A DNA stretch of 64,000 bases from Candidatus Multivoradales bacterium (GCA_965212505.1 OZ243123.1:38141-102140), one strand, 5' to 3'. Shown: positions 1 to 64,000, counted from the stretch's first letter. Notes: a model not told the origin generated them from the letters alone. Translations and numbers: made by a program.

Positions 1-6
1 AGGTGC

Positions 7-1047
7 GTGATGCGGAGCAAGGGTTGGATGCTGGGGCGTGGCGCCGCCACGTTGGCGTTTCTGATGATCCTGACGGGGGCCCAGCTCGGGCAGGCGCGAA
101 CGGTTCCCTATGCAGCCGACCTTGGTGCTGCCGGGCCGGTGTCGATTCGTGACGGAGTCCACGAGGTTGTTATTTCGCTTTGGAGCGAGGCGGTCGGGGG
201 CGAGCTGGCCTGGGAGGAGAAGCTGGAACAGATCTACGTTCGCAAGGGTCGCTTCGATGTGATCCTCGGGCGTTTGAATCCACTTCCTGCGGACGCGGGG
301 TCCCTCTGGGTCGAGCTCGTGGTGGCCGGCGAGCTGATCTCGCCTCGAGTTCCGTTGGGAGGTGGTGGCTTGGAGGTAGAAGGTTCGGTGCTCGCGACGT
401 CGAGCTTCAACCTCGGGCCGGGCAACCTCACGGTCAGTTCCGGAAGGCTCATCAGCTTCAGCGGGCCACTGCAGCTGAGCGCCGGCGATGGGCACAGTGC
501 GCTCGAGGCGCTCGTTCTTCGACGGAACTCGAGCAATGTGGCCGTTGCCTATCTCGAAAACGGCACCGATGCAAGCCTCTCGGATGGGAGCGGCTACCTC
601 GTCTTGGGAGACGAGGCCGGCGATAACGTTGTCATCGACGCCAACGAAATCATGGCGCGGAGCAACGGCTCCACGTCGACCCTCTTCCTCCAACAGAACG
701 GTGGCGCGGTCTTCGTGAACGGATCGCAGGCCCATGCCTCGGATAGGACGCTGAAGCGCGACATCCGCGACCTCGATCTGGGCATCGAGGAGCTGCGCAG
801 ACTGCGCCCGGTCTCCTACGCGTGGAAGAGCGCAGATGACGACCGTCGCCACCTCGGGCTCATCGCGCAGGAGGTCCAGGAGGTTGTCCCCGATCTGATC
901 TACGAGGGCGAAGAGGAGACGCTCGGACTCTCTTACGTGGAGCTCGTTCCGCTGCTCGTCAAGGCGCTCCAAACCCAAGACGCGGAGCTTCAGAGCCTTC
1001 GCGATCGGCTTGCGGCGCTGGAAGGAATGATGGCGAGTCCGCGGTAG
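7..1047 (+). CDS. Secreted protein with C-terminal peptidase S74 / intramolecular chaperone (tail-fibre chaperone-like) domain
   Basis: N-terminal hydrophobic signal; C-terminal SDRTLKRDIRDL..LRRLRPVSYAWK..LGLIAQEVQEVVPDL..LSYVELVPLLVKALQ followed by a coiled coil is the S74 chaperone signature. Start is GTG7 or ATG10. Confidence 0.8.
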   Translation: MMRSKGWMLGRGAATLAFLMILTGAQLGQARTVPYAADLGAAGPVSIRDGVHEVVISLWSEAVGGELAWEEKLEQIYVRKGRFDVILGRLNPLPADAGSLWVELVVAGELISPRVPLGGGGLEVEGSVLATSSFNLGPGNLTVSSGRLISFSGPLQLSAGDGHSALEALVLRRNSSNVAVAYLENGTDASLSDGSGYLVLGDEAGDNVVIDANEIMARSNGSTSTLFLQQNGGAVFVNGSQAHASDRTLKRDIRDLDLGIEELRRLRPVSYAWKSADDDRRHLGLIAQEVQEVVPDLIYEGEEETLGLSYVELVPLLVKALQTQDAELQSLRDRLAALEGMMASPR

Positions 1048-1100
1048 AGCGGACCCGCTGGAACCTCTCGTTGCAAGGGCGTGACGCCGGTACCTAGGCG

Positions 1101-3797
1101 TCAGGGACAGCTGGTCGAGTTGCCCGACTGGAAGGTGCCTCCAACTTCGACACCGTTGCCGAAGGAGACGGTCGGTGCGTTGATCACGATGTTCGTGCCG
1201 TCGATGATCAACGCTGGGCCGAGCGTCGCCGAAGCGGTCGCCTCGAGGGTCTGAGTGCCCGAGAGCGTCTGGTTGTCGAGCACCAGGTTCGTCGGACAGC
1301 CGCCGGCGACCTCGAATGACCCACTCAGACACCACATGTTCAAGGTGCCACCGTCGGGAGTCGTGAAGTCGTCGACGGTCAGTCGCCAGGTGCCGCCGAC
1401 GGCTTCACCGTCGAAGGCGCTCAGTGGGTTGTTGGGCGAGAAGATGCCGCTGATCGCGACCGGCGATCCACACTGATCCTCGACGGGTAGCGGCGCCTCG
1501 TCGTCGAGGTCGGCTTGGATGTCGTCGAAGCCGCAGCCAAACTCGGTCCCCGGGACTCCGGGTCGATCGAAGAACGTCACGCTGGTGCCGGTGTCGAGAT
1601 GCTCGAGCGTGAAGGTGAGGTCGCCGACCCAGGTGTGGTCGACGTCGAGCGTCACATTCAAGTCGGCCAGCGTGCCGCCGCCGGCGACAACCAAGTCGTC
1701 ACTGGTGGTGCCGCCGTCGATGATCGCCAGGGCGGGCGAATCGCACTGGTTGAGTGCATCGACCAGGAAGTTTGCGTCCGAGATGTCGAAGAACACGTTG
1801 CCAGCGCCCTTCACCTTGATGCGCCCTCCGGCCGTCGAGACGTTCGACGGGAGGGTGACGATCTGCGAGCCGTCGTTTGGAACGCTGGAGGCGAGGAGGG
1901 TCGGGAAACTCAGTCCGCCGTCCGAGGAGAAGTAGATGTCGACGGTGGGCGTGCTAACGGGCGCGCCCGTGGTGCCGGCGACGTTCCACGTCACGGTCTG
2001 CATGCTTCCACCGGCGAAGTCTTCTCCACCGTTCGGAGCGGTGACGACGAACGGTCCCGAGGAGGTTGTTGAGGTCACCTGCATCGCGTCATAGCTCTCC
2101 CGCCCTCCCGCCGATCGGTTGTCTCGGACGGTCATGCGGAAGTTCATGGTGCGGTTGGTGACCGGCAAGGTCTCGCCGGCCGACAGAACGCCAGCGGCAA
2201 GGTCGGAGCTGCGCGGGAAGACGCGTGTCGGACCGCCTGAGGATGGCCAGCTGCGGAAGATCGGTTGCACGCCGTCGTCGCCAGTCGCTAGAGGCTCGCG
2301 AGTCCCCAGATCGAACTGCTCCCAGTTGAACGTGGGGGTGTCGCCATCGGCATCGCTGCCGCTTCCGGTGAGCTCGAACGGGGTGCCGATCGGGATCCAG
2401 ACGTCCGCGCCGGCGTCCGCCGTGGGTGCGTTGGGGTTGATCACGCCGGCGGTGGTGAAGCAGTTGCCGCCGCCGTTCATATAGGAGCCCATCTCGTCGA
2501 GGCTGACGCGGTGGAAGTGGTCATCGCTGTTCTGCTGAAGGTCGTCGACGCCGCAGATGCCAGCGTAGGCCTGGATGGTCGAGCCGCTGCCGGGCTCGTA
2601 GGCGGCCGTCGAGGCCCACTGGCCGGCGGAACAGTTGTTGGCGGTGCCGTTCCAGGTGTGTTGACCGTCCCACTGGTGACCCATCTCGTGGGATACGAAG
2701 TCGATGTCGAAGGGATCGCCGATCGGCGATCCGAGCCCGGTACAACCCTTGGCCTTGTTGGGTGTGTCGCAGGGTGAGTTGAGCTGGGCGACGCCGCCGC
2801 CCCCGGTCGAAACCACGTGTCCGATGTCGTAGTTCGAGTTGCCGATCTCGGTGTCGAGGGTGGTCTGGTTCTGGTTGAGCATCGTGCCGCAGTTGGTGTT
2901 GGAGTAGGGGTCGGTGCCGCCATCGGTGTAGACGACGTCGATGTTGTTGGCGACTAGAACCATGCGCACGGAGAAGTCGCGCTCGTAGACCATGTTCACG
3001 CGATTCATCGTGGTCGTGATGGCGGCTTGGCCGTCCGCAGCGCTGCCACCGTGAAAGTCGGTGTACTCCCCGGTCGCCGCCGTGGCCAGGCGATAGCTCC
3101 GGAGGAGGCCGCCGGTGTCGTTGCCGCCGTTCGCCGCAGCCGGTGGCGCGGGAGGCATCGGCGCGAGGTGGTTGACCAATGGGTCGACGCGGGGCCCCAC
3201 CTCGCAGACGAAGGGCTTGCCTTCGCCTCCCAGGGTGTAGTCGCGCTGGAAGTAGCTCGAGTAGACGCGCGTGTCGCCCTGCCAGTACGGATCGATGAAG
3301 TAGCCGCCGTCGGGTGACAGCACCATGCCGTGGAAACCGGCTGGCCCGCCCCAATCGAGTCGGAGTACGTTGGCCGGATGGTCGAGGCTCGTGCCGCGGT
3401 AGGTTTTCATCGGCCATCCCAGCTCGGCCATCCTCTGTTCGAGTTCCGGGTGCATGACAGGAGACTCGACGACCGCGAAGCGCTCGAACGTACCGTCCGG
3501 ACGGGGGAGGCTCAGAACGGTGACTTGCGCAGAAGCCGCGGCGGTGAACTCCATCGGTGCGCCGGCAAGAACGGCGCTTAGCGCCTCGGGGACGAGCTGG
3601 ACTCCGGCGAAACGATCGGGCCTCGCCCAGGGCCGAGTGTTTGGGCCGCTCCTGGCTTCGAGCTCGGCCGGTGAGATGGTCTTCCAGACTCCGTCGGGTG
3701 AGCTCTGGGCGCCGAGGGGTGATGACACCAGCGCGAGCACGGCGGCGGTGCGACTCCATGCGACGAGAATCTTCAACGAGCGTCTCTTCGGTCTCAT
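1101..3797 (-). CDS. Secreted reprolysin-like (M12B-type) zinc metalloprotease with proprotein-convertase P domain and Cys-bounded C-terminal domain
   Basis: Signal peptide, prodomain, YRLATAATGEY, zinc motif HEMGHQWDGQH, YEPGSGSTIQAY, VTAPNGGE domain, P-domain (DLNVTLDVDHTWVGDL..GTWRLTVDD). Start set at ATG 3797 (MRPKRR); the ORF track extends to 3836. Confidence 0.85.
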   Translation of the reverse strand: MRPKRRSLKILVAWSRTAAVLALVSSPLGAQSSPDGVWKTISPAELEARSGPNTRPWARPDRFAGVQLVPEALSAVLAGAPMEFTAAASAQVTVLSLPRPDGTFERFAVVESPVMHPELEQRMAELGWPMKTYRGTSLDHPANVLRLDWGGPAGFHGMVLSPDGGYFIDPYWQGDTRVYSSYFQRDYTLGGEGKPFVCEVGPRVDPLVNHLAPMPPAPPAAANGGNDTGGLLRSYRLATAATGEYTDFHGGSAADGQAAITTTMNRVNMVYERDFSVRMVLVANNIDVVYTDGGTDPYSNTNCGTMLNQNQTTLDTEIGNSNYDIGHVVSTGGGGVAQLNSPCDTPNKAKGCTGLGSPIGDPFDIDFVSHEMGHQWDGQHTWNGTANNCSAGQWASTAAYEPGSGSTIQAYAGICGVDDLQQNSDDHFHRVSLDEMGSYMNGGGNCFTTAGVINPNAPTADAGADVWIPIGTPFELTGSGSDADGDTPTFNWEQFDLGTREPLATGDDGVQPIFRSWPSSGGPTRVFPRSSDLAAGVLSAGETLPVTNRTMNFRMTVRDNRSAGGRESYDAMQVTSTTSSGPFVVTAPNGGEDFAGGSMQTVTWNVAGTTGAPVSTPTVDIYFSSDGGLSFPTLLASSVPNDGSQIVTLPSNVSTAGGRIKVKGAGNVFFDISDANFLVDALNQCDSPALAIIDGGTTSDDLVVAGGGTLADLNVTLDVDHTWVGDLTFTLEHLDTGTSVTFFDRPGVPGTEFGCGFDDIQADLDDEAPLPVEDQCGSPVAISGIFSPNNPLSAFDGEAVGGTWRLTVDDFTTPDGGTLNMWCLSGSFEVAGGCPTNLVLDNQTLSGTQTLEATASATLGPALIIDGTNIVINAPTVSFGNGVEVGGTFQSGNSTSCP

Positions 3798-3955
3798 GTC
3801 TCTCTCCCTGGCGAGGGGTAAAAGTGCCGGTATCAAGCTAGTTTAGCTCGATTTTCGGAACGCCATGGAGCGGCGTGGTGTGGCTACCCAAGAGAGCGAT
3901 CGACCGTCCGGGGGTCTTGCTCGTCCGGTGGAGATGGCGGGTGAACCCTTCAAAT

Positions 3956-4063
3956 AGGGACAGCTGGTCGCGAGTCGCCCGATTGAAAGGGCCCCAGATC
4001 TCGACAACGTCGCAGAAGGAGGCTCGCGGCGCGTTGATCACGAAGTCGGTACGGTCGATGATC
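3956..4063 (-). pseudogene. Frameshifted relic homologous to the last ~35 codons of the metalloprotease (1103-1209)
   Basis: AGGGACAGCTGGTCG, GCGTTGATCACGA and GTCGATGATC are shared. Translation IIDRTDFVINAPRASFCDVVEIWGP vs IIDGTNIVINAPTVSFGNGVEVGGT, then -1 and +2 indels, then TSCP. Confidence 0.75.
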
Positions 4064-4109
4064 GCTCGGCGGAGCGGCCCGTTGCCGAAGGTGCTTTCTG
4101 ATGTAGCGC

Positions 4110-6326
4110 CTACCAGTCGGTGGGTGCCTCGAGGCCGGTCAGGTCAGCCAGGAACGCCACTTGGTTGGCGAAATCTTCCGGGCCGCCGACCGTGTGGCCG
4201 GCGTCCCAGCCGACCTGCAGGTAGATCGGGTTGTCGCAGCCCTGGGCGTGTTGGAGTGCGGCGGCGAACTTGTAGGAGTGGAAGGGGGCTGCCGCTTGAT
4301 CCTTCTCGCCCTGGGCGATGATCATCGGTGGGTAACAGCGGCCGGGTTTGGTGTTGTGGACGGGAGAGTAGCGACGTAGCGCCGTGAATTCGTCGAGGTT
4401 CTCAGCCGTGCCCCAGTTGCCAGCGGTCTGGCCGGCGGCAAAGAGATGGTAGCGGAGCAGGTCGAGAATCGGATAGCTGATCGCTCCGACTGCGAACAGG
4501 TCCGGGCGTTGCAGAACGGCGGCCGCGGCTAGCGGGCCGCTGGCGCTGCCGCCGTTGGCAACGAGCGTCGTCGGCGACGTCCATCCGGTCTTTATCAGGT
4601 GCTTGGCTGCGGCGATGTAGTCGTCGATGCCGTTCTGCTTGTGCACTCCCGAGCCGGCACGACGCCAGGTTTCTCCGTACTCGGAACCTCCGCGCACATT
4701 GACCAGCGCGTACACACCACCCATCTCGAGCCATACGCGGAAATTCACCGAATACCACGGTACGGCAGCCCAGTTGGCGCCGTAGGCGTAGAGCCACGTT
4801 GCGCGCGGTTGAGAGCGATCCAAGCCGCGCCGATAGACCAGCGTCATGGGTACTCGAGTTCCGTCGCGACTCGCGAAGAACACCTGTTCGGAGACGAAGT
4901 TGTCTCGGTCGAAGGCCGGGGTGGCGGTCCAGAAGACGGCACTGGTTCCGGTCTCGAGATCGAGCCGGTAGACGGTGTTTGGCTCGCCGGTCCCCTGCAG
5001 CATGAACAGAACCTCGGAGTCTCCGGGGGTGCCGAGAAAACCACCGCGCACCCAGCCGATGTAGGGAAGCTCGACCGTGCGTTCGAAGCGGCCCGTGGAG
5101 CTGTGAACCTGCAGTTGCGGTAAGGCATCGTGGGTGTACTGCAGAAGGAAGCGGCCACCGAAGAAGACGGCGCCGGTCATCGTCTTGTCAGCGATAGCGG
5201 GCACGATCTCGCGTTCGACCTCAGGCTTTGTGACGTCGATCTCCACCAGTGCTCCGGTCACGTCGGTGCGTGTATCGCGGAACCAGAGGCGAGAGCCGCG
5301 CCCTCCGACAAGTTGGAGGGTGGCGCTCAGCGCGGAATCGAGCGTCGTAGAGGTGCCGTCGGCAGTGTTCAACGCCCTGACAACCGTGCTGTGATCCGTG
5401 ATCGTCTTGATGACCAGGTAGGCTCGATCTGTCGTGATCTCCAGCCACAGAGCGGCGTCGCGCGCGTTCGGGTCGGCGTAGATCGCAGGGTCAGGGCCGG
5501 TCGAGCCGACAGTATGGAAACGGACGCGATGGTCGCGCAGGGCCGTCGCGTCGAGCCGATCGGGGTCGCCGACGACCGGGTAAGACGCGTAGTAGAAGCC
5601 GCTCGAGGTTGCGTTCCACAAGACCTGGCCGAAGTTGCGATGGATGCCGACGATGCGGTCGTCCAGCAACTCGCCCGCCTTGGTGTCGTAGATCCGCCAC
5701 TCCGACCACGGCGAAGCGGGTCGCCGGGCGCCGAGCGCCAGGTAGCGGCCGTCGAGACTCACGTCAAATGCCGGCATTCCGGTGCCGCGCAGTGTTGCGG
5801 GGATGAAGCCGTCTCCGAGCGATCTGTAGTCGATCAGCAGTCGCGGAGAGCTGTCGACCCCCTTGATCGCGTACAGCCCCCAGTGGCGTTCGCTCTCGGT
5901 GACGGTGCTGCGAACTTGATAGTAGACCTGACCGCGCTTGGCCGCCGGGTAGGCGCGCTCCGAGCTGTGCAGCGCCTCGATACGCCGCAGGATGGCGTCA
6001 CGGTGGGGTAGAGCCTCGAGGCTCTTGCGTGTATGGGTGTCTTGGGCGCGAATCCAGGCCAGGGTCTCGGGCGACTCCATCTTCTCGAGCCAGCGATACG
6101 GATCTTCGACCCGGACGCCATGAATCGTGTCGGCGATGTCTTGGCGCGGCGCCACGAGCCGCTGCTCGAGCTCCTCCTGCGCTGCAGTGGGAGGCGTCCC
6201 GCAAGAGAGTAGTGCGATTGCGAAGACGAAGATGCCTCGGTGTACGGAGGCCCGAACCGAGGTCGACAGCTGAATTGCAGACGATACGGATCGGTGGTGA
6301 GACTTGGGTGGTGCGGTCTCTCGCAT
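4110..6326 (-). CDS. Prolyl oligopeptidase family (S9A) serine peptidase, probably exported
   Basis: VEDPYRWLE N-terminus, beta-propeller, SRDGTRVPM, NVRGGSEYGETW, nucleophile elbow NGGSASG, Asp (GEKDQ), His (DAGH); hydrophobic stretch ending LLSC. Confidence 0.9.
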   Translation of the reverse strand: MRETAPPKSHHRSVSSAIQLSTSVRASVHRGIFVFAIALLSCGTPPTAAQEELEQRLVAPRQDIADTIHGVRVEDPYRWLEKMESPETLAWIRAQDTHTRKSLEALPHRDAILRRIEALHSSERAYPAAKRGQVYYQVRSTVTESERHWGLYAIKGVDSSPRLLIDYRSLGDGFIPATLRGTGMPAFDVSLDGRYLALGARRPASPWSEWRIYDTKAGELLDDRIVGIHRNFGQVLWNATSSGFYYASYPVVGDPDRLDATALRDHRVRFHTVGSTGPDPAIYADPNARDAALWLEITTDRAYLVIKTITDHSTVVRALNTADGTSTTLDSALSATLQLVGGRGSRLWFRDTRTDVTGALVEIDVTKPEVEREIVPAIADKTMTGAVFFGGRFLLQYTHDALPQLQVHSSTGRFERTVELPYIGWVRGGFLGTPGDSEVLFMLQGTGEPNTVYRLDLETGTSAVFWTATPAFDRDNFVSEQVFFASRDGTRVPMTLVYRRGLDRSQPRATWLYAYGANWAAVPWYSVNFRVWLEMGGVYALVNVRGGSEYGETWRRAGSGVHKQNGIDDYIAAAKHLIKTGWTSPTTLVANGGSASGPLAAAAVLQRPDLFAVGAISYPILDLLRYHLFAAGQTAGNWGTAENLDEFTALRRYSPVHNTKPGRCYPPMIIAQGEKDQAAAPFHSYKFAAALQHAQGCDNPIYLQVGWDAGHTVGGPEDFANQVAFLADLTGLEAPTDW

Positions 6327-6386
6327 GGCGCGCAGTCTTGCCTGGTCGCCGGAATGCCCGCCTCATGAAGGTGTAAGGTTTCGGTC

Positions 6387-8591
6387 ATGAATGACCGCAA
6401 CGGAAGACTCTGGGCTTTCCGTCTCGGTGCCTTCATGGTGCGTCCATCGAGCGATGAGATCGTCGGTCCGAACGGCTCGACGAAGGTCGAGCCCAAGATG
6501 ATGGAGGTGCTCGAGCACTTGGTTCGTCACGCGGGAAGTGTGGTCAGCCGCAACGAGTTGCTCGACCAGGTGTGGGCGGACACCCATGTGGGCGAGCGCG
6601 TCCTCACCCGCGTGATTTCCGAGCTTCGCCGGGTGCTCGGGGACGACCCCGCGGAGCCACGCTATGTCGAGACGGTGATCAAGCGAGGTTACAGGCTGGT
6701 GGCGTCGGTCGAATTTGTCGATGCGGAAGGACAGAGCATCGAGGAGTTGTCGACAGTACGTCGCCCGCCGACAGGCGGGAGCGGGTCGACCCAAGGTGGG
6801 ACGACGGTGCGCCGGCTGCCGATAGCGCTCGCAGCGGTTCTGGTGGCCGTGGCAGTCGCCACCGTCTGGTCGTGGCATCTGCGTAGCGGTTCCGGGAGCG
6901 TGCCGAGCGTCGAGGTTCGTCCGCTCACTACGTATCCGAGCTGGGAGTACGACCCCGAGCTGTCGCCCGACGGCCAGGCGGTTGCCTTCGCCTGGCACGG
7001 TGCCGAGCAGGCCAATTGGGATGTCTACGTGCGTGACCTGGGGGCCGAGAAGCCGATGCGGCTCACAGATCACGAGGGCGCTGAAGGCAGCCCCGTGTGG
7101 TCACCCGATGGGCGCCGCATCGCGTATTACAACTCGCGTCCGGGGCCGCCGCGAACGTGTGAGCTGCTGGTGCGACCGGTGCTGGGGGGCGAGCCGACGT
7201 CTCTCGGCCCGTGCGCCGCCAACTACCCGAAGCTGTCGTGGTCACCCGATGGGCGCCTCCTGGCCTTCAACGAACGTACTGGCGTCGACCGTCCGCACCG
7301 GATCGTGATCCTCGACCTCGAGAGCCGTCGCCGTCGCGTGCCAGTCGAGCCGCCGCCAACCGCTTGGGGGGACTACGCGGCGAGCTTCTCGCCCGCAGGC
7401 GATCGGCTGGCCTTCACCCGCGTGACGACGGAGGGCGACGAAGACGTCTATGTGATTCGAATCGACGGGACCGATCTCGTTCGCGTTACTGCGGATCACC
7501 GCAGCATACGCCGTCATGATTGGCTCGACGCGAACCGCCTGGTTGTCTCCTCGTCGCGCAGTGGTTTCCAAGAGCTGTGGGAGTTCCCAGTGGCCGAAGG
7601 TGGGGCTCCCCCCACGAGGATCGCAGCGGGGCGGGGGGTGAGTGGGCCGACGGCTCGGCGTGGCCGTATTGTTGCCGAGCAGTGGAACTCGGACACGGAC
7701 ATTCTCACCGCCGAACTGCCGGCCCTGGGCGGAGGTGCGGTACTCACCTCCACTGGAGGCGGCCCTACGCTACGCGCGTGGGCGCGGTCCACAGCATGGG
7801 ACATGTCTCCGGCGATTGCACCCCAGGGTGGGCGCGCCGTTTTTGTTTCGAATCGCTCAGGCCACCACGAGCTCTGGGTCGCCGGGCGGAACGGTGACGA
7901 CGAGAGGCGACTTACCTCTTTTGAGGGGTCCTACCTCAGCACCCCAAGATTTGCGCCCGACGGTCGAACGGTGATGTTCGAGGCGCGCCCCGAGGGCCAG
8001 GCCGACATCTATGCGGTCTCTGTCGACGGGGGTCCGCCGACTCGGCTCACAGATCACCCCGCCGATGATCTGGCGCCATGGGTTTCCCCGGGTGGCGAGT
8101 GGCTGTACTTTGCTTCCGCTCGAACGGGGGCCTGGGAGGTCTGGCGCCGCTCTCTCCAGGAGGACCGGTCCGAACAGGTCACGATGGGCGGCGGCTTCGC
8201 CCCGGTTCTGTCCGAGGACGGCGAGACTCTCTACTTCACACATCATCTGAGACGTGGACTCTGGAGTATGCCGGTTGATGGAGGGGTGGCCGAGCTGGTT
8301 CACCGCGATCTGGAGGACTACGACTGGGGCAGCTGGGCGATCCGAGGTGGGACGTTCTACACCCTGCGACGTGGCGACTACCCGACGCCGGACGTCTTGG
8401 CTGCGATCGATCTACGTACTGGAGGGGTACGGGAGCTGCTCGAGGTTCCACGGGCGCCACACGGCGACGTCGCCCTCGCGATCGCCCCAGACGGCAGCTG
8501 GGCTCTGCTGGGCAATCTCGCGTCGCGCGGTGCGGACCTGATTCTGATCGAGCCGGTCGACCGCGCTCCGGAAGGCCCTGAGTTGCCCTAG
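6387..8591 (+). CDS. CadC-like membrane one-component regulator: OmpR/PhoB winged helix, TM helix, TolB-like (PD40) beta-propellers
   Basis: EPKMMEVLEHLV..VVSRNELLDQVW..ISELRRVLGDDPAEPRYVETVIKRGYRL; TM segment; repeated PxxSPDG motifs. Confidence 0.88.
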   Translation: MNDRNGRLWAFRLGAFMVRPSSDEIVGPNGSTKVEPKMMEVLEHLVRHAGSVVSRNELLDQVWADTHVGERVLTRVISELRRVLGDDPAEPRYVETVIKRGYRLVASVEFVDAEGQSIEELSTVRRPPTGGSGSTQGGTTVRRLPIALAAVLVAVAVATVWSWHLRSGSGSVPSVEVRPLTTYPSWEYDPELSPDGQAVAFAWHGAEQANWDVYVRDLGAEKPMRLTDHEGAEGSPVWSPDGRRIAYYNSRPGPPRTCELLVRPVLGGEPTSLGPCAANYPKLSWSPDGRLLAFNERTGVDRPHRIVILDLESRRRRVPVEPPPTAWGDYAASFSPAGDRLAFTRVTTEGDEDVYVIRIDGTDLVRVTADHRSIRRHDWLDANRLVVSSSRSGFQELWEFPVAEGGAPPTRIAAGRGVSGPTARRGRIVAEQWNSDTDILTAELPALGGGAVLTSTGGGPTLRAWARSTAWDMSPAIAPQGGRAVFVSNRSGHHELWVAGRNGDDERRLTSFEGSYLSTPRFAPDGRTVMFEARPEGQADIYAVSVDGGPPTRLTDHPADDLAPWVSPGGEWLYFASARTGAWEVWRRSLQEDRSEQVTMGGGFAPVLSEDGETLYFTHHLRRGLWSMPVDGGVAELVHRDLEDYDWGSWAIRGGTFYTLRRGDYPTPDVLAAIDLRTGGVRELLEVPRAPHGDVALAIAPDGSWALLGNLASRGADLILIEPVDRAPEGPELP

Positions 8592-8741
8592 CTCCCTGGG
8601 CGGCTTCGATACCGAGGGCGGTGCCACTCACCGAAAGGAAGCGTGTTCGTTGCGGGCCCTTCGGCGGTATTCAACCGTCTACACTCGGAGGTCGAGAGCG
8701 CAAGGCGAGCCGGAGACACCACGGCAGAAGGGACGGACGAG

Positions 8742-8858
8742 ATGAGTGAGATCAAGACCGAAGGGGTGATCGCCGAGAGCGAGGTCTTCCACGCGTCACC
8801 AAAGGGGCCGGAGTGTCAGAGTTCCGCCATGATGACCGACACTCCGGTGGAGGCCTGA
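8742..8858 (+). CDS. Putative 38-aa small protein (MSEIKTEGVIAESEVFHASPKGPECQSSAMMTDTPVEA)
   Basis: ATG preceded by purine-rich AAGGGACGGACGAG; stop lies 1 nt before the next ATG. No recognisable family. Confidence 0.3.
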   Translation: MSEIKTEGVIAESEVFHASPKGPECQSSAMMTDTPVEA

Positions 8859-8859
8859 G

Positions 8860-9165
8860 ATGGCGACCCACGAAGCACTCGTTGCACTCCACGTCACCGA
8901 CGAGGCCGGCTACCAACGCTACCGCGAGGGAATGACGCCAATTCTCGAGAGCTACGGTGGGCGCTTCCGCTGGGACTTCCAGCTCTCCGAAGTGCTGAAG
9001 AGCGACGGGGAGGAGCGCCTGAACCGCCTGTTCATACTCTCCTTCCCAGACGCGGCGACCAAGGAGGCGTTCTTCGCCGACGAGCGTTACCTCGCGGTTC
9101 GCGCCGAGCACTTCGATCGGTCGGTCGCCGCGGTCGAGCGCATCGCCGAATACCCTCGCGACTGA
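8860..9165 (+). CDS. DUF1330 family protein
   Basis: YQRYREGMTPILESYGGRF..NRLFILSFPD..AFFADERY pattern. Confidence 0.75.
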   Translation: MATHEALVALHVTDEAGYQRYREGMTPILESYGGRFRWDFQLSEVLKSDGEERLNRLFILSFPDAATKEAFFADERYLAVRAEHFDRSVAAVERIAEYPRD

Positions 9166-9166
9166 C

Positions 9167-9640
9167 TCAGCCCTCCCACTTGGGGGGCTCGGTACCCTCG
9201 ATGTAGGCCTTCATCACACCGTCGAGAAGGAACTTCCAGCCCTTCTCCTTCTCGGCGGTCCACTGATCCGGCATCTTGCCGATCGCGCCTTCCGAGAAGT
9301 GGAGCGTGCAGCCGTTGTCGCTCGCCGTCAGACGCCAGGTCATGAAGCTGATCGACGGGCCGCCCCATTCGGGGAACATGTAGCCGACGGTCTGTAGCAG
9401 CTGTTCGGGTACCGAGTGGCAGACCTGACCCCAGAGGAGCCCGCCGCCCCCCTCCCACTCTTCGTAGACGCGGCCTCCCGGCACCGCTTCGATGTGGTAG
9501 CTGCGCTTGCCCTCCTCGCCGCCGATGAAGAACTCGGCCGGCCACCACTTGCCGGCATCGTCGGTGAGCGCCTGCCAGACGGTTGCGGGCGACGCCTTGA
9601 TGTGGGTCTCCATGCTGACTTCGTTCGGGGTCGTGTTCAT
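9167..9640 (-). CDS. SRPBCC / Aha1-like (START) domain protein
   Basis: METHIKASPATVWQALT..WW..GGRVYE..GW; AAGGAGA SD before ATG 9640; coupled to ArsR. Confidence 0.8.
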   Translation of the reverse strand: MNTTPNEVSMETHIKASPATVWQALTDDAGKWWPAEFFIGGEEGKRSYHIEAVPGGRVYEEWEGGGGLLWGQVCHSVPEQLLQTVGYMFPEWGGPSISFMTWRLTASDNGCTLHFSEGAIGKMPDQWTAEKEKGWKFLLDGVMKAYIEGTEPPKWEG

Positions 9641-9993
9641 GTTGTCTCCTTCTCTTCCGCGAGTTGTTTGATCTTCAGCAGCCGGTCGGCGGCGAGCGCC
9701 TCGAACGGCCGGATCCAGCGGCGATAGATCTGCTGGATCGGAACCGGGTTGATGTAGTTGTAGCGTTCGCGTCCGCGCCGCTCGATGAAGATGAGCGACG
9801 CACCTTCGAGCACCTTGAGGTGCTTCATCACAGCGAATCGAGTCGACTCGAAGTCGGCACACAACTCACCGGTGGTGTGTGGCCGCTCGCGCAGTCGATC
9901 GAGGATCCGTCGCCTCGAGGGGTCGCCCAGCGCACGCCAGACCAGATCGTCGCGCTGCGTGTCGGAGTCGGGATGTTTTTTGAGGGCGTTCAT
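9637..9993 (-). CDS. ArsR/SmtB family transcriptional regulator
   Basis: WRALGDPSRRRILDRL..TTGEL..AVMKHLKVLEGASLI..RRGRERYNY; overlaps the SRPBCC start by 4 nt. Confidence 0.9.
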   Translation of the reverse strand: MNALKKHPDSDTQRDDLVWRALGDPSRRRILDRLRERPHTTGELCADFESTRFAVMKHLKVLEGASLIFIERRGRERYNYINPVPIQQIYRRWIRPFEALAADRLLKIKQLAEEKETT

Positions 9994-9994
9994 T

Positions 9995-10020
9995 AATATG
10001 TGACCCAACGGTCACATATT
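9995..10020. promoter_or_regulatory. Perfect inverted repeat AATATGTGACC-caac-GGTCACATATT, candidate ArsR operator
   Basis: 11-bp arms, 4-bp spacer, AT-rich, 1 nt upstream of the ArsR ATG. Confidence 0.8.
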
Positions 10021-10043
10021 GAATGGAACTTGTCAAGCGCCTC

Positions 10044-10355
10044 TGCCGGCGAAGGAGAGCGCTAGAACCCCTCGAAGCCTTCGACGCCGCAGAAGCTCGC
10101 GAGCTTCGACAGCTCCCGCTCGAGTTGGGCGCGACGTCGGGGCGTGACCTCGATGCGAGGCTCCCAGTAGAAGGCGATCACCCGCAGAATGCCCTTCTTT
10201 GCCGGCGAAGGAGAGCGCTAGAACCCCTCGAAGCCTTCGACGCCGCAGAAGCTCGCGAGCTTCGACAGCTCCCGCTCGAGTTGGGCGCGACGTCGGGGCG
10301 TGACCTCGATGCGAGGCTCCCAGTAGAGGGCGATCACCCGCAGAATGCCCTTCTT
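10044..10355. repeat. 156-bp direct tandem duplication (10044-10199 / 10200-10355) of the 3' end of the YcaQ-like gene
   Basis: Units begin TGCCGGCGAAGGAGAGCGCTAG and end GAATGCCCTTCTT; one mismatch seen (A10172 vs G10328). Confidence 0.95.
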
Positions 10356-11480
10356 CCGATCGGCCTTGACGTCGATCCGACCGGTGAAGCGCTCGCCCTC
10401 GAGGATCGGCAACACGTAGTAGCCGTACTTTCGCTTCTTCGGCGGTACGAAGATTTCGAGCGCATAGTCGAAGCCGAAGACTCGAAGCGTGCGCTGGCGA
10501 TCGTGGATCAGCGGGTCGAACGGGCTGAGAAGCCGAAGCCGTCGCGGTGCTGCGGGCGCAGATTCGATTGATGCGAGCTGCGACTCGATCGCGTAGACCG
10601 CGCCGGGTGAGCTTCCCCGATCGGCGTGTTCGACACGGACCTTGACGAGGTCGTCTCCAAGCCCCTGCTCACACCAGCGAGTGGCCTCTTCGGTCGATGC
10701 GAAGAGGAAGAACTTGGCGATCTGGGCCGGAGTTCCGGCGCCCAGGCGAGTCAGCGCCTGACGGCAGACCCAGTCGATGGCCTCTCGGCGCGACACACGA
10801 TGCGTGTGGTGCGCCTCGGGCAGTACCCGCTCCGCGAGGTCGTACACCTTCTGCCGGCTCTCGCGTCGCGTGACCGCCACCTTGCCGGTTCGCCAGAGCC
10901 ACTCCATGGCCACCTTGGCGACAGTCGGGATTGGGAAGCCCGCGCTTCCGTCGACGCCGGCCCAGTCGAAACGCGCCTTCTCGGGGTCGAAGTCCCGCGG
11001 TTTGAGGGCGCCCTCTTTGCGAATGCGGCGGAAGACCCGGTCGATCTCCTCTCGGCTCACACCACTGAAATAGCGCTTGTAGCCCGGATGAACCTCGAAG
11101 CGTCGAAAGCGGTCGAAACAGTGCCGCCAGTAGGGGAAGTACTCACTCGGAAGGATGGCCGCGTCGTGAGTCCAGTTCTCGAACAGGGTTCGTGCGCTCT
11201 CCACTCGATGATCGAGCCAGCTCTGCCGGTACCGCTGGTTGCGCGAGAAGAGGATCTGATGCTGTGCTCGCTCCACCGCCGAGACGGCGTCGACCTGTAC
11301 AAACCCGAGCCGTCGCACCATCTCGTCCACCCATGCCCGTCTCGCCCTCGAGCCGGGGACCGGCAACGGGTCGTTTGGTGCCGGAGGTGCGAGCCCGTTG
11401 AGGCTCAACAGAGCCCGTCGGAAGGGCCGGTTTCGCAGCAGCACGTCGGAACTCGGCAAGGCGGGCGGAGTATCCCACAA
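10218..11480 (-). CDS. ycaQ: YcaQ/AlkZ-like (HTH_42) DNA interstrand-crosslink glycosylase
   Basis: GFVQVDAVSAVERAQH (QxD motif), LFENWTHDA, LLSPFDPLIHDRQRT..FGFDYALEIFVP..RKYGYYVLPIL. Start uncertain (TTG 11480 or 11459). Confidence 0.82.
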   Translation of the reverse strand: MWDTPPALPSSDVLLRNRPFRRALLSLNGLAPPAPNDPLPVPGSRARRAWVDEMVRRLGFVQVDAVSAVERAQHQILFSRNQRYRQSWLDHRVESARTLFENWTHDAAILPSEYFPYWRHCFDRFRRFEVHPGYKRYFSGVSREEIDRVFRRIRKEGALKPRDFDPEKARFDWAGVDGSAGFPIPTVAKVAMEWLWRTGKVAVTRRESRQKVYDLAERVLPEAHHTHRVSRREAIDWVCRQALTRLGAGTPAQIAKFFLFASTEEATRWCEQGLGDDLVKVRVEHADRGSSPGAVYAIESQLASIESAPAAPRRLRLLSPFDPLIHDRQRTLRVFGFDYALEIFVPPKKRKYGYYVLPILEGERFTGRIDVKADRKKGILRVIALYWEPRIEVTPRRRAQLERELSKLASFCGVEGFEGF

Positions 11481-11509
11481 GCCCCGATTCGAAGCGGGCC
11501 TGCCGAGTC

Positions 11510-12274
11510 TCAGTTGCGGCCGGCCATCACTCCTCCATCGACGTCCCAGACCGCGCCGGTCACCCAGCTCGCATCGTCCGAAAGCAGATGGTCGATCGTG
11601 GCCGCGACATCGTCGGGTTGGCCGATGCGGCCGATGGGGTGGAAGTCGTCGAAGCTCTGGAGCGTCTCCTCGATCTGGTCGGGCTCGATGAACGCGCCGT
11701 AGATGGGCGTGTGGACGACGGCCGGAGCCACCGCATTCACCCGAATGCCGTCCTTCGCGACCTCCATCGCCAGGTGCTGTGTCAGGGCGTGCAGGCCGGC
11801 CTTTGCCATCGAGTAGGCCGAGGATGGCGTGGCGGCGATCGCCTGCTTGGCCCACATCGACCCGATGTTGACGATCGACCCACCGCCGTTTGCACTCATG
11901 CTGGCGACCACCGCTTGGGTGATGAAGAACGTGGAGCGGTTGAGGCCGTGGTACCTGTCGTAGTCCTGCTTGCTGTGCTCGACAAACGGCCGAGGGCTAA
12001 AGTAGCCGGCCGCGTTGACGAGGTACTGAATCCGTTGCGATGGCTCGCGGAGTGAGGCGGCGAATCGATCTACGGCCGACTCGTCGTAGAGGTCGACGCT
12101 GGCGGTCTCGACGGTGCCGAGAGCGGACAGCTCGGCCCGTGCCTTTTCGAGGCGTGCCTCGTCGCGTGCGACGAGGTGAACGGCGACGCCACGACGCAGG
12201 AGGCGTTCGGCGGTCGCCCTCCCGATTCCGGTGGAGCCGCCGACGATCAGGGCTTTCGTGTTCGAATGGGGCAT
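11510..12274 (-). CDS. Short-chain dehydrogenase/reductase (SDR)
   Basis: GGSTGIG, LVNAAG, YSMAK catalytic motif, DGGVMA. Confidence 0.92.
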
Positions 12275-12295
12275 GGGTTGGGTTCTCCTATGGGG

Positions 12296-12313
12296 CTACC
12301 TATGCATAGGTAG
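12296..12313. promoter_or_regulatory. Perfect 18-bp palindrome CTACCTATGCATAGGTAG upstream of SDR, candidate TetR operator
   Basis: Self-complementary; a near-identical copy lies at 12946-12963. Confidence 0.85.
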
Positions 12314-12358
12314 TTTTAGTGGATAGAAAACGGCGTTGGTGATGCACCCGCTCTGCGG

Positions 12359-12931
12359 CTAGCGGCCCCGCAACGACTCGAGGAAGACCTTTTGAACAGT
12401 GGACACGAGAGCCTTGCCTCCTTGAGCTCGTGAGAGGAGAAGCCCTCCCTGGAGGCTCGAGAGGAGCAGCGTCGCTGCGTCGGCAGGTTGTCCTTTGAAG
12501 GCGAAGTCTTGGTCGCGGACTCCAGTGCGGATGGCTTCGCGCAGCCACCGCTCGCTGATCTTCAGGTACGTGGAGATCGCCTTCTGGAGGGGAGCAGGGA
12601 GCGTCTCGCGGTCCGAAGCCAGTGAGCCGCACAAACAGATCACGCCGCGCGCCTCTGGCTCAGAGTAGAGCTCGATGAACCTCTCGAGCTTCCCTCTGTT
12701 CGAGTGGCCACCGCGGTCGATCGCGGCGAGCGACGCCTCCAGATCTGCGATGTAGCGTTCCATCACCGCCACGCCGAGGTCCGACTTGGTCGCAAAGTGG
12801 TAGTGGATGCTGGCCGTGCGGATGCCGATGGCCTCTGCAAGATCCTTGTAGCTGAATGCGTTGTAGCCACGCGACTGAATCAACTCCTGGGCGGTGTCCA
12901 TGAGTCGGGTCGCGGTTGCGTTTGGTGTCAT
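12359..12931 (-). CDS. TetR/AcrR family regulator (NemR-like)
   Basis: AQELIQSRGYNAFSYKDLAEAIGIRTASIHYHF; C-terminal CLCGSLA. Confidence 0.92.
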   Translation of the reverse strand: MTPNATATRLMDTAQELIQSRGYNAFSYKDLAEAIGIRTASIHYHFATKSDLGVAVMERYIADLEASLAAIDRGGHSNRGKLERFIELYSEPEARGVICLCGSLASDRETLPAPLQKAISTYLKISERWLREAIRTGVRDQDFAFKGQPADAATLLLSSLQGGLLLSRAQGGKALVSTVQKVFLESLRGR

Positions 12932-12945
12932 CGAGCAGACTGTAT

Positions 12946-12963
12946 CTACCTATGCATAGATAG
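12946..12963. promoter_or_regulatory. Second operator copy CTACCTATGCATAGATAG (17/18 match) upstream of TetR
   Basis: Lies 14 nt upstream of the TetR ATG. Confidence 0.85.
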
Positions 12964-13069
12964 TCAACGTAAGGTGTGCAAAGACAGTCCGGTCGAGGCC
13001 CGTTTGGGCGTGCCCGGAGATGCTTGACCTGCTGGACCCCACTCGGGACACGGGGTAGGGTCCTCGGGC

Positions 13070-14317
13070 ATGAGAGACGTGGTGATCATCGACGGCGTTC
13101 GCACACCGATCGGCAGCTACGGAGGGGCGCTCTCTTCGGTGCGGCCGGACGATCTGCTGGCTCATACCTTGGGAGCACTGGCCGAGCGCACGGGAATCGA
13201 CCCCGCCCAGATCGACGATGTGTATGCGGGTTGCAGCAACCAGGCCGGCGAGGACAACCGCGACGTCGCGCGCCACGCTCTACTTCTGGCGGGCTGGCCG
13301 GTCGAGGTGCCGGGCGTCACCGTCAATCGCCTCTGCGCCTCCGCTCTCGAGGCGGTCAACCTGGCCGCGAAGTCGATCGCCTGTGGCGAAGGAGACGTCT
13401 ACGTCGCCGGTGGCGTCGAGTCGATGAGCCGCGCGCCGTGGAGCATGCCCAAACCCGAGCGGGTGCCGACGTTCAAGCCGGCACAAGCGTGGGACACGAC
13501 CATTGGCTGGCGATACCACAACCCGCGGATGGAAGAGCTCTACCCGATCATCAGCCTGGGTGAGACCGCGGAGAACATCGCCCAGGAGATGGAGATCCTC
13601 CGAGAGGACCAGGACGCGTTTGCTCTCGAGAGTCATCGCCGGGCGGTGGCGGCGATCAACGCGGGCCGTTTCGCGGACGAGATCGCGCCCGTTCCTGTCC
13701 CGCAGCGACGAGGTGAGCCGGTGCAGGTCGACACCGACGAGCACCCCCGTTACCGACGCGAAGGCGAGCGCTACGAGGTCGACACGGACCTCGAACGACT
13801 CGGCAAGCTACGGCCTTCTTTCCGCAAGGGTGGCACCGTAACGGCCGGCAACTCGAGCGGCATCAACGACGGTGCCGCCGCCCTGCTGCTGATGAGTCGC
13901 GAGCGAGCCGAGGCGCTGGGTCTGAAGCCGATGGCTCGCTGGGTCTCTTCGGCGGTCGCGGGTGTCGACCCTGGAGTCATGGGGTACGGGCCGGTGCCGG
14001 CCACGGAAAAACTCCTGGACCGAGCCGGTCTGACCCTCGACGACATCGGCCTGGTCGAGCTCAACGAGGCGTTTGCTGCCCAGGCGTTGGGTGTCATGCG
14101 TCGGTTGGGGCTGTCGCACGAACGGACCAACGTCAACGGTGGCGCCATCGCCCTGGGACATCCGACCGGATGCTCTGGCGCGCGGATTCTGGTGACGCTG
14201 CTACATGAGATGAAGCGTCGAGCGGCGGAGCAGACACAGCCCTACTACGGGCTCGCGACGCTCTGCGTGGGGGTCGGCATGGGCGTCTCGACTCTCGTCG
14301 AGCGGCTCGGCGAGTAG
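13070..14317 (+). CDS. Thiolase (acetyl-CoA C-acyltransferase, PcaF/FadA-like)
   Basis: [11 protein letters not shown] (catalytic Cys), [35 protein letters not shown]. Confidence 0.95.
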
Positions 14318-14440
14318 CTGGCGGACCACGAGACGTCGTTCAAGGCCGGGATTGGCACCGAGCCCCTGTGTGTCCACGACTCCTCGGCAGATGTGGAGGG
14401 GGTCGCTTTCGCGGAGCCGATCTCCCGCTAACCTACGGTT

Positions 14441-15922
14441 GTGGCTCTGTTCGTCTCGGCTCCGCGCCCAGGTCTCCTGTGGCATGGCCGTCGATGGCTG
14501 TTGCTCGTCACTCTGGGTATCGTCGGGCTCGGCTGTACGGCCCGGCCAGAAGACGCAGGTGACTCGAGCGCCGGCAGCCGGCCCAACGTTGTCGTCGTTC
14601 TGATCGACACCCTGCGGGCAGATCGCATGAGCCTCTACGGCTACGATCGCGAGACCTCGCCACGTCTCGAGGCGCTGGCCGAGGAGGCGGTTGTGTTCGA
14701 GCGGGCTCATGCGCCGGCGCCGTGGACTCTCCCGTCGGTCGTTTCGATGATGCTCTCGCAGCCGCCCTGTGAACACGGCATCCTCGTAGATCGGCGCGCG
14801 GTCGGTAGTCAGCAGAGACCCCTCGCGCGCCGGCTGTCGGAGGCTGGGTACCAGACGGCAGCCCTCTACGTGAACCCGTACGCCGGCAAACTCAGTGGCC
14901 TCGATCTCGGCTTCGACGTGAGCTCTCTCGAATCGGACCAGATCGACGGCGATCGGGTCACCTCCTGGCTGTTGGACCGCGATACCGAGCGGCCGTTTTT
15001 CCTCTACCTCCACAACACGGAGCCGCACGACCCGGTCAAGGTCGAAAATCGCTATCTGCGCAGAATGGGAGATGCCGTGCCCGCGTATCAACGCCGCCGG
15101 CTGGCGGAGTTGGTACCCGAGTATCGACAGTTGACGCGATTCGATTTTGTCGGCGGACAGGAGCCGGGATCGACCGACAACACGGCAGAGCAGCGACGCG
15201 TCATGACGGAGCTCGAGCGGCTCCGCGACCCCCTCTCGGCGCTTTATGACGCGCAGGTGCGTGCGGCTGACGACCGGGTCGGTTCCATCGTTCGCGCCCT
15301 CGAGCGAGCCGATGTCTGGTCGAACACCTGGCTCTTCGTCGTCTCCGACCACGGTGAGGAGTTCGGCGAACACGGCGGCTGGCAACACGACCAGTCAGTC
15401 TACGAGGAGATGATTCACGTACCGTTTGTCGTTCGCGCTCCCGAGGGTCGCTGGGGCGGGCGGCGGATCGTCGACCGCGTAACGCTGCTCGACGTGATGC
15501 CGACCCTTCTCGACGCCCTCGAGCTGGATCTCGAGGAGGTCCGCGGACGAAGCCTCTTGTCACTCCTGGCCGGCGAGAGTGGCCCGGACGACGAGATGCG
15601 GGTGACCAGCATGCGCCACAACCGGAAGAAGTACTTTCGTCCCTGGCGCGAATCGAGGGGAGAGCTCAACTACGTGGTCGCGGACGGGGCGTGGAAGGGG
15701 ATCTACAACGCCGAGCTGCCGTCCCTCGAGCTCTACGATCTGGTCGCCGATCCGGGCGAGAGCGAAGATCTCGGCACGATCGAGACGGACCGAGCGCGGA
15801 CCATGGTGAGGGCCGCGCGACACTTCGCCGCTGTGTGCGCCGAAGTGAGTCGAGCGCCGGAGGCGTCGGAAGCCTCGTCGGAGGAGGTCGAGGCGCTCAA
15901 GGCGCTCGGCTACCTCAACTGA
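14441..15922 (+). CDS. Sulfatase-like (alkaline phosphatase superfamily) lipoprotein
   Basis: LGC lipobox; VLIDTLRAD, PWTLPS, SDHGEEFGEHGG..H, LYDLVADPGE, LKALGY. Confidence 0.85.
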   Translation: MALFVSAPRPGLLWHGRRWLLLVTLGIVGLGCTARPEDAGDSSAGSRPNVVVVLIDTLRADRMSLYGYDRETSPRLEALAEEAVVFERAHAPAPWTLPSVVSMMLSQPPCEHGILVDRRAVGSQQRPLARRLSEAGYQTAALYVNPYAGKLSGLDLGFDVSSLESDQIDGDRVTSWLLDRDTERPFFLYLHNTEPHDPVKVENRYLRRMGDAVPAYQRRRLAELVPEYRQLTRFDFVGGQEPGSTDNTAEQRRVMTELERLRDPLSALYDAQVRAADDRVGSIVRALERADVWSNTWLFVVSDHGEEFGEHGGWQHDQSVYEEMIHVPFVVRAPEGRWGGRRIVDRVTLLDVMPTLLDALELDLEEVRGRSLLSLLAGESGPDDEMRVTSMRHNRKKYFRPWRESRGELNYVVADGAWKGIYNAELPSLELYDLVADPGESEDLGTIETDRARTMVRAARHFAAVCAEVSRAPEASEASSEEVEALKALGYLN

Positions 15923-15958
15923 GGCTCGCCGCCGTCGTCGACGGGTAGACTTCGGGCC

Positions 15959-16243
15959 ATGTGTCGGAACATCAGAACGCTCCACAACTTCGAGCCGCCG
16001 GCGAGCGAGGACGAGATCCAGGCCAGCGCGCTGCAGTACGTGCGCAAGATCAGCGGCTCCACCAAGCCCTCGAAGGCCAATGAGGAGGTGTTCGAGCGCG
16101 CCGTTGAAGAGGTCGTCACGGTGACGCGACGCCTGCTCGAGGGGCTGGTCTCGAACGCACCACCCAAGAACCGGGAAGAGGAGGCGGAGAAGGCGCGCGA
16201 GCGGTGGAAGCGTCGCTCGGAGCGGATCGCCGCCGGCGGCTAG
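15959..16243 (+). CDS. DUF2277 family protein
   Basis: MCRNIRTLHNFEPPA..ASALQYVRKISGSTKPSKAN. Confidence 0.85.
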   Translation: MCRNIRTLHNFEPPASEDEIQASALQYVRKISGSTKPSKANEEVFERAVEEVVTVTRRLLEGLVSNAPPKNREEEAEKARERWKRRSERIAAGG

Positions 16244-16526
16244 GAGTCGGTTTCAGGTCGCAGAGCGCCTCGAGCTGCGCTTCGGTTTCGGAGTCGACCT
16301 GAATCGGCTCGCTCGCGAAGGAGCTGATCGCCGCTGATCGGTGCGCTCGAATCAGAGCCGGGGGTGATTTCGAATCGGGTGGTCGCCAGCGACGTCTTGG
16401 CGCTCCCAGCGATGTCGGTGAAGGTCGCACGGTTCGACCTCCGGGGAGCGCAGCCGATTTCTCCCGCCGGCTCACTCTGCCGCGAAGAAGGGCTGCTGAC
16501 GGGCGTCGCGGTAAGTTAGGGCCTAC

Positions 16527-17387
16527 ATGGAGCCCAAACTGATTCTGCTCTTCGCCCTCGGCGTCGTTGGGGCGATTTTCATCTTGATCTGGATCCGGAG
16601 CATTGCGTCGGACGAGCGCCGGGGCCTTCCGACCTGGCTTCAGACGGCGATCGGCTTCGGCACCAACTTCTTCGACACGCTCGGCATCGGCTCGTTCGCT
16701 CCCACCACGTCTCTGTTCAAGCTCTGGAAGGTGGTTCCCGACGAGCGGATCCCTGGAACGCTCAACGTTGGCCATACACCACCGGTCATTGCGCAGGCGT
16801 TCATCTTCGTCGCCATCGTTCAGGTCGACCTGACGACCCTGGTGGCGATGATTGCCGCCTCCGTCGTCGGCGCCTGGCTCGGTGCCGGCATCGTCGCCGA
16901 TCTGCCGCGGCGGCCGATTCAGATCGGTATTGCAGTTGCGCTCTTCCTGGCGGCGGGGTTCTTCGTGATGAGCAATCTGGGAGCCTTCCCGACGGGCGGC
17001 GACGCGCGTGGTCTCGAGGGTGGCGCTTTGCTATTTGCGGTCGGCGTCAACTTCGTCCTGGGAGCCCTCGGCACCCTCGGCATTGGTGTCTACGCACCGA
17101 TCATGACCATGGTGAGTCTGCTCGGGATGAATCCGCAGGTCGCCTTCCCGATCATGATGGGCTCGTGCGCTTTTCTGATGCCGGTGGCGAGCACGCGCTT
17201 CGTGCAGAAACGCAAGTACGGTCTCAAGCCGGCGCTCGGGCTCGCGCTCGGTGGCGTCCCGGCCGTCCTGATCGCGGCGTTGATCGTGAAGTCTCTGCCG
17301 ATCGAGACGCTGCGCTGGCTGGTGGCCGCGGTCGTCTTCTACACGGCCTTCGTGATGCTGCGCTCGGCGCGCAGCGACGCTGGCTAG
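16527..17387 (+). CDS. TauE/SafE (TSUP) family permease
   Basis: Multi-TM; [33 protein letters not shown]. Confidence 0.75.
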
Positions 17388-18487
17388 CTGATCTCGACCG
17401 CCGGCTCGCCGAGCGCCTCGGTGCGCGGAGTGATGCCCAACCCGGCCTCCTCTGAGGCCGCCATCTTGCCGTGATCGCGCTGCGGCGCACCCTCCGCCGT
17501 GCTGACGGTGACGTAGCTGTTGAAGTCGGTCGCCGTGAAGAGCAGCTCCGGAGGCGTCGAGTGGGCAAGATGGGCGATCGCGGCGGTGGTCACGTCGCCG
17601 CCCCAGCTGTCCTCGATGGTCATCGCGACGCCGAGCGAGGCACAGAGGTCGCGCGCCTGGCGGGCTCGGGTGAGGCCGCCGAACTTCGAGATCTTGATGT
17701 TGACCGCATCCATCGCGCCATCGGCGTGGGCTCGCAGCAAGATCGGAATTCCATCGATGTTCTCGTCGAGGACGAAGGGGTGGTCGGTGCGCCGGCGGAT
17801 GGTCAGGCACTCCTCGTAGGAGAGACACGGCTGCTCGATGTAGACGTCGATGTCCCGCACGCCGCGCACCACACGAGCGGCGTCGTGCATCAACCAGCCG
17901 GTGTTCGCGTCGGCGATCAGCACGTCGCCCCGCTCGAGCTCGGCCGCGACCGCGCGAATGCGCTCGATATCGGTGTGGGGGTCGGCGCCGACCTTCAGTT
18001 GGAACTTGCGGTAACCCTCGGCTCGGTAGCAGGCGACTTTGGCCGCCATCGCTCCGGGCGCCTCCTGCGAGATCGCCCGATAGAGCGCGAAGCTCTCGCC
18101 GTAGCGACCGCCGAGCAACGTACAAACCGGGAGCCCGGCGACCTGCCCGAGGATGTCCCAACACGCGATGTCGATGCCCGACTTGACGTACGGATGGCCC
18201 TTGAGCGCTGCATCCATCCAACGATTCAAGCGATCCAGGTCACGCGGGTCGTGGCCGATGAGATGCGGTGCAAGCTCGGCGATGCCTGCGCGGACGCCGC
18301 CGGCATAAGCCGGCAGATAGAAGGGGCCCAGCGGGCAGACCTCTCCGTGCCCGACGACGCCGGTGTCCGTTTCGACCCGTACGATCGTCGAGTCGAAAAC
18401 GGAGACCGACTTACCGCCGGACCAGTTGTAGCTGCCTTCGTGAAGGGGGAGGTCGACCTGGAACGCGGAGATCTTGGTGATCTTCAT
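17384..18487 (-). CDS. Enolase-superfamily (MR/MLE) enzyme, probably cis-3-hydroxy-L-proline dehydratase
   Basis: [56 protein letters not shown]; closely matches my recollection of the Labrenzia c3LHyp dehydratase subgroup. Confidence 0.8.
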
Positions 18488-18527
18488 GGGCTGGCGCGGA
18501 CTCTACCGCAGGCCCAGCCCGCCTCGT

Positions 18528-18932
18528 TCAGCCGAGCTTGGAGCCGACGATCGGCAGAGTGTGGCGGCGAATCCAGATCACCAACAGACTGCAGAGGGTC
18601 ACGACGATCGCCAGGCCGAAGAGCAGGCCGCCGTCGCCCTGCACTTCGATGCCGAGCTGGGTCAGATGGCTGACGATCGCGCCGCCCATGACGCCGAGAG
18701 CGATGACCGCGCCGGTTGCCGCGACGCCCGGGATCAGGAGTAGGAGGCTCGCGAAGAGCTCGACGACCCCGGAACCGATGCGGCCCCAGGGCTCCATGCC
18801 GAGCGTCTCGAAGATGTAGACCGACTCCGGTGCGCCGGTGAACTTGAAGAACAGTGTCTGCACCAGAATGACGACCGCGACAAGCTGGGCGAACCAGCTC
18901 ACGCGCTTCTGGGTGGTGGTCAATCGGCTCAT
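18528..18932 (-). CDS. DoxX family membrane protein
   Basis: ILVQTLFFKFTGAPESVYIF..LGMEPWGRIGSGVVEL..GAIVSHL..GDGGLLF; strong SD GAGGAGGA. Confidence 0.85.
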   Translation of the reverse strand: MSRLTTTQKRVSWFAQLVAVVILVQTLFFKFTGAPESVYIFETLGMEPWGRIGSGVVELFASLLLLIPGVAATGAVIALGVMGGAIVSHLTQLGIEVQGDGGLLFGLAIVVTLCSLLVIWIRRHTLPIVGSKLG

Positions 18933-18942
18933 GGTTTCCTCC

Positions 18943-19389
18943 TCACTGGTCCAGCAGGCGCGGCCAGTTGCGATCGGCCTTGGCGACGTTGCCGGGGATG
19001 TCCTTGCGCCATCGGGAGCGCACTGACTTGCTGTAGTTCAGGTAGAGCTTGCCGTCGTGGAGGGTCCACGCCTCGGGGTCGACGTCGGCGGTACTCCCCT
19101 TGCTGACGGCGTACGCGCAGTAGCCGCCGTATTGCGGGGCGAAACGCTTCGGGTCCGCGGCGAAGCGGTCACGGTTCTCGGCGCTCACAAAGCGCCAGGT
19201 GGCGTTCTCCCAGAGATGCTCGTAGGCCTCGTTGCCGCGCTCGGCCGAGCCGTCGAAGTAGGCGACGGCGTCGTAGCTGTGAATCGCGATGTCGCCTCTT
19301 CCCTTGGTGTTGATCGGCTCGACGGCAGAGGCGGCGGTTGCCGCGGTGAGGATCAGGGCAGGTAGCAAGACTCGAAGTGGGTTCCTCAT
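18943..19389 (-). CDS. Secreted YHS-domain protein (YGGYCAY type)
   Basis: Signal peptide; YDAVAYF, FVSAENRDRF, PQYGGYCAYAV, DGKLYLNY. Confidence 0.88.
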   Translation of the reverse strand: MRNPLRVLLPALILTAATAASAVEPINTKGRGDIAIHSYDAVAYFDGSAERGNEAYEHLWENATWRFVSAENRDRFAADPKRFAPQYGGYCAYAVSKGSTADVDPEAWTLHDGKLYLNYSKSVRSRWRKDIPGNVAKADRNWPRLLDQ

Positions 19390-21956
19390 GGGCTCTCAGT
19401 CTCCTTGTCAGGTTCGCGAGTCCAGTCGCGGACACTGGCCATGAGTGTGGCGATCGAGGTCGGCCTTACACCGCGGGCGCGGTTCGCGGCACCGATCTCG
19501 AACGCCAGCCGCCACTGCTCGAAGAGGACCGAGTAGGCGTGTAACAGTCCGTGGGCGGGGTCGTAGATGTGGGTCGCCTCGGAGGTCACGCCGTTGAGCT
19601 CCAGAACCCGAATGTCACGGCCCGTTCTGAAGTGGTCTGCCGTTGGAGCACGAAGATCGAAGCGACCAAAATAGAAACCGTCGAAGCCACGCCCGATGCG
19701 GTCGATCTCGGCGGCGAGCTCCGGGGTCGCGAACTCCCGCCCGTCGAGAAATAGCGCCCCGAGCGAGTGCGTTCCGACGTCGACGAGTTGGACCACTTCG
19801 CCCGCGTGAGGTTGTTCGGTGAGCCTCGCGTGGTGGCGGCGCAGGAAGAGTGGGGCCATGGAGATGGCGCGCGGGTCGTGCAGGATGAGGCGTTCCAGGG
19901 TCGACCGGCCGTCACCGGTGACAGAGATCAATCGCTTGTCGGTGATCGAGAAGATGCTTCCCGCAGGCTCACCCGGAGTGCGAACGTAGAAGACGCCCAG
20001 CTCGTAACCCGGGACGTACTCCTGGACGATGGCGTCCGCAGACATGCGCTCGAGGTAGGCGTCGACGGTCGCCCAGTCGGAGGCGATGGAGACCTCCTTG
20101 CCCCGCTCGCCCGCGTCGGGCTTGAGCACCACCGGCAGCTCGAGGTCGTGCTCGGCGACAAAGCTCTCGATGCGTTGTCGTCGGTCGGTCCGACTCGAGT
20201 CGACAGGGAGTCGCTCGAAGCGCGCCACGCTGTCGCCAGGAAGTCCCGCGAGGATGTTCGACTTCGACTCACCGACGAAGCCGCTCTCGGGGATCGCCGG
20301 GTTGACGGCGGTGAAGAGTGTGAGTGATCGATGCCGGATGCCGAGCCACAGGATCCACAGCCCGACCGGCAGGTAGACGAGCCAGGTAGGCCAGAATTCG
20401 AAGTGACGCCAGCGACGGAGTCTCGACACCCACAGCCGACGTCCGCGCCAGGTGGCGAGGCCTCTTGCCAGGCCGACCAGCAGGCAGAGGGCGACGATGG
20501 CCAGCGGTAGTGCCCAGGAGGCGATCTTGGGGAGCGAGGCGATCCACTCGACCGCGGGCGCCCCGACGACTACGCTCACCCCTACCAGAATGGGCGTCCA
20601 GATCGCCACCGCGAGGGCGAAGTAGCCGGCGAAGGACAGCGCACTCGTACGCAGCAGACCGGCCGCGAAGTAGGTCGGTAGTCGCATTCCTGGTGCAAAT
20701 CGGCTCAACAGGATGACCACCGGACCACGTCGCCGAAACCAGTCCGAGGCGGCGTCGATACTCTCCTCGGCGATGAACCAGCGGAGCGGACGGCGCCGGA
20801 GCCAGGGCCGTCCGAGCCACCGGCCGACTGCGAACAGCGCCAGGTCGCCGACGAAGATGCCGACTCCGCAGGCGAGTGCGGCGAAGCCGAATCCGATCCG
20901 GCCCTGGGCGACGAGCAGGCCAGCGGAGATGCAGGTGAGATCTTCGCTCACGAGCGTCGCGATGGCGAGAAGGACAAACCAGACCAGCGCGGTGAGGCCG
21001 GTGGCGCGTGGCAGGTCGGCGGGGTCCAGCGGTCGCGAGGCGGCCGCCGTACGTTTGTCGGTTGCTGCGGCGCGGGTGAGTGCCGCCCCGCGTTCCACTC
21101 GCTCGAGGAAGTCGCCGAGCGGCGCCGCCAACAGACCGGGGTCGCGGAAGACGGCGAAATGGTCGGTCGGCTGCATCACCAGCTCGCTGTGCGGGACGAT
21201 CCGATGGTGCTCGCGCGCCGCCTGCGCCGGGACGAGAGGGTCGCTCTCGCCGTGGAGGATCAGGGTCGGAACCTCGAGACGGGTCAGCGCCTCGCGCAGA
21301 GGACGTTGGTCTGTGTCGAAGAAGTTCCGCGCGTAGGAGCGATCGAGCATGAAGCCGTCGAATGCGCCGAAGTGCGGCACCCCCTCGTGCAGGAAGGTCA
21401 GGCCGGCGAGCTGTGCTGCGTGGATCGCGCGGTTCAGGTGGAAGCTGCCCAGGAGCTCGAACTCCTGAACGCCGATCGACGCCAGCAGGGTGACGGAGTC
21501 GACCGTCTCGGGTGCGCGCTCGAAGAGTTCGAGCGCCACGCCACCGCCCATGCTGAAGCCGACAACATGGACGGTGGAGCGGTCCAGGCGGCGCAAGAGG
21601 CGCTCGACATACGCCGAATGGGCGCGAATCGAGTAGCTCGGAACGTACCGCTCGCTGGCGCCGAAGCCGGGGAGGTCGGGAGCGATGAGCTCAAAGCGAT
21701 CGGCGAGCAGAGGAGCCAGATAGGCGAAGTCGCGGCTGCCTCCCGGACTCCCGTGCAGAAGCAAGACGGTCGGCAGGTTGGGCCGGTCGGCCCAGCGGCG
21801 GAAGACCAGTCGGACCGGCTGTCCCGCGTCGTCTTCGAGCAGGACCTGCTCGGCACCGGCGGGAAGTGCGACGTCTTCGGCTCTAGACCAGCGGACGAGA
21901 TGGGATGCGAGCAGCAGGCCGAGGTAGATGGCGAGCAGCCACCATCTCAGCTTCAA
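19386..21956 (-). CDS. Triple fusion: alpha/beta hydrolase + DedA/VTT membrane domain + ATP-grasp-like domain
   Basis: LLHGSPG, GFSMGG, HGESDPLVP, DH triad; SEDLTCISAG..RFAPGMR DedA motif; EFWPTWLVY..NPAI..GESK, VLKPDAGERG, VQEYVPG, FGRFDLR, LELNG. TTG 21956 overlaps the DinB stop (TTGA). Confidence 0.85.
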   Translation of the reverse strand: MKLRWWLLAIYLGLLLASHLVRWSRAEDVALPAGAEQVLLEDDAGQPVRLVFRRWADRPNLPTVLLLHGSPGGSRDFAYLAPLLADRFELIAPDLPGFGASERYVPSYSIRAHSAYVERLLRRLDRSTVHVVGFSMGGGVALELFERAPETVDSVTLLASIGVQEFELLGSFHLNRAIHAAQLAGLTFLHEGVPHFGAFDGFMLDRSYARNFFDTDQRPLREALTRLEVPTLILHGESDPLVPAQAAREHHRIVPHSELVMQPTDHFAVFRDPGLLAAPLGDFLERVERGAALTRAAATDKRTAAASRPLDPADLPRATGLTALVWFVLLAIATLVSEDLTCISAGLLVAQGRIGFGFAALACGVGIFVGDLALFAVGRWLGRPWLRRRPLRWFIAEESIDAASDWFRRRGPVVILLSRFAPGMRLPTYFAAGLLRTSALSFAGYFALAVAIWTPILVGVSVVVGAPAVEWIASLPKIASWALPLAIVALCLLVGLARGLATWRGRRLWVSRLRRWRHFEFWPTWLVYLPVGLWILWLGIRHRSLTLFTAVNPAIPESGFVGESKSNILAGLPGDSVARFERLPVDSSRTDRRQRIESFVAEHDLELPVVLKPDAGERGKEVSIASDWATVDAYLERMSADAIVQEYVPGYELGVFYVRTPGEPAGSIFSITDKRLISVTGDGRSTLERLILHDPRAISMAPLFLRRHHARLTEQPHAGEVVQLVDVGTHSLGALFLDGREFATPELAAEIDRIGRGFDGFYFGRFDLRAPTADHFRTGRDIRVLELNGVTSEATHIYDPAHGLLHAYSVLFEQWRLAFEIGAANRARGVRPTSIATLMASVRDWTREPDKETESP

Positions 21957-22483
21957 CGCGCAACGCGCCCCTCGCGGCGCCAGTGCTCGAGCGTCGACGG
22001 CGCGACGCCGAACTCGGCGGGTACCGGGTGCCCGTCGAGTCGTAGCGACAGGGCGATCAGGGCGTAGTGGTGGATCGTGTGGCTCGACAGGAACTGCAGT
22101 TCGCGGCCGATCGTCGAGCCGAGCCACTGGCCCGGGTCGGAGGTCTCGGCCGGCTCTCGGCGCAGTTGGACGGGCTCGGGAAGACTGCCGGAGTCGAGGG
22201 CTTCGAGTCGCTCGATGACCTGAGCCAGCGCGTCGAGGGCGACGGTGCGATCGATCTCGAGGTCGGGCCGACGGGCGCGCGAGCCGTAGTCGATCACCCG
22301 GAGTTCGAGGCCGTCGAGAAAGCAGACGTAGAAGTCCAAGCAGTGCCGGAAGTGCGGGCCGATCGCCGGCGCCGGCGACGGGCCCTTCCGGTCGGAGGTG
22401 TAGGCGCTGTCGGAGAGGCCGTTCAGGAGCTCGACTCCCTGGCGGAGAAGCTCGGTGTTCTGATCGAGGAGTGTCGGGTTCAT
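21953..22483 (-). CDS. DinB/YfiT-like four-helix metalloprotein
   Basis: IGPHFRHCLDFY, DYGSRAR, RELQFLSSHTIHHYALI. Confidence 0.85.
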   Translation of the reverse strand: MNPTLLDQNTELLRQGVELLNGLSDSAYTSDRKGPSPAPAIGPHFRHCLDFYVCFLDGLELRVIDYGSRARRPDLEIDRTVALDALAQVIERLEALDSGSLPEPVQLRREPAETSDPGQWLGSTIGRELQFLSSHTIHHYALIALSLRLDGHPVPAEFGVAPSTLEHWRREGRVAR

Positions 22484-22498
22484 CTCTTTGGGCTCATA

Positions 22499-23257
22499 TT
22501 AGCTGGCTGGAGTGAGCTGTCCGGCGACCGCCTCGCGCAGCTCGTGCGCCAGTGTCTTTCGGTTGTCGCTCTGAATGGGCTCAGAACCGAAGTGCAGGTC
22601 GGCTTGGAATCCGGGCATCGACATGAGTTGCAGAAAGTGGGGAACGAAGGGGCGATCTCCCCACCAGCAGACCGTGTCCGAAGCGGGAGGATCGGACGTG
22701 GTCGTCGAGTAGCGGAGGCTCGCGTAGTCGACGGGGCGGCGAAGCCGTACCGCGATCTCGAGCAGCGACGGGAGGAAGGAAAGCACGCCTTCGCCGTTGG
22801 TCGACGTCCCCTCCGGGAACACGACGATTCCGACGCCTCGCTGGAGGTGCTCGTCCATCTCTCCCAATACCCGCGTCAAGTCTCGACGCGACTCACGATT
22901 GATGAACACCGTACCCATGGCGCGGCAGAGTAGGCCGAGGACGGGCCAGCTCGCCACCTCTTGCTTCGAGACAAAGACGGTGTCGAGACGGCTCGCCAGG
23001 AGCAGAATGTCGACGTAGCCGAGGTGGTTGGAGACGAGTAGAAACGGGGCCTTCGGAGCCGCGCCGTGCACCTCGACTCGGGCACCCGCTTGCCACAAAA
23101 GGCATCTGCAGATGCGCCGGAGGATCGTCGCTCGCCAACGCGATCGGCCGCTCTCGGACAGGACCAAGAAGGGGAGGCCGAGGCCCCAAATCTGGAAGAA
23201 GACCGCGACCGTCACGGCCATCACCGGGAGACGGAGCACCACCCGCAGTCCAGCCAT
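22499..23257 (-). CDS. Lysophospholipid acyltransferase (PlsC/OlsA-like)
   Basis: NHLGYVD (HX4D), FVSK, FINR, FPEGT; ATG overlaps the upstream TGA (TGATG). Confidence 0.9.
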   Translation of the reverse strand: MAGLRVVLRLPVMAVTVAVFFQIWGLGLPFLVLSESGRSRWRATILRRICRCLLWQAGARVEVHGAAPKAPFLLVSNHLGYVDILLLASRLDTVFVSKQEVASWPVLGLLCRAMGTVFINRESRRDLTRVLGEMDEHLQRGVGIVVFPEGTSTNGEGVLSFLPSLLEIAVRLRRPVDYASLRYSTTTSDPPASDTVCWWGDRPFVPHFLQLMSMPGFQADLHFGSEPIQSDNRKTLAHELREAVAGQLTPAS

Positions 23258-24045
23258 CAACGAACGAAGTTGCGCAGCATGCGCTGCGGCATGTCGAAGA
23301 GGTCGAACAGCATCAGGAAGTCGATCGTCTTGAACCGACGATCGATCGCCGGCCCGCTACAGATTCGCGCACCGTGATGCAGATAGATTCGGAACAGATC
23401 CGGAAGCGTCTCTCCCGACGGCTCGACAGCGGCTTCGTCCATCTCGCACGCGAACTTGGCGCGCGTGCGCACGGTCAGCTCCGAATGCAGGTAGCCCTCG
23501 CGACGGAGGTAGGCCATCAATTCGGCTCCGACTCGAGGGTCCTGGCTGGTGACCGAGGAGCAGCCGAACAGGTAGCGCTTACCGTGGGTCGAAAGGTAGA
23601 GCACGAGGCCGCGCCAGAGCAGGAAGAGTACGCGGACGCCTCGGTGCGCCTTGGCGACGCACGCGCGGCCGATCTCGACCGACTCTTCGAGTACCGGAGC
23701 GCTGAGGTCGTCGAGCACGTACTCGTCGTTGCAGTAGAAGCCGATATTGGCTGCGGCGATCTCCGGCGTCTGCATGCGATAGCTCCCGACGATCTCGCCC
23801 TTGTCGGTGTCGCGGATGATCAGGTGGTCGCAGACGGCGTCGAACGGGTCTTCGTCGCGGCCGGTGTCGTACGAGGAGTCGAGCCCCTCGCCGAGCTCGA
23901 GGTTGAAGACCTCGAATCGCATGCGCAGAACTGCGTCGAGCTCTTCCGGAGCGCGCGCGAAGCTGAGCTCGTAGCGCCCCTCTCGGATGACCTCGTCCGG
24001 AAGAGTGTCGGTGCGCAGATTGCGATCGGAGACCGACCTAGCCAC
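23257..24045 (-). CDS. GNAT N-acyltransferase, OlsB-like (ornithine/amino-lipid N-acyltransferase)
   Basis: LRMRFEVFNLEL, DEDPFDAVCDHL, VGSYRM, EIGRACV, YLFGCSS, YLHHGA..PAIDRRFKTIDF; GTG 24045 with GGAG SD. Confidence 0.85.
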   Translation of the reverse strand: MARSVSDRNLRTDTLPDEVIREGRYELSFARAPEELDAVLRMRFEVFNLELGEGLDSSYDTGRDEDPFDAVCDHLIIRDTDKGEIVGSYRMQTPEIAAANIGFYCNDEYVLDDLSAPVLEESVEIGRACVAKAHRGVRVLFLLWRGLVLYLSTHGKRYLFGCSSVTSQDPRVGAELMAYLRREGYLHSELTVRTRAKFACEMDEAAVEPSGETLPDLFRIYLHHGARICSGPAIDRRFKTIDFLMLFDLFDMPQRMLRNFVR

Positions 24046-24796
24046 CTTCGACTCCCAGGCGGATGAAGTCGGCGGCGTTGGCGCGGAGGTAGGAGAGTCC
24101 GTCTCGTTCGACGAGCTCACCCTCGACCGACACCGGCTCCGCAATGCGGTCGAGGAGCTCCCGGCCGATCGGCTCGCCGCTCGTGCCCGTGATCAGCAAA
24201 AGGAGCTGCGCGCCGTCGGGATCGGAGGTGACGAACAGCGGCGGCACGCCACCGCTGATGCAGCGTGTCGCGCAGTCCTGATGCGTCTTGCCTCGACCCG
24301 GCTTCATCACGCCGAGGTAGCACTTGCTGTCTAGAATCTCGCCGACGAGTTGATGGTGGCCCAATGTCCGCTCACCTTCTACGCGGGTCGTCTCTCCCCT
24401 CGACTCTTGTGGCGCCTCGCCGGTGAGCTCGATCATCTTCCGGTCGCCGCGGTAGATGAGCTGGCCGTCGACGGCAAGCCGTTGACCGTCGAACGCTTCC
24501 AATTCCGGTCGCGCCCCCCACTTCCCGAACTCCACCAGGAGGTGCGGCTCGCTGCCGTTGTCCCCGTCGACGTGGAGCACCGGGTAGGGCGTGACCGTCA
24601 GCCGACCTTCGAACGTTCGTACCGTGCCGAACTCGAAGTGCGCGTCCGAGAACCGACCCTGGAGGCTGGCGAGAACCGCCGGTACGACGATGGCCAAGCC
24701 GAGAAGTCCCACGACCACTCGACGAACCCAGCGCCCGACAGTAGGCGAGGCCTGGGACTGGTAACCGATGTAGAAGTCGTCGCGAGGCTCAGGCAT
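24038..24796 (-). CDS. Membrane-anchored periplasmic protein with C-Y-x11-H-x2-C-A-x2-C motif
   Basis: One N-terminal TM; GEILDSKCYLGVMKPGRGKTHQDCATRCISGGVP. Confidence 0.75.
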   Translation of the reverse strand: MPEPRDDFYIGYQSQASPTVGRWVRRVVVGLLGLAIVVPAVLASLQGRFSDAHFEFGTVRTFEGRLTVTPYPVLHVDGDNGSEPHLLVEFGKWGARPELEAFDGQRLAVDGQLIYRGDRKMIELTGEAPQESRGETTRVEGERTLGHHQLVGEILDSKCYLGVMKPGRGKTHQDCATRCISGGVPPLFVTSDPDGAQLLLLITGTSGEPIGRELLDRIAEPVSVEGELVERDGLSYLRANAADFIRLGVEGG

Positions 24797-25832
24797 GGTC
24801 GGTCTCGATCGGGGTGGGTTCGATCTCGGTGCCGGCGGGGCTGGGGTTCGGGTCGACTTTCACGCGGTCGCCCGCGACCCGAAGTCGGAAGGTCGGTACC
24901 TTCTCGTTGAACGGAGGCGGCGAGGAACCGCTCTCTAGTCGGTACTCGTAGCCGTGCCACGGACAGACGGCACAGCCGTTGATGACCCGTCCCTCCCCGA
25001 GGGGGCCGTTCTGATGCTGGCAGACGTTCGACAGCGCCGACAGTCGCCCAGCGTGGCGGAAGACGGCAACTCGCTCGCCTCCGATCGAACGGACGACCGC
25101 TCTGTCCTCGGGGATCTCTCGGACTGCACAGAAGTCGACGAAGCCGTCATCGGCGACTGGGGAGTTGCGGTCGTCGGCGCGCCCCCTGAGGGCGGCGGCG
25201 ACGTGCAGGATGGTGACGAGCAGCACTCCGGCCATGAGTACGGCGGTGAGAATCGGGTCGGTTTCTTGCTGCAGCACCCCGAGCGCCACGTGCGCCACGA
25301 TCAGACCGTAAGCGAGGTAGACGCCCATGTGAAGGCGCTTCCAGGTGGGCGCGGAGAGGTTCGCGAGCCAGAAGTCGTGGCTGGTTGCGGCCATCAGGAA
25401 CAGAATGACGAGAGCCGCCAGCCCGAGCTGCTGAAAGGGGAACTGCGCCACGCTCGTCCACCGTCCGTTCGACGTCAGCACGCTCACCAGTGGGTTTACG
25501 TCGCCGAGGGCGTGGAACTGAACGATCGAGAAGCCGCCGTGCGCCAGCGCGGTGAGGAACATGACGACACCCAGGTGTCTGCGGTTGTAGAGCAACGGCA
25601 GGAAGCGAGGGTCGAGTCGGCAGAGCGGCCCGATCACGAGGACCACGTGGAGAAGGAAGAGGGCCGCGGTGCCGAGCGCGCGGATCAGGAGCGTCTCGAT
25701 CGTGGTCTGAGGATGCGTCGTCAGCCCGACGCCGATGAAGGCGCCAAGATAGAGGAGGAGTCCTCCGACGACGGCTAGGTCGTAGCGTTTCTTCTGGCGA
25801 TTCCAGCCGACGCCCTTGTAGCCTACCGTCAT
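24789..25832 (-). CDS. Ferric-reductase-like (MsrQ-type) heme b membrane domain fused to a Rieske [2Fe-2S] domain
   Basis: Six TMs with RRHLG, LAHG, WKRLH, VAHV; C-terminal CQHQNGPL..CPWHG Rieske ligands. Confidence 0.9.
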   Translation of the reverse strand: MTVGYKGVGWNRQKKRYDLAVVGGLLLYLGAFIGVGLTTHPQTTIETLLIRALGTAALFLLHVVLVIGPLCRLDPRFLPLLYNRRHLGVVMFLTALAHGGFSIVQFHALGDVNPLVSVLTSNGRWTSVAQFPFQQLGLAALVILFLMAATSHDFWLANLSAPTWKRLHMGVYLAYGLIVAHVALGVLQQETDPILTAVLMAGVLLVTILHVAAALRGRADDRNSPVADDGFVDFCAVREIPEDRAVVRSIGGERVAVFRHAGRLSALSNVCQHQNGPLGEGRVINGCAVCPWHGYEYRLESGSSPPPFNEKVPTFRLRVAGDRVKVDPNPSPAGTEIEPTPIETDHA

Positions 25833-25975
25833 GGGGTGACCTCGGCTCCGGCCGGTAGACGATCGACCTCGGGCACCGGTTGGCGTGAAGAGACCGCCAG
25901 GAGAATCAGGAGCGGCAGGGCCACGAGGAGCGCGAGCCACCAGCGCCGATGCCAGGCTCGGAGGGGAGCGATCAT
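25829..25975 (-). CDS. 48-aa single-TM protein MIAPLRAWHRRWWLALLVALPLLILLAVSSRQPVPEVDRLPAGAEVTP (not in ORF track)
   Basis: ATGA overlaps at both ends exactly bridge the neighbouring genes; positive N-region plus hydrophobic helix. Confidence 0.8.
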   Translation of the reverse strand: MIAPLRAWHRRWWLALLVALPLLILLAVSSRQPVPEVDRLPAGAEVTP

Positions 25976-26229
25976 CGGCCCGCCGCCGCTCTGTGAGCGT
26001 TTGTCTCAGCCGGCGGCTCGGTCTGGCCACCGAACCAGCGCCGGGCGAGCAGCGGCCAGAGCGCGATCGATGCCGGCAGAATGAGGAGTTTGAAACTCAG
26101 CGGCGCGTCTCGCGCGCCGGGGTCGATGCGCGCCGCGCCGCGTACGACGAATGCGACGCCAAACAGCAAGCCCAAGGCGACATACAGACCTGTCGCTCCG
26201 ACGATCCAGCTGGCCCAGCTCGCGTCCAT
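25972..26229 (-). CDS. Small two-TM membrane protein, first gene of the operon
   Basis: YVALGLLFGVAFVVRGAARIDPGA..FKLLILPASIALWP; start ATG 26229 or GTG 26235. Confidence 0.75.
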   Translation of the reverse strand: MDASWASWIVGATGLYVALGLLFGVAFVVRGAARIDPGARDAPLSFKLLILPASIALWPLLARRWFGGQTEPPAETNAHRAAAGR

Positions 26230-26374
26230 TTGCACTCCCGACTGTCTCTTCCTGCTCAATATATAGCAGCGAAGGGAGGGTCCCATTCACGTGAGGGAAA
26301 GGTGACATCTCTCGCCGCTGCCGCTCCGCGAGCCGGGCGAGTCGCCGGCCCTCAGGTATGTGCCGGGAGCCTCG

Positions 26375-27625
26375 ATGCGGTTACAGACTGCTAGCCTACG
26401 GACCGTGAGAACGCTCCTGTGCGCCCTCCTCGTGTCGCTTCTCTTCGGTGCACACCCAGCCTGGGCCAAGGACAAACCGAAGCCGGTGCATCGCATCTTC
26501 CTGGTCGGCGAGAGCGCCGAGTGGGTCGACACCCGGGTCGATGTGCGGCCGCAGGACCGCGTGGCGATCCGCGCTGGCGCTGAAGTTTGCTTCAGCGGCG
26601 GGCGGGAGGAGTCGTGCGTTCGTGCCGTCGGTTGGCCGCGGGCCAGCTTCGCCGGCGACTGGCCCGAGGATGCGGCGGCCTGTGAGGACCCGTTTCCGGA
26701 GTGGGATCACGCTGCACTGGTAGCGCAGGTTGGCGAGGAGATCGTTCCGATCGGTCGCCAGGCGGTGCTCGAGAATCTGGAGGGCCGTCTCCGGCTCTCG
26801 ATCAACGACTGCTCGTTCGAGGGTGAGTTGAGGAACTCCGGCCAGTTCAGCGTGGTTGTTCTGCTCGAGAACCCAAGAGCGCACGCGGCCCGGAGCGGAC
26901 GAGAGCTGATCGAGGCGGCGATCGACGCGCTCGGTGGAGGTGCGATTCGCGGTGTGCGGAGCCTGCGCGCGCGAGCGGCGTGCACGGGTCCGGGTGGGGA
27001 GTTCACCACCGAGGTACTCACCCTCGCTCCGGACAAGACGCTTTTCAAACAGACGTCAGACGCTGGTCAGACGGAAATCCTCGCCGAGGGCGACCGGGCG
27101 TGGACGATCGACCGCGCTACGGGGCGGCGCCGGAAGGCGAAGAAGATGGTGCGCTTTGTGCGCGGTCATGAGTTCCACGACCTTCTTTTGCGGCTGGACG
27201 AGCGCTTCACCGCGCCCACCCTCCCGATGGTCGAGGAGGGGGCGGTCGAAGACGCTCCAGAGGCCGCCGAAGCGTGTCTGCGCGTCGAGATGCTCGATCT
27301 GTACGGCGCTCCGGCGGCGGTCTGCCTCGATCCCGAGACCTCGATGCCCGTGCGCCTCAGCTACCAGCCGGCAGGCAGGAAGAAGGACCCCACGATCGAG
27401 GTCGAGCTCGAAAGCTGGCGCGAGATCGACGGCGTGCAGTTTCTCGAAGCGTTCACCCTCCGGCAGGGTGACGACGTCTTCACCTATCGGTACGACGAAC
27501 TCCTGCCCAACGCCGTCAGCCGCGACAACTTCCGCGCGGTGTCGCCACGGGCACTCAAGGAGATCCGGAAGCGGCTCGAAGAGAACCGCTCCACGGATTC
27601 CTCGGAAGCGCCTACTGGCAGTTGA
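26375..27625 (+). CDS. Secreted two-domain protein (N-terminal LecA/PA-IL-like beta-sandwich; C-terminal LolA-like fold)
   Basis: Signal peptide AWA-K; WVDTRVDV..LRLSIND..NSGQFSVVV; second domain ELIEAAIDALGG..VCLDPETSMP..WREIDGVQF. Domain names are by-eye resemblance. Confidence 0.55.
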   Translation: MRLQTASLRTVRTLLCALLVSLLFGAHPAWAKDKPKPVHRIFLVGESAEWVDTRVDVRPQDRVAIRAGAEVCFSGGREESCVRAVGWPRASFAGDWPEDAAACEDPFPEWDHAALVAQVGEEIVPIGRQAVLENLEGRLRLSINDCSFEGELRNSGQFSVVVLLENPRAHAARSGRELIEAAIDALGGGAIRGVRSLRARAACTGPGGEFTTEVLTLAPDKTLFKQTSDAGQTEILAEGDRAWTIDRATGRRRKAKKMVRFVRGHEFHDLLLRLDERFTAPTLPMVEEGAVEDAPEAAEACLRVEMLDLYGAPAAVCLDPETSMPVRLSYQPAGRKKDPTIEVELESWREIDGVQFLEAFTLRQGDDVFTYRYDELLPNAVSRDNFRAVSPRALKEIRKRLEENRSTDSSEAPTGS

Positions 27626-29066
27626 CCTGGACGTCCGGCTGGCAAGAGCCCGGATCGGTCAGGCTGACCGTGTGCATGCCGGGAGTGCTCGTCTGACTGG
27701 TGGTCGTGCGATCGCCGTTGACGACCAGCACCATCGGTGATCCGTCGACCGCGACGACCAGCGTCTCACCGTCGTGCGAGGTGTCGGTCAGGATCACGCG
27801 CGCCTGCACGTTGTTCCCGGCCTGGCAGCGCGCTTGGAAGGTCGCGATGTCGCCGCACGGTATTCCGGTCCCCGTGCCCGGCGCCTGACTCACGATCTCC
27901 AGTGCGGCGGGGGTGCCCGGTTTGAACAGCTTCACGCGCACGTTGGTGGCCGCCGGCGGTGCGTCTGCCTCGAACCAGTAGTTGTAGGTCGTGCCCCAGC
28001 GTAGAGCGTTGGCGTTGGGGTTGGCGGCGAACGACTGGGTCGCCCAGGTCACGACGCTCGAAGCGCCGATTCCGGTGCCGCTCCAGTCGGTCAGGTCGTA
28101 GGGCTCGCCCGAGTGCGAGTCGACATCGTTGAAACCTACGTTGGTGATGTTCGTGCCGATCGGAATGGGAACCGAAAAGCCCTGAATCGAGCGGTCGGAG
28201 TTGATGTTGTGGAGGGCGTAGTCGTAGCGATACTGACCGCCGCCGAGGTCTGTCACCTTGGTCGCCAGGCGTACCGTGCCGTCGCCCGGAATCTCGAGGT
28301 CCGCGAGTTGCACCGAGGGGTCGATGTCTTGCCAGGCCATCAGGGCGTCGCGGGTCGGCTGCGTCTGCCCGGCGAAGGAGAGGTCGAGGTCGTTCTGGAC
28401 GTTGACCTCGCGATAGGAGGGGTTGTTGGCTCCGTTGCCGGCTGCCGCCTCGTCTGGAGCGACGTACTGCCCTTCGACGAAGTAGCGTGCGCCGGGATTC
28501 ATCGCCGGGTCGACGTCGTCGACGTGCACCTGAATGCGCTTGTAGACGGCGTCGCCGTTGACGCCCTGGTCGCCGTACGGCCAGAGGAAGTCGCCGGTTG
28601 CCGCGTTGACCTCGGAACGGGGGCCCAGTCCGCCCACGCCTCCAGAGCCGTCCTGGTCACCGTTGAGACCCGAGCCGTACGGGTCGGAACAGCCGACGCC
28701 GAGCTTCGTGCTCGTGCCCGGGTTCTGGCAGGGCACGCCACAGGCGCTCCCGTTGACCGAGGCGAAGCCGTGCTTGAGCCAGCTCTGGCCGATCTGCTCC
28801 ATCCGACCGTCTTTCAGGCGGTAGAGATTCTGAGCGATCACGGGGTGCTGGTTCGAGCTGGCGATCCACTCGCCGTCCTCGTCTCCGAAGTTGCAGATCT
28901 CGGTGCCGATCGAGTAGGCGACGACGTCGCCGACCTGGCCCCAGCGCTCGGTTGCGTAGATGTCCTGCAGCACCAGATCTGGTCCGACCTGAGCGTTGAG
29001 TACGGCGGTGGCGAACAGACTCAGTGCGAAGACCGAGCCTCGGAATACGACTCTCGATTTCATCAT
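27612..29066 (-). CDS. Secreted hypothetical protein with Cys-rich C-terminal module
   Basis: Signal peptide; HPVIAQNLYRL..EQIGQSWLKHGF, GCSDPY, ALRWGTTYNYWF; C-terminal C..C..HTVSLTDP..C..C. Confidence 0.75.
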   Translation of the reverse strand: MMKSRVVFRGSVFALSLFATAVLNAQVGPDLVLQDIYATERWGQVGDVVAYSIGTEICNFGDEDGEWIASSNQHPVIAQNLYRLKDGRMEQIGQSWLKHGFASVNGSACGVPCQNPGTSTKLGVGCSDPYGSGLNGDQDGSGGVGGLGPRSEVNAATGDFLWPYGDQGVNGDAVYKRIQVHVDDVDPAMNPGARYFVEGQYVAPDEAAAGNGANNPSYREVNVQNDLDLSFAGQTQPTRDALMAWQDIDPSVQLADLEIPGDGTVRLATKVTDLGGGQYRYDYALHNINSDRSIQGFSVPIPIGTNITNVGFNDVDSHSGEPYDLTDWSGTGIGASSVVTWATQSFAANPNANALRWGTTYNYWFEADAPPAATNVRVKLFKPGTPAALEIVSQAPGTGTGIPCGDIATFQARCQAGNNVQARVILTDTSHDGETLVVAVDGSPMVLVVNGDRTTTSQTSTPGMHTVSLTDPGSCQPDVQVNCQ

Positions 29067-29254
29067 CCCTCCCGTAGCGAGCCGAAGCGTCGAAGCGAAT
29101 ACGAAGGCCAAAAAGGCCTATAGAAACCTGTCTATAACAGGTGTTTAGTGTACCAGCCCGGGCGGGTGTGCCGAGCTGGAAGGGCTGGCAATGAGAGGGT
29201 GGGACGAGGGGAGCGCGGTCACGCCGCGCTCCCCGGTGAACGCGCTGCGGTCGA

Positions 29255-29749
29255 CTAGAGAGAGTCCGACGGCACGCTGCGGATCTTCGGCCACTGACGC
29301 TCGGCCTTGTCGATGTTCGCGAGCAGCTTCTTCTCCCAGGTCGCTTTGATCGCGGGGTTCAGGTTGAAGAAGAGGCGGCCGTCGACGATTCGGAAGACCT
29401 CGGGGTCACCGTCGAACTTCTTCCCAACGGAGACCCCGTAGGCGCAGAAGCCGCCGTAGGAGGGGGCGTAACGCTCTGGGTCCCGGACGAAGGTGCGCAG
29501 ATTCTCGCGCGTTGCGAAGCGATAGACGGCACCGTTGTGCAGGGTGGAAAACTCGGCGAGCCCGCGGCGGGGGGCGCCGTCGGTGAAGTAGGAGACGGCG
29601 TCGAAGCCGTGGATGGCAAGCGGTCCGCCCGCAGCGGTCAGTCCGTTCGATGTGCTGACGTCGACGACGCCGGCGAAGGCGACGCCCGTGATCGACGCGA
29701 CGACGAGGAGCGCGAGCAGTGTGGTGGAGAGTCGGCGAGAGTAGGTCAT
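29255..29749 (-). CDS. Second secreted YHS-domain protein
   Basis: HGFDAVSYF, YRFATREN, PSYGGFCAYGV, DGRLFFN. Confidence 0.88.
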   Translation of the reverse strand: MTYSRRLSTTLLALLVVASITGVAFAGVVDVSTSNGLTAAGGPLAIHGFDAVSYFTDGAPRRGLAEFSTLHNGAVYRFATRENLRTFVRDPERYAPSYGGFCAYGVSVGKKFDGDPEVFRIVDGRLFFNLNPAIKATWEKKLLANIDKAERQWPKIRSVPSDSL

Positions 29750-29779
29750 GGTGGTTGTCTTCCTCTGTTGAGTTCGTCC

Positions 29780-30175
29780 TCAGACGACGGCGACGGCGGG
29801 CCGCTGCAAGAAGCCGACTGCCGAGATGATCGTTCCGAGACCGAGGTGAAGGTAGTTGTCGAACTGGTTGATGTGGATGAAGCCGAGGAGCATCCCTTCG
29901 GAGCTCCCGGCCAAAACACCCAAGCCGATGACGCCGACCAGCAGGTAGGCGGGTCCGAAGGCACGGGTGAAGGTGAGCGCGGCGGCGTCGCCACGGAGGG
30001 CGAACAGGCCGAAGAGTGCCCCCGTAACCAGGTGAACGAAGTTGTGCGCCGTGTTGGTCACGAAGACTCCGTCCGCCCCGACGATCGGGTTCGGGGCAAA
30101 GCCGGCAAGGCCGGCGACCGCGAAGGCGACCGCGAAGCCGGCGGCGAACGCCCGGGGTGAGAACTGAGATTTCAA
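29780..30175 (-). CDS. DUF4383-like four-TM membrane protein
   Basis: HNFVHLVTG, GPAYLLVGVIG, DNYLHLGLG; TTG start with AGGAG SD. Confidence 0.75.
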   Translation of the reverse strand: MKSQFSPRAFAAGFAVAFAVAGLAGFAPNPIVGADGVFVTNTAHNFVHLVTGALFGLFALRGDAAALTFTRAFGPAYLLVGVIGLGVLAGSSEGMLLGFIHINQFDNYLHLGLGTIISAVGFLQRPAVAVV

Positions 30176-30341
30176 GACTCTTGACTCCTCTCTGATGGCG
30201 ACGGCCGATCGGTCGACTCGTCGCTCGATGGCGTGTTGGTGAGGAGTCTGGGGCGGTACTTACGGACTCATGAGTTCGCGTTTCTTGCTCGATCGTCCGG
30301 ACTCGGCGGTCGTGTCGGTTGTGTAGGATCGGGGCGAACCG

Positions 30342-31259
30342 ATGGATGTGCTGAGCCGAATCCTCGACGGTGTTCGTATGCGGGGGAGCCTCTACTTCCC
30401 GACCCACTTCCGTGGCGATTTCGGCCTGGTCGTGCCTGCCGAGTCGACGGTGTGCAGGTTTCATGTCGTGGTCGAAGGCTCCTGCCGGGTGTCGACAGAC
30501 TCCGAGGAGGTCTGCCTCGAGCGGGGAGATCTGGTGCTCGTCCCGCACGGTCAGGAGCACACGCTGCGTCATTCGCCCACCGCGCCGCGGGTAGATCTCG
30601 ACCGTGCCCTCGAGTCCGCCGCCTACCTCGGAAGCGGGGACTTCAAATGGGGGGACGGCGAGACGACCTGTCGCCTGGTCTGTGGGCACTTCGAGTTCGA
30701 CAAAGAGGTTACCCATCCTCTGTTGAGCGCCTTGCCCGACCTCGTGCACGTACGAGCGCGGCCGACGTACGACTTCCGCTGGATCGACCAGGTGATGCGT
30801 TTCATGGGCGAGGAGATGCACGGGCGGCGGCCCGGTAGCGACATCATCGCGAGCCGACTCGCGGAGGTCCTCTTCGTTCAGGTTCTTCGCCACTACGCGG
30901 AGAGCGAACCCGACTCGATGCCGGTTCTCTCGGGGATCACCGACCCGCGGCTGAGCCGAGTCCTCCATTCCATGCACACCGGTCTCGACAAGCCCTGGAC
31001 TCTGCAGACGCTGGCGGAGGAAGCAGCCATGTCGCGCACCAACTTTGCACTTCAGTTCTCCGAGAAGATCGGCGCGACACCGATGGCCTACCTGACCGAG
31101 CAGCGAATGCAGGCGGCGAGCCGCCTGCTGCGAACCGGCGAGACCGTCGGCAGGGTGGCGTCGCAGGTCGGCTACCGCTCGGTTGCGGCCTTTACGCGTC
31201 GGTTCACTTCTGTCTTTGGCGAGGCGCCGGGTAGCTATCGGCGGAGGCGCGCGTCGTGA
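30342..31259 (+). CDS. AraC family regulator with Cupin_6 domain (RclR-like)
   Basis: MDVLSRIL, CRLVCGHF, DPRLSRVL..PWTLQTLA..MSRTNF, VGYRSVAAF. Confidence 0.9.
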   Translation: MDVLSRILDGVRMRGSLYFPTHFRGDFGLVVPAESTVCRFHVVVEGSCRVSTDSEEVCLERGDLVLVPHGQEHTLRHSPTAPRVDLDRALESAAYLGSGDFKWGDGETTCRLVCGHFEFDKEVTHPLLSALPDLVHVRARPTYDFRWIDQVMRFMGEEMHGRRPGSDIIASRLAEVLFVQVLRHYAESEPDSMPVLSGITDPRLSRVLHSMHTGLDKPWTLQTLAEEAAMSRTNFALQFSEKIGATPMAYLTEQRMQAASRLLRTGETVGRVASQVGYRSVAAFTRRFTSVFGEAPGSYRRRRAS

Positions 31260-31849
31260 GCCTAGCGAGGCTCGAGGCCGACGTTCGCGCCTGCGAAGTG
31301 TGTGTCGAGCACCTGCCACTCGGGCCGAGGCCGTTGGTGAAGATCAACGCTCGCGCGCGAATTCTCGTCATTGGACAGGCTCCGGGCCGCAAGGCTCACG
31401 AGAGCGGTGTGCCCTGGAACGACCCGAGCGGAGATCGTCTGCGCGCCTGGCTGGGTGTCTCGCGCGAGACCTTCTATGGAGACCCAGCGCTCGCTCTGAT
31501 GCCGATGGGCTTCTGTTTCCCGGGTACCGGCCGTGGTGGCGATCTGGCGCCTCGTCCCGAATGCCGCGAGACGTGGCACGAGGCGTTGCTCGCGGCGATG
31601 CCGGAGGTCCGACTGACGCTTCTGATCGGGCGGTATGCCCTCGACGCCTATCTGCCCGAATTCAAGGGGCGCTCGGTGACGGAGGCGGTTGCGAGCTGGA
31701 GCGAACTCCTGCCGAGCCGCCTGCCGTTGCCCCATCCGAGTCCGCGCAACAACCGGTGGCTGAAGAGAAACCCTTGGTTCGAGCGCGATGTGCTTCCGGC
31801 CTTGCGAAGCCAGGTGACACCGTGGATGAGCGCTCCCGCTTCCGAGTGA
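31256..31849 (+). CDS. Uracil-DNA glycosylase superfamily protein
   Basis: GQAPG, WNDPSGDRLRAW, PMGFCFPG, PHPSPRN. Confidence 0.9.
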   Translation: MSLARLEADVRACEVCVEHLPLGPRPLVKINARARILVIGQAPGRKAHESGVPWNDPSGDRLRAWLGVSRETFYGDPALALMPMGFCFPGTGRGGDLAPRPECRETWHEALLAAMPEVRLTLLIGRYALDAYLPEFKGRSVTEAVASWSELLPSRLPLPHPSPRNNRWLKRNPWFERDVLPALRSQVTPWMSAPASE

Positions 31850-31850
31850 G

Positions 31851-32825
31851 CTAGGCCGCCGCCCCCTCCTGCCGGCCTCGAGCCGTGTAGTTGGCGTAGA
31901 CGATGCCCGTGAGGAGGGTGAACAGGAGAAACCCAGTCTCCATCAAGGTCATGGTGAACGGAGCGATCTTGAAGATCGGCATGATGGGTGCGGTGAGGCG
32001 GAGCGTGACGGCGACCATGGCGACGCCGGCAACCACCCAGAGCGCCGTGATGCCGGCGACGGGGAGGCTGATGCCGACGGTGCTGCGCAGACGTGAGCGG
32101 ACAACCTTGACGCTCTCGGCCAGCGAGGCGAAGACACCGAGGCGCCGGTCGAAGATCATCCACCCGTGCAGCATGAGCAGGCACGCGGCGAGGACTCCGG
32201 GAACCACGAGCAGAGCTGTGCCGAGGACGACGGCTGCGAGGAAAATCGTACGGGCTGCGAGGAAGGTAGGAAAGCGACGAACCGACTCCGCAAGCGAAGC
32301 GCCGATGCCGATCTGCTCACCCCGGCGCCGGGCGACGAGTGTCGCCAGGAGTGCGCCTTCGACGAGGGTCCACGAGACGAGCAGGACGCCGTTGGCCAGG
32401 AGCGCCTGCGCCAGGGTACTGCCGACCATTTCTCCTATCGCCGAGTCGGATCGAACGAAGTGTCCGACCACGCGGAGGGGGAAGTGCACGAGCAGGAAGA
32501 CGCCGAGAGCCCGGAGGTAGAACGAGCGGAAGAGTCGGAGCGCGTGACCGATCGTCGCTTTGGGAGTGAGGGTGTCGAGTCGAAACGGATCCAGAGCTCG
32601 TGTGGCTGGGCTCTCCATGGTGGGGCCTCCTTGAAGTCGCCACCTCAGCAGCGAGGGGGCGGAGCGGGCGATCTCGAGAACGAGCGACAGGTGGGCCTCG
32701 AACTGCGTCCGACTCCTGAGGTCGTGCGTGACCTGCTCCAACAGGTCGCCTTCGAATGCGCTCCGATAGGGCGCGGGTACCCATGCGACGGTCGCGCGAA
32801 CCAGGACTTTTGCGAGCGAGCTCAT
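31851..32825 (-). CDS. Multi-TM membrane protein coupled to PadR
   Basis: N-terminal VPAPYRSAFEGDLLEQ..LRWR helix typical of PadR-partner proteins, then about six TMs; ATGA overlap with PadR. Confidence 0.65.
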   Translation of the reverse strand: MSSLAKVLVRATVAWVPAPYRSAFEGDLLEQVTHDLRSRTQFEAHLSLVLEIARSAPSLLRWRLQGGPTMESPATRALDPFRLDTLTPKATIGHALRLFRSFYLRALGVFLLVHFPLRVVGHFVRSDSAIGEMVGSTLAQALLANGVLLVSWTLVEGALLATLVARRRGEQIGIGASLAESVRRFPTFLAARTIFLAAVVLGTALLVVPGVLAACLLMLHGWMIFDRRLGVFASLAESVKVVRSRLRSTVGISLPVAGITALWVVAGVAMVAVTLRLTAPIMPIFKIAPFTMTLMETGFLLFTLLTGIVYANYTARGRQEGAAA

Positions 32826-33148
32826 GCGCGACTCCTGCCGAGGTCGCGCAGTGCTAATCCGTCCAGCATGCGCTCGAGAGATTCGAGCGAGTCGTTCAAA
32901 GCCTGACGACCGGTCGGTTCGATGCGGAAGAACTTCCGCGGACGGCCGCCCCGGGCTGGGCCGCCGGGTCGGCCCTGGACACCCAGGAAGCCCTTGGCCT
33001 GAAGCCGGTCCAGCGTCGAATAGACGGCGCCGAGCGACGGTCGGATCCCGGTTCGCTCCTCGATCTCCTCGCGGATCGCCATGCCGTAGGCGTTGTCACC
33101 CAGCCGCAGCACGGCGACCAGGATGAGCTGTTCGAAGCTACCGATCAT
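32822..33148 (-). CDS. PadR family transcriptional regulator
   Basis: FEQLILVAVLRL..AYGMAI..GAVYSTLDRLQAKG..GGRPRKFF. Confidence 0.92.
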   Translation of the reverse strand: MIGSFEQLILVAVLRLGDNAYGMAIREEIEERTGIRPSLGAVYSTLDRLQAKGFLGVQGRPGGPARGGRPRKFFRIEPTGRQALNDSLESLERMLDGLALRDLGRSRA

Positions 33149-33155
33149 TCATAAA

Positions 33156-33170
33156 TTCTACAATGTAGAA
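33156..33170. promoter_or_regulatory. Inverted repeat TTCTACA-A-TGTAGAA, candidate PadR operator
   Basis: 7-bp arms in an AT-rich patch 7 nt upstream of the PadR ATG. Confidence 0.7.
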
Positions 33171-33262
33171 ATAGAGTCTGTCCAGTCGGGTTCCAGAGAA
33201 ACGTCCAGTCAAAGTGCCCATCCACGGCGCCAGTGCGGCCCGCTCCACTCCCTGTGGCGGGG

Positions 33263-35224
33263 TCAGCGAAGCTCGTTCAGCAGCTCTCGAGCGCCAGGAA
33301 AGGTTGGCTCGATCCTGAGCGCCTGCTGCAGCTCCCGCGCGGCGCTCGCGCGATCTCCGGCCCCGAGGTAGGCGCGGGCGGTCAGCATGCGGGTCGACGC
33401 GTCATCGGGAGCCTGCTCGATCGCCTTGCGATAGTGCACCAGGCCCTCTTCGAAGCGACCCAGGCTGGCGAGGTAGCCCGCGAGGTTCTCGCGCGCTTCG
33501 AGGAAGTCGGGCTCCAGCTGGAGCGCCTGCTCGAGGCTCACGATCGCGCTGTCCGCCACTCCCAACGCGATCCACGCGAGACCGAGGTTGTAGTGCAGCC
33601 GAGGTGTCTCGGGGCGGGCCGCGATGCCGGTCTCGAAGACGCGGGTTGCGGAGTGCAGATCGCCGCGCGTGGCGTAGAGCGTCCCCAGGTTGATCGCCGC
33701 GGCGGTCGCTTCGGGAGAGAGTTCGAGCACGCGCTCGTAGAGTTCGCGAGCGCGCTCACCGTCACCCTGCCGAAGGTGGTAGTCGGCCAGCTCGTGGCGC
33801 ATGACGTGATTGCTGGGAGCTGCGGCGAGAGCCTCCTCGGCGTGAGCGCGGAACCCCACCGGCCGCGCCGCCAGTCGGTGCAGCCAGGCCAGGCGAATGT
33901 CGACCTCGGCCGAGCCTCGAAGAGCCCAGCGGTCGACGAAGTCCAGGTGAGCGATCGTCGCCTCGACGTGGTCGCGTTGTGCCAGGTCGAGGGTCGGCGG
34001 CGAGCCGCGTTGGATGGTCGCCGCGACCAGCGGTACGGACGTGGAGTAGAGGCGATCGCCGAGGTAGGCGCGCCCACGCACCGCCGCGCTGTGTGCCCAG
34101 AACAGCGCGATCAGCGTGACGAGCGCGACAAGCGCCCAGCCGGCGGGACGCACGCGGTTCTCGCTGCGTAGCTGGAGGTGGCCGATTCGCAGGCTGGCGC
34201 GCGTGGCGAGTCGATACGTCTGCAGGCTCAGGAAGGCGACCAGCGACGCCCACCCGAGGGAGAAGAGGAAGGGGAAGACGTTGTAGAGGCCACGGAAGAC
34301 CACCAGCGCGGCGAGGAAGGTCGCCGCAAGAAGGAGCTCCTCTCCCCAGGTGAGGTCGAACCGCTGACGGGTTGGTTTGGCCTCACGGTTGCGAGTGGCG
34401 ATCGATGGTGCGCCGAAGCCCAGGTAGAGCGCGTCCTTCGGACAGACGCTCACACAGTCCATACACTTCATACAGCCGGTGTCCACCACCCGCCCGTAGT
34501 CTCGGACCTCCTCGTGGACGCGAACGTTCGAACTGCAGGTTGCCGTGCAGTGCGCGCAGCCTTCGCACGCATCGGTGACGCGGATCGCGAGCGGAGCCAA
34601 CTTGTCCACCGGGCCAAAGATGCCGCCGTAGGGACAGGCGTAGGTGCAGAACCCCTTGGCGCCGAGGAAGTAGACCAGCACGAAGCCGCAGACGGCGAAG
34701 GTGATCAGCGCCAGGGGCCAGCCTGGGAAGGTTTCCCAAAAGGCCGACTTGCTGAGCTGGAGCTCCACCGGGCCGAACCGGTCGCCGATCCACAGTCGGT
34801 AGGCCACCGGCCAGAGGAACATGTAGACGAAGGCGCCCACGGGGACCCACCGGAGGAGGCGGGAGCGGAACGGTCGAGGCCGAATTCCGAGCCGGAGGAG
34901 GAGCGCTCGGCAGAGGTCCTGAAGAGCGACGAGGTGACACCCCCAACCGCAGAAGAAGCGACCAAAGATCGCCGTGAGCAGGATCGCCGCTGCGAAGAAG
35001 ATGAGGCCGGCATTGACCACGTCGTGTTTGGCGAATTCCATCGCCTCCGACGGCTCGACCGGCGACACGGTCGCACCGGTCAGGCGCCAGTGCAGGATGT
35101 GAAACGCCGCGAGTACGTGGACGCCGATCAGAGACGCGGCGCGCCATCTGGACATGCGCGACGAGCGGATCTTCCGGGGACGACCCTCGACGATAGGTAG
35201 AGCTTTGCTCGGAGTAGCGGTCAC
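33263..35224 (-). CDS. NapH/MauN-like membrane polyferredoxin fused to TPR repeats
   Basis: FCGWGCH, FCTYACPYG, CEGCAHCTATC, CMKCMDCVSVCP; C-terminal TPRs. Confidence 0.85.
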   Translation of the reverse strand: MTATPSKALPIVEGRPRKIRSSRMSRWRAASLIGVHVLAAFHILHWRLTGATVSPVEPSEAMEFAKHDVVNAGLIFFAAAILLTAIFGRFFCGWGCHLVALQDLCRALLLRLGIRPRPFRSRLLRWVPVGAFVYMFLWPVAYRLWIGDRFGPVELQLSKSAFWETFPGWPLALITFAVCGFVLVYFLGAKGFCTYACPYGGIFGPVDKLAPLAIRVTDACEGCAHCTATCSSNVRVHEEVRDYGRVVDTGCMKCMDCVSVCPKDALYLGFGAPSIATRNREAKPTRQRFDLTWGEELLLAATFLAALVVFRGLYNVFPFLFSLGWASLVAFLSLQTYRLATRASLRIGHLQLRSENRVRPAGWALVALVTLIALFWAHSAAVRGRAYLGDRLYSTSVPLVAATIQRGSPPTLDLAQRDHVEATIAHLDFVDRWALRGSAEVDIRLAWLHRLAARPVGFRAHAEEALAAAPSNHVMRHELADYHLRQGDGERARELYERVLELSPEATAAAINLGTLYATRGDLHSATRVFETGIAARPETPRLHYNLGLAWIALGVADSAIVSLEQALQLEPDFLEARENLAGYLASLGRFEEGLVHYRKAIEQAPDDASTRMLTARAYLGAGDRASAARELQQALRIEPTFPGARELLNELR

Positions 35225-35280
35225 CGGCTCGCCCGCGGGTCATTCTCGCAGATGACCCGCGGCACGCCCGGCGCCGATGC

Positions 35281-37050
35281 CTAGGAGCTCTTCTGCGTGC
35301 GGACCTTCTCGCGCACGTAGGAGATCTCTCCTCCGAGCTGGTCCTGTACTGCGATCGCCACGTGTCCCTCTGCACCTCGGATGGGAATCTCGACCGCGTA
35401 GACGTACTCGCGCTCCGAGCTCTCGATCGGCAGCCGCAGCGGCACGTCCTTCTGCCCGACCGGCGTCAGCTGGCCGTGGTCGCCGCTCGCCGCCACGAAG
35501 ACAGTGAACAGCCCGCGCCGGACCGACTCGTCGGCCAGCAGGACGAGCTGGTCGAGTGGCACGCGTACCCGGAGGCGGAAGTTGGTGATGTCGCGCTCTG
35601 CCGGCGTCTGACTCTCGACGCCGATCTTGAGATCGAGCGGGTTCGAGGCCTGGGACGGGCCGTGAATGAGGGTCGAGAGCACGCGATCGGCAATCCGCTC
35701 GTCGGGGCGCTTGCTGAGGTAGCTCTTGCGGTGGCGGAGCCGGGTGCCCGGTCGATCCACTTCGACGCGCACACGGTGGCGGCGGCCGTCTCCGGGGCTC
35801 GGAGGCTCGTACGCCAGCTGGTAGCCGCTGCGCCAGTCTTCGGACATCTGGTCGAGCGCCAGCGTCACGCCATTGGCGTCGAGCACCGCTCGCCCGCCGG
35901 TCTCGTCGGCCACCATGAAGAGAGCGTCCTGTTGGTTCCTCCGGCCCTCGAACTCGGTGGAGTAGGAGGTGCGAGCCAGGCGTGAGCTGGCGCCCGCGCG
36001 ATTGGTGCCCATGCTCGCTTGGAACATGTAGAAGCTCACCTGGTAGGTGTTCGCCTGCCCGGCGAGGCGGGTCCACTCGTCGGTGGTGTTGAACTCCTGG
36101 AGGGTAGCCGCCGTGGTCGTCGGATCCCAGCGGGTGTACTTGGCGTTACCCATGAGCTCTGTGTCGATCGCGTTGTCGAGGCCCTTGGCGGCACCGGTTC
36201 CGTCGCACAGTTCGGAGGCGAAGCGGTACGCCTCGGCGCCGGGCACGAGAGGAATGCCGTCACTCACGTGCAACAGAACCTTGCGGCCGTCGTAGCCTGC
36301 AAGCGAGTTGACGAAGCGTTCGAGCTCGAAGATCGTGCCCATGACGCGGTTGTGCACACTCTGAGCGTGCGCGTGCGCGATGCCTCCGAGATCGACGCAC
36401 GCATCGCCGGCGACGCCGGAGGTGAGGGTCTCCTCGGAATGCCGGCGCTCGATCATCTCGAGAATCCGCTCAGAGTCGTTGTAGGCGAGCAGGCTGACCG
36501 CACCCGATTCCCCCTGTTCACGCAGCACGCGCTTGAGAGAGCTGCGATTGGTGGTCATCGGCAGCAACACGGTGGCCCGGCCGCCGCCGTACGAGGCCAC
36601 CATGACCTCGTCGGTCGGTGAGAGCCGCTCCTGGAGATCGTCGAACAGCGTCCGCATCAGGCGTCCGCGCGAGACGGGGTGTAGGTGTAGCTCGTCGAGG
36701 AATATGACCAGGCGCCGCGGTTCGCCGGCGACTCGAGAAGCGGCCTGGGCCGGCGACCCAGAACTCGGTTGGCGCTGGGTGCTCGCGGTGATCGGGCTAG
36801 GTGCCGTGAACTGACTGATCGGAACCGGCCGGCCGTCGTGGAAGAGCTGGAAGTCCTCCGCCGTCAGGTCGGTCACCGGTTGGCCGTCTTTGCTGGCGAC
36901 GAACACGTCCACCAGCACCAGCTCAACGTCGACACGATCGCCGAAGACGGCCTCTTCTTGAGCGGCCGCTACAAACGGCAGCGTCGCCAAGAGGGCGAGC
37001 CCTAGGCAGGCCAGGTGGAACCGGTTGGGGAATCTCGTTTCGGGTCTCAT
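35281..37050 (-). CDS. VWFA-related acidobacterial domain protein
   Basis: VELVLVDVFV..DLTAEDFQLF, LVIFLDELH, GRKVLLHVSDG, ADETGGRA, YQLAYEP, LRHRKSY. Confidence 0.85.
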   Translation of the reverse strand: MRPETRFPNRFHLACLGLALLATLPFVAAAQEEAVFGDRVDVELVLVDVFVASKDGQPVTDLTAEDFQLFHDGRPVPISQFTAPSPITASTQRQPSSGSPAQAASRVAGEPRRLVIFLDELHLHPVSRGRLMRTLFDDLQERLSPTDEVMVASYGGGRATVLLPMTTNRSSLKRVLREQGESGAVSLLAYNDSERILEMIERRHSEETLTSGVAGDACVDLGGIAHAHAQSVHNRVMGTIFELERFVNSLAGYDGRKVLLHVSDGIPLVPGAEAYRFASELCDGTGAAKGLDNAIDTELMGNAKYTRWDPTTTAATLQEFNTTDEWTRLAGQANTYQVSFYMFQASMGTNRAGASSRLARTSYSTEFEGRRNQQDALFMVADETGGRAVLDANGVTLALDQMSEDWRSGYQLAYEPPSPGDGRRHRVRVEVDRPGTRLRHRKSYLSKRPDERIADRVLSTLIHGPSQASNPLDLKIGVESQTPAERDITNFRLRVRVPLDQLVLLADESVRRGLFTVFVAASGDHGQLTPVGQKDVPLRLPIESSEREYVYAVEIPIRGAEGHVAIAVQDQLGGEISYVREKVRTQKSS

Positions 37051-37145
37051 CGCATCTCCTCTTCGGGCTCACCACCTCCAAGTGAGCCACGCTACACCGT
37101 AGGAGCAGCGTCGCGGCGGGAAACCTTCGCTACAGAACGAGAAAT

Positions 37146-37169
37146 GCCGGGCGACTTGCGTCGCCCGGC
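37146..37169 (-). terminator. GC hairpin GCCGGGCGAC-ttgc-GTCGCCCGGC, possible terminator after the LytS/LytTR pair
   Basis: 10-bp perfect stem; only a weak U-tract on the minus strand. Confidence 0.5.
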
Positions 37170-37300
37170 GAAGGAGGTTTGTGCATGGAGGGAAGGATGC
37201 GTTGTGACCCGTCGGTGCTCCCCTGCGGCATGCGTACAGTAAGACGCTTGCTAGGAGGGCAGAGTTGCCGGTCTTGGGACGAGCCGCAGTCGCCGTGGGT

Positions 37301-38062
37301 TCAGTTGCGCGCCAGGTCGTCTAGTCGGCCGCGGTAGCTACGACTAATCGTCAGCCGCTGACCGCTATCGAGGATCACGAGGTGTTCGCCGTGTTGCAGT
37401 GGACGGATCTCGCGGATGCGCTCGATGTTGACAATCGTCGACCGGTGGATGCGCATGAACCGTTGTGGGTCGAGACGCTTCTCGAGGTTGCTCATCGTCT
37501 CGCGCATCAAGTAGGTCGAGCCGCTGGCGTTCAGTCGGACGTAGTTGCCCGCTGCGTCGACCCAGTCGATCTCTTCGGTACGCAGGAAGGCCATGCCGCG
37601 CGAGGACTTGACGGTCAGTCGGTCGACGAACTTCGACTCGCCTTTGAGACTGTCGAGTAGCGACTGCAGCTGATCGCTCAGCTCGCCGTTCTGGGGTCGG
37701 CCGAGCTGCTTGCGCACCTGCGCCAGCGTCCGGTGAAAGCGACTGCGGTCGAACGGTTTGAGCAGATAGTCGATGGCGTGCCGCTCGAACGCCTGTACGG
37801 CGTAGCGATCGAACGCGGTCACGAAGACGGTCACGGGCATGCGGTCCGACCCGACGCGGTCGATCACCTCAAGGCCGTCGAACCCCGGCATCTCGATGTC
37901 GAGGAAGAGGAGGTCGGGCTCGGCCGTCTGGATGACGTCGACGGCCTCGGGGCCGTCGGCGCACTCGGCGATGATTTCTACGTCACCTTCGCGCGCGAGG
38001 AACGATCGGATCTTCTCACGCGCCGGCGGCTCGTCGTCGGCGATGACTGTACGGATGTTCAT
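37301..38062 (-). CDS. LytTR family response regulator
   Basis: ADDEPPAR, FLDIEMP, FVTAFD, YLLKP, RIHRSTIVN, SRSYR. Confidence 0.95.
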   Translation of the reverse strand: MNIRTVIADDEPPAREKIRSFLAREGDVEIIAECADGPEAVDVIQTAEPDLLFLDIEMPGFDGLEVIDRVGSDRMPVTVFVTAFDRYAVQAFERHAIDYLLKPFDRSRFHRTLAQVRKQLGRPQNGELSDQLQSLLDSLKGESKFVDRLTVKSSRGMAFLRTEEIDWVDAAGNYVRLNASGSTYLMRETMSNLEKRLDPQRFMRIHRSTIVNIERIREIRPLQHGEHLVILDSGQRLTISRSYRGRLDDLARN

Positions 38063-39167
38063 GAGTGAGTTCTACTTCGACGTCCTCAGCTGTGGCTTGG
38101 GTTGCGTGGTACGGAAGCTCGAGAACCGCGACCGCTCCGCCTTCGGGGCGATTGCGAAGCTCGAAGTGCTGTTCCTCTCCATAGAGCTGCTCCAATCGAC
38201 GACGGGTGTTGCCGAGGCCGACGCCCATCCGCAGAGGGCCGGGGACGCCGAGCTGGAGTCCCTTGCCGTTGTCGCTGACCTCGAGGCGGACGTGGCCGTT
38301 GCGTCGCGTCGCACTGATCGTGATCCGGCTCTTGCCGTTGCGCTCCGCGAGGCCGTAGCGCAGCGAGTTCTCGACCAGGGGCTGTAAGACCAGCGACGGA
38401 ACGAGCGCCTGCTCGAGTCCGGGCTCGATTTCGCGTTCGACCTGAAGAGCCGAGCCGAAGCGGGTGCGCGCGATGTCGAGGTAGTGCTCGAGGTACTGCA
38501 GCTCCCGCTCGAGCGGTACCTCCTGGCGGCGGCCATCTTCCAGCGTGACGCGAAGGAGGTCGCCGAGATCCGCGATCATGCGGTCGGCCTTCTCGGCATC
38601 GGTATGGATGAGCGCCGAGATCAAGTTGAGGGTATTGAGGAGAAAGTGGGGCTGCATCTGGTTCCGGAGGAACGCCAACCGAACTCGGGACAACCGGGAT
38701 TCGAGCTCGGCACTCTGCACCAGGCGCTGGGTGTAGCGCTGGTGGTAGTTGAGCGCGTGGATCGTCGCCAGCAGCCCGGTGTAGATCAGCGCGTCGATGA
38801 TCACGCACTGCACCAGGAAGGCGCCGACCGTGACGGCGTGGCTATCCGAATCGAGAATCAGATGCAGCCCACGGTCCGTGAGCAGACGGAGTGTCAGTAG
38901 GGTTGCGGAGAGCAGCAGCCCGCCCAATACGTAAGGTGGCGCCCGGAACTGCCAGTTGGCGCTCTCGATCGGTCGCGCCTCGAGCACCCGCGCGAGCAGA
39001 CGACCGATCGGTACCCAGAGGAGCCAGACCAGGTACCAAGAGGCGAGAGCGATCCACGGGACGGGCTGGAGCTCGAATCTGTAGGAGAGCGCAAGCAGAG
39101 CGCCGAGCACGCAGCCGAGCAGAGCCCATGAGATGGCGAAGGGTCGACTGTAGTCGTTACGAATCAT
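38016..39167 (-). CDS. LytS/YehU-type sensor histidine kinase
   Basis: TMs; QMQPHFLLNTLN, LQPLVENSLRYG, DNGKG, GVGLGN. Confidence 0.92.
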   Translation of the reverse strand: MIRNDYSRPFAISWALLGCVLGALLALSYRFELQPVPWIALASWYLVWLLWVPIGRLLARVLEARPIESANWQFRAPPYVLGGLLLSATLLTLRLLTDRGLHLILDSDSHAVTVGAFLVQCVIIDALIYTGLLATIHALNYHQRYTQRLVQSAELESRLSRVRLAFLRNQMQPHFLLNTLNLISALIHTDAEKADRMIADLGDLLRVTLEDGRRQEVPLERELQYLEHYLDIARTRFGSALQVEREIEPGLEQALVPSLVLQPLVENSLRYGLAERNGKSRITISATRRNGHVRLEVSDNGKGLQLGVPGPLRMGVGLGNTRRRLEQLYGEEQHFELRNRPEGGAVAVLELPYHATQATAEDVEVELTHEHPYSHRRRRAAGA

Positions 39168-39538
39168 CGTAGGCGCAATTCGGTCGGTCGGGGTCGCTCT
39201 CCCTTCGTTCTTAGATACGCCTGCCCCTCAGAATGGTTTCCGCGGCTCGGCCCCATTTCGCCTGACTTTTCCGGCCCCTGACAAACGGAAAACTGGATCG
39301 CACGGCTCCAAGCGATCGGATCCAGTTCGTCACTGGGCGCACCGGGAAAGCAGCTCGTCCCTCGGGGCGAGGCGACCGTCCCAGCACTCCGCGACTCACG
39401 GTGTTCTGCCGACTGTGGCAGTCGAGTTGCTCTGGACCGAAAGCACGTGTTCATGACGACTCAAGCGGCTGCAACAACGCAGCCAACGTCCGTCCGGCAG
39501 ACGGATGAAACCAAGAGAAAGGAAGGAACAAGCTGAGC

Positions 39539-42520
39539 ATGAGTAAGAGCAACTGGCGCAGTTTCGTTGCCTTCGCCGCCATTCTTCTGCTCGGTGCGGG
39601 CTTTGCGCTCGCGCAGGAGAGTTCCGGCAATGTGTACGTCAAGGTGACGGACACGGAAGGTAATCCGCTTCCTGGTGTAACGGTCGAGATTTCGGGCTTC
39701 GGCGCGGATCAGGTCCAGGTCACCGGTGGCGCAGGCGACGCCCGCTTCCTGAAGCTCGATCCCGGCAACTGGCAGCTCAAGGCCAGCCTGGACGGCTTCT
39801 CGACGGTCGAGTACCCGGCCGTCAACGTGCGAATCGCTCGCAGCACCTCGATCGAAGTCGAGATGAGTTCGGCGGTGGAGGAGGTCATCACAGTGACGTC
39901 CGAGAGCCCGCTCCTCGATCAGAAGCGCTCCTCCGCGGGCGCGACGATCTCGCAGATCGAGCTCGAGAAGATCCCGACGGCGCGTGACCCCTGGTCCGTG
40001 CTTTCGCAGACCCCGGGTGTGGTCGTCGACCGCATCAACGTGGGTGGTAACGAGTCCGGTCAGCAGTCGACCTTCCGTGGCCCTGGCGCCTCGGACGATG
40101 AGAACGCGTTCCTCGTGGACGGTGTCGAGATCACCGACATGGCCGCGATTGGCGCCTCGTCGACGTACTTCGACTTTGATCAGTTCTCCGAGATGCAGTT
40201 CTCGACCGGTGGCACAGATGTGACCAAGTCGTCCGGCGGTGTGTCGGTCAACCTGGTGACCAAGCGTGGCACCAACGAGTTCCGCGGTTCGGCTCGTTTC
40301 CTGGTGACCGACTCCAACGGCCTGGCGTTCGCCAAGCAGTCCGGTGCGGACATCCCGACGAGTGAGCTCGCCGCAGGCCAGACCGGCTTCATCGGTAACG
40401 GCATCAACAAGATCGAAGAGTGGGGCTTTGAGGCCGGTGGTCCGGTCATTCGGGACCGTCTTTGGTTCTGGGGTTCGCACGGTCAGAACGACATCAAGAA
40501 CCTGACCGGTGGTGCGGCTCCGGACGACGTCCAGGCCGACAACACCATCCTCACGAACACCGCCTTCAAGGTGAACGCTCAGATCACCGGTTCGAACTCG
40601 TTCACGGGTTCCTGGAACAACGGTGACAAGGAGAAGTTTGGCCGCAACGCGAGCCCGACTCGTCCGCAGCCGACCACCTGGGACCAGCGTGGTCCTTCGG
40701 CGATCATCAAGTTCGAGGACACGCACATCATCAACTCGAACTTCTTCGTTACCGGCGGCTACTCCAAGGTCGACGGCGGCTTCTCGCTGACCGCGAAGGC
40801 CACGGCAGCCCTCGGCGCCAACACGCCGATGTCCTACCGTGACGACAACGGTGTCTGGCAGAACTCCTTCTGGAGTGGCAGCTCGGCCCGTCCGTCCGAG
40901 GAGTTCAAGGCTGACGGTTCGTACTTCTTCAACACCGGTGACGTGAGCCACGAGCTCAAGTTTGGTGCTCGCATGCGCGAGTTCGAGCGCGACAGCTCCT
41001 TCACCTGGCCGAACGACAACGCCTGGGCCATCGGTACGCCTTCGGCGACCAACTCGGCGCTTCTGATTACCCAGCGTGGCCTCGATCCGCCACTCACCCA
41101 GGAGTACACCTCGGTGTGGGTCCAGGACACGATCTCCGCTGGCAACCTGACGATCAACGCGGGTCTCCGCTACGACCTTCAGGAAGGCATCAACGAGGCG
41201 GTCACCGCCGATGCCAACCCCTGGTTCCCGACCGCTCACCCGTCGGTCTCCTTCAACGGCGCGGACGCTCCGTTCGACTGGGCGACCATCTCCCCGCGTG
41301 TTGGTCTGACCTACGCACTGGGCGAAGAGCGCAAGACTCTCCTCCGGGCGAGCTACTCGCGTTTCCCCGAGCAGCTTTCGGATGACGACATCGAGCGGGT
41401 CAACCCGGCCGGCGTCTCCTATCTGACGCTCGCGTGGTACGACACGGACGGCAGCGGTGATTTCAACGGTTCGACCCTGGTCGGCAACGGCCCGGACACC
41501 GTCAACATCATCGCCACCGACGGTTTCTCGCTCACCAACCCGACGGCGCTCGTCAGCCCGAACGTGATCGACGGAAGTCTCGACCCCGAGATGACCGACG
41601 AGATCCTTCTCGGCATCGAGCACGCGCTGCTGCCTGAGTTCGTCATCGGTGCCCAGCTGACATACCGTCAGATTTCGGACATCCAGGACGAGATCGCGTT
41701 CGTTCAGGACGCTGCCGGCAACGTTCGCCTGCAGCAGGCTAGCGACTACATCGTCGACCAGGTGGCCACCGGCACGCTGCCGAACGGCACCGCCTACTCG
41801 GTACCGGTCTACGCGCTCGACTCGTCGCTCAGCTACTCCGGCGGCGACTTCCTCACCAACGGTGACCGGGAGCGCGAGTACCAGGGCATCAACCTCAACT
41901 TCACCAAGCGTCTGTCCAACCAGTGGATGCTGCGTGGCTACTTCCAGTTCGGCGAAGCCGAGTGGGACGTGCCGGCGAGCTTCCGCGCGACGCAGAGCCC
42001 GAACGTCTGTGAGGACAGCCTCACCTTCGGTTGCCAGGGCGCTGACGGTGGTCAGATCGATGGTGGTATCTACGCTGTACAGGCGGCCGGTTCCGGCGCC
42101 AAGGCCGACGTCTGGATTCAGAGCGGTTGGCAGTACAACGTGAACGGCATGTACCAGGTCGCCCCGGATCGTCCGTGGGGCTTCAACGTCGCGGCCAACA
42201 TCTTTGGTCGTGAGGGATACCCGCTGCCGTACTTCCTCGACATCACCACGTCCGACGGTCAGGCCCGTGACATCCTCGCGGTGTCCGAGGTCGACCAGTT
42301 CCGTGTCGACGACATCTTCACCGTCGACCTTCGCCTCGATAAGGAATTCGCGGCGAGCGGTAACGTCAGCTTCACGGTTGGCGCGGACGTCTTCAACCTG
42401 CTCAACGAGAACTACATCATGCAGCGCGAGCGTGGCCTCAGCCGCGGCTCGGCGGACTTCCTTCGGGAAACGCTCAGCCCGCGGATCTGGCGTCTCAGCG
42501 CCCGCGTCAACTGGAAGTAG
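39539..42520 (+). CDS. TonB-dependent receptor, paralog 1
   Basis: Signal peptide, CarboxypepD_reg-like N-domain, plug (ARDPWSVL, VDGVEITD, VNLVTKRGTN), barrel, C-terminal aromatic (VNWK). Confidence 0.92.
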   Translation: MSKSNWRSFVAFAAILLLGAGFALAQESSGNVYVKVTDTEGNPLPGVTVEISGFGADQVQVTGGAGDARFLKLDPGNWQLKASLDGFSTVEYPAVNVRIARSTSIEVEMSSAVEEVITVTSESPLLDQKRSSAGATISQIELEKIPTARDPWSVLSQTPGVVVDRINVGGNESGQQSTFRGPGASDDENAFLVDGVEITDMAAIGASSTYFDFDQFSEMQFSTGGTDVTKSSGGVSVNLVTKRGTNEFRGSARFLVTDSNGLAFAKQSGADIPTSELAAGQTGFIGNGINKIEEWGFEAGGPVIRDRLWFWGSHGQNDIKNLTGGAAPDDVQADNTILTNTAFKVNAQITGSNSFTGSWNNGDKEKFGRNASPTRPQPTTWDQRGPSAIIKFEDTHIINSNFFVTGGYSKVDGGFSLTAKATAALGANTPMSYRDDNGVWQNSFWSGSSARPSEEFKADGSYFFNTGDVSHELKFGARMREFERDSSFTWPNDNAWAIGTPSATNSALLITQRGLDPPLTQEYTSVWVQDTISAGNLTINAGLRYDLQEGINEAVTADANPWFPTAHPSVSFNGADAPFDWATISPRVGLTYALGEERKTLLRASYSRFPEQLSDDDIERVNPAGVSYLTLAWYDTDGSGDFNGSTLVGNGPDTVNIIATDGFSLTNPTALVSPNVIDGSLDPEMTDEILLGIEHALLPEFVIGAQLTYRQISDIQDEIAFVQDAAGNVRLQQASDYIVDQVATGTLPNGTAYSVPVYALDSSLSYSGGDFLTNGDREREYQGINLNFTKRLSNQWMLRGYFQFGEAEWDVPASFRATQSPNVCEDSLTFGCQGADGGQIDGGIYAVQAAGSGAKADVWIQSGWQYNVNGMYQVAPDRPWGFNVAANIFGREGYPLPYFLDITTSDGQARDILAVSEVDQFRVDDIFTVDLRLDKEFAASGNVSFTVGADVFNLLNENYIMQRERGLSRGSADFLRETLSPRIWRLSARVNWK

Positions 42521-42549
42521 TCCTTACTACTCAGCAGGACGCAGTTCCG

Positions 42550-42582
42550 AACCGGGGGCCCTTTGGGCTCCCGGTTTTTTCT
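42550..42582 (+). terminator. Intrinsic terminator after receptor 1
   Basis: AACCGGGGGCCC-TTT-GGGCTCCCGGTT followed by a T-run. Confidence 0.85.
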
Positions 42583-43311
42583 TGTCCGGATGAGACCGAG
42601 CCGAGCAGCACGAAGTCGGAGGCTCGGGTCGGTCTCTTCTCGAGAGTCACGAAAGCGATCAAGTCGCTGAGTCCCTGGACCGCTGACTTGATGCTCCTGG
42701 CCCTTGTAACGGTGGAGGCGGGAGTCTCGTGAGCCACCGTTTGTAGCGCGTCCACGTCCGAGCAGGAGTCATCGGCGGGTCAGAAGAAGGCACGATCTCC
42801 CCTCGCGAGCTTCTCGACGACTACCTTTCTGGTCCTGCTCGCCTGGCTCGCTAGGGGCTGGCTCATGGTTCGAACCAGAGCGCGAGACGGATGAGGTCAG
42901 CCTAAGAACAGGTTGCGCCTCCACCGGCGACCAGATCAGAAGCGCGCCGATCAGGGGATCGAGTTCATCAACGACGGAGCGATCGTGTCGAAGGCTCGGT
43001 TCATCGTAGCGGAAGGAGCCGCAGCGTCTCCCGGGTGCTGCACCCTTCGAGGTTCTCCCGAGTGCCCAGCGGTTGGAGCTGGCCTTGGTCTGGGAAAGTG
43101 GAGAGAACCCTGGGCGACTCCTGCTGAAGCGGGAATACCGGGACGCCCTTGGTGTTGCCCGGGTGCAGCGCTTCGAACACGAGCCGCTCGGCCGCCTGCG
43201 CCTGGCTCGGTTGTCTGAAGCGGAAGGATCGTCTCAGAGCCGAACGGCAAGCGCGAGTACCCAGCGGCTACTCTCGTGAGTCTCGCGGCGGTGCTTAGCG
43301 TCGTGCCCGCT

Positions 43312-45612
43312 CTAGCCTCCACCGATTGCCGGTGCCAGGGTACCGGCGCGGGAACCGAGGTCGCGGGCGGCGGCTCCGACGGCGAGGAGGTTCATTGCGT
43401 CGTCGAGGCATTGCCAGGCACCCAGGCACTCGACCAGGGCGCGGCCCCGCTGCGAGGCGAGATAGCGCTTCTCCTCGGCTGCCGACTCAGAGTTGCCTGC
43501 CGCCAGGTACGAGCGAGCGAGCGTTGCCCGCGTGTGGAGGGGGTAGGCCGTCGTCTGCGTGACCACTGTTTGAAGACGCTCTGCCGCCTCCGCGGGGCGG
43601 CCCTGAGCGTGCAGGATCTCGGCCTCGAGCAGTGCCAGGTACGGCTGCCAGGAGTCGGCGATCTGCAGCCCGGTGGTCTCGTCGAGAATCCACCCTTGGA
43701 TCTTGCGCGCTAGTTCGGCCTGCCCGTTGCGTGCTGCGAGACCTCCCAGAAGCGCCATGGCGGGGACGGCCTTCGTGCTAGGGGGCAGCTCTCGATCGGC
43801 TAGCTCGCGTACCTCTTCGAACGCGTCGGCCAGACCGCTTCGTAGCTCGCCCTGCCTGCCCGCCGCCTCGAAGTAGGCGAAGAGCTTGAGCTGATATGCC
43901 AAGCGCGAATGTGTGTCGCGCGCGGCCGACTGAGCGACGACGCGCTCGAGCGACTGGATCGCGTGGTCGAGTTCCAGCTGATCGGCGTGAATCGCGGCGC
44001 GCTCGAGGTCGAACGCCATCTCTTCCAGCTCGCCGTTGCGTTCGGCGCGTTCGAGGGCCTCGACCGCTTCCACGTGACGTCCTAGAGCGAGCATCGGACC
44101 GACGGAGGCGGCGCTCCTCTGCAGCTCCTCGAGTGCAGCGGCCTGGAGCGCCTCGTCGAGGCGACCTGCACCCATCAGGCAGACGATGATGTTGCGTCGC
44201 ACGAGAGACCGAGGATTGTCGGGCAGCGAGGTGAGCTGCACGGCATTCAGCGAGTCGTAGCAGCCCGCGAAGTCGTTCCGATAGAAGAGGAGAGCCGCAC
44301 CGAGGTTCACATGTCCGATGGCCAGTTCCGGGAAGGCGTCGCTCATTTGCGACCAGGCGTGCAACGCTCCCTCGCCGTCCATTTCGAGGCCGGCCATGTG
44401 CCCCGAGACATAGAGCTGCTCGAAACGAGTCAAGTCGACGGAGTTGTCCGCCGCGGTACGGAAGTGGCTCACGGCTGCCCTGGTGTTGCCCGCGTCCATC
44501 TCGGCGACGCCCAGCTTGCTCTGGGCCATCGCGAAGTCGGGGTCGAGGGCGGTCGCACGCCGCAGGAGCGCCACCCTGACCGGATCCCGGGGGCCGAGAC
44601 CCATCGCGCGCGAGTAGGCTCTCAGCGCCTCGAGGTCCCGTGTCGTCACATCGGCGAGGAGCTCCATCGGCGCCCTTGTCGCCAGAAACTCGGCCAGCTC
44701 GCCGCGGACCTCCTCGACCATCGTCGGTAGCCTGCGACGAACGGCCGAGGTGTGCTCCTCGAGGGACGACCGGGTGATGACACTGCGGTTGGTCTCCGCG
44801 TCGACGACCTCGATCTGCAGGGAGAGACGTCCGTCAACCGGTTCCAGGCTGCCGACGACCAGAGTACTCACTCGAGCGCGCTGGCAGACCTCCACGCCCA
44901 CCTCTCGATCGATCTCCACGTCGGGCTCGAGCTTCATCCGCCCGAGAGTGGCGTCGATCTCGGTCGGGTCGAGGAGCCGTAGCCCCTCGGTTCTGCCGAT
45001 CTCGTCGCGTAGGAGCCCGGCGAGCGCTGCATCGAGCGAGGGCTCGCCGGAGGAGCTCTGGAAGTCGGCGAGCAGGACGGGCTGTGTGTCTTCGAGCGTA
45101 TCGGGGTCGTCACTACTCAGTCGTCGGCCGAGCGTCGGCAGGAGCCCCAGGAGTAGGAGGAGCGCTGCGACGAGGGTGATGGCGGTCCAGTGGACGCGCG
45201 AGCCGTCGGTGTTCGCGGACGCGGTGGCGATGGTGGCTTCGGCGCTCGAGGGTGCTACTGCTGGAGCCGAGTGCTCTTCCGCGATCTCGACACGCTGGAC
45301 GGAGGCGATGAACCGGTAGCCGCGACCCGGAACGGTCTGAATGAAGTGCGGCTCGTCGGCCTCGTCGCCAAGCGCCGCACGCAGGCGCCGGATACAGGTG
45401 TTCAGCCCGGCCTCGAAGTCGACGAAGACCTCGCTGCCCCACAGGTGTTCGCGTAGCTCTTCCCGAGAGACGATCTCGCCCGCTCGTTCCAACAGTAAGG
45501 AGAGCGCGCGCGCGGGCTGAGGGCGCAGATCAGAGCGCTCGCCATCGCGCCGCAGCACTCCACGGATGGGGTCGAAGTCGAAGAGTCCGAAAGAAAGACG
45601 ATCTCTAGTCAC
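43312..45612 (-). CDS. Membrane one-component regulator: OmpR/PhoB winged helix, TM, TolB_N/FlgO-like domain, TPRs
   Basis: FGLFDFD..LRPQPARAL..VSREEL..GLNTCIRRLRAALGDEADEPHFIQTVPGRGYRF; DPDFAMA TPR. Start set at GTG 45612. Confidence 0.88.
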   Translation of the reverse strand: MTRDRLSFGLFDFDPIRGVLRRDGERSDLRPQPARALSLLLERAGEIVSREELREHLWGSEVFVDFEAGLNTCIRRLRAALGDEADEPHFIQTVPGRGYRFIASVQRVEIAEEHSAPAVAPSSAEATIATASANTDGSRVHWTAITLVAALLLLLGLLPTLGRRLSSDDPDTLEDTQPVLLADFQSSSGEPSLDAALAGLLRDEIGRTEGLRLLDPTEIDATLGRMKLEPDVEIDREVGVEVCQRARVSTLVVGSLEPVDGRLSLQIEVVDAETNRSVITRSSLEEHTSAVRRRLPTMVEEVRGELAEFLATRAPMELLADVTTRDLEALRAYSRAMGLGPRDPVRVALLRRATALDPDFAMAQSKLGVAEMDAGNTRAAVSHFRTAADNSVDLTRFEQLYVSGHMAGLEMDGEGALHAWSQMSDAFPELAIGHVNLGAALLFYRNDFAGCYDSLNAVQLTSLPDNPRSLVRRNIIVCLMGAGRLDEALQAAALEELQRSAASVGPMLALGRHVEAVEALERAERNGELEEMAFDLERAAIHADQLELDHAIQSLERVVAQSAARDTHSRLAYQLKLFAYFEAAGRQGELRSGLADAFEEVRELADRELPPSTKAVPAMALLGGLAARNGQAELARKIQGWILDETTGLQIADSWQPYLALLEAEILHAQGRPAEAAERLQTVVTQTTAYPLHTRATLARSYLAAGNSESAAEEKRYLASQRGRALVECLGAWQCLDDAMNLLAVGAAARDLGSRAGTLAPAIGGG

Positions 45613-46466
45613 GTTTGCGGTCTCGCAGTCCGTCCCAGGTTTTAGGCGCCTTGGCGGCGCTAGTGATCCGTTCATCACCGCGGTTGCGAAATCCCTGCCA
45701 GGCGCTGGGAGCAACCGAAGAGGGGTCGATGGGGCGCGGCCGCACCCTGGGCGGGAACGGGTCGCCGTCATGCGGTCACTCGGTCGTGCATGTCGTTATT
45801 TGTCAGCTGTTTACGGGGTTACAAGCGCCGGTCAGAGAGGGTCACAAATGGCCAGTTGTGAGTGCGAGCTGGGCCCGCTACCTTCTGTGTAGTTGGCGTG
45901 CGACGGGAGCCTGAGAACGGGTCACGCCTAGTCGGCCCCGAAAGCACAAACCTCCTCTGTCGGGCGGCCCCACCGGGCCGCCCGACACCTGTCTGAGGCC
46001 AGCGGAAACCGAGGCGGGGTAGGCGATAGGCCCCTCTCCAGCGGCGCCGAGCACCCTCTACCTCCGGACGAAGGCCGTCCGCCGAGTGCGGTGCCCGAAC
46101 GAAGTTGCGCGTTCGATTTCTTGAAGGTGATCGATTCAACGAATCGATTCGTGAGAGACGTCGACCCGCGGGCGACCGAGCCTTGCCCCCGTCGATGTCA
46201 GTTCACGTCACCTCCGGTCGATGTGATGCGCCGAGACGTCGGTCAGACGCTCAGCTAACCCTCTTTGGTTTGTGATGGATGGGAGGTCAGATGCGGGGCA
46301 GAAGTGCGGTCAGAAACGGTCTGGTTCGTAGTCACGATAGGTCAGGCTCGCTGGCAGTTGCGTTGCTCTAAGGCTCCAGAAGTTCGAACCCCCGTCGGTA
46401 GCTCCTCGAGGAGGAGTTGGGGAACTTGGCTGACTACCAGCCGAACCAAGGAGGAAAGGAGCAAGC

Positions 46467-49442
46467 ATGAACAAAGGACATTGGCGCAGGGTATTTGCAC
46501 TCAGCGCGGCTCTCTTGCTGAGCGCAGGAATCGCTGCGGCGCAGGAGAGTTCAGGAAACGTGTACGTCGTCGTGACGGACACCGAGGGCGCCGCACTGCC
46601 GGGCGTCTCCGTCGAGCTGAGCGGCTATGGTGCCGATCAGATTCAGGTCACGGGCTCGAAGGGTGATGCCCGCTTCCTGAAGTTGGATCCGGGTTCCTGG
46701 CAGCTCAAGGCCAGCCTGGACGGTTTCTCGACGGTCGAGTACCCGGCCGTTGACGTGCGCATCGCGCGCAGCACCACCATCGAAGTCGAGATGAGCTCGG
46801 CGGTCGAGGAGGTCATCACGGTGACGTCCGAGAGCCCGCTCCTCGACGAGCGGCGCTCTTCCGCGGGCGCCACCATCAGCCAGATCGAGCTCGAGAAGAT
46901 CCCGACCGCACGTGATCCGTGGTCGGTGCTCTCGCAGACCCCGGGTGTGGTCGTCGACCGCATCAACGTGGGTGGCAACGAGTCCGGTCAGCAGTCGACC
47001 TTCCGTGGTCCCGGCTCGTCGGACGACGAGAACGCATTCCTCGTGGATGGCGTCGAGATCACCGACATGACGTCGATCGGCGCCTCGTCGACCTACTACG
47101 ACTTCGACCAGTTCTCCGAGATGCAGTTCTCGACCGGCGGCACCGACACGAGCAAGTCGACCGGCGGCGTGTCGGTCAACCTGGTGACCAAGCGCGGTAC
47201 GAACGAGTTCCGCGGCTCGGCCCGTTTCCTGGTGACCGACTCCAACGGCCTGGCGTTCGCCAAGCAGTCCGGTGCGGACATCCCGACGAGCGAGCTCGGC
47301 CCTGGTCAGAGTGGCTTCATCGGTAACGGCATCAACAAGATCGAAGAGTGGGGCTTTGAGGCCGGTGGTCCGGTCATCCGGGACCGCCTTTGGTTCTGGG
47401 GCTCGCACGGTCAGAACGACATCAAAAACCTGACCGGCGGAGCCGACGCGTCCGACATCCAGTCCGACGACACGATTCTCACGAACACCGCCTTCAAGGT
47501 GAACGCACAGATTTCCGGCTCGAACTCGTTCACGGGTTCGTGGAACAACGGCGACAAGGAGAAGTTTGGCCGCAACGCCGGGCCGACCCGTCCGCAGCCG
47601 ACCACCTGGGACCAGCGTGGTCCTTCGGCGATCATCAAGTTCGAGGACACGCACATCGTCAACTCGAACTTCTTCCTCACCGGCGGCTACTCCAAGGTCG
47701 ACGGCGGCTTCTCGCTCACCGGTAAGTCCACCGCGGCTCTCGGCGCGAACACGCCGATGTCCTACCGCGACGACAACGGCGTCTGGCAGAACTCCTTCTG
47801 GAGTGGCAGCTCGGCCCGTCCGTCCGAGGAGTTCAAGGCTGACGGCTCGTACTTCTTCAACACCGGTGACGTGAGTCATGAGCTCAAGTTCGGCGCTCGC
47901 ATGCGCGAGTTCGAGAGCGTGAGCGCCTTCACCTGGCCGAACGACAACGCCTGGGGCATCGGCTCGCCGGGTCTCTCCGGCTCGCTTCTCTTCTCCCAGC
48001 GCGGCGTCGAGGCTCCGGTCACGCAGGAGTACACCTCGGCTTGGGTGCAGGACACCATCTCGGCCGGCAACCTGACGATCAACGCGGGTTTCCGCTGGGA
48101 CGTCCAGGACGGCTCGAACGATCCGGTCACCGCCGATGCCAATCCGTGGTTCTCGAGCACACAGCCGTCGCTCGCGTTCAACGGTGCGGACGCGCCGTTC
48201 GACTGGAGCACCATCTCGCCGCGTGTCGGCCTGACCTACGCTCTGGGTGAAGAGCGCAAGACTCTCCTCCGGGCGAGCTACTCGCGCTTCCCCGAGCAAC
48301 TGCAGACGGGCGACATCTCTCGCCTGAACCCGGCCGGTCCGTCGTACATCACCGCACTCTGGTACGACACCGACGGTAGCGGCGACTTCAACGGCTCCAC
48401 CCTGGCCGGCAACGGTCCGGATGAGATCATCATTCTCGGTACCTCCGGCTTCTCGCTGTCCGATCCGACGGCGCTCGTGAGTCCGAACGTCACCGACTCG
48501 GGCCTCGATCCTGAGATGACGGACGAGATTCTCCTCGGTGTCGAGCACGCGCTCCTGCCTGAGTTCGTCATCGGCGCCCAGTTCACCTGGCGTCAGATCT
48601 CCGACGTCAAGGACACGGTCGCGTTCGTGACCCCGGATGGTGGCGTCACCCAGCGTCTGGTGCAGAGGTCCGACTACATTACGGACGGCGGGCCGCGTAC
48701 CGGTACGCTTCCGAGCGGTCAGGGCTACAGCGTCCAGCCGTGGACTCTCGATCCTTCGCTCAGCTACGTCGGTGGCTCGCTGCTTCGCAACGGCGACCGC
48801 GAGCGTGAGTACCAGGGTCTCAACCTCAACTTCACCAAGCGTCTGTCCAACCAGTGGATGCTGCGTGGCTACTTCCAGTTCGGCGAAGCCGAGTGGGACG
48901 TGCCGGCGAGCTTCCTGGCCAACCAGAGCCCGAACCAGTGTGAGGACGCTGCTACGTTCGGTTGCTTCGGTACCAGCATCGATGGGGGCGTCTACGCCGT
49001 CCAGGCGGCCGGCTCCGGCGCCAAGGCGGACGTTTGGATTCAGAGCGGTTGGCAGTACAACGTCAACGGCATGTACCAGGTTGCTCCGGATCGTCCGTGG
49101 GGCTTCAACGTCGCGGCCAACATTTTTGGTCGTGAGGGGTACCCGCTGCCCTACTTCCTCGACATCACCACGTCGGACGGCCAGGCCCGCGATCTGTTGG
49201 CGGTCAACGAGCTCGACGACGTCCGTGCCGAGGACATTCTCACCGTCGACCTTCGCCTCGATAAAGAATTCGCGGCGAGCGGTAACGTCAGCTTCACGGT
49301 TGGCGCCGACGTCTTCAACCTGCTCAACGAGAACTACACCATGCAGCGTGAGCGCGGCCTCAGCCGCGGCTCGGCGGACTTCCTTCGGGAAACGCTCAGC
49401 CCGCGGATCTGGCGTCTCAGCGCCCGCGTCAACTGGAAGTAG
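46467..49442 (+). CDS. TonB-dependent receptor, paralog 2
   Basis: Same architecture as paralog 1, collinear and highly similar; SD AAGGAG. Confidence 0.92.
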   Translation: MNKGHWRRVFALSAALLLSAGIAAAQESSGNVYVVVTDTEGAALPGVSVELSGYGADQIQVTGSKGDARFLKLDPGSWQLKASLDGFSTVEYPAVDVRIARSTTIEVEMSSAVEEVITVTSESPLLDERRSSAGATISQIELEKIPTARDPWSVLSQTPGVVVDRINVGGNESGQQSTFRGPGSSDDENAFLVDGVEITDMTSIGASSTYYDFDQFSEMQFSTGGTDTSKSTGGVSVNLVTKRGTNEFRGSARFLVTDSNGLAFAKQSGADIPTSELGPGQSGFIGNGINKIEEWGFEAGGPVIRDRLWFWGSHGQNDIKNLTGGADASDIQSDDTILTNTAFKVNAQISGSNSFTGSWNNGDKEKFGRNAGPTRPQPTTWDQRGPSAIIKFEDTHIVNSNFFLTGGYSKVDGGFSLTGKSTAALGANTPMSYRDDNGVWQNSFWSGSSARPSEEFKADGSYFFNTGDVSHELKFGARMREFESVSAFTWPNDNAWGIGSPGLSGSLLFSQRGVEAPVTQEYTSAWVQDTISAGNLTINAGFRWDVQDGSNDPVTADANPWFSSTQPSLAFNGADAPFDWSTISPRVGLTYALGEERKTLLRASYSRFPEQLQTGDISRLNPAGPSYITALWYDTDGSGDFNGSTLAGNGPDEIIILGTSGFSLSDPTALVSPNVTDSGLDPEMTDEILLGVEHALLPEFVIGAQFTWRQISDVKDTVAFVTPDGGVTQRLVQRSDYITDGGPRTGTLPSGQGYSVQPWTLDPSLSYVGGSLLRNGDREREYQGLNLNFTKRLSNQWMLRGYFQFGEAEWDVPASFLANQSPNQCEDAATFGCFGTSIDGGVYAVQAAGSGAKADVWIQSGWQYNVNGMYQVAPDRPWGFNVAANIFGREGYPLPYFLDITTSDGQARDLLAVNELDDVRAEDILTVDLRLDKEFAASGNVSFTVGADVFNLLNENYTMQRERGLSRGSADFLRETLSPRIWRLSARVNWK

Positions 49443-49469
49443 TCCTTACTTCAGTAGGACGCAGTTCCG

Positions 49470-49501
49470 AACCGGGGGCCCTTTGGGGCTCCCGGTTTTT
49501 T
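49470..49501 (+). terminator. Intrinsic terminator after receptor 2, near-identical to that of receptor 1
   Basis: AACCGGGGGCCC-TTTG-GGGCTCCCGGTT followed by a T-run. Confidence 0.85.
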
Positions 49502-49687
49502 GTCGGCCGCCCGGCGCTGCGCGAGAACGCCTCACTCTTGTCCGCATACCCGAAGGGAGCGCGCCCGACCCGGTGCGCTAGGTCTGGCGGCGTAGCCTTG
49601 TCTGCTCGATCTGCTCCGAGCACGTCGCGCGGCTGGCGGAGGCCTGGCTTGGAACCACGAGCCCCACGGATGCGAGCCGGGTGATCC

Positions 49688-50881
49688 TCAGTCGTCTTGA
49701 AGCAGGGTCTCGAGCAGCGACACCGCTTCGCCGCGCCGGGCCAGAGAGGCGGCCTTGCCCTGGAACTGACCCTTCGAGCCGCCGCCTCGGCCTTCGAGAA
49801 GCTCGGCGACCCGGCCGCCCGTGGCCGCCAGGTCGAGCTCTGTCTGGTTGCCGGTCACAATGCAGAAGAAGTGACCCTTGTCGTTGCTGGAGGTCACCAG
49901 CGCTACCTTCTCGGGTGCTTGAGCGATGACCTCGCGAGCCATGTGTTGGAGGAAGCCGCCATCCACGCCGTCGACGTGTACTTCCGCCAGCCTTCCAGGA
50001 GCCAGTGCGAGCGATGTGGCGCGGGCGGTGGCCAGCTCTTGATGAGCCTGTTTGAGCTCGCGGGTGACGCCGCGGAGACTCTCGAGCTTGGCGGCGAGTG
50101 CTCCGGCAAGCTCATCACCGGAAGTCTCGAGGAGGCTGCGCAGCTCTCGGTTGCGGACCTCCAAGGTCTCCAGCCGTTTACGGACGCGGCCGCCGGCGAC
50201 CCAGTGGAGCCGGGTACCACCGCGCATCGGCTCGGTGTCCCCGAGTTGGATGGTCTCGATCTCGGCGGTCGAGCGCAGGTGAGTCCCGCCGCAGGTCGTC
50301 AGGTCGACGCCCTCGATCTCAACCAACCGGACTTCGCCCTCGAAGTCGGCCGGGAGTCCTCGAGATCGAATGTCGAGCTCGTTGTACTCGCTCGACGTTA
50401 GCCAACGAGCGGAGGTCGGGCGGGCGGCGCGAATCTCTTCGATCACACGCTCTTCGAGTCGAGCGATTGCGCTCGGCTCGAGCTCGGTAGCGTTCAGCTC
50501 GACGTCGGAACGGGCGGTGCCGAGATGGAACGACGTGGTCTCCCAGCCGAACTCCGTCGCGGCGATTGCACTCAGCAGGTGCTGGGCGGTGTGCTGCTGC
50601 ATGTGGTCGTAGCGGCGCTGCCAGTCGAGTTCGACGGTGGCCCGCCCGGCGTCGACGGCTGAGGTGAGGAAGTGGAAGGCGGCGCCGTCGATCTTTTGTA
50701 CGTCGACGACATCCACGCCCGCGAGCCGCCCACGGTCCGCCGGCTGCCCACCGCCTTCGGGGTAGAGCACGGAATCGGCAAGGACTGCGTAGGGTCGACC
50801 CTCGAGCTCCCCGACGTTCTCGACGGTCGTCGACACCTGCCGGAGGTAGGCGTCCACCTGGTAAGAGAGCCGCTCGCTCAT
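49688..50881 (-). CDS. Alanyl-tRNA editing protein (AlaX-L type, with DHHA1 domain)
   Basis: LYPEGGGQPADRG, QHTAQH, CGGTH zinc ligands, GRGGG; start MSERLSY. Confidence 0.88.
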   Translation of the reverse strand: MSERLSYQVDAYLRQVSTTVENVGELEGRPYAVLADSVLYPEGGGQPADRGRLAGVDVVDVQKIDGAAFHFLTSAVDAGRATVELDWQRRYDHMQQHTAQHLLSAIAATEFGWETTSFHLGTARSDVELNATELEPSAIARLEERVIEEIRAARPTSARWLTSSEYNELDIRSRGLPADFEGEVRLVEIEGVDLTTCGGTHLRSTAEIETIQLGDTEPMRGGTRLHWVAGGRVRKRLETLEVRNRELRSLLETSGDELAGALAAKLESLRGVTRELKQAHQELATARATSLALAPGRLAEVHVDGVDGGFLQHMAREVIAQAPEKVALVTSSNDKGHFFCIVTGNQTELDLAATGGRVAELLEGRGGGSKGQFQGKAASLARRGEAVSLLETLLQDD

Positions 50882-50905
50882 GATCGGCGGATTGTGCCAT
50901 GCGCC

Positions 50906-50938
50906 AAGAAAAAGCGAGCCCGCCTCCCGGCGGGCTCG
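50906..50938 (-). terminator. Intrinsic terminator after the DUF4397-like gene
   Basis: CGAGCCCGCC-TCCC-GGCGGGCTCG stem with CTTTTTCTT on the minus strand. Confidence 0.8.
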
Positions 50939-50979
50939 TACCACGGGCTCTCGCCCGTGCAGGTGAGTCGGAGGGTCCT

Positions 50980-51693
50980 CTAGGGCGTTTCTGTGCGGAG
51001 GCGCTGCACCAGGAAGGTGAGGCTTCCAGTGCTCAAGCTGCCAACGGCGTAGACGTTGACCAGGGCACGGTCCTGGACGGCGACGCGGGCCGGGCCGAGA
51101 ACGACCGGCGTGTCGTTGGCGGGCCGCAGGGCTGCGAACCACTGCCCGGCCGGAATGTCGCCCACGCCCTGGTCGCCGTTGACGACGTCGCCGAAGACCT
51201 CGAACGGAGCGTCGCTGCTGCCGCGGGGCTTGGCGTAGACGTCCACGGCCGGTGCGGCCGCGGCGTGGTGGGCGGAGATGCGGCCCTCGCCGTCGGCGCT
51301 CGGACCGACGTTGTTACCAAACTTCGAGGCGGTCGGGGCGCCGTTGCCGTCGAGGTGCGCCAGGAGGGTGACGTTCTCCTTCATGTTGATCGGGACGCTG
51401 GCCGTGATCGCCAGGGCGCCGCCACAGGCGCCGTCTGAAATGCGGACCTCGATGTCGTAGGTGTTGGGCGGCAGGGTGAGCGGGCCAGCGAACTCGCCGA
51501 AGCGGAAGTCGGTGAGGATGCAGCCGACGTCCACAACTGCGATGTCGACGGGTAGGTCGTCGTCCAAGTTGAGGTCGCCGCCGAAGATGCCGTGGCCGAC
51601 GTAGACGGTGGCGTCCATCTCGCCCGCGAACACCGCCGGGACGAGGGTCATGAGCAGAGCAGTGGTCAGGGCGATCAGAGCAGAGGTTTTCAT
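50980..51693 (-). CDS. Secreted DUF4397-like protein
   Basis: Signal peptide AVFA; VYVGHGI..VDI, HHAAAAPAVDV, VYAVGSL; start MKTSAL. Confidence 0.7.
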   Translation of the reverse strand: MKTSALIALTTALLMTLVPAVFAGEMDATVYVGHGIFGGDLNLDDDLPVDIAVVDVGCILTDFRFGEFAGPLTLPPNTYDIEVRISDGACGGALAITASVPINMKENVTLLAHLDGNGAPTASKFGNNVGPSADGEGRISAHHAAAAPAVDVYAKPRGSSDAPFEVFGDVVNGDQGVGDIPAGQWFAALRPANDTPVVLGPARVAVQDRALVNVYAVGSLSTGSLTFLVQRLRTETP

Positions 51694-51913
51694 TCCGAGT
51701 CTCCTGTAGGCGGCCCGGCGCGTTGGCGGCCAGGCATATTGGTGTTGACGGGTAGGGTTTCGCCCCCAGTCCGCGACCGGTTGCGGAGATCGACGTGACA
51801 GCCCGGTTTTCGCGCGAAGTGACAGGTTTGAATTTCGACCCCTGAACGGGAAGAGCTGGCAGAGGTTTTGCTGTTGTTTTGGATGGAGGGGGTGAAACCC
51901 CACGGAGTGTCAG

Positions 51914-52654
51914 ATGTTCGATAACAGCCCTACTTTCAGCAAATACAGCGGAGGCCCGAGCCGTGTCCTGTCTGTTCATCTGGGCCACGTGCCGTACGTG
52001 GAGCCGGAGAACGAGGACGATCGCAAGCCGATGAAGTGGGCGGTCGCGCTCGCGGTCGCCGCTCACCTGCTGTTCTTCGTCCTACAGATTCCCGAGTGGC
52101 GCGAGGCGCCCACGCACATCGGCCAGCAAAAGCAGGTCTATGTGGTGAAGCCGGTCCGGTTTCAGCCGCCACCGCCGAGGGCGGAGCAGCAGATTCCTCA
52201 ACGGACGGAGAAGAAGCGCATCATCCCGATTCCGGATCCGACGCCGGAAGAGCCGGAGCCGATCCGGGTGGCAGAGATCGAGTCGCCTGCGGTCGACATC
52301 GTCGGCGACCGAGACGTGATCTTCGGCATCCCCGATGGGCCGCCAAGCGATGGACGCGTGTCCGGGGCCATACGGATGAGCGGTTCGGTGACGCCCCCGG
52401 AGAAGGTCTTCGGGCCGCGGCCCCTCTACACCGAAGAAGGCCGCCAGAGCCGCACGCAGGGCGTGGTCATTCTCGAGGCGATCGTCGATACGTTGGGCAA
52501 CGTAGACAGCGTCAAGGTACTCAAGGGGCTACCGAACGGCCTGAGTGAGTCGGCCGTCGAGACCGCCCGCTCCTGGAGGTACAAGCCGGCGCTCCTCGAC
52601 GGCAAGCCGGTAGCGGTCTTCCTGAATCTGACGATTCGCTTCTCGCTGCAGTAG
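51914..52654 (+). CDS. Energy transducer TonB
   Basis: TM with conserved His (AAHL), Pro-rich linker, YTEEGRQSRTQGVVIL..WRYKPA..GKPV. Start uncertain. Confidence 0.88.
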   Translation: MFDNSPTFSKYSGGPSRVLSVHLGHVPYVEPENEDDRKPMKWAVALAVAAHLLFFVLQIPEWREAPTHIGQQKQVYVVKPVRFQPPPPRAEQQIPQRTEKKRIIPIPDPTPEEPEPIRVAEIESPAVDIVGDRDVIFGIPDGPPSDGRVSGAIRMSGSVTPPEKVFGPRPLYTEEGRQSRTQGVVILEAIVDTLGNVDSVKVLKGLPNGLSESAVETARSWRYKPALLDGKPVAVFLNLTIRFSLQ

Positions 52655-52668
52655 CCGGCGTCGCTCGG

Positions 52669-54366
52669 CTAGCCCGCCTTCTGCTTCTTTTCGATCTTCG
52701 CCCAGCTGTCGCGTAGCGACACGACGCGGTTGAAGACCGGTCTCTCGGACGTCGAGTCTTTCGAGTCGACGCTGAAGTAGCCGACGCGCTCGAACTGGTA
52801 AGTCGAGCCAGGCTCTGCGTCGGCCAGGCTGGGCTCGACCCGGCAGCCGGTCAGAACCTCGATCGAGTCGGGGTTCAGGTTCGACTTGAAGTCCTCGCCG
52901 TCGCCGACGGCGCTCGGGTCTTCGGCGGAGAAGAGGTGGTCGTAGAGTCGCACCTCCGCGTCGAGCGAGTGTTCGGCCGAGACCCAATGGATCGTGCCGC
53001 GCACGCGGCGACCGTCGGGCGCCGAGCCGCCGCGCGTCTCGGGGTCGTAGGTGCATCGCAGCTCGACCACCTCGCCCGACTCGTCTTTGACGTAGTCGAC
53101 GCAGGTGATGAAGTAGCCGTAGCGCAGCCGGACCTCGCGCCCGGGCGCGAGTCGGAAGTACTTCTTCGGCGCCTCCTCGCGGAAGTCGTTCCTGTCGACG
53201 TAGAGCACCTTCGAGAAGGGGACCGTTCGGCTGCCGGCCTCGGGGTCCTCGGGGTTGTTGATCGCGTCGAGTTCGTCGACGTGATCGTCGGGGTAGTTCT
53301 CGATCACCACCCGCAACGGGTTCAGTACGCCCATGACTCGCGGTGCGATCTTGTTCAGGTCCTCGCGTACGAAGTGCTCGAGATTGCGGATGTCGACCAT
53401 GCTGTTGGCCTTCGCCACACCGATGGCGTCGCAGAAGCGACGAATTGCGCGCGCCGTGTAGCCGCGTCGCCGCATCCCCGAGAGCGTCGGCATGCGCGGG
53501 TCGTCCCAGCCGGAGACCAAGCCGTCGTTCACCAACTGCAGCAGCTTGCGCTTGCTGAGCAGAGTGTGGGTGACGTTGAGGCGCGCGAACTCGATCTGGC
53601 GCGGCGGATAGATGCCGATCTCTCCAACCAGCCACTCATAGAGCGGCCGATGGTCTTCGAATTCGAGCGTGCACAGCGAGTGGGTGATGCCTTCGATCGA
53701 GTCCGACTGGCCGTGCGCCATGTCGTACATCGGGTAGATACACCAGGCGTCGCCGGTCCGGTGGTGATGCGCGCGCAGAATCCGGTAGAGCACCGGGTCG
53801 CGCATGTTGAGATTCCCGGACGTCATGTCGATCTTCGCGCGCAGTACACGGGAGCCGTCCTCGAACTCGCCTGCTCGCATGCGCCGGAAGAGGTCGAGGT
53901 TCCCCTCGGCAGTGCGCTCACGGTAGGGACTCTCGCGACCCGGCTCGGTCAGCGTGCCGCGGTGCTCGCGAATCTCGTCGGCGGAAAGGTCGTCGACATA
54001 CGCCTTGCCCTTCTGGATGAGCCGCTCAGCGTACTCATAGAGCTGCTCGAAGTAGTCCGAGGCGTAGTACTCCCGATCGCCCCAGTCGAAGCCGAGCCAG
54101 CGCACGTCGTGCCGGATCGACTCGACGTACTCCTGCTCTTCCTTGCTCGGGTTGGTGTCGTCGAAGCGAAGATTGCAGAGACCCCCGAAGCCCTCCGCCA
54201 TGCCGAAATTGAGGCAGATCGACTTTGCGTGTCCGATGTGCAGATAGCCGTTCGGCTCGGGCGGGAAACGTGTGTGAACGCGCTCGTGTTTCCCGGACTC
54301 GAGATCGCTCTCGACGATCTGCTCGATGAAGTGCTTGGGTGAGGTGCTTTCGTTGGATTCGGTCAT
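52669..54366 (-). CDS. glnS: Glutamine--tRNA ligase
   Basis: [51 protein letters not shown]. Confidence 0.97.
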
Positions 54367-54442
54367 GAGGTCTGCCGTGTTCGTATTGTAGGGGCGCTCG
54401 GAGCCCGGTGCTACAGTCGTCGTCACTTCTCTAAGAGCGAGT

Positions 54443-56218
54443 ATGGCGAAGCTCGGTTCTAGTCACGGCGCAGGGAGTTCTCCCTGGCTACTTGGTGCCG
54501 CCCTCATGGCTGTGATGGCGGAGGGCGCTGTGCATCGGCCGCAGGAGACCCCGGAGGAGTACCAGGAAGCCGTCGAGGAGGCCTCCCGCCTCGGCGGCAC
54601 GCTCTTCCAGAAGTATCGCTACCTGCGGCTCGGGCAGAAGATTCTCGAGGCCGAGTACCCGGACGCGATGGGAGTCGAGAACACGGTTCTCGCGGCGGCG
54701 GACGGCGACGTTCTTGTTCGCTTCATCGGCTGGAGAGACTTGCGACCTCGAGTGCTCTACGAAGTTCGGTTCGACGACGAGGATCGGGGCGAGGTCAGCC
54801 GCCTCGACCCACCCGCAAAACCGACACTCTTGGACGCGATGGCGTTCTTCTCGAAGCGGGCGGCACTCGAGGCGTCGCCGATCGAATGCGCCGACGAATA
54901 CGTAGCGGTCCTTGGCCGTTCTGAAGGTATTGACTCGCCGAGGGACGTCTACCTCGTGCCCGTCACCTCGAAGGAGGGAGAGATCGCAATCGGTGGGTTC
55001 GGACGAGTCACGATGGGGTCCGACGGTCAGACGGTGCTCGCAGCGGAGGCGCTCTCGAAGAGCTGTCTGACGATGTCGAAGCCGGACGAAACGGGGGGCG
55101 AGCCGTTCCTGGTCGCGAGCCACATTCTGTCGAGCACGCCCTTGGCGACACATGTCTTCGTGAGCTTGCTGCATCAACAGACCCTGGTCTTGGCGACCGA
55201 TGCCGGGAACTGGGGTATTGCCGCAACTCAGATCGTCTACCTGGGTCCGCCGACCGACGAAGAGTGTTGCGACGAGGTGCTCGCCGAGGCGGGCGGACCG
55301 CCAACCCCGGCCGCGATTCCGGAAGACTGGAGTCACGCGAGCGAGGCGTCCTCTGAGCCGGCGCCTTGGCGCGAGCGTTTGGTCGTGTGGAGGCCGACGG
55401 ACGCTCCGTCGCCCTGGCTGGAGGACGACCGGCTACGCGACCAGTCTCCCCCGGAGTACCCGTCCGACTTCCCGGTGGTCTTCGCCCCCGATCGGGACGG
55501 TAGTTCTTTCGAGATGATGTGGGTGCGCGTCTTCGCGCACGATTCGGGTGGCGACCGCTACTTGGGCCACCTGTTGAACCCGCCGCACTTTCTCCAGAGC
55601 GTCGCTCAGGGGGACCGTATTGTCTTTGGCTACGACGAGACGCTGGAGCTCGGACTCGCACGGCACGACGACTGGGACTACGAAGTGCTGACGGTGCCGC
55701 CCGCCGCTCTCGGTGGCGACCTGGAAGAGCTCTACCAGGGGATCGTGCACTTCCGAAAGGGAGAGAGCGGGCACGTTCAAGAGGAGATTCGTGCCTGCGT
55801 CAACACGTTGACGGGTGTGGTGGCTCGGGAGCAGCCAGCGCTCGATCGCGAGCATCGCTATCTCGCTCACTACATCCTCGGCCGCTGCCTGGCCGAGGCC
55901 TATGAGACGGATCGAGCAATCGAGCAGTTCGAGAGAGCGATCGAGCTCGAACCGCATGCTCTCGACCCGCAGATGGCGCTCCTAGCGGAGCTCTGCGTCA
56001 AGGTCTACAAGAAGCCCGAATCGGAACGACTCGAAAAGCGCTACCTGGATCAGCTCGAGCTGGTTCGGGAGCGCTACGGTGAGAACGAACGAGTGGCTCT
56101 GATCCTTCAGATGCTCTTCGATCCAAAAAACTCTGGAGACATTAGCCATCTCTCCGAACGCGAGGTCGCCCGTCGAAGGCGGGTGGGCTTCGGCGTATTC
56201 CGTTGGAAGATGCCCTAG
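54443..56218 (+). CDS. Multidomain hypothetical protein (uncharacterised N-domain, DUF2314-like, TPR)
   Basis: [23 protein letters not shown]; EMMWVRV..GHLLNPP; [11 protein letters not shown]. Confidence 0.6.
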
Positions 56219-57768
56219 CCGGACAGTTCCGCGAGCGCCCGGTCGATGCGTGACACTACCCGCTCGCGTCCGAGGATTTCGAGGGTTTCGAACATGCCGA
56301 ACCCGACGCCCTTACCGGTAGCGGCGACACGCACGGCATGGATGATGTCGCCGAGCTTGATCCCTTCGTCCTCGACAAAGGTACGCATCAGCGTCTCGAG
56401 GGCGGTGGCATCGGAAGCCTCAGACGCGGCGAGCCGGTCGCGGAACCGCCCCAGGAGTTCCTGCGCTCGCTCGGGCTTCACCAGACGTTTCTGGACGGCG
56501 CCTTCGTCGTAGACCAGGTCTTCGTCGGGGACGAAGAAGTCGTCGAAGTCGAGAACGTCGCCGGCGACCTTGAGGCGGTCTCCGGCCGCTTCGAGGATGG
56601 CGTCGAGGGCCTCTGGAGCTTCGTCTTCGACCAGTCCGGCCTGGCGCAGGTACGGCAGCACCAGCTGCCGCTTGGTCTCCATCGACTGACGCTGCATGTG
56701 GTCGTCCTGGAACGACACCAGCTTCTGTGGGTCGAAGCTCGCCGGAGCGCTGTTGATGCGCTCGAGCGAGAAGTTTTCGATCATCTCGGCGAGCTCGAAC
56801 AGCTCGGTCTTGTCGTCGAGAGACCAGCCGAGCAGCACGAGGTAGTTGAGCAGAGCGTGCGGCAGGTAGCCGACCTCCCGGTAGAAGTCGACGATCACCG
56901 GGTTGAAGGTGTCGGCCTCGTGCGCCTGGCCGATGCGCTCGGCGATGCGCCTGCCGTGCTCGTGGATCTTCGCGAATTCGGCGTTCTTGAGGTACTTCGC
57001 GAGCTTGCGTTTGGAGAGCTTGGTCTTGGAGCCGGGCTCGGCCACGAACGGCAGGTGTGCGTACTCCGGTAGCTCGTAGCCGAACGACTGCATGATGAAG
57101 ATGTGCCGCGGCGTGTTCGAGAGGTGCTCCTCGGCGCGGATCACGTGGCTGATTGCCATCTCGTGATCGTCGACCGCGCTCGCCAGGTGGTAGAGGCACG
57201 AGCCGTCGGCGCGTTGAATGACGTGGTCTTGTTCCCGAGCCCACTCGAACTCGACGTCACCTCGAATCTTGTCGGTGAACCGACAGCTCCCTTCGCGTGG
57301 CATTTTGAGCCGCACGACGGCCTGGCGACCTTCCGCCTTGTAGCGAGCCGCCTGCTCGTCGTCCGCGGCCATCCAACGCCGGCTGTAGATGAAACGCTCC
57401 TTGTTCGCCTGCGCCGTCTCGCGCTCTTCGGCGAGCTCGTCAGAGCTGGCGTAGTCGCGGTAGGCGTGGCCGCGAGCGAGGAGCTCGTCGACGGCCGCCG
57501 AGTAGATGTCCGCTCGCTGTGACTGGTAGTACGGGCCGTAGTCACCGTCGACGTCGGGTCCCTCGTCCCAGTCGATCCCGAGCCAGCGGAAGCCATCGAG
57601 AATCGGCTCGAGCGCTTCGTCGACGTTGCGCCGTGCGTCGGTATCGTCGATGCGCAGGATGAAGCTGCCGCCGTGGCGCCGAGAGAAGAGCCAGTTGAAG
57701 AGCGCCGTGCGAACACCGCCGATGTGCAGATAGCCGGTGGGGCTGGGAGCGAACCGAGTACGAACCAT
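56215..57768 (-). CDS. gltX: Glutamate--tRNA ligase
   Basis: [50 protein letters not shown]. Confidence 0.96.
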
Positions 57769-57786
57769 GAGAAGCCTCCGACCGGT

Positions 57787-59787
<2,001 letters not shown>

Positions 59788-59983
59788 GAATTCACACTCT
59801 CCCTGGACGGGATTCAATGGGAAAAACAGACGTCACGCGGATGCCGCGAGCATAGCCCTGAGCGGGTCCTGCGTCCAGTGGACAACCGAGGCGGGAGAGG
59901 CCCGTTTCGGCAGTGTCTTTGGACTGACCGCACGCGGCGTGGGCTCAGGGATTCCTGTCCGTCTAAGCACGTGGAGGCTCAGT

Positions 59984-60706
59984 ATGCGTGGACTCGTGCT
60001 CGCGATTCTTATTTTCGGCCTGACGTGTAGCGCAGCAATGGCTGATGAGTGGGGAACCTTCGTCGGTAAGGTGAAGGTGGAGTGGCTCGAGGACGGCCGC
60101 CGCATGCAGCTTCTGGAACCCTTCGCCTACATCGATCCAGATGGTCTGGAGTGGAACGCGCCGGTCGGTACTGTCGTTGACGGTGCTTCGATTCCCAAGC
60201 CTGCATGGTCGATTATCGGAGGCCCCTTTGAAGGCCGGTACAGGAACGCCTCGGTGATCCACGACGTTGGCTGCGACGAGCGCAGGCAACCTTGGGATCG
60301 CGTGCACCTGGCCTTCTACAACGCCATGAGGGCCGCCGGTGTTTCGAAGCTGAAGGCCATCATCATGTACGGCGCGGTCTATCACTTCGGCCCTCGGTGG
60401 CCTCATGTCGTGACCGTGAAGGCGATCACTGGTGGAACGGCGCGAAGCGATGTCGAGAGTCTCGAGCGAAGTGTCCTCAAGGACTACGCCAGGGGAAGTC
60501 GTATCGAACTCGTCGAGGTCCGACACAGGCCTGGGGACCAGGGCTTCATCGACTCAGCTGAGGTCGAGGCCCGTTTCAGAGTCTTGCCGCCAGCTGAAGA
60601 AGTCGCACCAGAGTCCTGGGAGACGCTGGTGGACTGGGTCGAGTCCAACGAGCGGAGGGGAGGAGATGTCTCCCTCGAAGAGATCCGACGTTGGCGTGAC
60701 CAGTAG
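59984..60706 (+). CDS. Secreted DUF1353-domain protein
   Basis: Signal peptide; PFAYIDPDG..DGASIP..ASVIHD..FYNAMRAAGV..MYGAV. Confidence 0.8.
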   Translation: MRGLVLAILIFGLTCSAAMADEWGTFVGKVKVEWLEDGRRMQLLEPFAYIDPDGLEWNAPVGTVVDGASIPKPAWSIIGGPFEGRYRNASVIHDVGCDERRQPWDRVHLAFYNAMRAAGVSKLKAIIMYGAVYHFGPRWPHVVTVKAITGGTARSDVESLERSVLKDYARGSRIELVEVRHRPGDQGFIDSAEVEARFRVLPPAEEVAPESWETLVDWVESNERRGGDVSLEEIRRWRDQ

Positions 60707-60741
60707 GTCCGAGCCGAGAGTGCATCTCGGCAAGGAGTACT

Positions 60742-60833
60742 TGGCGGAGAGGGAGGGATTCGAACCCTCGGACCAGGTTACCCCAGTCGCCTGCTTAGCA
60801 AGCAGGTCCGTTCGACCACTCCGGCACCTCTCC
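60742..60833 (-). tRNA. tRNA-Ser(GCT)
   Basis: GGAGAGG/CCTCTCC acceptor stem, CCTGC-TTGCTAA-GCAGG anticodon arm, long variable arm, GAGGG-TTCGAAT-CCCTC T-arm, encoded CCA. Confidence 0.97.
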
Positions 60834-60903
60834 AGGGTCGAGCCGCCAATTCTATGGACGATTTCTATCCCTGACAAGAAGCAAGGAGGCCCGCTCTTGG
60901 CGG

Positions 60904-61809
60904 TCAACTCTCGTCAGGCCGGCGCACGGTCAGCACCGGGCACCCCGCCGTTTGCACGACCCGACGTGCGGTGCTCCCCAAAAAAATGTTGGAGATCGCC
61001 GAGCCGCCCTGGGTGCCCATCGCAATGAGGTCGGCGCCCAACGCCTGAGCCGATTGGACAATCACGTCCGGTGGGTACCCCTGCTGGGCGATGACATTCA
61101 CTTCCAATCCGTCCTGCGCGAGCCGCGCCTTCGCCTCGCCGAGCTTCTCGAGCGCTTCTCCCTCGCTGTCCTTCATGTAGTAATCGAGAGAGGTCGGGAT
61201 GGTGCCGTAGGCGGTGTACTCGAACGGCAGGTGGTAGGCGTGGAGAAGTGTGAGACTCGCCGGCTCGCCGGCGGGTAGCACGCGCAGGGCGGCTTCGATC
61301 GCGAGTTCGGTGTCGTTGGAGAAGTCGGTCGGCACGAGAACCTGTCGGAGTGGACGATGCTCCCGGTCGTCGGGATGGATGGTGAGGACCGGGCAGTGGG
61401 CACGTTGTACGACACGCTCGGCTGTGCTCCCCAGGAGCAGGTGCCGAATGCCGGTCGTGCCCAGGGTGCCCATGACGACCAGATCGACCCCCGCGTCGCG
61501 AGCGGCGGCCAGAATCGCTTGAGACGGTAGGCCGAGTCGGAGCTCCGGCGTGACCTCGACGCCGCGATCTCTGGCGCGCCCGGCGCTCTGATCGAGACGC
61601 AGGAGCGCGGCCTGTTGAAGCTCCGCGCTCATGTCGGGAGGGGACGGGAGGTAGTCGCCCATCTGATTGGGCAGCAGCAGGGTGTGTACGAGGTCGATGC
61701 TCGCATCGTGGGCGAGGGCGATGTCGGTTGCCCAGTCGAGCGCCGCTTCAGCGGTCTCGGAGAAGTCGGTGGCGACCAGGAGGCTGTCGAGCCGGGTCTG
61801 TAGCAGCAT
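60904..61809 (-). CDS. Universal stress protein (tandem UspA domains)
   Basis: Two VATDFS/VPTDFS..MGT..LGSTAERVV..CPVLT repeats. Confidence 0.93.
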   Translation of the reverse strand: MLLQTRLDSLLVATDFSETAEAALDWATDIALAHDASIDLVHTLLLPNQMGDYLPSPPDMSAELQQAALLRLDQSAGRARDRGVEVTPELRLGLPSQAILAAARDAGVDLVVMGTLGTTGIRHLLLGSTAERVVQRAHCPVLTIHPDDREHRPLRQVLVPTDFSNDTELAIEAALRVLPAGEPASLTLLHAYHLPFEYTAYGTIPTSLDYYMKDSEGEALEKLGEAKARLAQDGLEVNVIAQQGYPPDVIVQSAQALGADLIAMGTQGGSAISNIFLGSTARRVVQTAGCPVLTVRRPDES

Positions 61810-61892
61810 TCATCTAGCCTAGCGCGGGAGGGCGGCCAGTGCCCCGTTTCTTGGGGCGGGCGCGCCGACGGCTGAGATAGGGTTCCAGGGAC

Positions 61893-63002
61893 ATGCGAGT
61901 CCCTGAATTTCACCTCGAGCGTTTCCAATCGCTGCACGAGCACAACGTGGCCATCAACTTGGCCGAGTCGGGAGTTGATCCGCTGACGGCGGCGGACCTC
62001 CTGGAGGAGGGAGAGGTCGAAGCGCTCCTCGCGATTCCTCTCGGCTACGCCCAGACCGACGGCCCGATGGTGCTACGCGAGCGGATCGGCGCACACCTCG
62101 GCGCCGAGGCGCGCAACGTGCTGGTCACCAGCGCGACGATCGAGGCCAATTTCATCTGCTCGTGGCGGCTCATCGAGCCCGGCGACGAGATCGTCTACAT
62201 GGTGCCGAACTATCTCCAGATCGGCGGTCTGGTGGAGGGCTTCGGCGCAACGGTGGCCCCCTTTCATCTCGATCCGAACGCCGGCTGGCAGCCGGACCTC
62301 GACGAGCTCGCGAGCCGCGTTGGATCGCAAACGAAGATGATCGCCCTGGTCAACCCCAACAACCCCACCGGCATGGTGCTCTCGACGGAGGCGATGGAGC
62401 GCATCGTCGAGCTCGCGGCTTCGGTCGGCGCCTGGGTGGTGGTCGACGAGATCTACCGCGGCACCGAGCACAGCGGCGGCCTGTCGCCGACGTTCTGGGG
62501 GCGTTACGACAAGGTTCTGGTCACCGGAAGCTTGTCGAAGGCCTACGGTCTGCCGGGGCTACGTGTCGGTTGGGTGATCGGTCCCGAGGACCTTCTGGCC
62601 GATCTCTGGGCGCGGAAGGACTACACCTCGATTACCGCTGCCAGTTTGAGCTACGAACTCGCGGCGAAGGCGCTCGAGCCTGACGTGACCCGGCGCATTC
62701 TGAACCGGAATCGCGAACTGGTACTTCGCAACCTCTCTGTGCTGAGAGCGTGGACCGAAGCTCATGATGGCCTCTCGCTCGCGGAGCCCGCGGCCGGTGC
62801 GATGACCCTCGTGGGGTACAGCCACGAGATCGAGTCGGCCGAGTTCGCTGACCGCCTGCTCCACGAGAAGAGCGTCCTCGTCGTACCGGGTGCCCACTTC
62901 GGGCTGGAGGGCTACCTGAGGATCGGCTATGGCGTGCCGACCGAGGAGCTCGAGCGAGGGCTCACCAGCATCGCCGAGGTTCTCGAGTCGGTGCCCGCCT
63001 AG
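61893..63002 (+). CDS. PLP-dependent aminotransferase class I/II
   Basis: NPNNPTG, VDEIY, SLSKAYGLPGLRVG. Confidence 0.93.
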   Translation: MRVPEFHLERFQSLHEHNVAINLAESGVDPLTAADLLEEGEVEALLAIPLGYAQTDGPMVLRERIGAHLGAEARNVLVTSATIEANFICSWRLIEPGDEIVYMVPNYLQIGGLVEGFGATVAPFHLDPNAGWQPDLDELASRVGSQTKMIALVNPNNPTGMVLSTEAMERIVELAASVGAWVVVDEIYRGTEHSGGLSPTFWGRYDKVLVTGSLSKAYGLPGLRVGWVIGPEDLLADLWARKDYTSITAASLSYELAAKALEPDVTRRILNRNRELVLRNLSVLRAWTEAHDGLSLAEPAAGAMTLVGYSHEIESAEFADRLLHEKSVLVVPGAHFGLEGYLRIGYGVPTEELERGLTSIAEVLESVPA

Positions 63003-63011
63003 GGTTCTCGG

Positions 63012-63479
63012 CTACTCGCAGATCGGACAGTAGCGTCCGTCCGTCCCCTGAGGACGATCGCGCTCGGCGTTCACCATGCAGAGGAAGCCGAACGGCTCCT
63101 CGCGAGCGTCGTTGCGGAACTGATGCGGGTCGGCGGGGGCGATGTAGACCACGTCGCCGAAGCCGGCCTCCCGCGTCTCGCAGCCGATCACTACCTCGCC
63201 GCGGCCGCGAATGACCACGATGACGTGTTCGTGCTGGTGCTGCTCCAGGGTCGTGTAGCCGCCGCGCTCGATCTCGAAGTAGCGCAAGTGAAAGAGTGGC
63301 GACTCCCCGGTCTCACCTACGAAGACGCGCCGGGTGACGCCCTTCCACGAGTCGTCCTCCGGTTTGTAGTCGGCGATCGGGACGTTCGACCAGTCGAAAC
63401 CGTTGCCGCCCAGGAAGCGAAACAGCTTCGAGACGTTCTCGTGCCGGAGGTCCGGTGCGGCGGGTTTCGGGTCAGCCAT
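63012..63479 (-). CDS. Cupin domain protein
   Basis: LRYFEIERGG..QHQHEHV..GDVVYI..HQF. Confidence 0.85.
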   Translation of the reverse strand: MADPKPAAPDLRHENVSKLFRFLGGNGFDWSNVPIADYKPEDDSWKGVTRRVFVGETGESPLFHLRYFEIERGGYTTLEQHQHEHVIVVIRGRGEVVIGCETREAGFGDVVYIAPADPHQFRNDAREEPFGFLCMVNAERDRPQGTDGRYCPICE

Positions 63480-63634
63480 GACCGAAAGCCTAGCGTGCCG
63501 CCGGGACGACCGCTACCTGTTGTCAGTCCATTGGAACATCCAGCAGGGAGTGGGTAACGTAGGCTTAGTAAAGACGAACCGAGTCCTCATGCGGAGATCA
63601 ACCCGTAGCGAGTGACTTCCATGGGAGGTGGATT

Positions 63635-64000
63635 GTGAAGAGGAATATCACTCTGTTGACCCTGCTGGCGCTCGTCGCCCTCAGCTCCGTTGCCGTTGCC
63701 GGGCACCACGATGAGAACGGCGGCACCTGGACCGGTGAGGTCGTCGACCTGGCCTGCTACATCGCCGGTGACTCACACGGCGCCGATCACGCGGGCTGCG
63801 CCAAGTCGTGCGTCAAGAACGGACAGCCGATGGGTCTGCTGACGGATGACGGCACGCTCGTGCTGCTGGCGGCCGATCACAAAGACGGCGCCCCGTACGC
63901 GGCGCTCAAGGACATGGCGGGCGGCAAGGCGACCGTCATGGGTATGCTGGCCGAGAAGGACGGCATGAAGGTCGTCACGGTCACCGGCTCGAAGGCCGCC
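63635..64000 (+). CDS. Secreted protein with C-Y-x9-H-x2-C-A-x2-C motif, truncated by the window end (not in ORF track)
   Basis: GGAGG SD then GTG; MKRNITLLTLLALVALSSVAVAGHHDENGGTWTGEVVDLACYIAGDSHGADHAGCAKSCVKNGQPMGLL... Confidence 0.8.
   Translation, partial: MKRNITLLTLLALVALSSVAVAGHHDENGGTWTGEVVDLACYIAGDSHGADHAGCAKSCVKNGQPMGLLTDDGTLVLLAADHKDGAPYAALKDMAGGKATVMGMLAEKDGMKVVTVTGSKAA

Follow-up and report, generated by a model that had tools for sequence, protein, structure and literature searches.

The closest described counterparts of the locus reported here are the OlsB/OlsA systems (including GlsB/GlsA and GluB variants), in which genes for a PF13444 N-acyltransferase and an HX4D O-acyltransferase are adjacent and coupled. 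MprF acting with AcvB/PA0919-type hydrolases provides for aminoacyl-phosphatidylglycerol synthesis, flipping and periplasmic hydrolysis. Extension of amino lipids at the head group is exemplified by cerilipin (taurine-ornithine lipid) of Gluconobacter cerinus, where taurine is added to the ornithine-lipid carboxylate in an ATP-dependent manner, the gene responsible not being known, and by the Ser-Gly and Orn-Ser-Gly lipids, for which the review names no extension enzyme (PMC12971839). Ferric reductase domain (FRD) proteins carrying a Rieske domain have been catalogued without a function (PMC3591440). The fusions recorded in a survey of the DedA family are to rhodanese, PAP2 and pyridine-nucleotide-disulfide oxidoreductase only, with no hydrolase or ATP-grasp fusion.

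Between positions 18528 and 26229 of the window (the whole 64-kb stretch of DNA analysed) ten consecutive ORFs, g1 to g10, are encoded on the minus strand, and all ten were verified (Table 1). Junctions recomputed from the coordinates are, from g1 to g10, -4 (ATGA), -4 (ATGA), -8, -8, -1 (TGATG), +15, -4 (TTGA), -4 (ATGA) and +10, an exact match to the genes and junctions of the original prediction, whose gene list and domain calls also agree with the Pfam, NCBIfam and PDB profile results. This is a genuine ten-gene operon, carried by an Acidobacteriota (Thermoanaerobaculia-like) genome. GC3 frame analysis and the sequence place the start of a divergent plus-strand secreted-protein gene near position 26403, and the intergenic region between it and g1 is presumed to be the operon promoter region; searches of this region found neither a sigma-70 consensus nor a match to Rfam families. 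At the 3' end the neighbour is an MR/MLE gene (17384-18487), with synteny kept only in the two closest relatives. Comparison of all ten proteins with the PADLOC anti-phage defence models produced zero matches.

Table 1. Genes of the operon, domains of the g8 protein and the upstream intergenic region (positions counted from the first letter of the window)
Feature	Position	Strand	Description
g1	25972-26229	-	85-aa two-TM protein; opens redox cassette
g2	25829-25975	-	48-aa single-TM protein
g3	24789-25832	-	Ferric_reduct + Rieske protein
g4	24038-24796	-	Cys3His protein
g5	23257-24045	-	GTG start; OlsB-like N-acyltransferase (PF13444)
g6	22499-23257	-	OlsA-like lysolipid O-acyltransferase (LPLAT)
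g7	21953-22483	-	DinB-superfamily protein
g8	19386-21956	-	TTG start; hydrolase-DedA-ATP-grasp fusion; database gene call also 856 aa
g9	18943-19389	-	Secreted YHS-domain protein
g10	18528-18932	-	DoxX-family small membrane protein
g8 TM anchor, aa 2-25	21882-21953	-	Hydropathy; AlphaFold2 model helical at 2-25
g8 alpha/beta-hydrolase domain, aa ~35-300	21057-21854	-	Abhydrolase_1 1.9e-34
g8 DedA/VTT domain, aa ~318-501	20454-21005	-	VTT_dom 1.5e-15
g8 ATP-grasp domain, aa ~545-845	19422-20324	-	Profile vs PDB; predicted cytoplasmic
Intergenic, divergent, ~170 bp	26230-26402		Upstream of g1; GC3 frame analysis and sequence

The g5 protein matched Acetyltransf_5 (PF13444; 3.4e-27), with OlsB as its best NCBIfam match over the full length (2e-40), at scores below the equivalog cut-offs of the two OlsB models (NF052554, 139 bits versus 350; NF052555, 138 bits versus 320). 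Similarly, g6 matched Acyltransferase (1.5e-22) and had OlsA as its best full-length NCBIfam match, at 124 and 117 bits versus a cut-off of 300, with conservation of the HX4D motif (H78, D83) and of an E149/T151/S152 (EGT) block. As both sets of scores are far under the equivalog cut-offs, the matches do not fix the head-group amino acid. The g7 gene, translationally coupled to g8, encodes a borderline DinB_2 match (3.9e-5; 24.5 bits versus a cut-off of 24.8, and 19.5 versus 23 for the DinB model) with conserved H47, H135, H138 and H139, and a PDB sequence search gave no relative. DinB enzymes commonly handle thiols.

In the g8 fusion protein the N-terminal anchor is preceded by a flank whose alignment consensus, RRxR, is positively charged. 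The hydrolase domain has invariant S135 (GFSMGG), D239 and H266, and its Foldseek matches include esterases, PhaZ and the membrane phospholipase A 6i8w. The score of the VTT domain (58.2 bits) exceeds the gathering score of 33.9, with UptA as the best NCBIfam match (7.6e-16; 58.8 bits versus a cut-off of 250). Invariant E338/D339 and R419/R425 correspond to the re-entrant-helix residues of COG0586 DedA proteins, the loop at 387-438 is Arg-rich, and retention of both re-entrant-helix-2 Arg residues would fit an anionic cargo. A hydrophobic hairpin (aa 522-540) precedes the ATP-grasp domain, whose invariant K612, E786 and N788, together with its PDB profile matches, place it in the ATP-grasp superfamily; the Pfam signal is weak (RimK, 16.8 versus gathering 21), that of the L125 homologue lying above the threshold at 23.7. 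Profile comparison with the PDB placed this domain nearest to peptide-bond-forming ligases, namely 2pn1 (2e-7), cyanophycin synthetase (7e-6), glutathione synthase/GshAB (3e-5 to 8e-5), Ddl (3e-4) and RimK (1e-3), a likeness that spans only the central ATP-binding part and does not fix the substrate. The ATP-grasp family comprises 1146 clusters at 50% identity (E<=1e-30) in three architectures. The hydrolase is probably periplasmic and the ATP-grasp domain cytoplasmic, with DedA between them, since in P0390 an Arg-rich segment and then a TM lie between a cytoplasmic Cys2-TANGO2 domain and the hydrolase, in P0243 a single TM separates hydrolase from ATP-grasp, and the DedA core of YqjA is oriented N-out/C-in.

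Alignments showed g1 and g2 to be conserved small membrane proteins. The g1 protein has two hydrophobic segments by hydropathy, occurs at every cassette locus, where Y16, G20, D36, W58-P59, R64, E75 and H79 are invariant, and matched no family in Pfam or NCBIfam. The g2 protein has an invariant N-terminal MI.PLR..HR motif and a TM, and represents a short form: counterparts at other loci reach 150-170 aa and include a periplasmic domain, and the C-terminal domain found in the L083, L085, L125 and L119 homologues is missing from g2. The g3 protein matched Ferric_reduct (1.5e-12; 48.1 bits versus 28) and Rieske (1.6e-15; 57.2 bits versus 20.3). It has six TM segments by hydropathy, and the paired histidines H86/H98 (TM3) and H168/H181 (TM5) characteristic of the FRD superfamily and the Rieske [2Fe-2S] ligands C271-x-H273...C290-xx-H293 are conserved in 56 homologues. 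These features predict a ferric-reductase-type bis-heme b protein that crosses the membrane six times and carries its Rieske domain at the C-terminal, cytoplasmic end. The MsrQ model gave 43.9 bits versus a cut-off of 130, and no molybdopterin oxidoreductase (MsrP) was found in the operon or related loci. The Rieske part is small and ferredoxin-type, with no oxygenase catalytic domain present, and the redox tailoring of the lipid put forward in the original prediction gained no direct support. The g4 protein has 506 homologues, all annotated as hypothetical, with no credible Pfam family (1 of the 120 matches listed carries a precomputed PF19135). Its label as a Cys3His protein held, with C159, H172, C175 and C179 invariant in 27 homologues. 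It is predicted to be an N-terminally anchored periplasmic protein that comprises two beta-barrels and this invariant site (AlphaFold2 pLDDT 89), and searches of the PDB gave no fold match at E<1e-3 and no sequence match.

The two downstream genes had likewise been predicted as members of the set, and both families recur beside the cassette. The g9 protein belongs to NF041384 (YHS_seleno_dom; 3e-45, 153 bits versus a cut-off of 70), a selenoprotein-containing family with a GxU motif (PMC13188914). In g9 this motif reads GYC (residues 89-91) with Cys91 in the Sec position, and GGYC is common to all 13 locus homologues. The g10 protein is a borderline DoxX_2 match (3.1e-5; 24.5 bits versus a cut-off of 26.3) for which the hydropathy threshold applied gave three TM segments, and precomputed matches label its L001 homologue DoxX_2. 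Electron transport across the inner membrane, which the original prediction ascribed to DoxX proteins, is not an established property of that family.

Recurrence was scored within ~10 kb by tblastn around two anchors, the three-domain fusion (45 species-level loci) and the Cys3His gene g4 (25 loci), the metagenome loci in these counts being possibly redundant phylogenetically. An OlsB-like gene adjoined the fusion gene in 38/45 loci, with LPLAT in 33, DinB in 32, DoxX in 10 and the redox cassette in 12, the last being absent from 33. Around g4, g1 (given adequate flanks) and g3 were present in 25/25 loci, DinB and ATP-grasp in 19 each, DedA and TANGO2 in 18 each, DoxX in 16, OlsB in 15, YHS in 8, LPLAT in 3 and the hydrolase in 0, the last two values indicating that LPLAT and the hydrolase are dispensable rather than core. 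Three gene orders of the same families were observed in Acidobacteriota, Gemmatimonadota and Rhodothermia, and Pfam annotation identified the same set on independent contigs (L001, L084, L166 and L168). Since the same families come together again in many unrelated contigs, their grouping is far beyond chance. The original prediction had named, as grounds for its own refutation, redox and lipid halves that never co-occur elsewhere; the two halves do co-occur in other phyla and in at least three shuffled orders, and this test failed to refute it.

The gene set is nonetheless modular and not obligate, the lipid core mostly occurring alone. The cassette is at times found by itself beside Rieske-fused flavoenzymes, and has no lipid genes around it at L083 and L085. 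Joint biochemical action of the two halves is consequently not required; the conserved linkage of the halves stands, but with modules separable in this way the single pathway originally proposed is not supported. The predicted membership was also incomplete, having overlooked TANGO2/NRDE, a short-chain dehydrogenase (SDR), Rieske-fused flavoenzymes, DUF4440 and ECF sigma/anti-sigma factors, all of which are recurrent members missing from this window. The association of hydrolase, DedA and ATP-grasp proved real, as these domains and the TANGO2-like gene are linked by fission and fusion variants: DedA, TANGO2 and ATP-grasp are separate genes at L125, and other fusions comprise DedA-ATP-grasp (L112), TANGO2-hydrolase-DedA-ATP-grasp (P0390), TANGO2-ATP-grasp (P0319) and hydrolase-ATP-grasp (P0243).

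We tentatively favour synthesis of an acyloxyacyl amino lipid whose carboxylate ATP-grasp would extend before the lipid is flipped and trimmed, with an accessory redox arm facing the periplasm. Three recurrent modules (g5-g8, g1-g4 and g9-g10) would then serve one envelope function. On the cytoplasmic face the OlsB-like g5 and OlsA-like g6 proteins would make this lipid, and the membrane-anchored ATP-grasp domain of g8 would spend ATP on an amide bond at a free carboxylate; the head group would most likely gain an amino acid or amine, as happens in taurine-ornithine or peptide lipids. Passage of this anionic lipid through the inner membrane would fall to the DedA domain, the serine-hydrolase domain on the periplasmic side may trim it or turn it over, and DinB (g7) would be a tightly coupled cytoplasmic metal enzyme of the same module. 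In the redox arm, g3 would conduct electrons across the membrane to the anchored periplasmic g4 protein, with the periplasmic YHS protein g9 (Cys in place of selenocysteine) and DoxX (g10) adding further periplasm-facing redox parts. This arm may act on, or protect, the same lipid or envelope target.

Several other explanations bear on the same data. The modules might be independent envelope-stress functions (lipid remodelling, and periplasmic redox repair or metal reduction) held together in a co-regulated island through shared expression, for example from an ECF sigma factor, and this we consider somewhat unlikely. Each module does occur without the other, no fusion protein joins a cassette gene to a lipid gene, and in one layout the set adjoins an ECF sigma factor and zf-HC2 anti-sigma factor together with a MIP channel, a GMC oxidoreductase and a glyoxalase-family protein; the sigma/anti-sigma pair also makes the originally suggested link to envelope or oxidative stress plausible. 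However, no ECF sigma gene was found within the 64-kb window, adjacency survives at least three rearranged orders and multiple phyla, and the lipid genes of L084 and L168 are bracketed by g1-g4 on one side and a Rieske-glutamate-synthase-like flavoprotein on the other. The asymmetric dependence of the cassette on the lipid set (19/25 loci) likewise points beyond co-regulation. That unrelated genes came together by chance in one lineage is scarcely credible: the downstream MR/MLE gene does represent merely local synteny, but recurrence of the set in several phyla, in varied orders and with fission and fusion variants contradicts such an origin.

Other alternatives concern the product. A Lands-type repair cycle, of which LplT-Aas is an analogue, would have the periplasmic hydrolase strip a damaged acyl chain, DedA return the lyso-lipid, ATP-grasp convert free fatty acid to acyl-phosphate and LPLAT re-acylate. 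The predicted topology (hydrolase outside, transporter, ATP enzyme inside) and the phospholipase A 6i8w among structural neighbours of the hydrolase are compatible with this, as is a Legionella ATP-grasp enzyme credited with forming N-acyl-histidine from fatty acid (PMC11631085), but the ATP-grasp_4 family gave no match and the closest solved relatives use amino-acid or peptide carboxylates. Most cassette-anchored loci, moreover, have ATP-grasp, DedA and OlsB-like genes yet lack both LPLAT and the alpha/beta hydrolase, making repair an improbable explanation. Frequent absence of LPLAT would suit a product other than a membrane lipid, either a small N-acyl amino acid or peptide, or else a thiol-like cofactor of low molecular weight, made on a transient acyl anchor, exported and freed by an Ntn-type TANGO2 or serine hydrolase. 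PF13444 includes N-acyl amino acid synthases (FeeM match 5.9e-6 at L125), the ATP-grasp domain weakly resembles glutathione-synthase-type ligases, thiol handling is common among DinB proteins, and a PLP decarboxylase or aminotransferase adjoins the set at some loci. Against this, in the window and in most fusion loci the OlsB-like gene sits next to its OlsA-like partner and is coupled to it, which is the arrangement of true amino-lipid operons, and the DedA lipid translocator is always there with no conserved small-molecule exporter, so that such a product appears quite improbable. That DedA flips undecaprenyl phosphate, with g8 acting on a polyprenyl-linked envelope intermediate and not on amino lipids, is very unlikely: although UptA is the best DedA match and both re-entrant-helix Arg residues are kept, the score is far from the UptA cut-off, no conserved glycosyltransferase or polyprenyl enzyme lies nearby and the most constant neighbour is OlsB-like.

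The original prediction of a set absent from described pathways was borne out, as the literature search found no published description and amino-lipid reviews of 2024 and 2026 do not mention the set around the OlsBA-like pair. A gene set recurring across several phyla, with an uncharacterised ligase-lipid-transporter-hydrolase protein, is thus absent from the literature searched. Compared with OlsB/OlsA, the same adjacent, coupled gene pair is present, but its scores are sub-cut-off and it sits among DinB, TANGO2, DedA, ATP-grasp and redox genes. With MprF and AcvB the locus would share a layout of cytoplasmic head-group enzyme, lipid translocator and periplasmic alpha/beta hydrolase encoded together, whereas here a single chain combines ATP-grasp, DedA and an unrelated hydrolase, and an amino lipid probably takes the place of phosphatidylglycerol; the ten proteins gave no Pfam or NCBIfam match to the tRNA-dependent aminoacyl-phosphatidylglycerol synthase or MprF flippase domains, and the likeness is functional and architectural only. 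In common with the MsrQ/FRD superfamily, including the FRD+Rieske(+FMN) group 'M4' of Zhang et al. 2013 (PMC3591440), g3 has six TM, four heme-ligating His on TM3/TM5 and a predicted role in inner-membrane electron transfer, but it has no MsrP and its constant partners are g1, g2 and g4, often with Rieske-fused flavo-/TPP enzymes or SDR. The DedA domain shares with its family (UptA/YqjA, COG0586) the VTT domain and the acidic and two basic re-entrant-helix residues, and differs in its fusion to hydrolase and ATP-grasp. As in OlsH/OlsI of Singulisphaera (PMC12493201), an enzyme that forms amides at the expense of ATP and a protein of the alpha/beta-hydrolase fold would take part in amino-lipid synthesis; OlsI is an O-acyltransferase and OlsH a GH3-type adenylating enzyme, not ATP-grasp, whereas here an OlsB-like protein is present and the hydrolase is predicted to face the periplasm. 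For cerilipin and the Ser-Gly and Orn-Ser-Gly lipids the common element would be an amide at the head-group carboxylate, and an ATP-grasp enzyme beside OlsBA is of the type that such an addition would be expected to need.

The original prediction of ten minus-strand genes (g1-g10, 18528-26229) was borne out, with open reading frames at the predicted coordinates and identical junctions of -4, -4, -8, -8, -1, +15, -4, -4 and +10 nt. Start codons were picked by Shine-Dalgarno context and lengths of homologues agree; g8 (856 aa) and g4 (252 aa) have the same lengths as the database gene calls, the start Met of g3 was aligned with 56 homologues, and g1 and g2 aligned with homologues from residue 1. 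A divergent intergenic region of approximately 170 bp lies 5' of g1, and a plus-strand secreted-protein gene begins near 26403. At the other end, a mandelate-racemase-type (MR/MLE) gene lies 40 nt downstream of the operon, but was syntenic only in L003 and L004, the two closest relatives, and was therefore not counted as an eleventh member. A consensus promoter scan of the operon gave no sigma-70-like site, whilst terminator-like matches were weak and every one was inside coding sequence, and are thus uninformative on transcription units. Rfam and tRNA scans identified no Rfam family and no tRNA in or near the operon, a tRNA-Ser(GCT) being the sole RNA gene detected in the window. A defence system was rejected since PADLOC gave no match for the operon proteins.

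The three-domain fusion g8, comprising alpha/beta-hydrolase, DedA and ATP-grasp domains in one chain, has more than 2381 database relatives and at least 577 confirmed matches in species-representative genomes. Carriers among the matches listed were mostly Acidobacteriota (Blastocatellia, Thermoanaerobaculia), with others in Gemmatimonadota, Planctomycetota, Rhodothermia, KSB1 and Verrucomicrobiota. The lipid core (g5-g8) has a cultured carrier in Engelhardtia mirabilis Pla133 (Planctomycetota; L079, NZ_CP036287.1, about 847-852 kb), where the order is OlsB-LPLAT-DinB-TANGO2-fusion; a further culturable carrier is Acidobacteria bacterium Mor1 (CP011806.1, L025). MAGs labelled Heliomicrobium/Heliobacteriaceae also carry the fusion (L015, L017, L020, L030, L035, L058, L061, L062); most of these loci have the OlsB/LPLAT(/DinB) neighbourhood common to Blastocatellia loci, so the labels look doubtful. 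A P450-BM3-like 1085-aa fatty-acid-hydroxylase/reductase fusion was observed 4-7 kb downstream of the g8-type fusion in L017, L019, L020, L022, L027 and L030, and its recurrence in one clade may be local synteny.

Scoring of neighbourhoods extended to about 10 kb and used tblastn and a crude ORF caller (GC3-weighted for high-GC DNA). For loci found via the fusion, a tblastn matrix was made on the best 80, and the 45 flanked on each side by 3 kb or more were kept; OlsB was present near the fusion in 38/45, LPLAT in 33/45, DinB in 32/45, a TANGO2/NRDE-type gene, placed between DinB and the fusion, in 18/45, DoxX in 10/45 and YHS in 1/45. The g4 family has 506 relatives, and a metagenome scan with g4 (best 80 loci) provided 25 with flanks of at least 3 kb. 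Here g1 and g3 were invariably present (25/25), accompanied by DinB (19/25), DedA and TANGO2 (18/25 each), DoxX (16/25), OlsB (15/25), YHS (8/25), LPLAT (3/25) and alpha/beta hydrolase (0/25). The original prediction named, as grounds for refutation, redox and lipid halves that are never found together elsewhere; they do co-occur elsewhere, as the g1/g3/g4 cassette was found in 12 of the 45 fusion loci and the ATP-grasp gene in 19 of the 25 g4 loci, metagenome loci in all these counts possibly being related to one another. Independent Pfam-annotated contigs agree with the conserved gene set.

Three recurrent gene orders were observed. Layout A, g1-g2-g3-g4-OlsB-LPLAT-DinB-(TANGO2)-fusion-(YHS)-(DoxX), is that of the window, L003, L004, L084, L060, L080 and L168. 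Layout B has SDR-g1-g2-g3-g4, OlsB on the other strand, and YHS-DoxX-DinB-DedA-TANGO2-ATP-grasp as separate genes. Layout C (L112, L128, L152, L102, L110, L097) also has OlsB on the other strand, with the order DoxX-DinB-[DedA-ATP-grasp]-TANGO2-SDR-g1-g3-g4-DUF4440. In 23 loci a TANGO2/NRDE gene separates DinB from the fusion. The ATP-grasp family falls into 1146 clusters (50% identity, E<=1e-30), with main lengths of approximately 350-400 aa for ATP-grasp alone, 520-600 aa where DedA is joined to it and 850-900 aa where the hydrolase is present too; rarer fusions are TANGO2-hydrolase-DedA-ATP-grasp (P0390), TANGO2-ATP-grasp (P0319) and hydrolase-ATP-grasp (P0243). That hydrolase, DedA, ATP-grasp and TANGO2 function jointly is strongly supported by these fission and fusion variants.

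Within the lipid module, g5 and g6 are OlsB-like and OlsA-like across their full length with scores far under the equivalog cut-offs, and g6 retains the HX4D motif. For g7 a borderline DinB_2 match was obtained, with conserved His residues. The order within g8 is an N-terminal TM segment, a serine hydrolase (S135, D239 and H266 invariant), a DedA domain (E338/D339 and R419/R425 invariant), a putative hydrophobic hairpin and an ATP-grasp domain (K612, E786 and N788 invariant). The latter was below threshold in Pfam and its single-sequence PDB search was too weak, so a profile search was needed; a profile built from ten family members matched 2pn1, cyanophycin synthetase, glutathione synthase/GshAB, D-Ala-D-Ala ligase and RimK (E 2e-7 to 1e-3), which are amide- or peptide-bond-forming ligases. 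Foldseek searches with full-length g8 were dominated by esterases and gave no information on the ATP-grasp domain.

In the predicted topology of g8, deduced from sequence, the hydrolase is periplasmic and the ATP-grasp domain cytoplasmic, with DedA in between. In P0390 the TANGO2 domain begins Met-Cys, indicating no signal peptide and a cytoplasmic location; after it come an Arg-rich stretch, a single TM segment and the hydrolase, whilst in P0243 exactly one clear TM segment separates hydrolase from ATP-grasp. A hydrophobic WEFWP...PP segment with positive charges on both sides precedes every ATP-grasp domain and is the sole hydrophobic segment of stand-alone ATP-grasp proteins, with none at threshold in one of them; its charge flanks and stand-alone occurrence suggest a monotopic hairpin. 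In YqjA, a DedA protein whose topology has been mapped by experiment, three helices span the membrane and two hairpins are re-entrant; A20 and S52/V59 are periplasmic and the C-terminus is cytoplasmic (bioRxiv 10.1101/2021.10.18.464800). This map and the loop at 387-438 of g8, which is very rich in Arg, are consistent with the same arrangement. The g8 DedA domain retains the two Arg residues of re-entrant helix 2 that a DedA survey ties to anionic cargo.

As the product of an OlsB-type enzyme carries a free alpha-carboxylate, and carboxylates are what ATP-grasp enzymes activate, it is proposed that the ATP-grasp domain would extend the amino-lipid head group by amide formation. That an enzyme of this kind is needed finds support in the literature. 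ATP-dependent addition of taurine to the ornithine-lipid carboxylate has been known since the 1970s with its gene not identified, and Ser-Gly and Orn-Ser-Gly lipids exist, glycine lipid being an intermediate of Ser-Gly lipid; the extension enzyme for the latter lipids is not named in a 2026 amino-lipid review (PMC12971839). Alternatively, the ATP-grasp domain might activate a fatty acid, a role with a precedent in the Legionella N-acyl-histidine ATP-grasp (PMC11631085). With regard to head-group extension, an unusual amine or amino acid could be supplied by the group II PLP decarboxylase beside DoxX and OlsB, or the class III aminotransferase adjoining the fusion, seen at some loci (see table).

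The g3 protein of the redox cassette (g1-g4) has six TM segments, the heme-ligating His residues of a ferric reductase domain (FRD; H86/H98 and H168/H181) and a C-terminal ferredoxin-type Rieske domain (C271-x-H...C290-xx-H), which should be cytoplasmic given the positively charged N-terminus and the six TM segments. There was no credible family assignment for g4. Its AlphaFold2 model (pLDDT 89, confident) consists of an N-terminal anchor helix and two beta-barrels, with an invariant C159/H172/C175/C179 site on a helix-loop-helix insert, and neither fold nor profile searches found a solved relative in the PDB, giving only OB-fold-like, insignificant matches. Twin-arginine residues are present in only about half of aligned g4 sequences. 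Both g1 (two TM segments) and g2 (one) are conserved, the latter being a short form of what is elsewhere a 150-170-aa protein with a periplasmic domain.

The cassette was also found without lipid genes in L083 (a Planctomycetota MAG) and L085, and at such loci a glutamate-synthase-type FMN protein or Rieske-FMN-reductase directly adjoins it. In L001 it comes after Rieske-glutamate-synthase-like and Rieske-TPP enzymes, and the Rieske domains of this TPP enzyme and g3 share 46% identity, indicating the same Rieske module on cytoplasmic enzymes and the membrane conduit. In L084 and L168 the lipid genes are bracketed by g1-g4 on one side and a Rieske-fused glutamate-synthase-like flavoprotein on the other; genes for TAtT (a TPR-type TRAP-associated protein) and the solute-binding protein DctP are located between fusion and flavoprotein, with no TRAP membrane subunit nearby. 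Rieske-fused partners include Rieske-glutamate-synthase-FMN, Rieske-TPP and Rieske-FMN reductase types. They fit the FRD, Rieske and FMN domain architecture catalogued, as architecture only, in an FRD survey (PMC3591440), which makes cytoplasmic flavoenzymes the suggested redox partners of the cassette. The 64 kb window contains no Rieske-flavoenzyme, PLP decarboxylase, TANGO2, ECF sigma factor, MIP channel or GMC oxidoreductase gene; the sole match among other recurrent members searched was a generic SDR of only 34-39% identity, which was not counted.

Coordinates of features in the window and at related loci (L numbers), with strand where assigned
Locus	Coordinates	Feature
Window	11579-12250	Generic SDR
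Window	26403-27625 (+)	Secreted protein, ~407 aa, operon 5' side; no Pfam family
Window	27612-29111 (-)	Secreted protein, ~499 aa, operon 5' side; no Pfam family
Window	29255-29749 (-)	Second YHS gene
Window	29780-30175	131-aa secreted or membrane ORF beside second YHS gene
Window	30342-31259 (+)	ORF beside second YHS gene, N-terminus AraC-like in look
Window	39539-42520 (+)	Secreted protein, ~990 aa
Window	46467-49442 (+)	Paralogue of preceding, ~990 aa, N-termini nearly identical
Window	60742-60833 (-)	tRNA-Ser(GCT)
L001	2781-6389	Rieske-fused cytoplasmic enzymes
L084	17478-19100	Rieske-fused cytoplasmic enzyme
L168	9461-10465	Rieske-fused cytoplasmic enzyme
L085	7119-8222	Rieske-fused cytoplasmic enzyme
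L084	15531-17481	TAtT and DctP
L168	7470-9457	TAtT and DctP
L005	1665-2426	TANGO2/NRDE (Ntn-like, N-terminal Cys)
L168	3592-4353	TANGO2/NRDE (Ntn-like, N-terminal Cys)
L001	6900-8381	PLP decarboxylase or aminotransferase
L031		PLP decarboxylase or aminotransferase
L099		PLP decarboxylase or aminotransferase
L166	13607-14800	PLP decarboxylase or aminotransferase

The g9 protein is a member of YHS family NF041384, in which some members are selenoproteins with the motif GxU (PMC13188914); g9 and 13 homologues have GYC at this position, marking a redox-active Cys. A paralogue of this selenoprotein-family type, 38% identical to g9, is encoded approximately 3 kb upstream of the operon. For g10 a borderline DoxX_2 match was obtained. 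Electrons would move between the cytoplasmic Rieske cluster and the two hemes b and on to the periplasmic face, where g1, g2 and the Cys3His protein g4 are constant partners and are often joined by DoxX and by YHS, with its Cys at the Sec position. Redox tailoring of the lipid, one of two roles originally suggested, is unsupported in its direct, hydroxylation-type form, given that an oxygenase catalytic domain is absent from the operon. Adjoining layout C are an ECF sigma/zf-HC2 anti-sigma factor pair and genes for a GMC oxidoreductase, a MIP channel whose C-terminal tail is Cys-rich and a secreted glyoxalase-family protein of two domains, all of which suggest a context of oxidant or electrophile stress; an HbpS-like+cupin protein is also encoded there. 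A long shot would be that the inner membrane displays, on its periplasmic face, a lipid-anchored head group that is redox-active and is reduced by the cassette, or that the cassette serves repair of peroxidised amino-lipid. The head group might be, for example, a thiol-bearing amino acid attached by the ATP-grasp domain, and electrons from cytoplasmic Rieske flavoenzymes would travel via the Rieske/bis-heme g3 and reach the Cys3His protein, DoxX and the YHS protein of Cys/Sec type, keeping the target reduced. Such a lipid-based periplasmic redox buffer or lipid-peroxide repair pathway would, if real, be without described bacterial counterpart.

Ornithine lipids and other amino lipids rank as major membrane lipids without phosphorus, and we know of no identified enzymes that extend their head groups. 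The parts of the operon are from known superfamilies, and the assembly as such was without description in the literature searched, subscription journals being mostly outside it. The full-text literature searched contained no description of the fusion protein, cassette or cluster; recent amino-lipid reviews do not include the assembly and make no mention of an amino-lipid flippase or periplasmic amino-lipid hydrolase; and a DedA subfamily survey gives other fusions only, the hydrolase/ATP-grasp fusion not being among them. Sequence, predicted structure and gene context together suggest g8 as a widespread candidate for head-group extension, flipping and periplasmic hydrolysis in one protein. Three uncharacterised items, namely the Rieske/bis-heme cassette, the Cys3His protein of unassigned fold and bacterial TANGO2 homologues, also gain their first genomic context from the operon, which ties them to membrane-lipid metabolism in dominant, little-studied soil and sediment phyla (Acidobacteriota, Gemmatimonadota, Planctomycetota). 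The operon proteins fall outside the OlsB equivalogs, MprF and MsrPQ; OlsA and UptA scores are likewise under the equivalog cut-offs, with the HX4D motif kept in g6 and both Arg residues kept in the DedA domain. MprF combines a cytoplasmic synthase with a flippase, and AcvB-type hydrolases are periplasmic; g8, in its predicted topology, would share this spatial logic although the domains are unrelated. By analogy, the operon may function as one for amino lipids to which an MprF/AcvB-like unit for making, flipping and trimming has been added.
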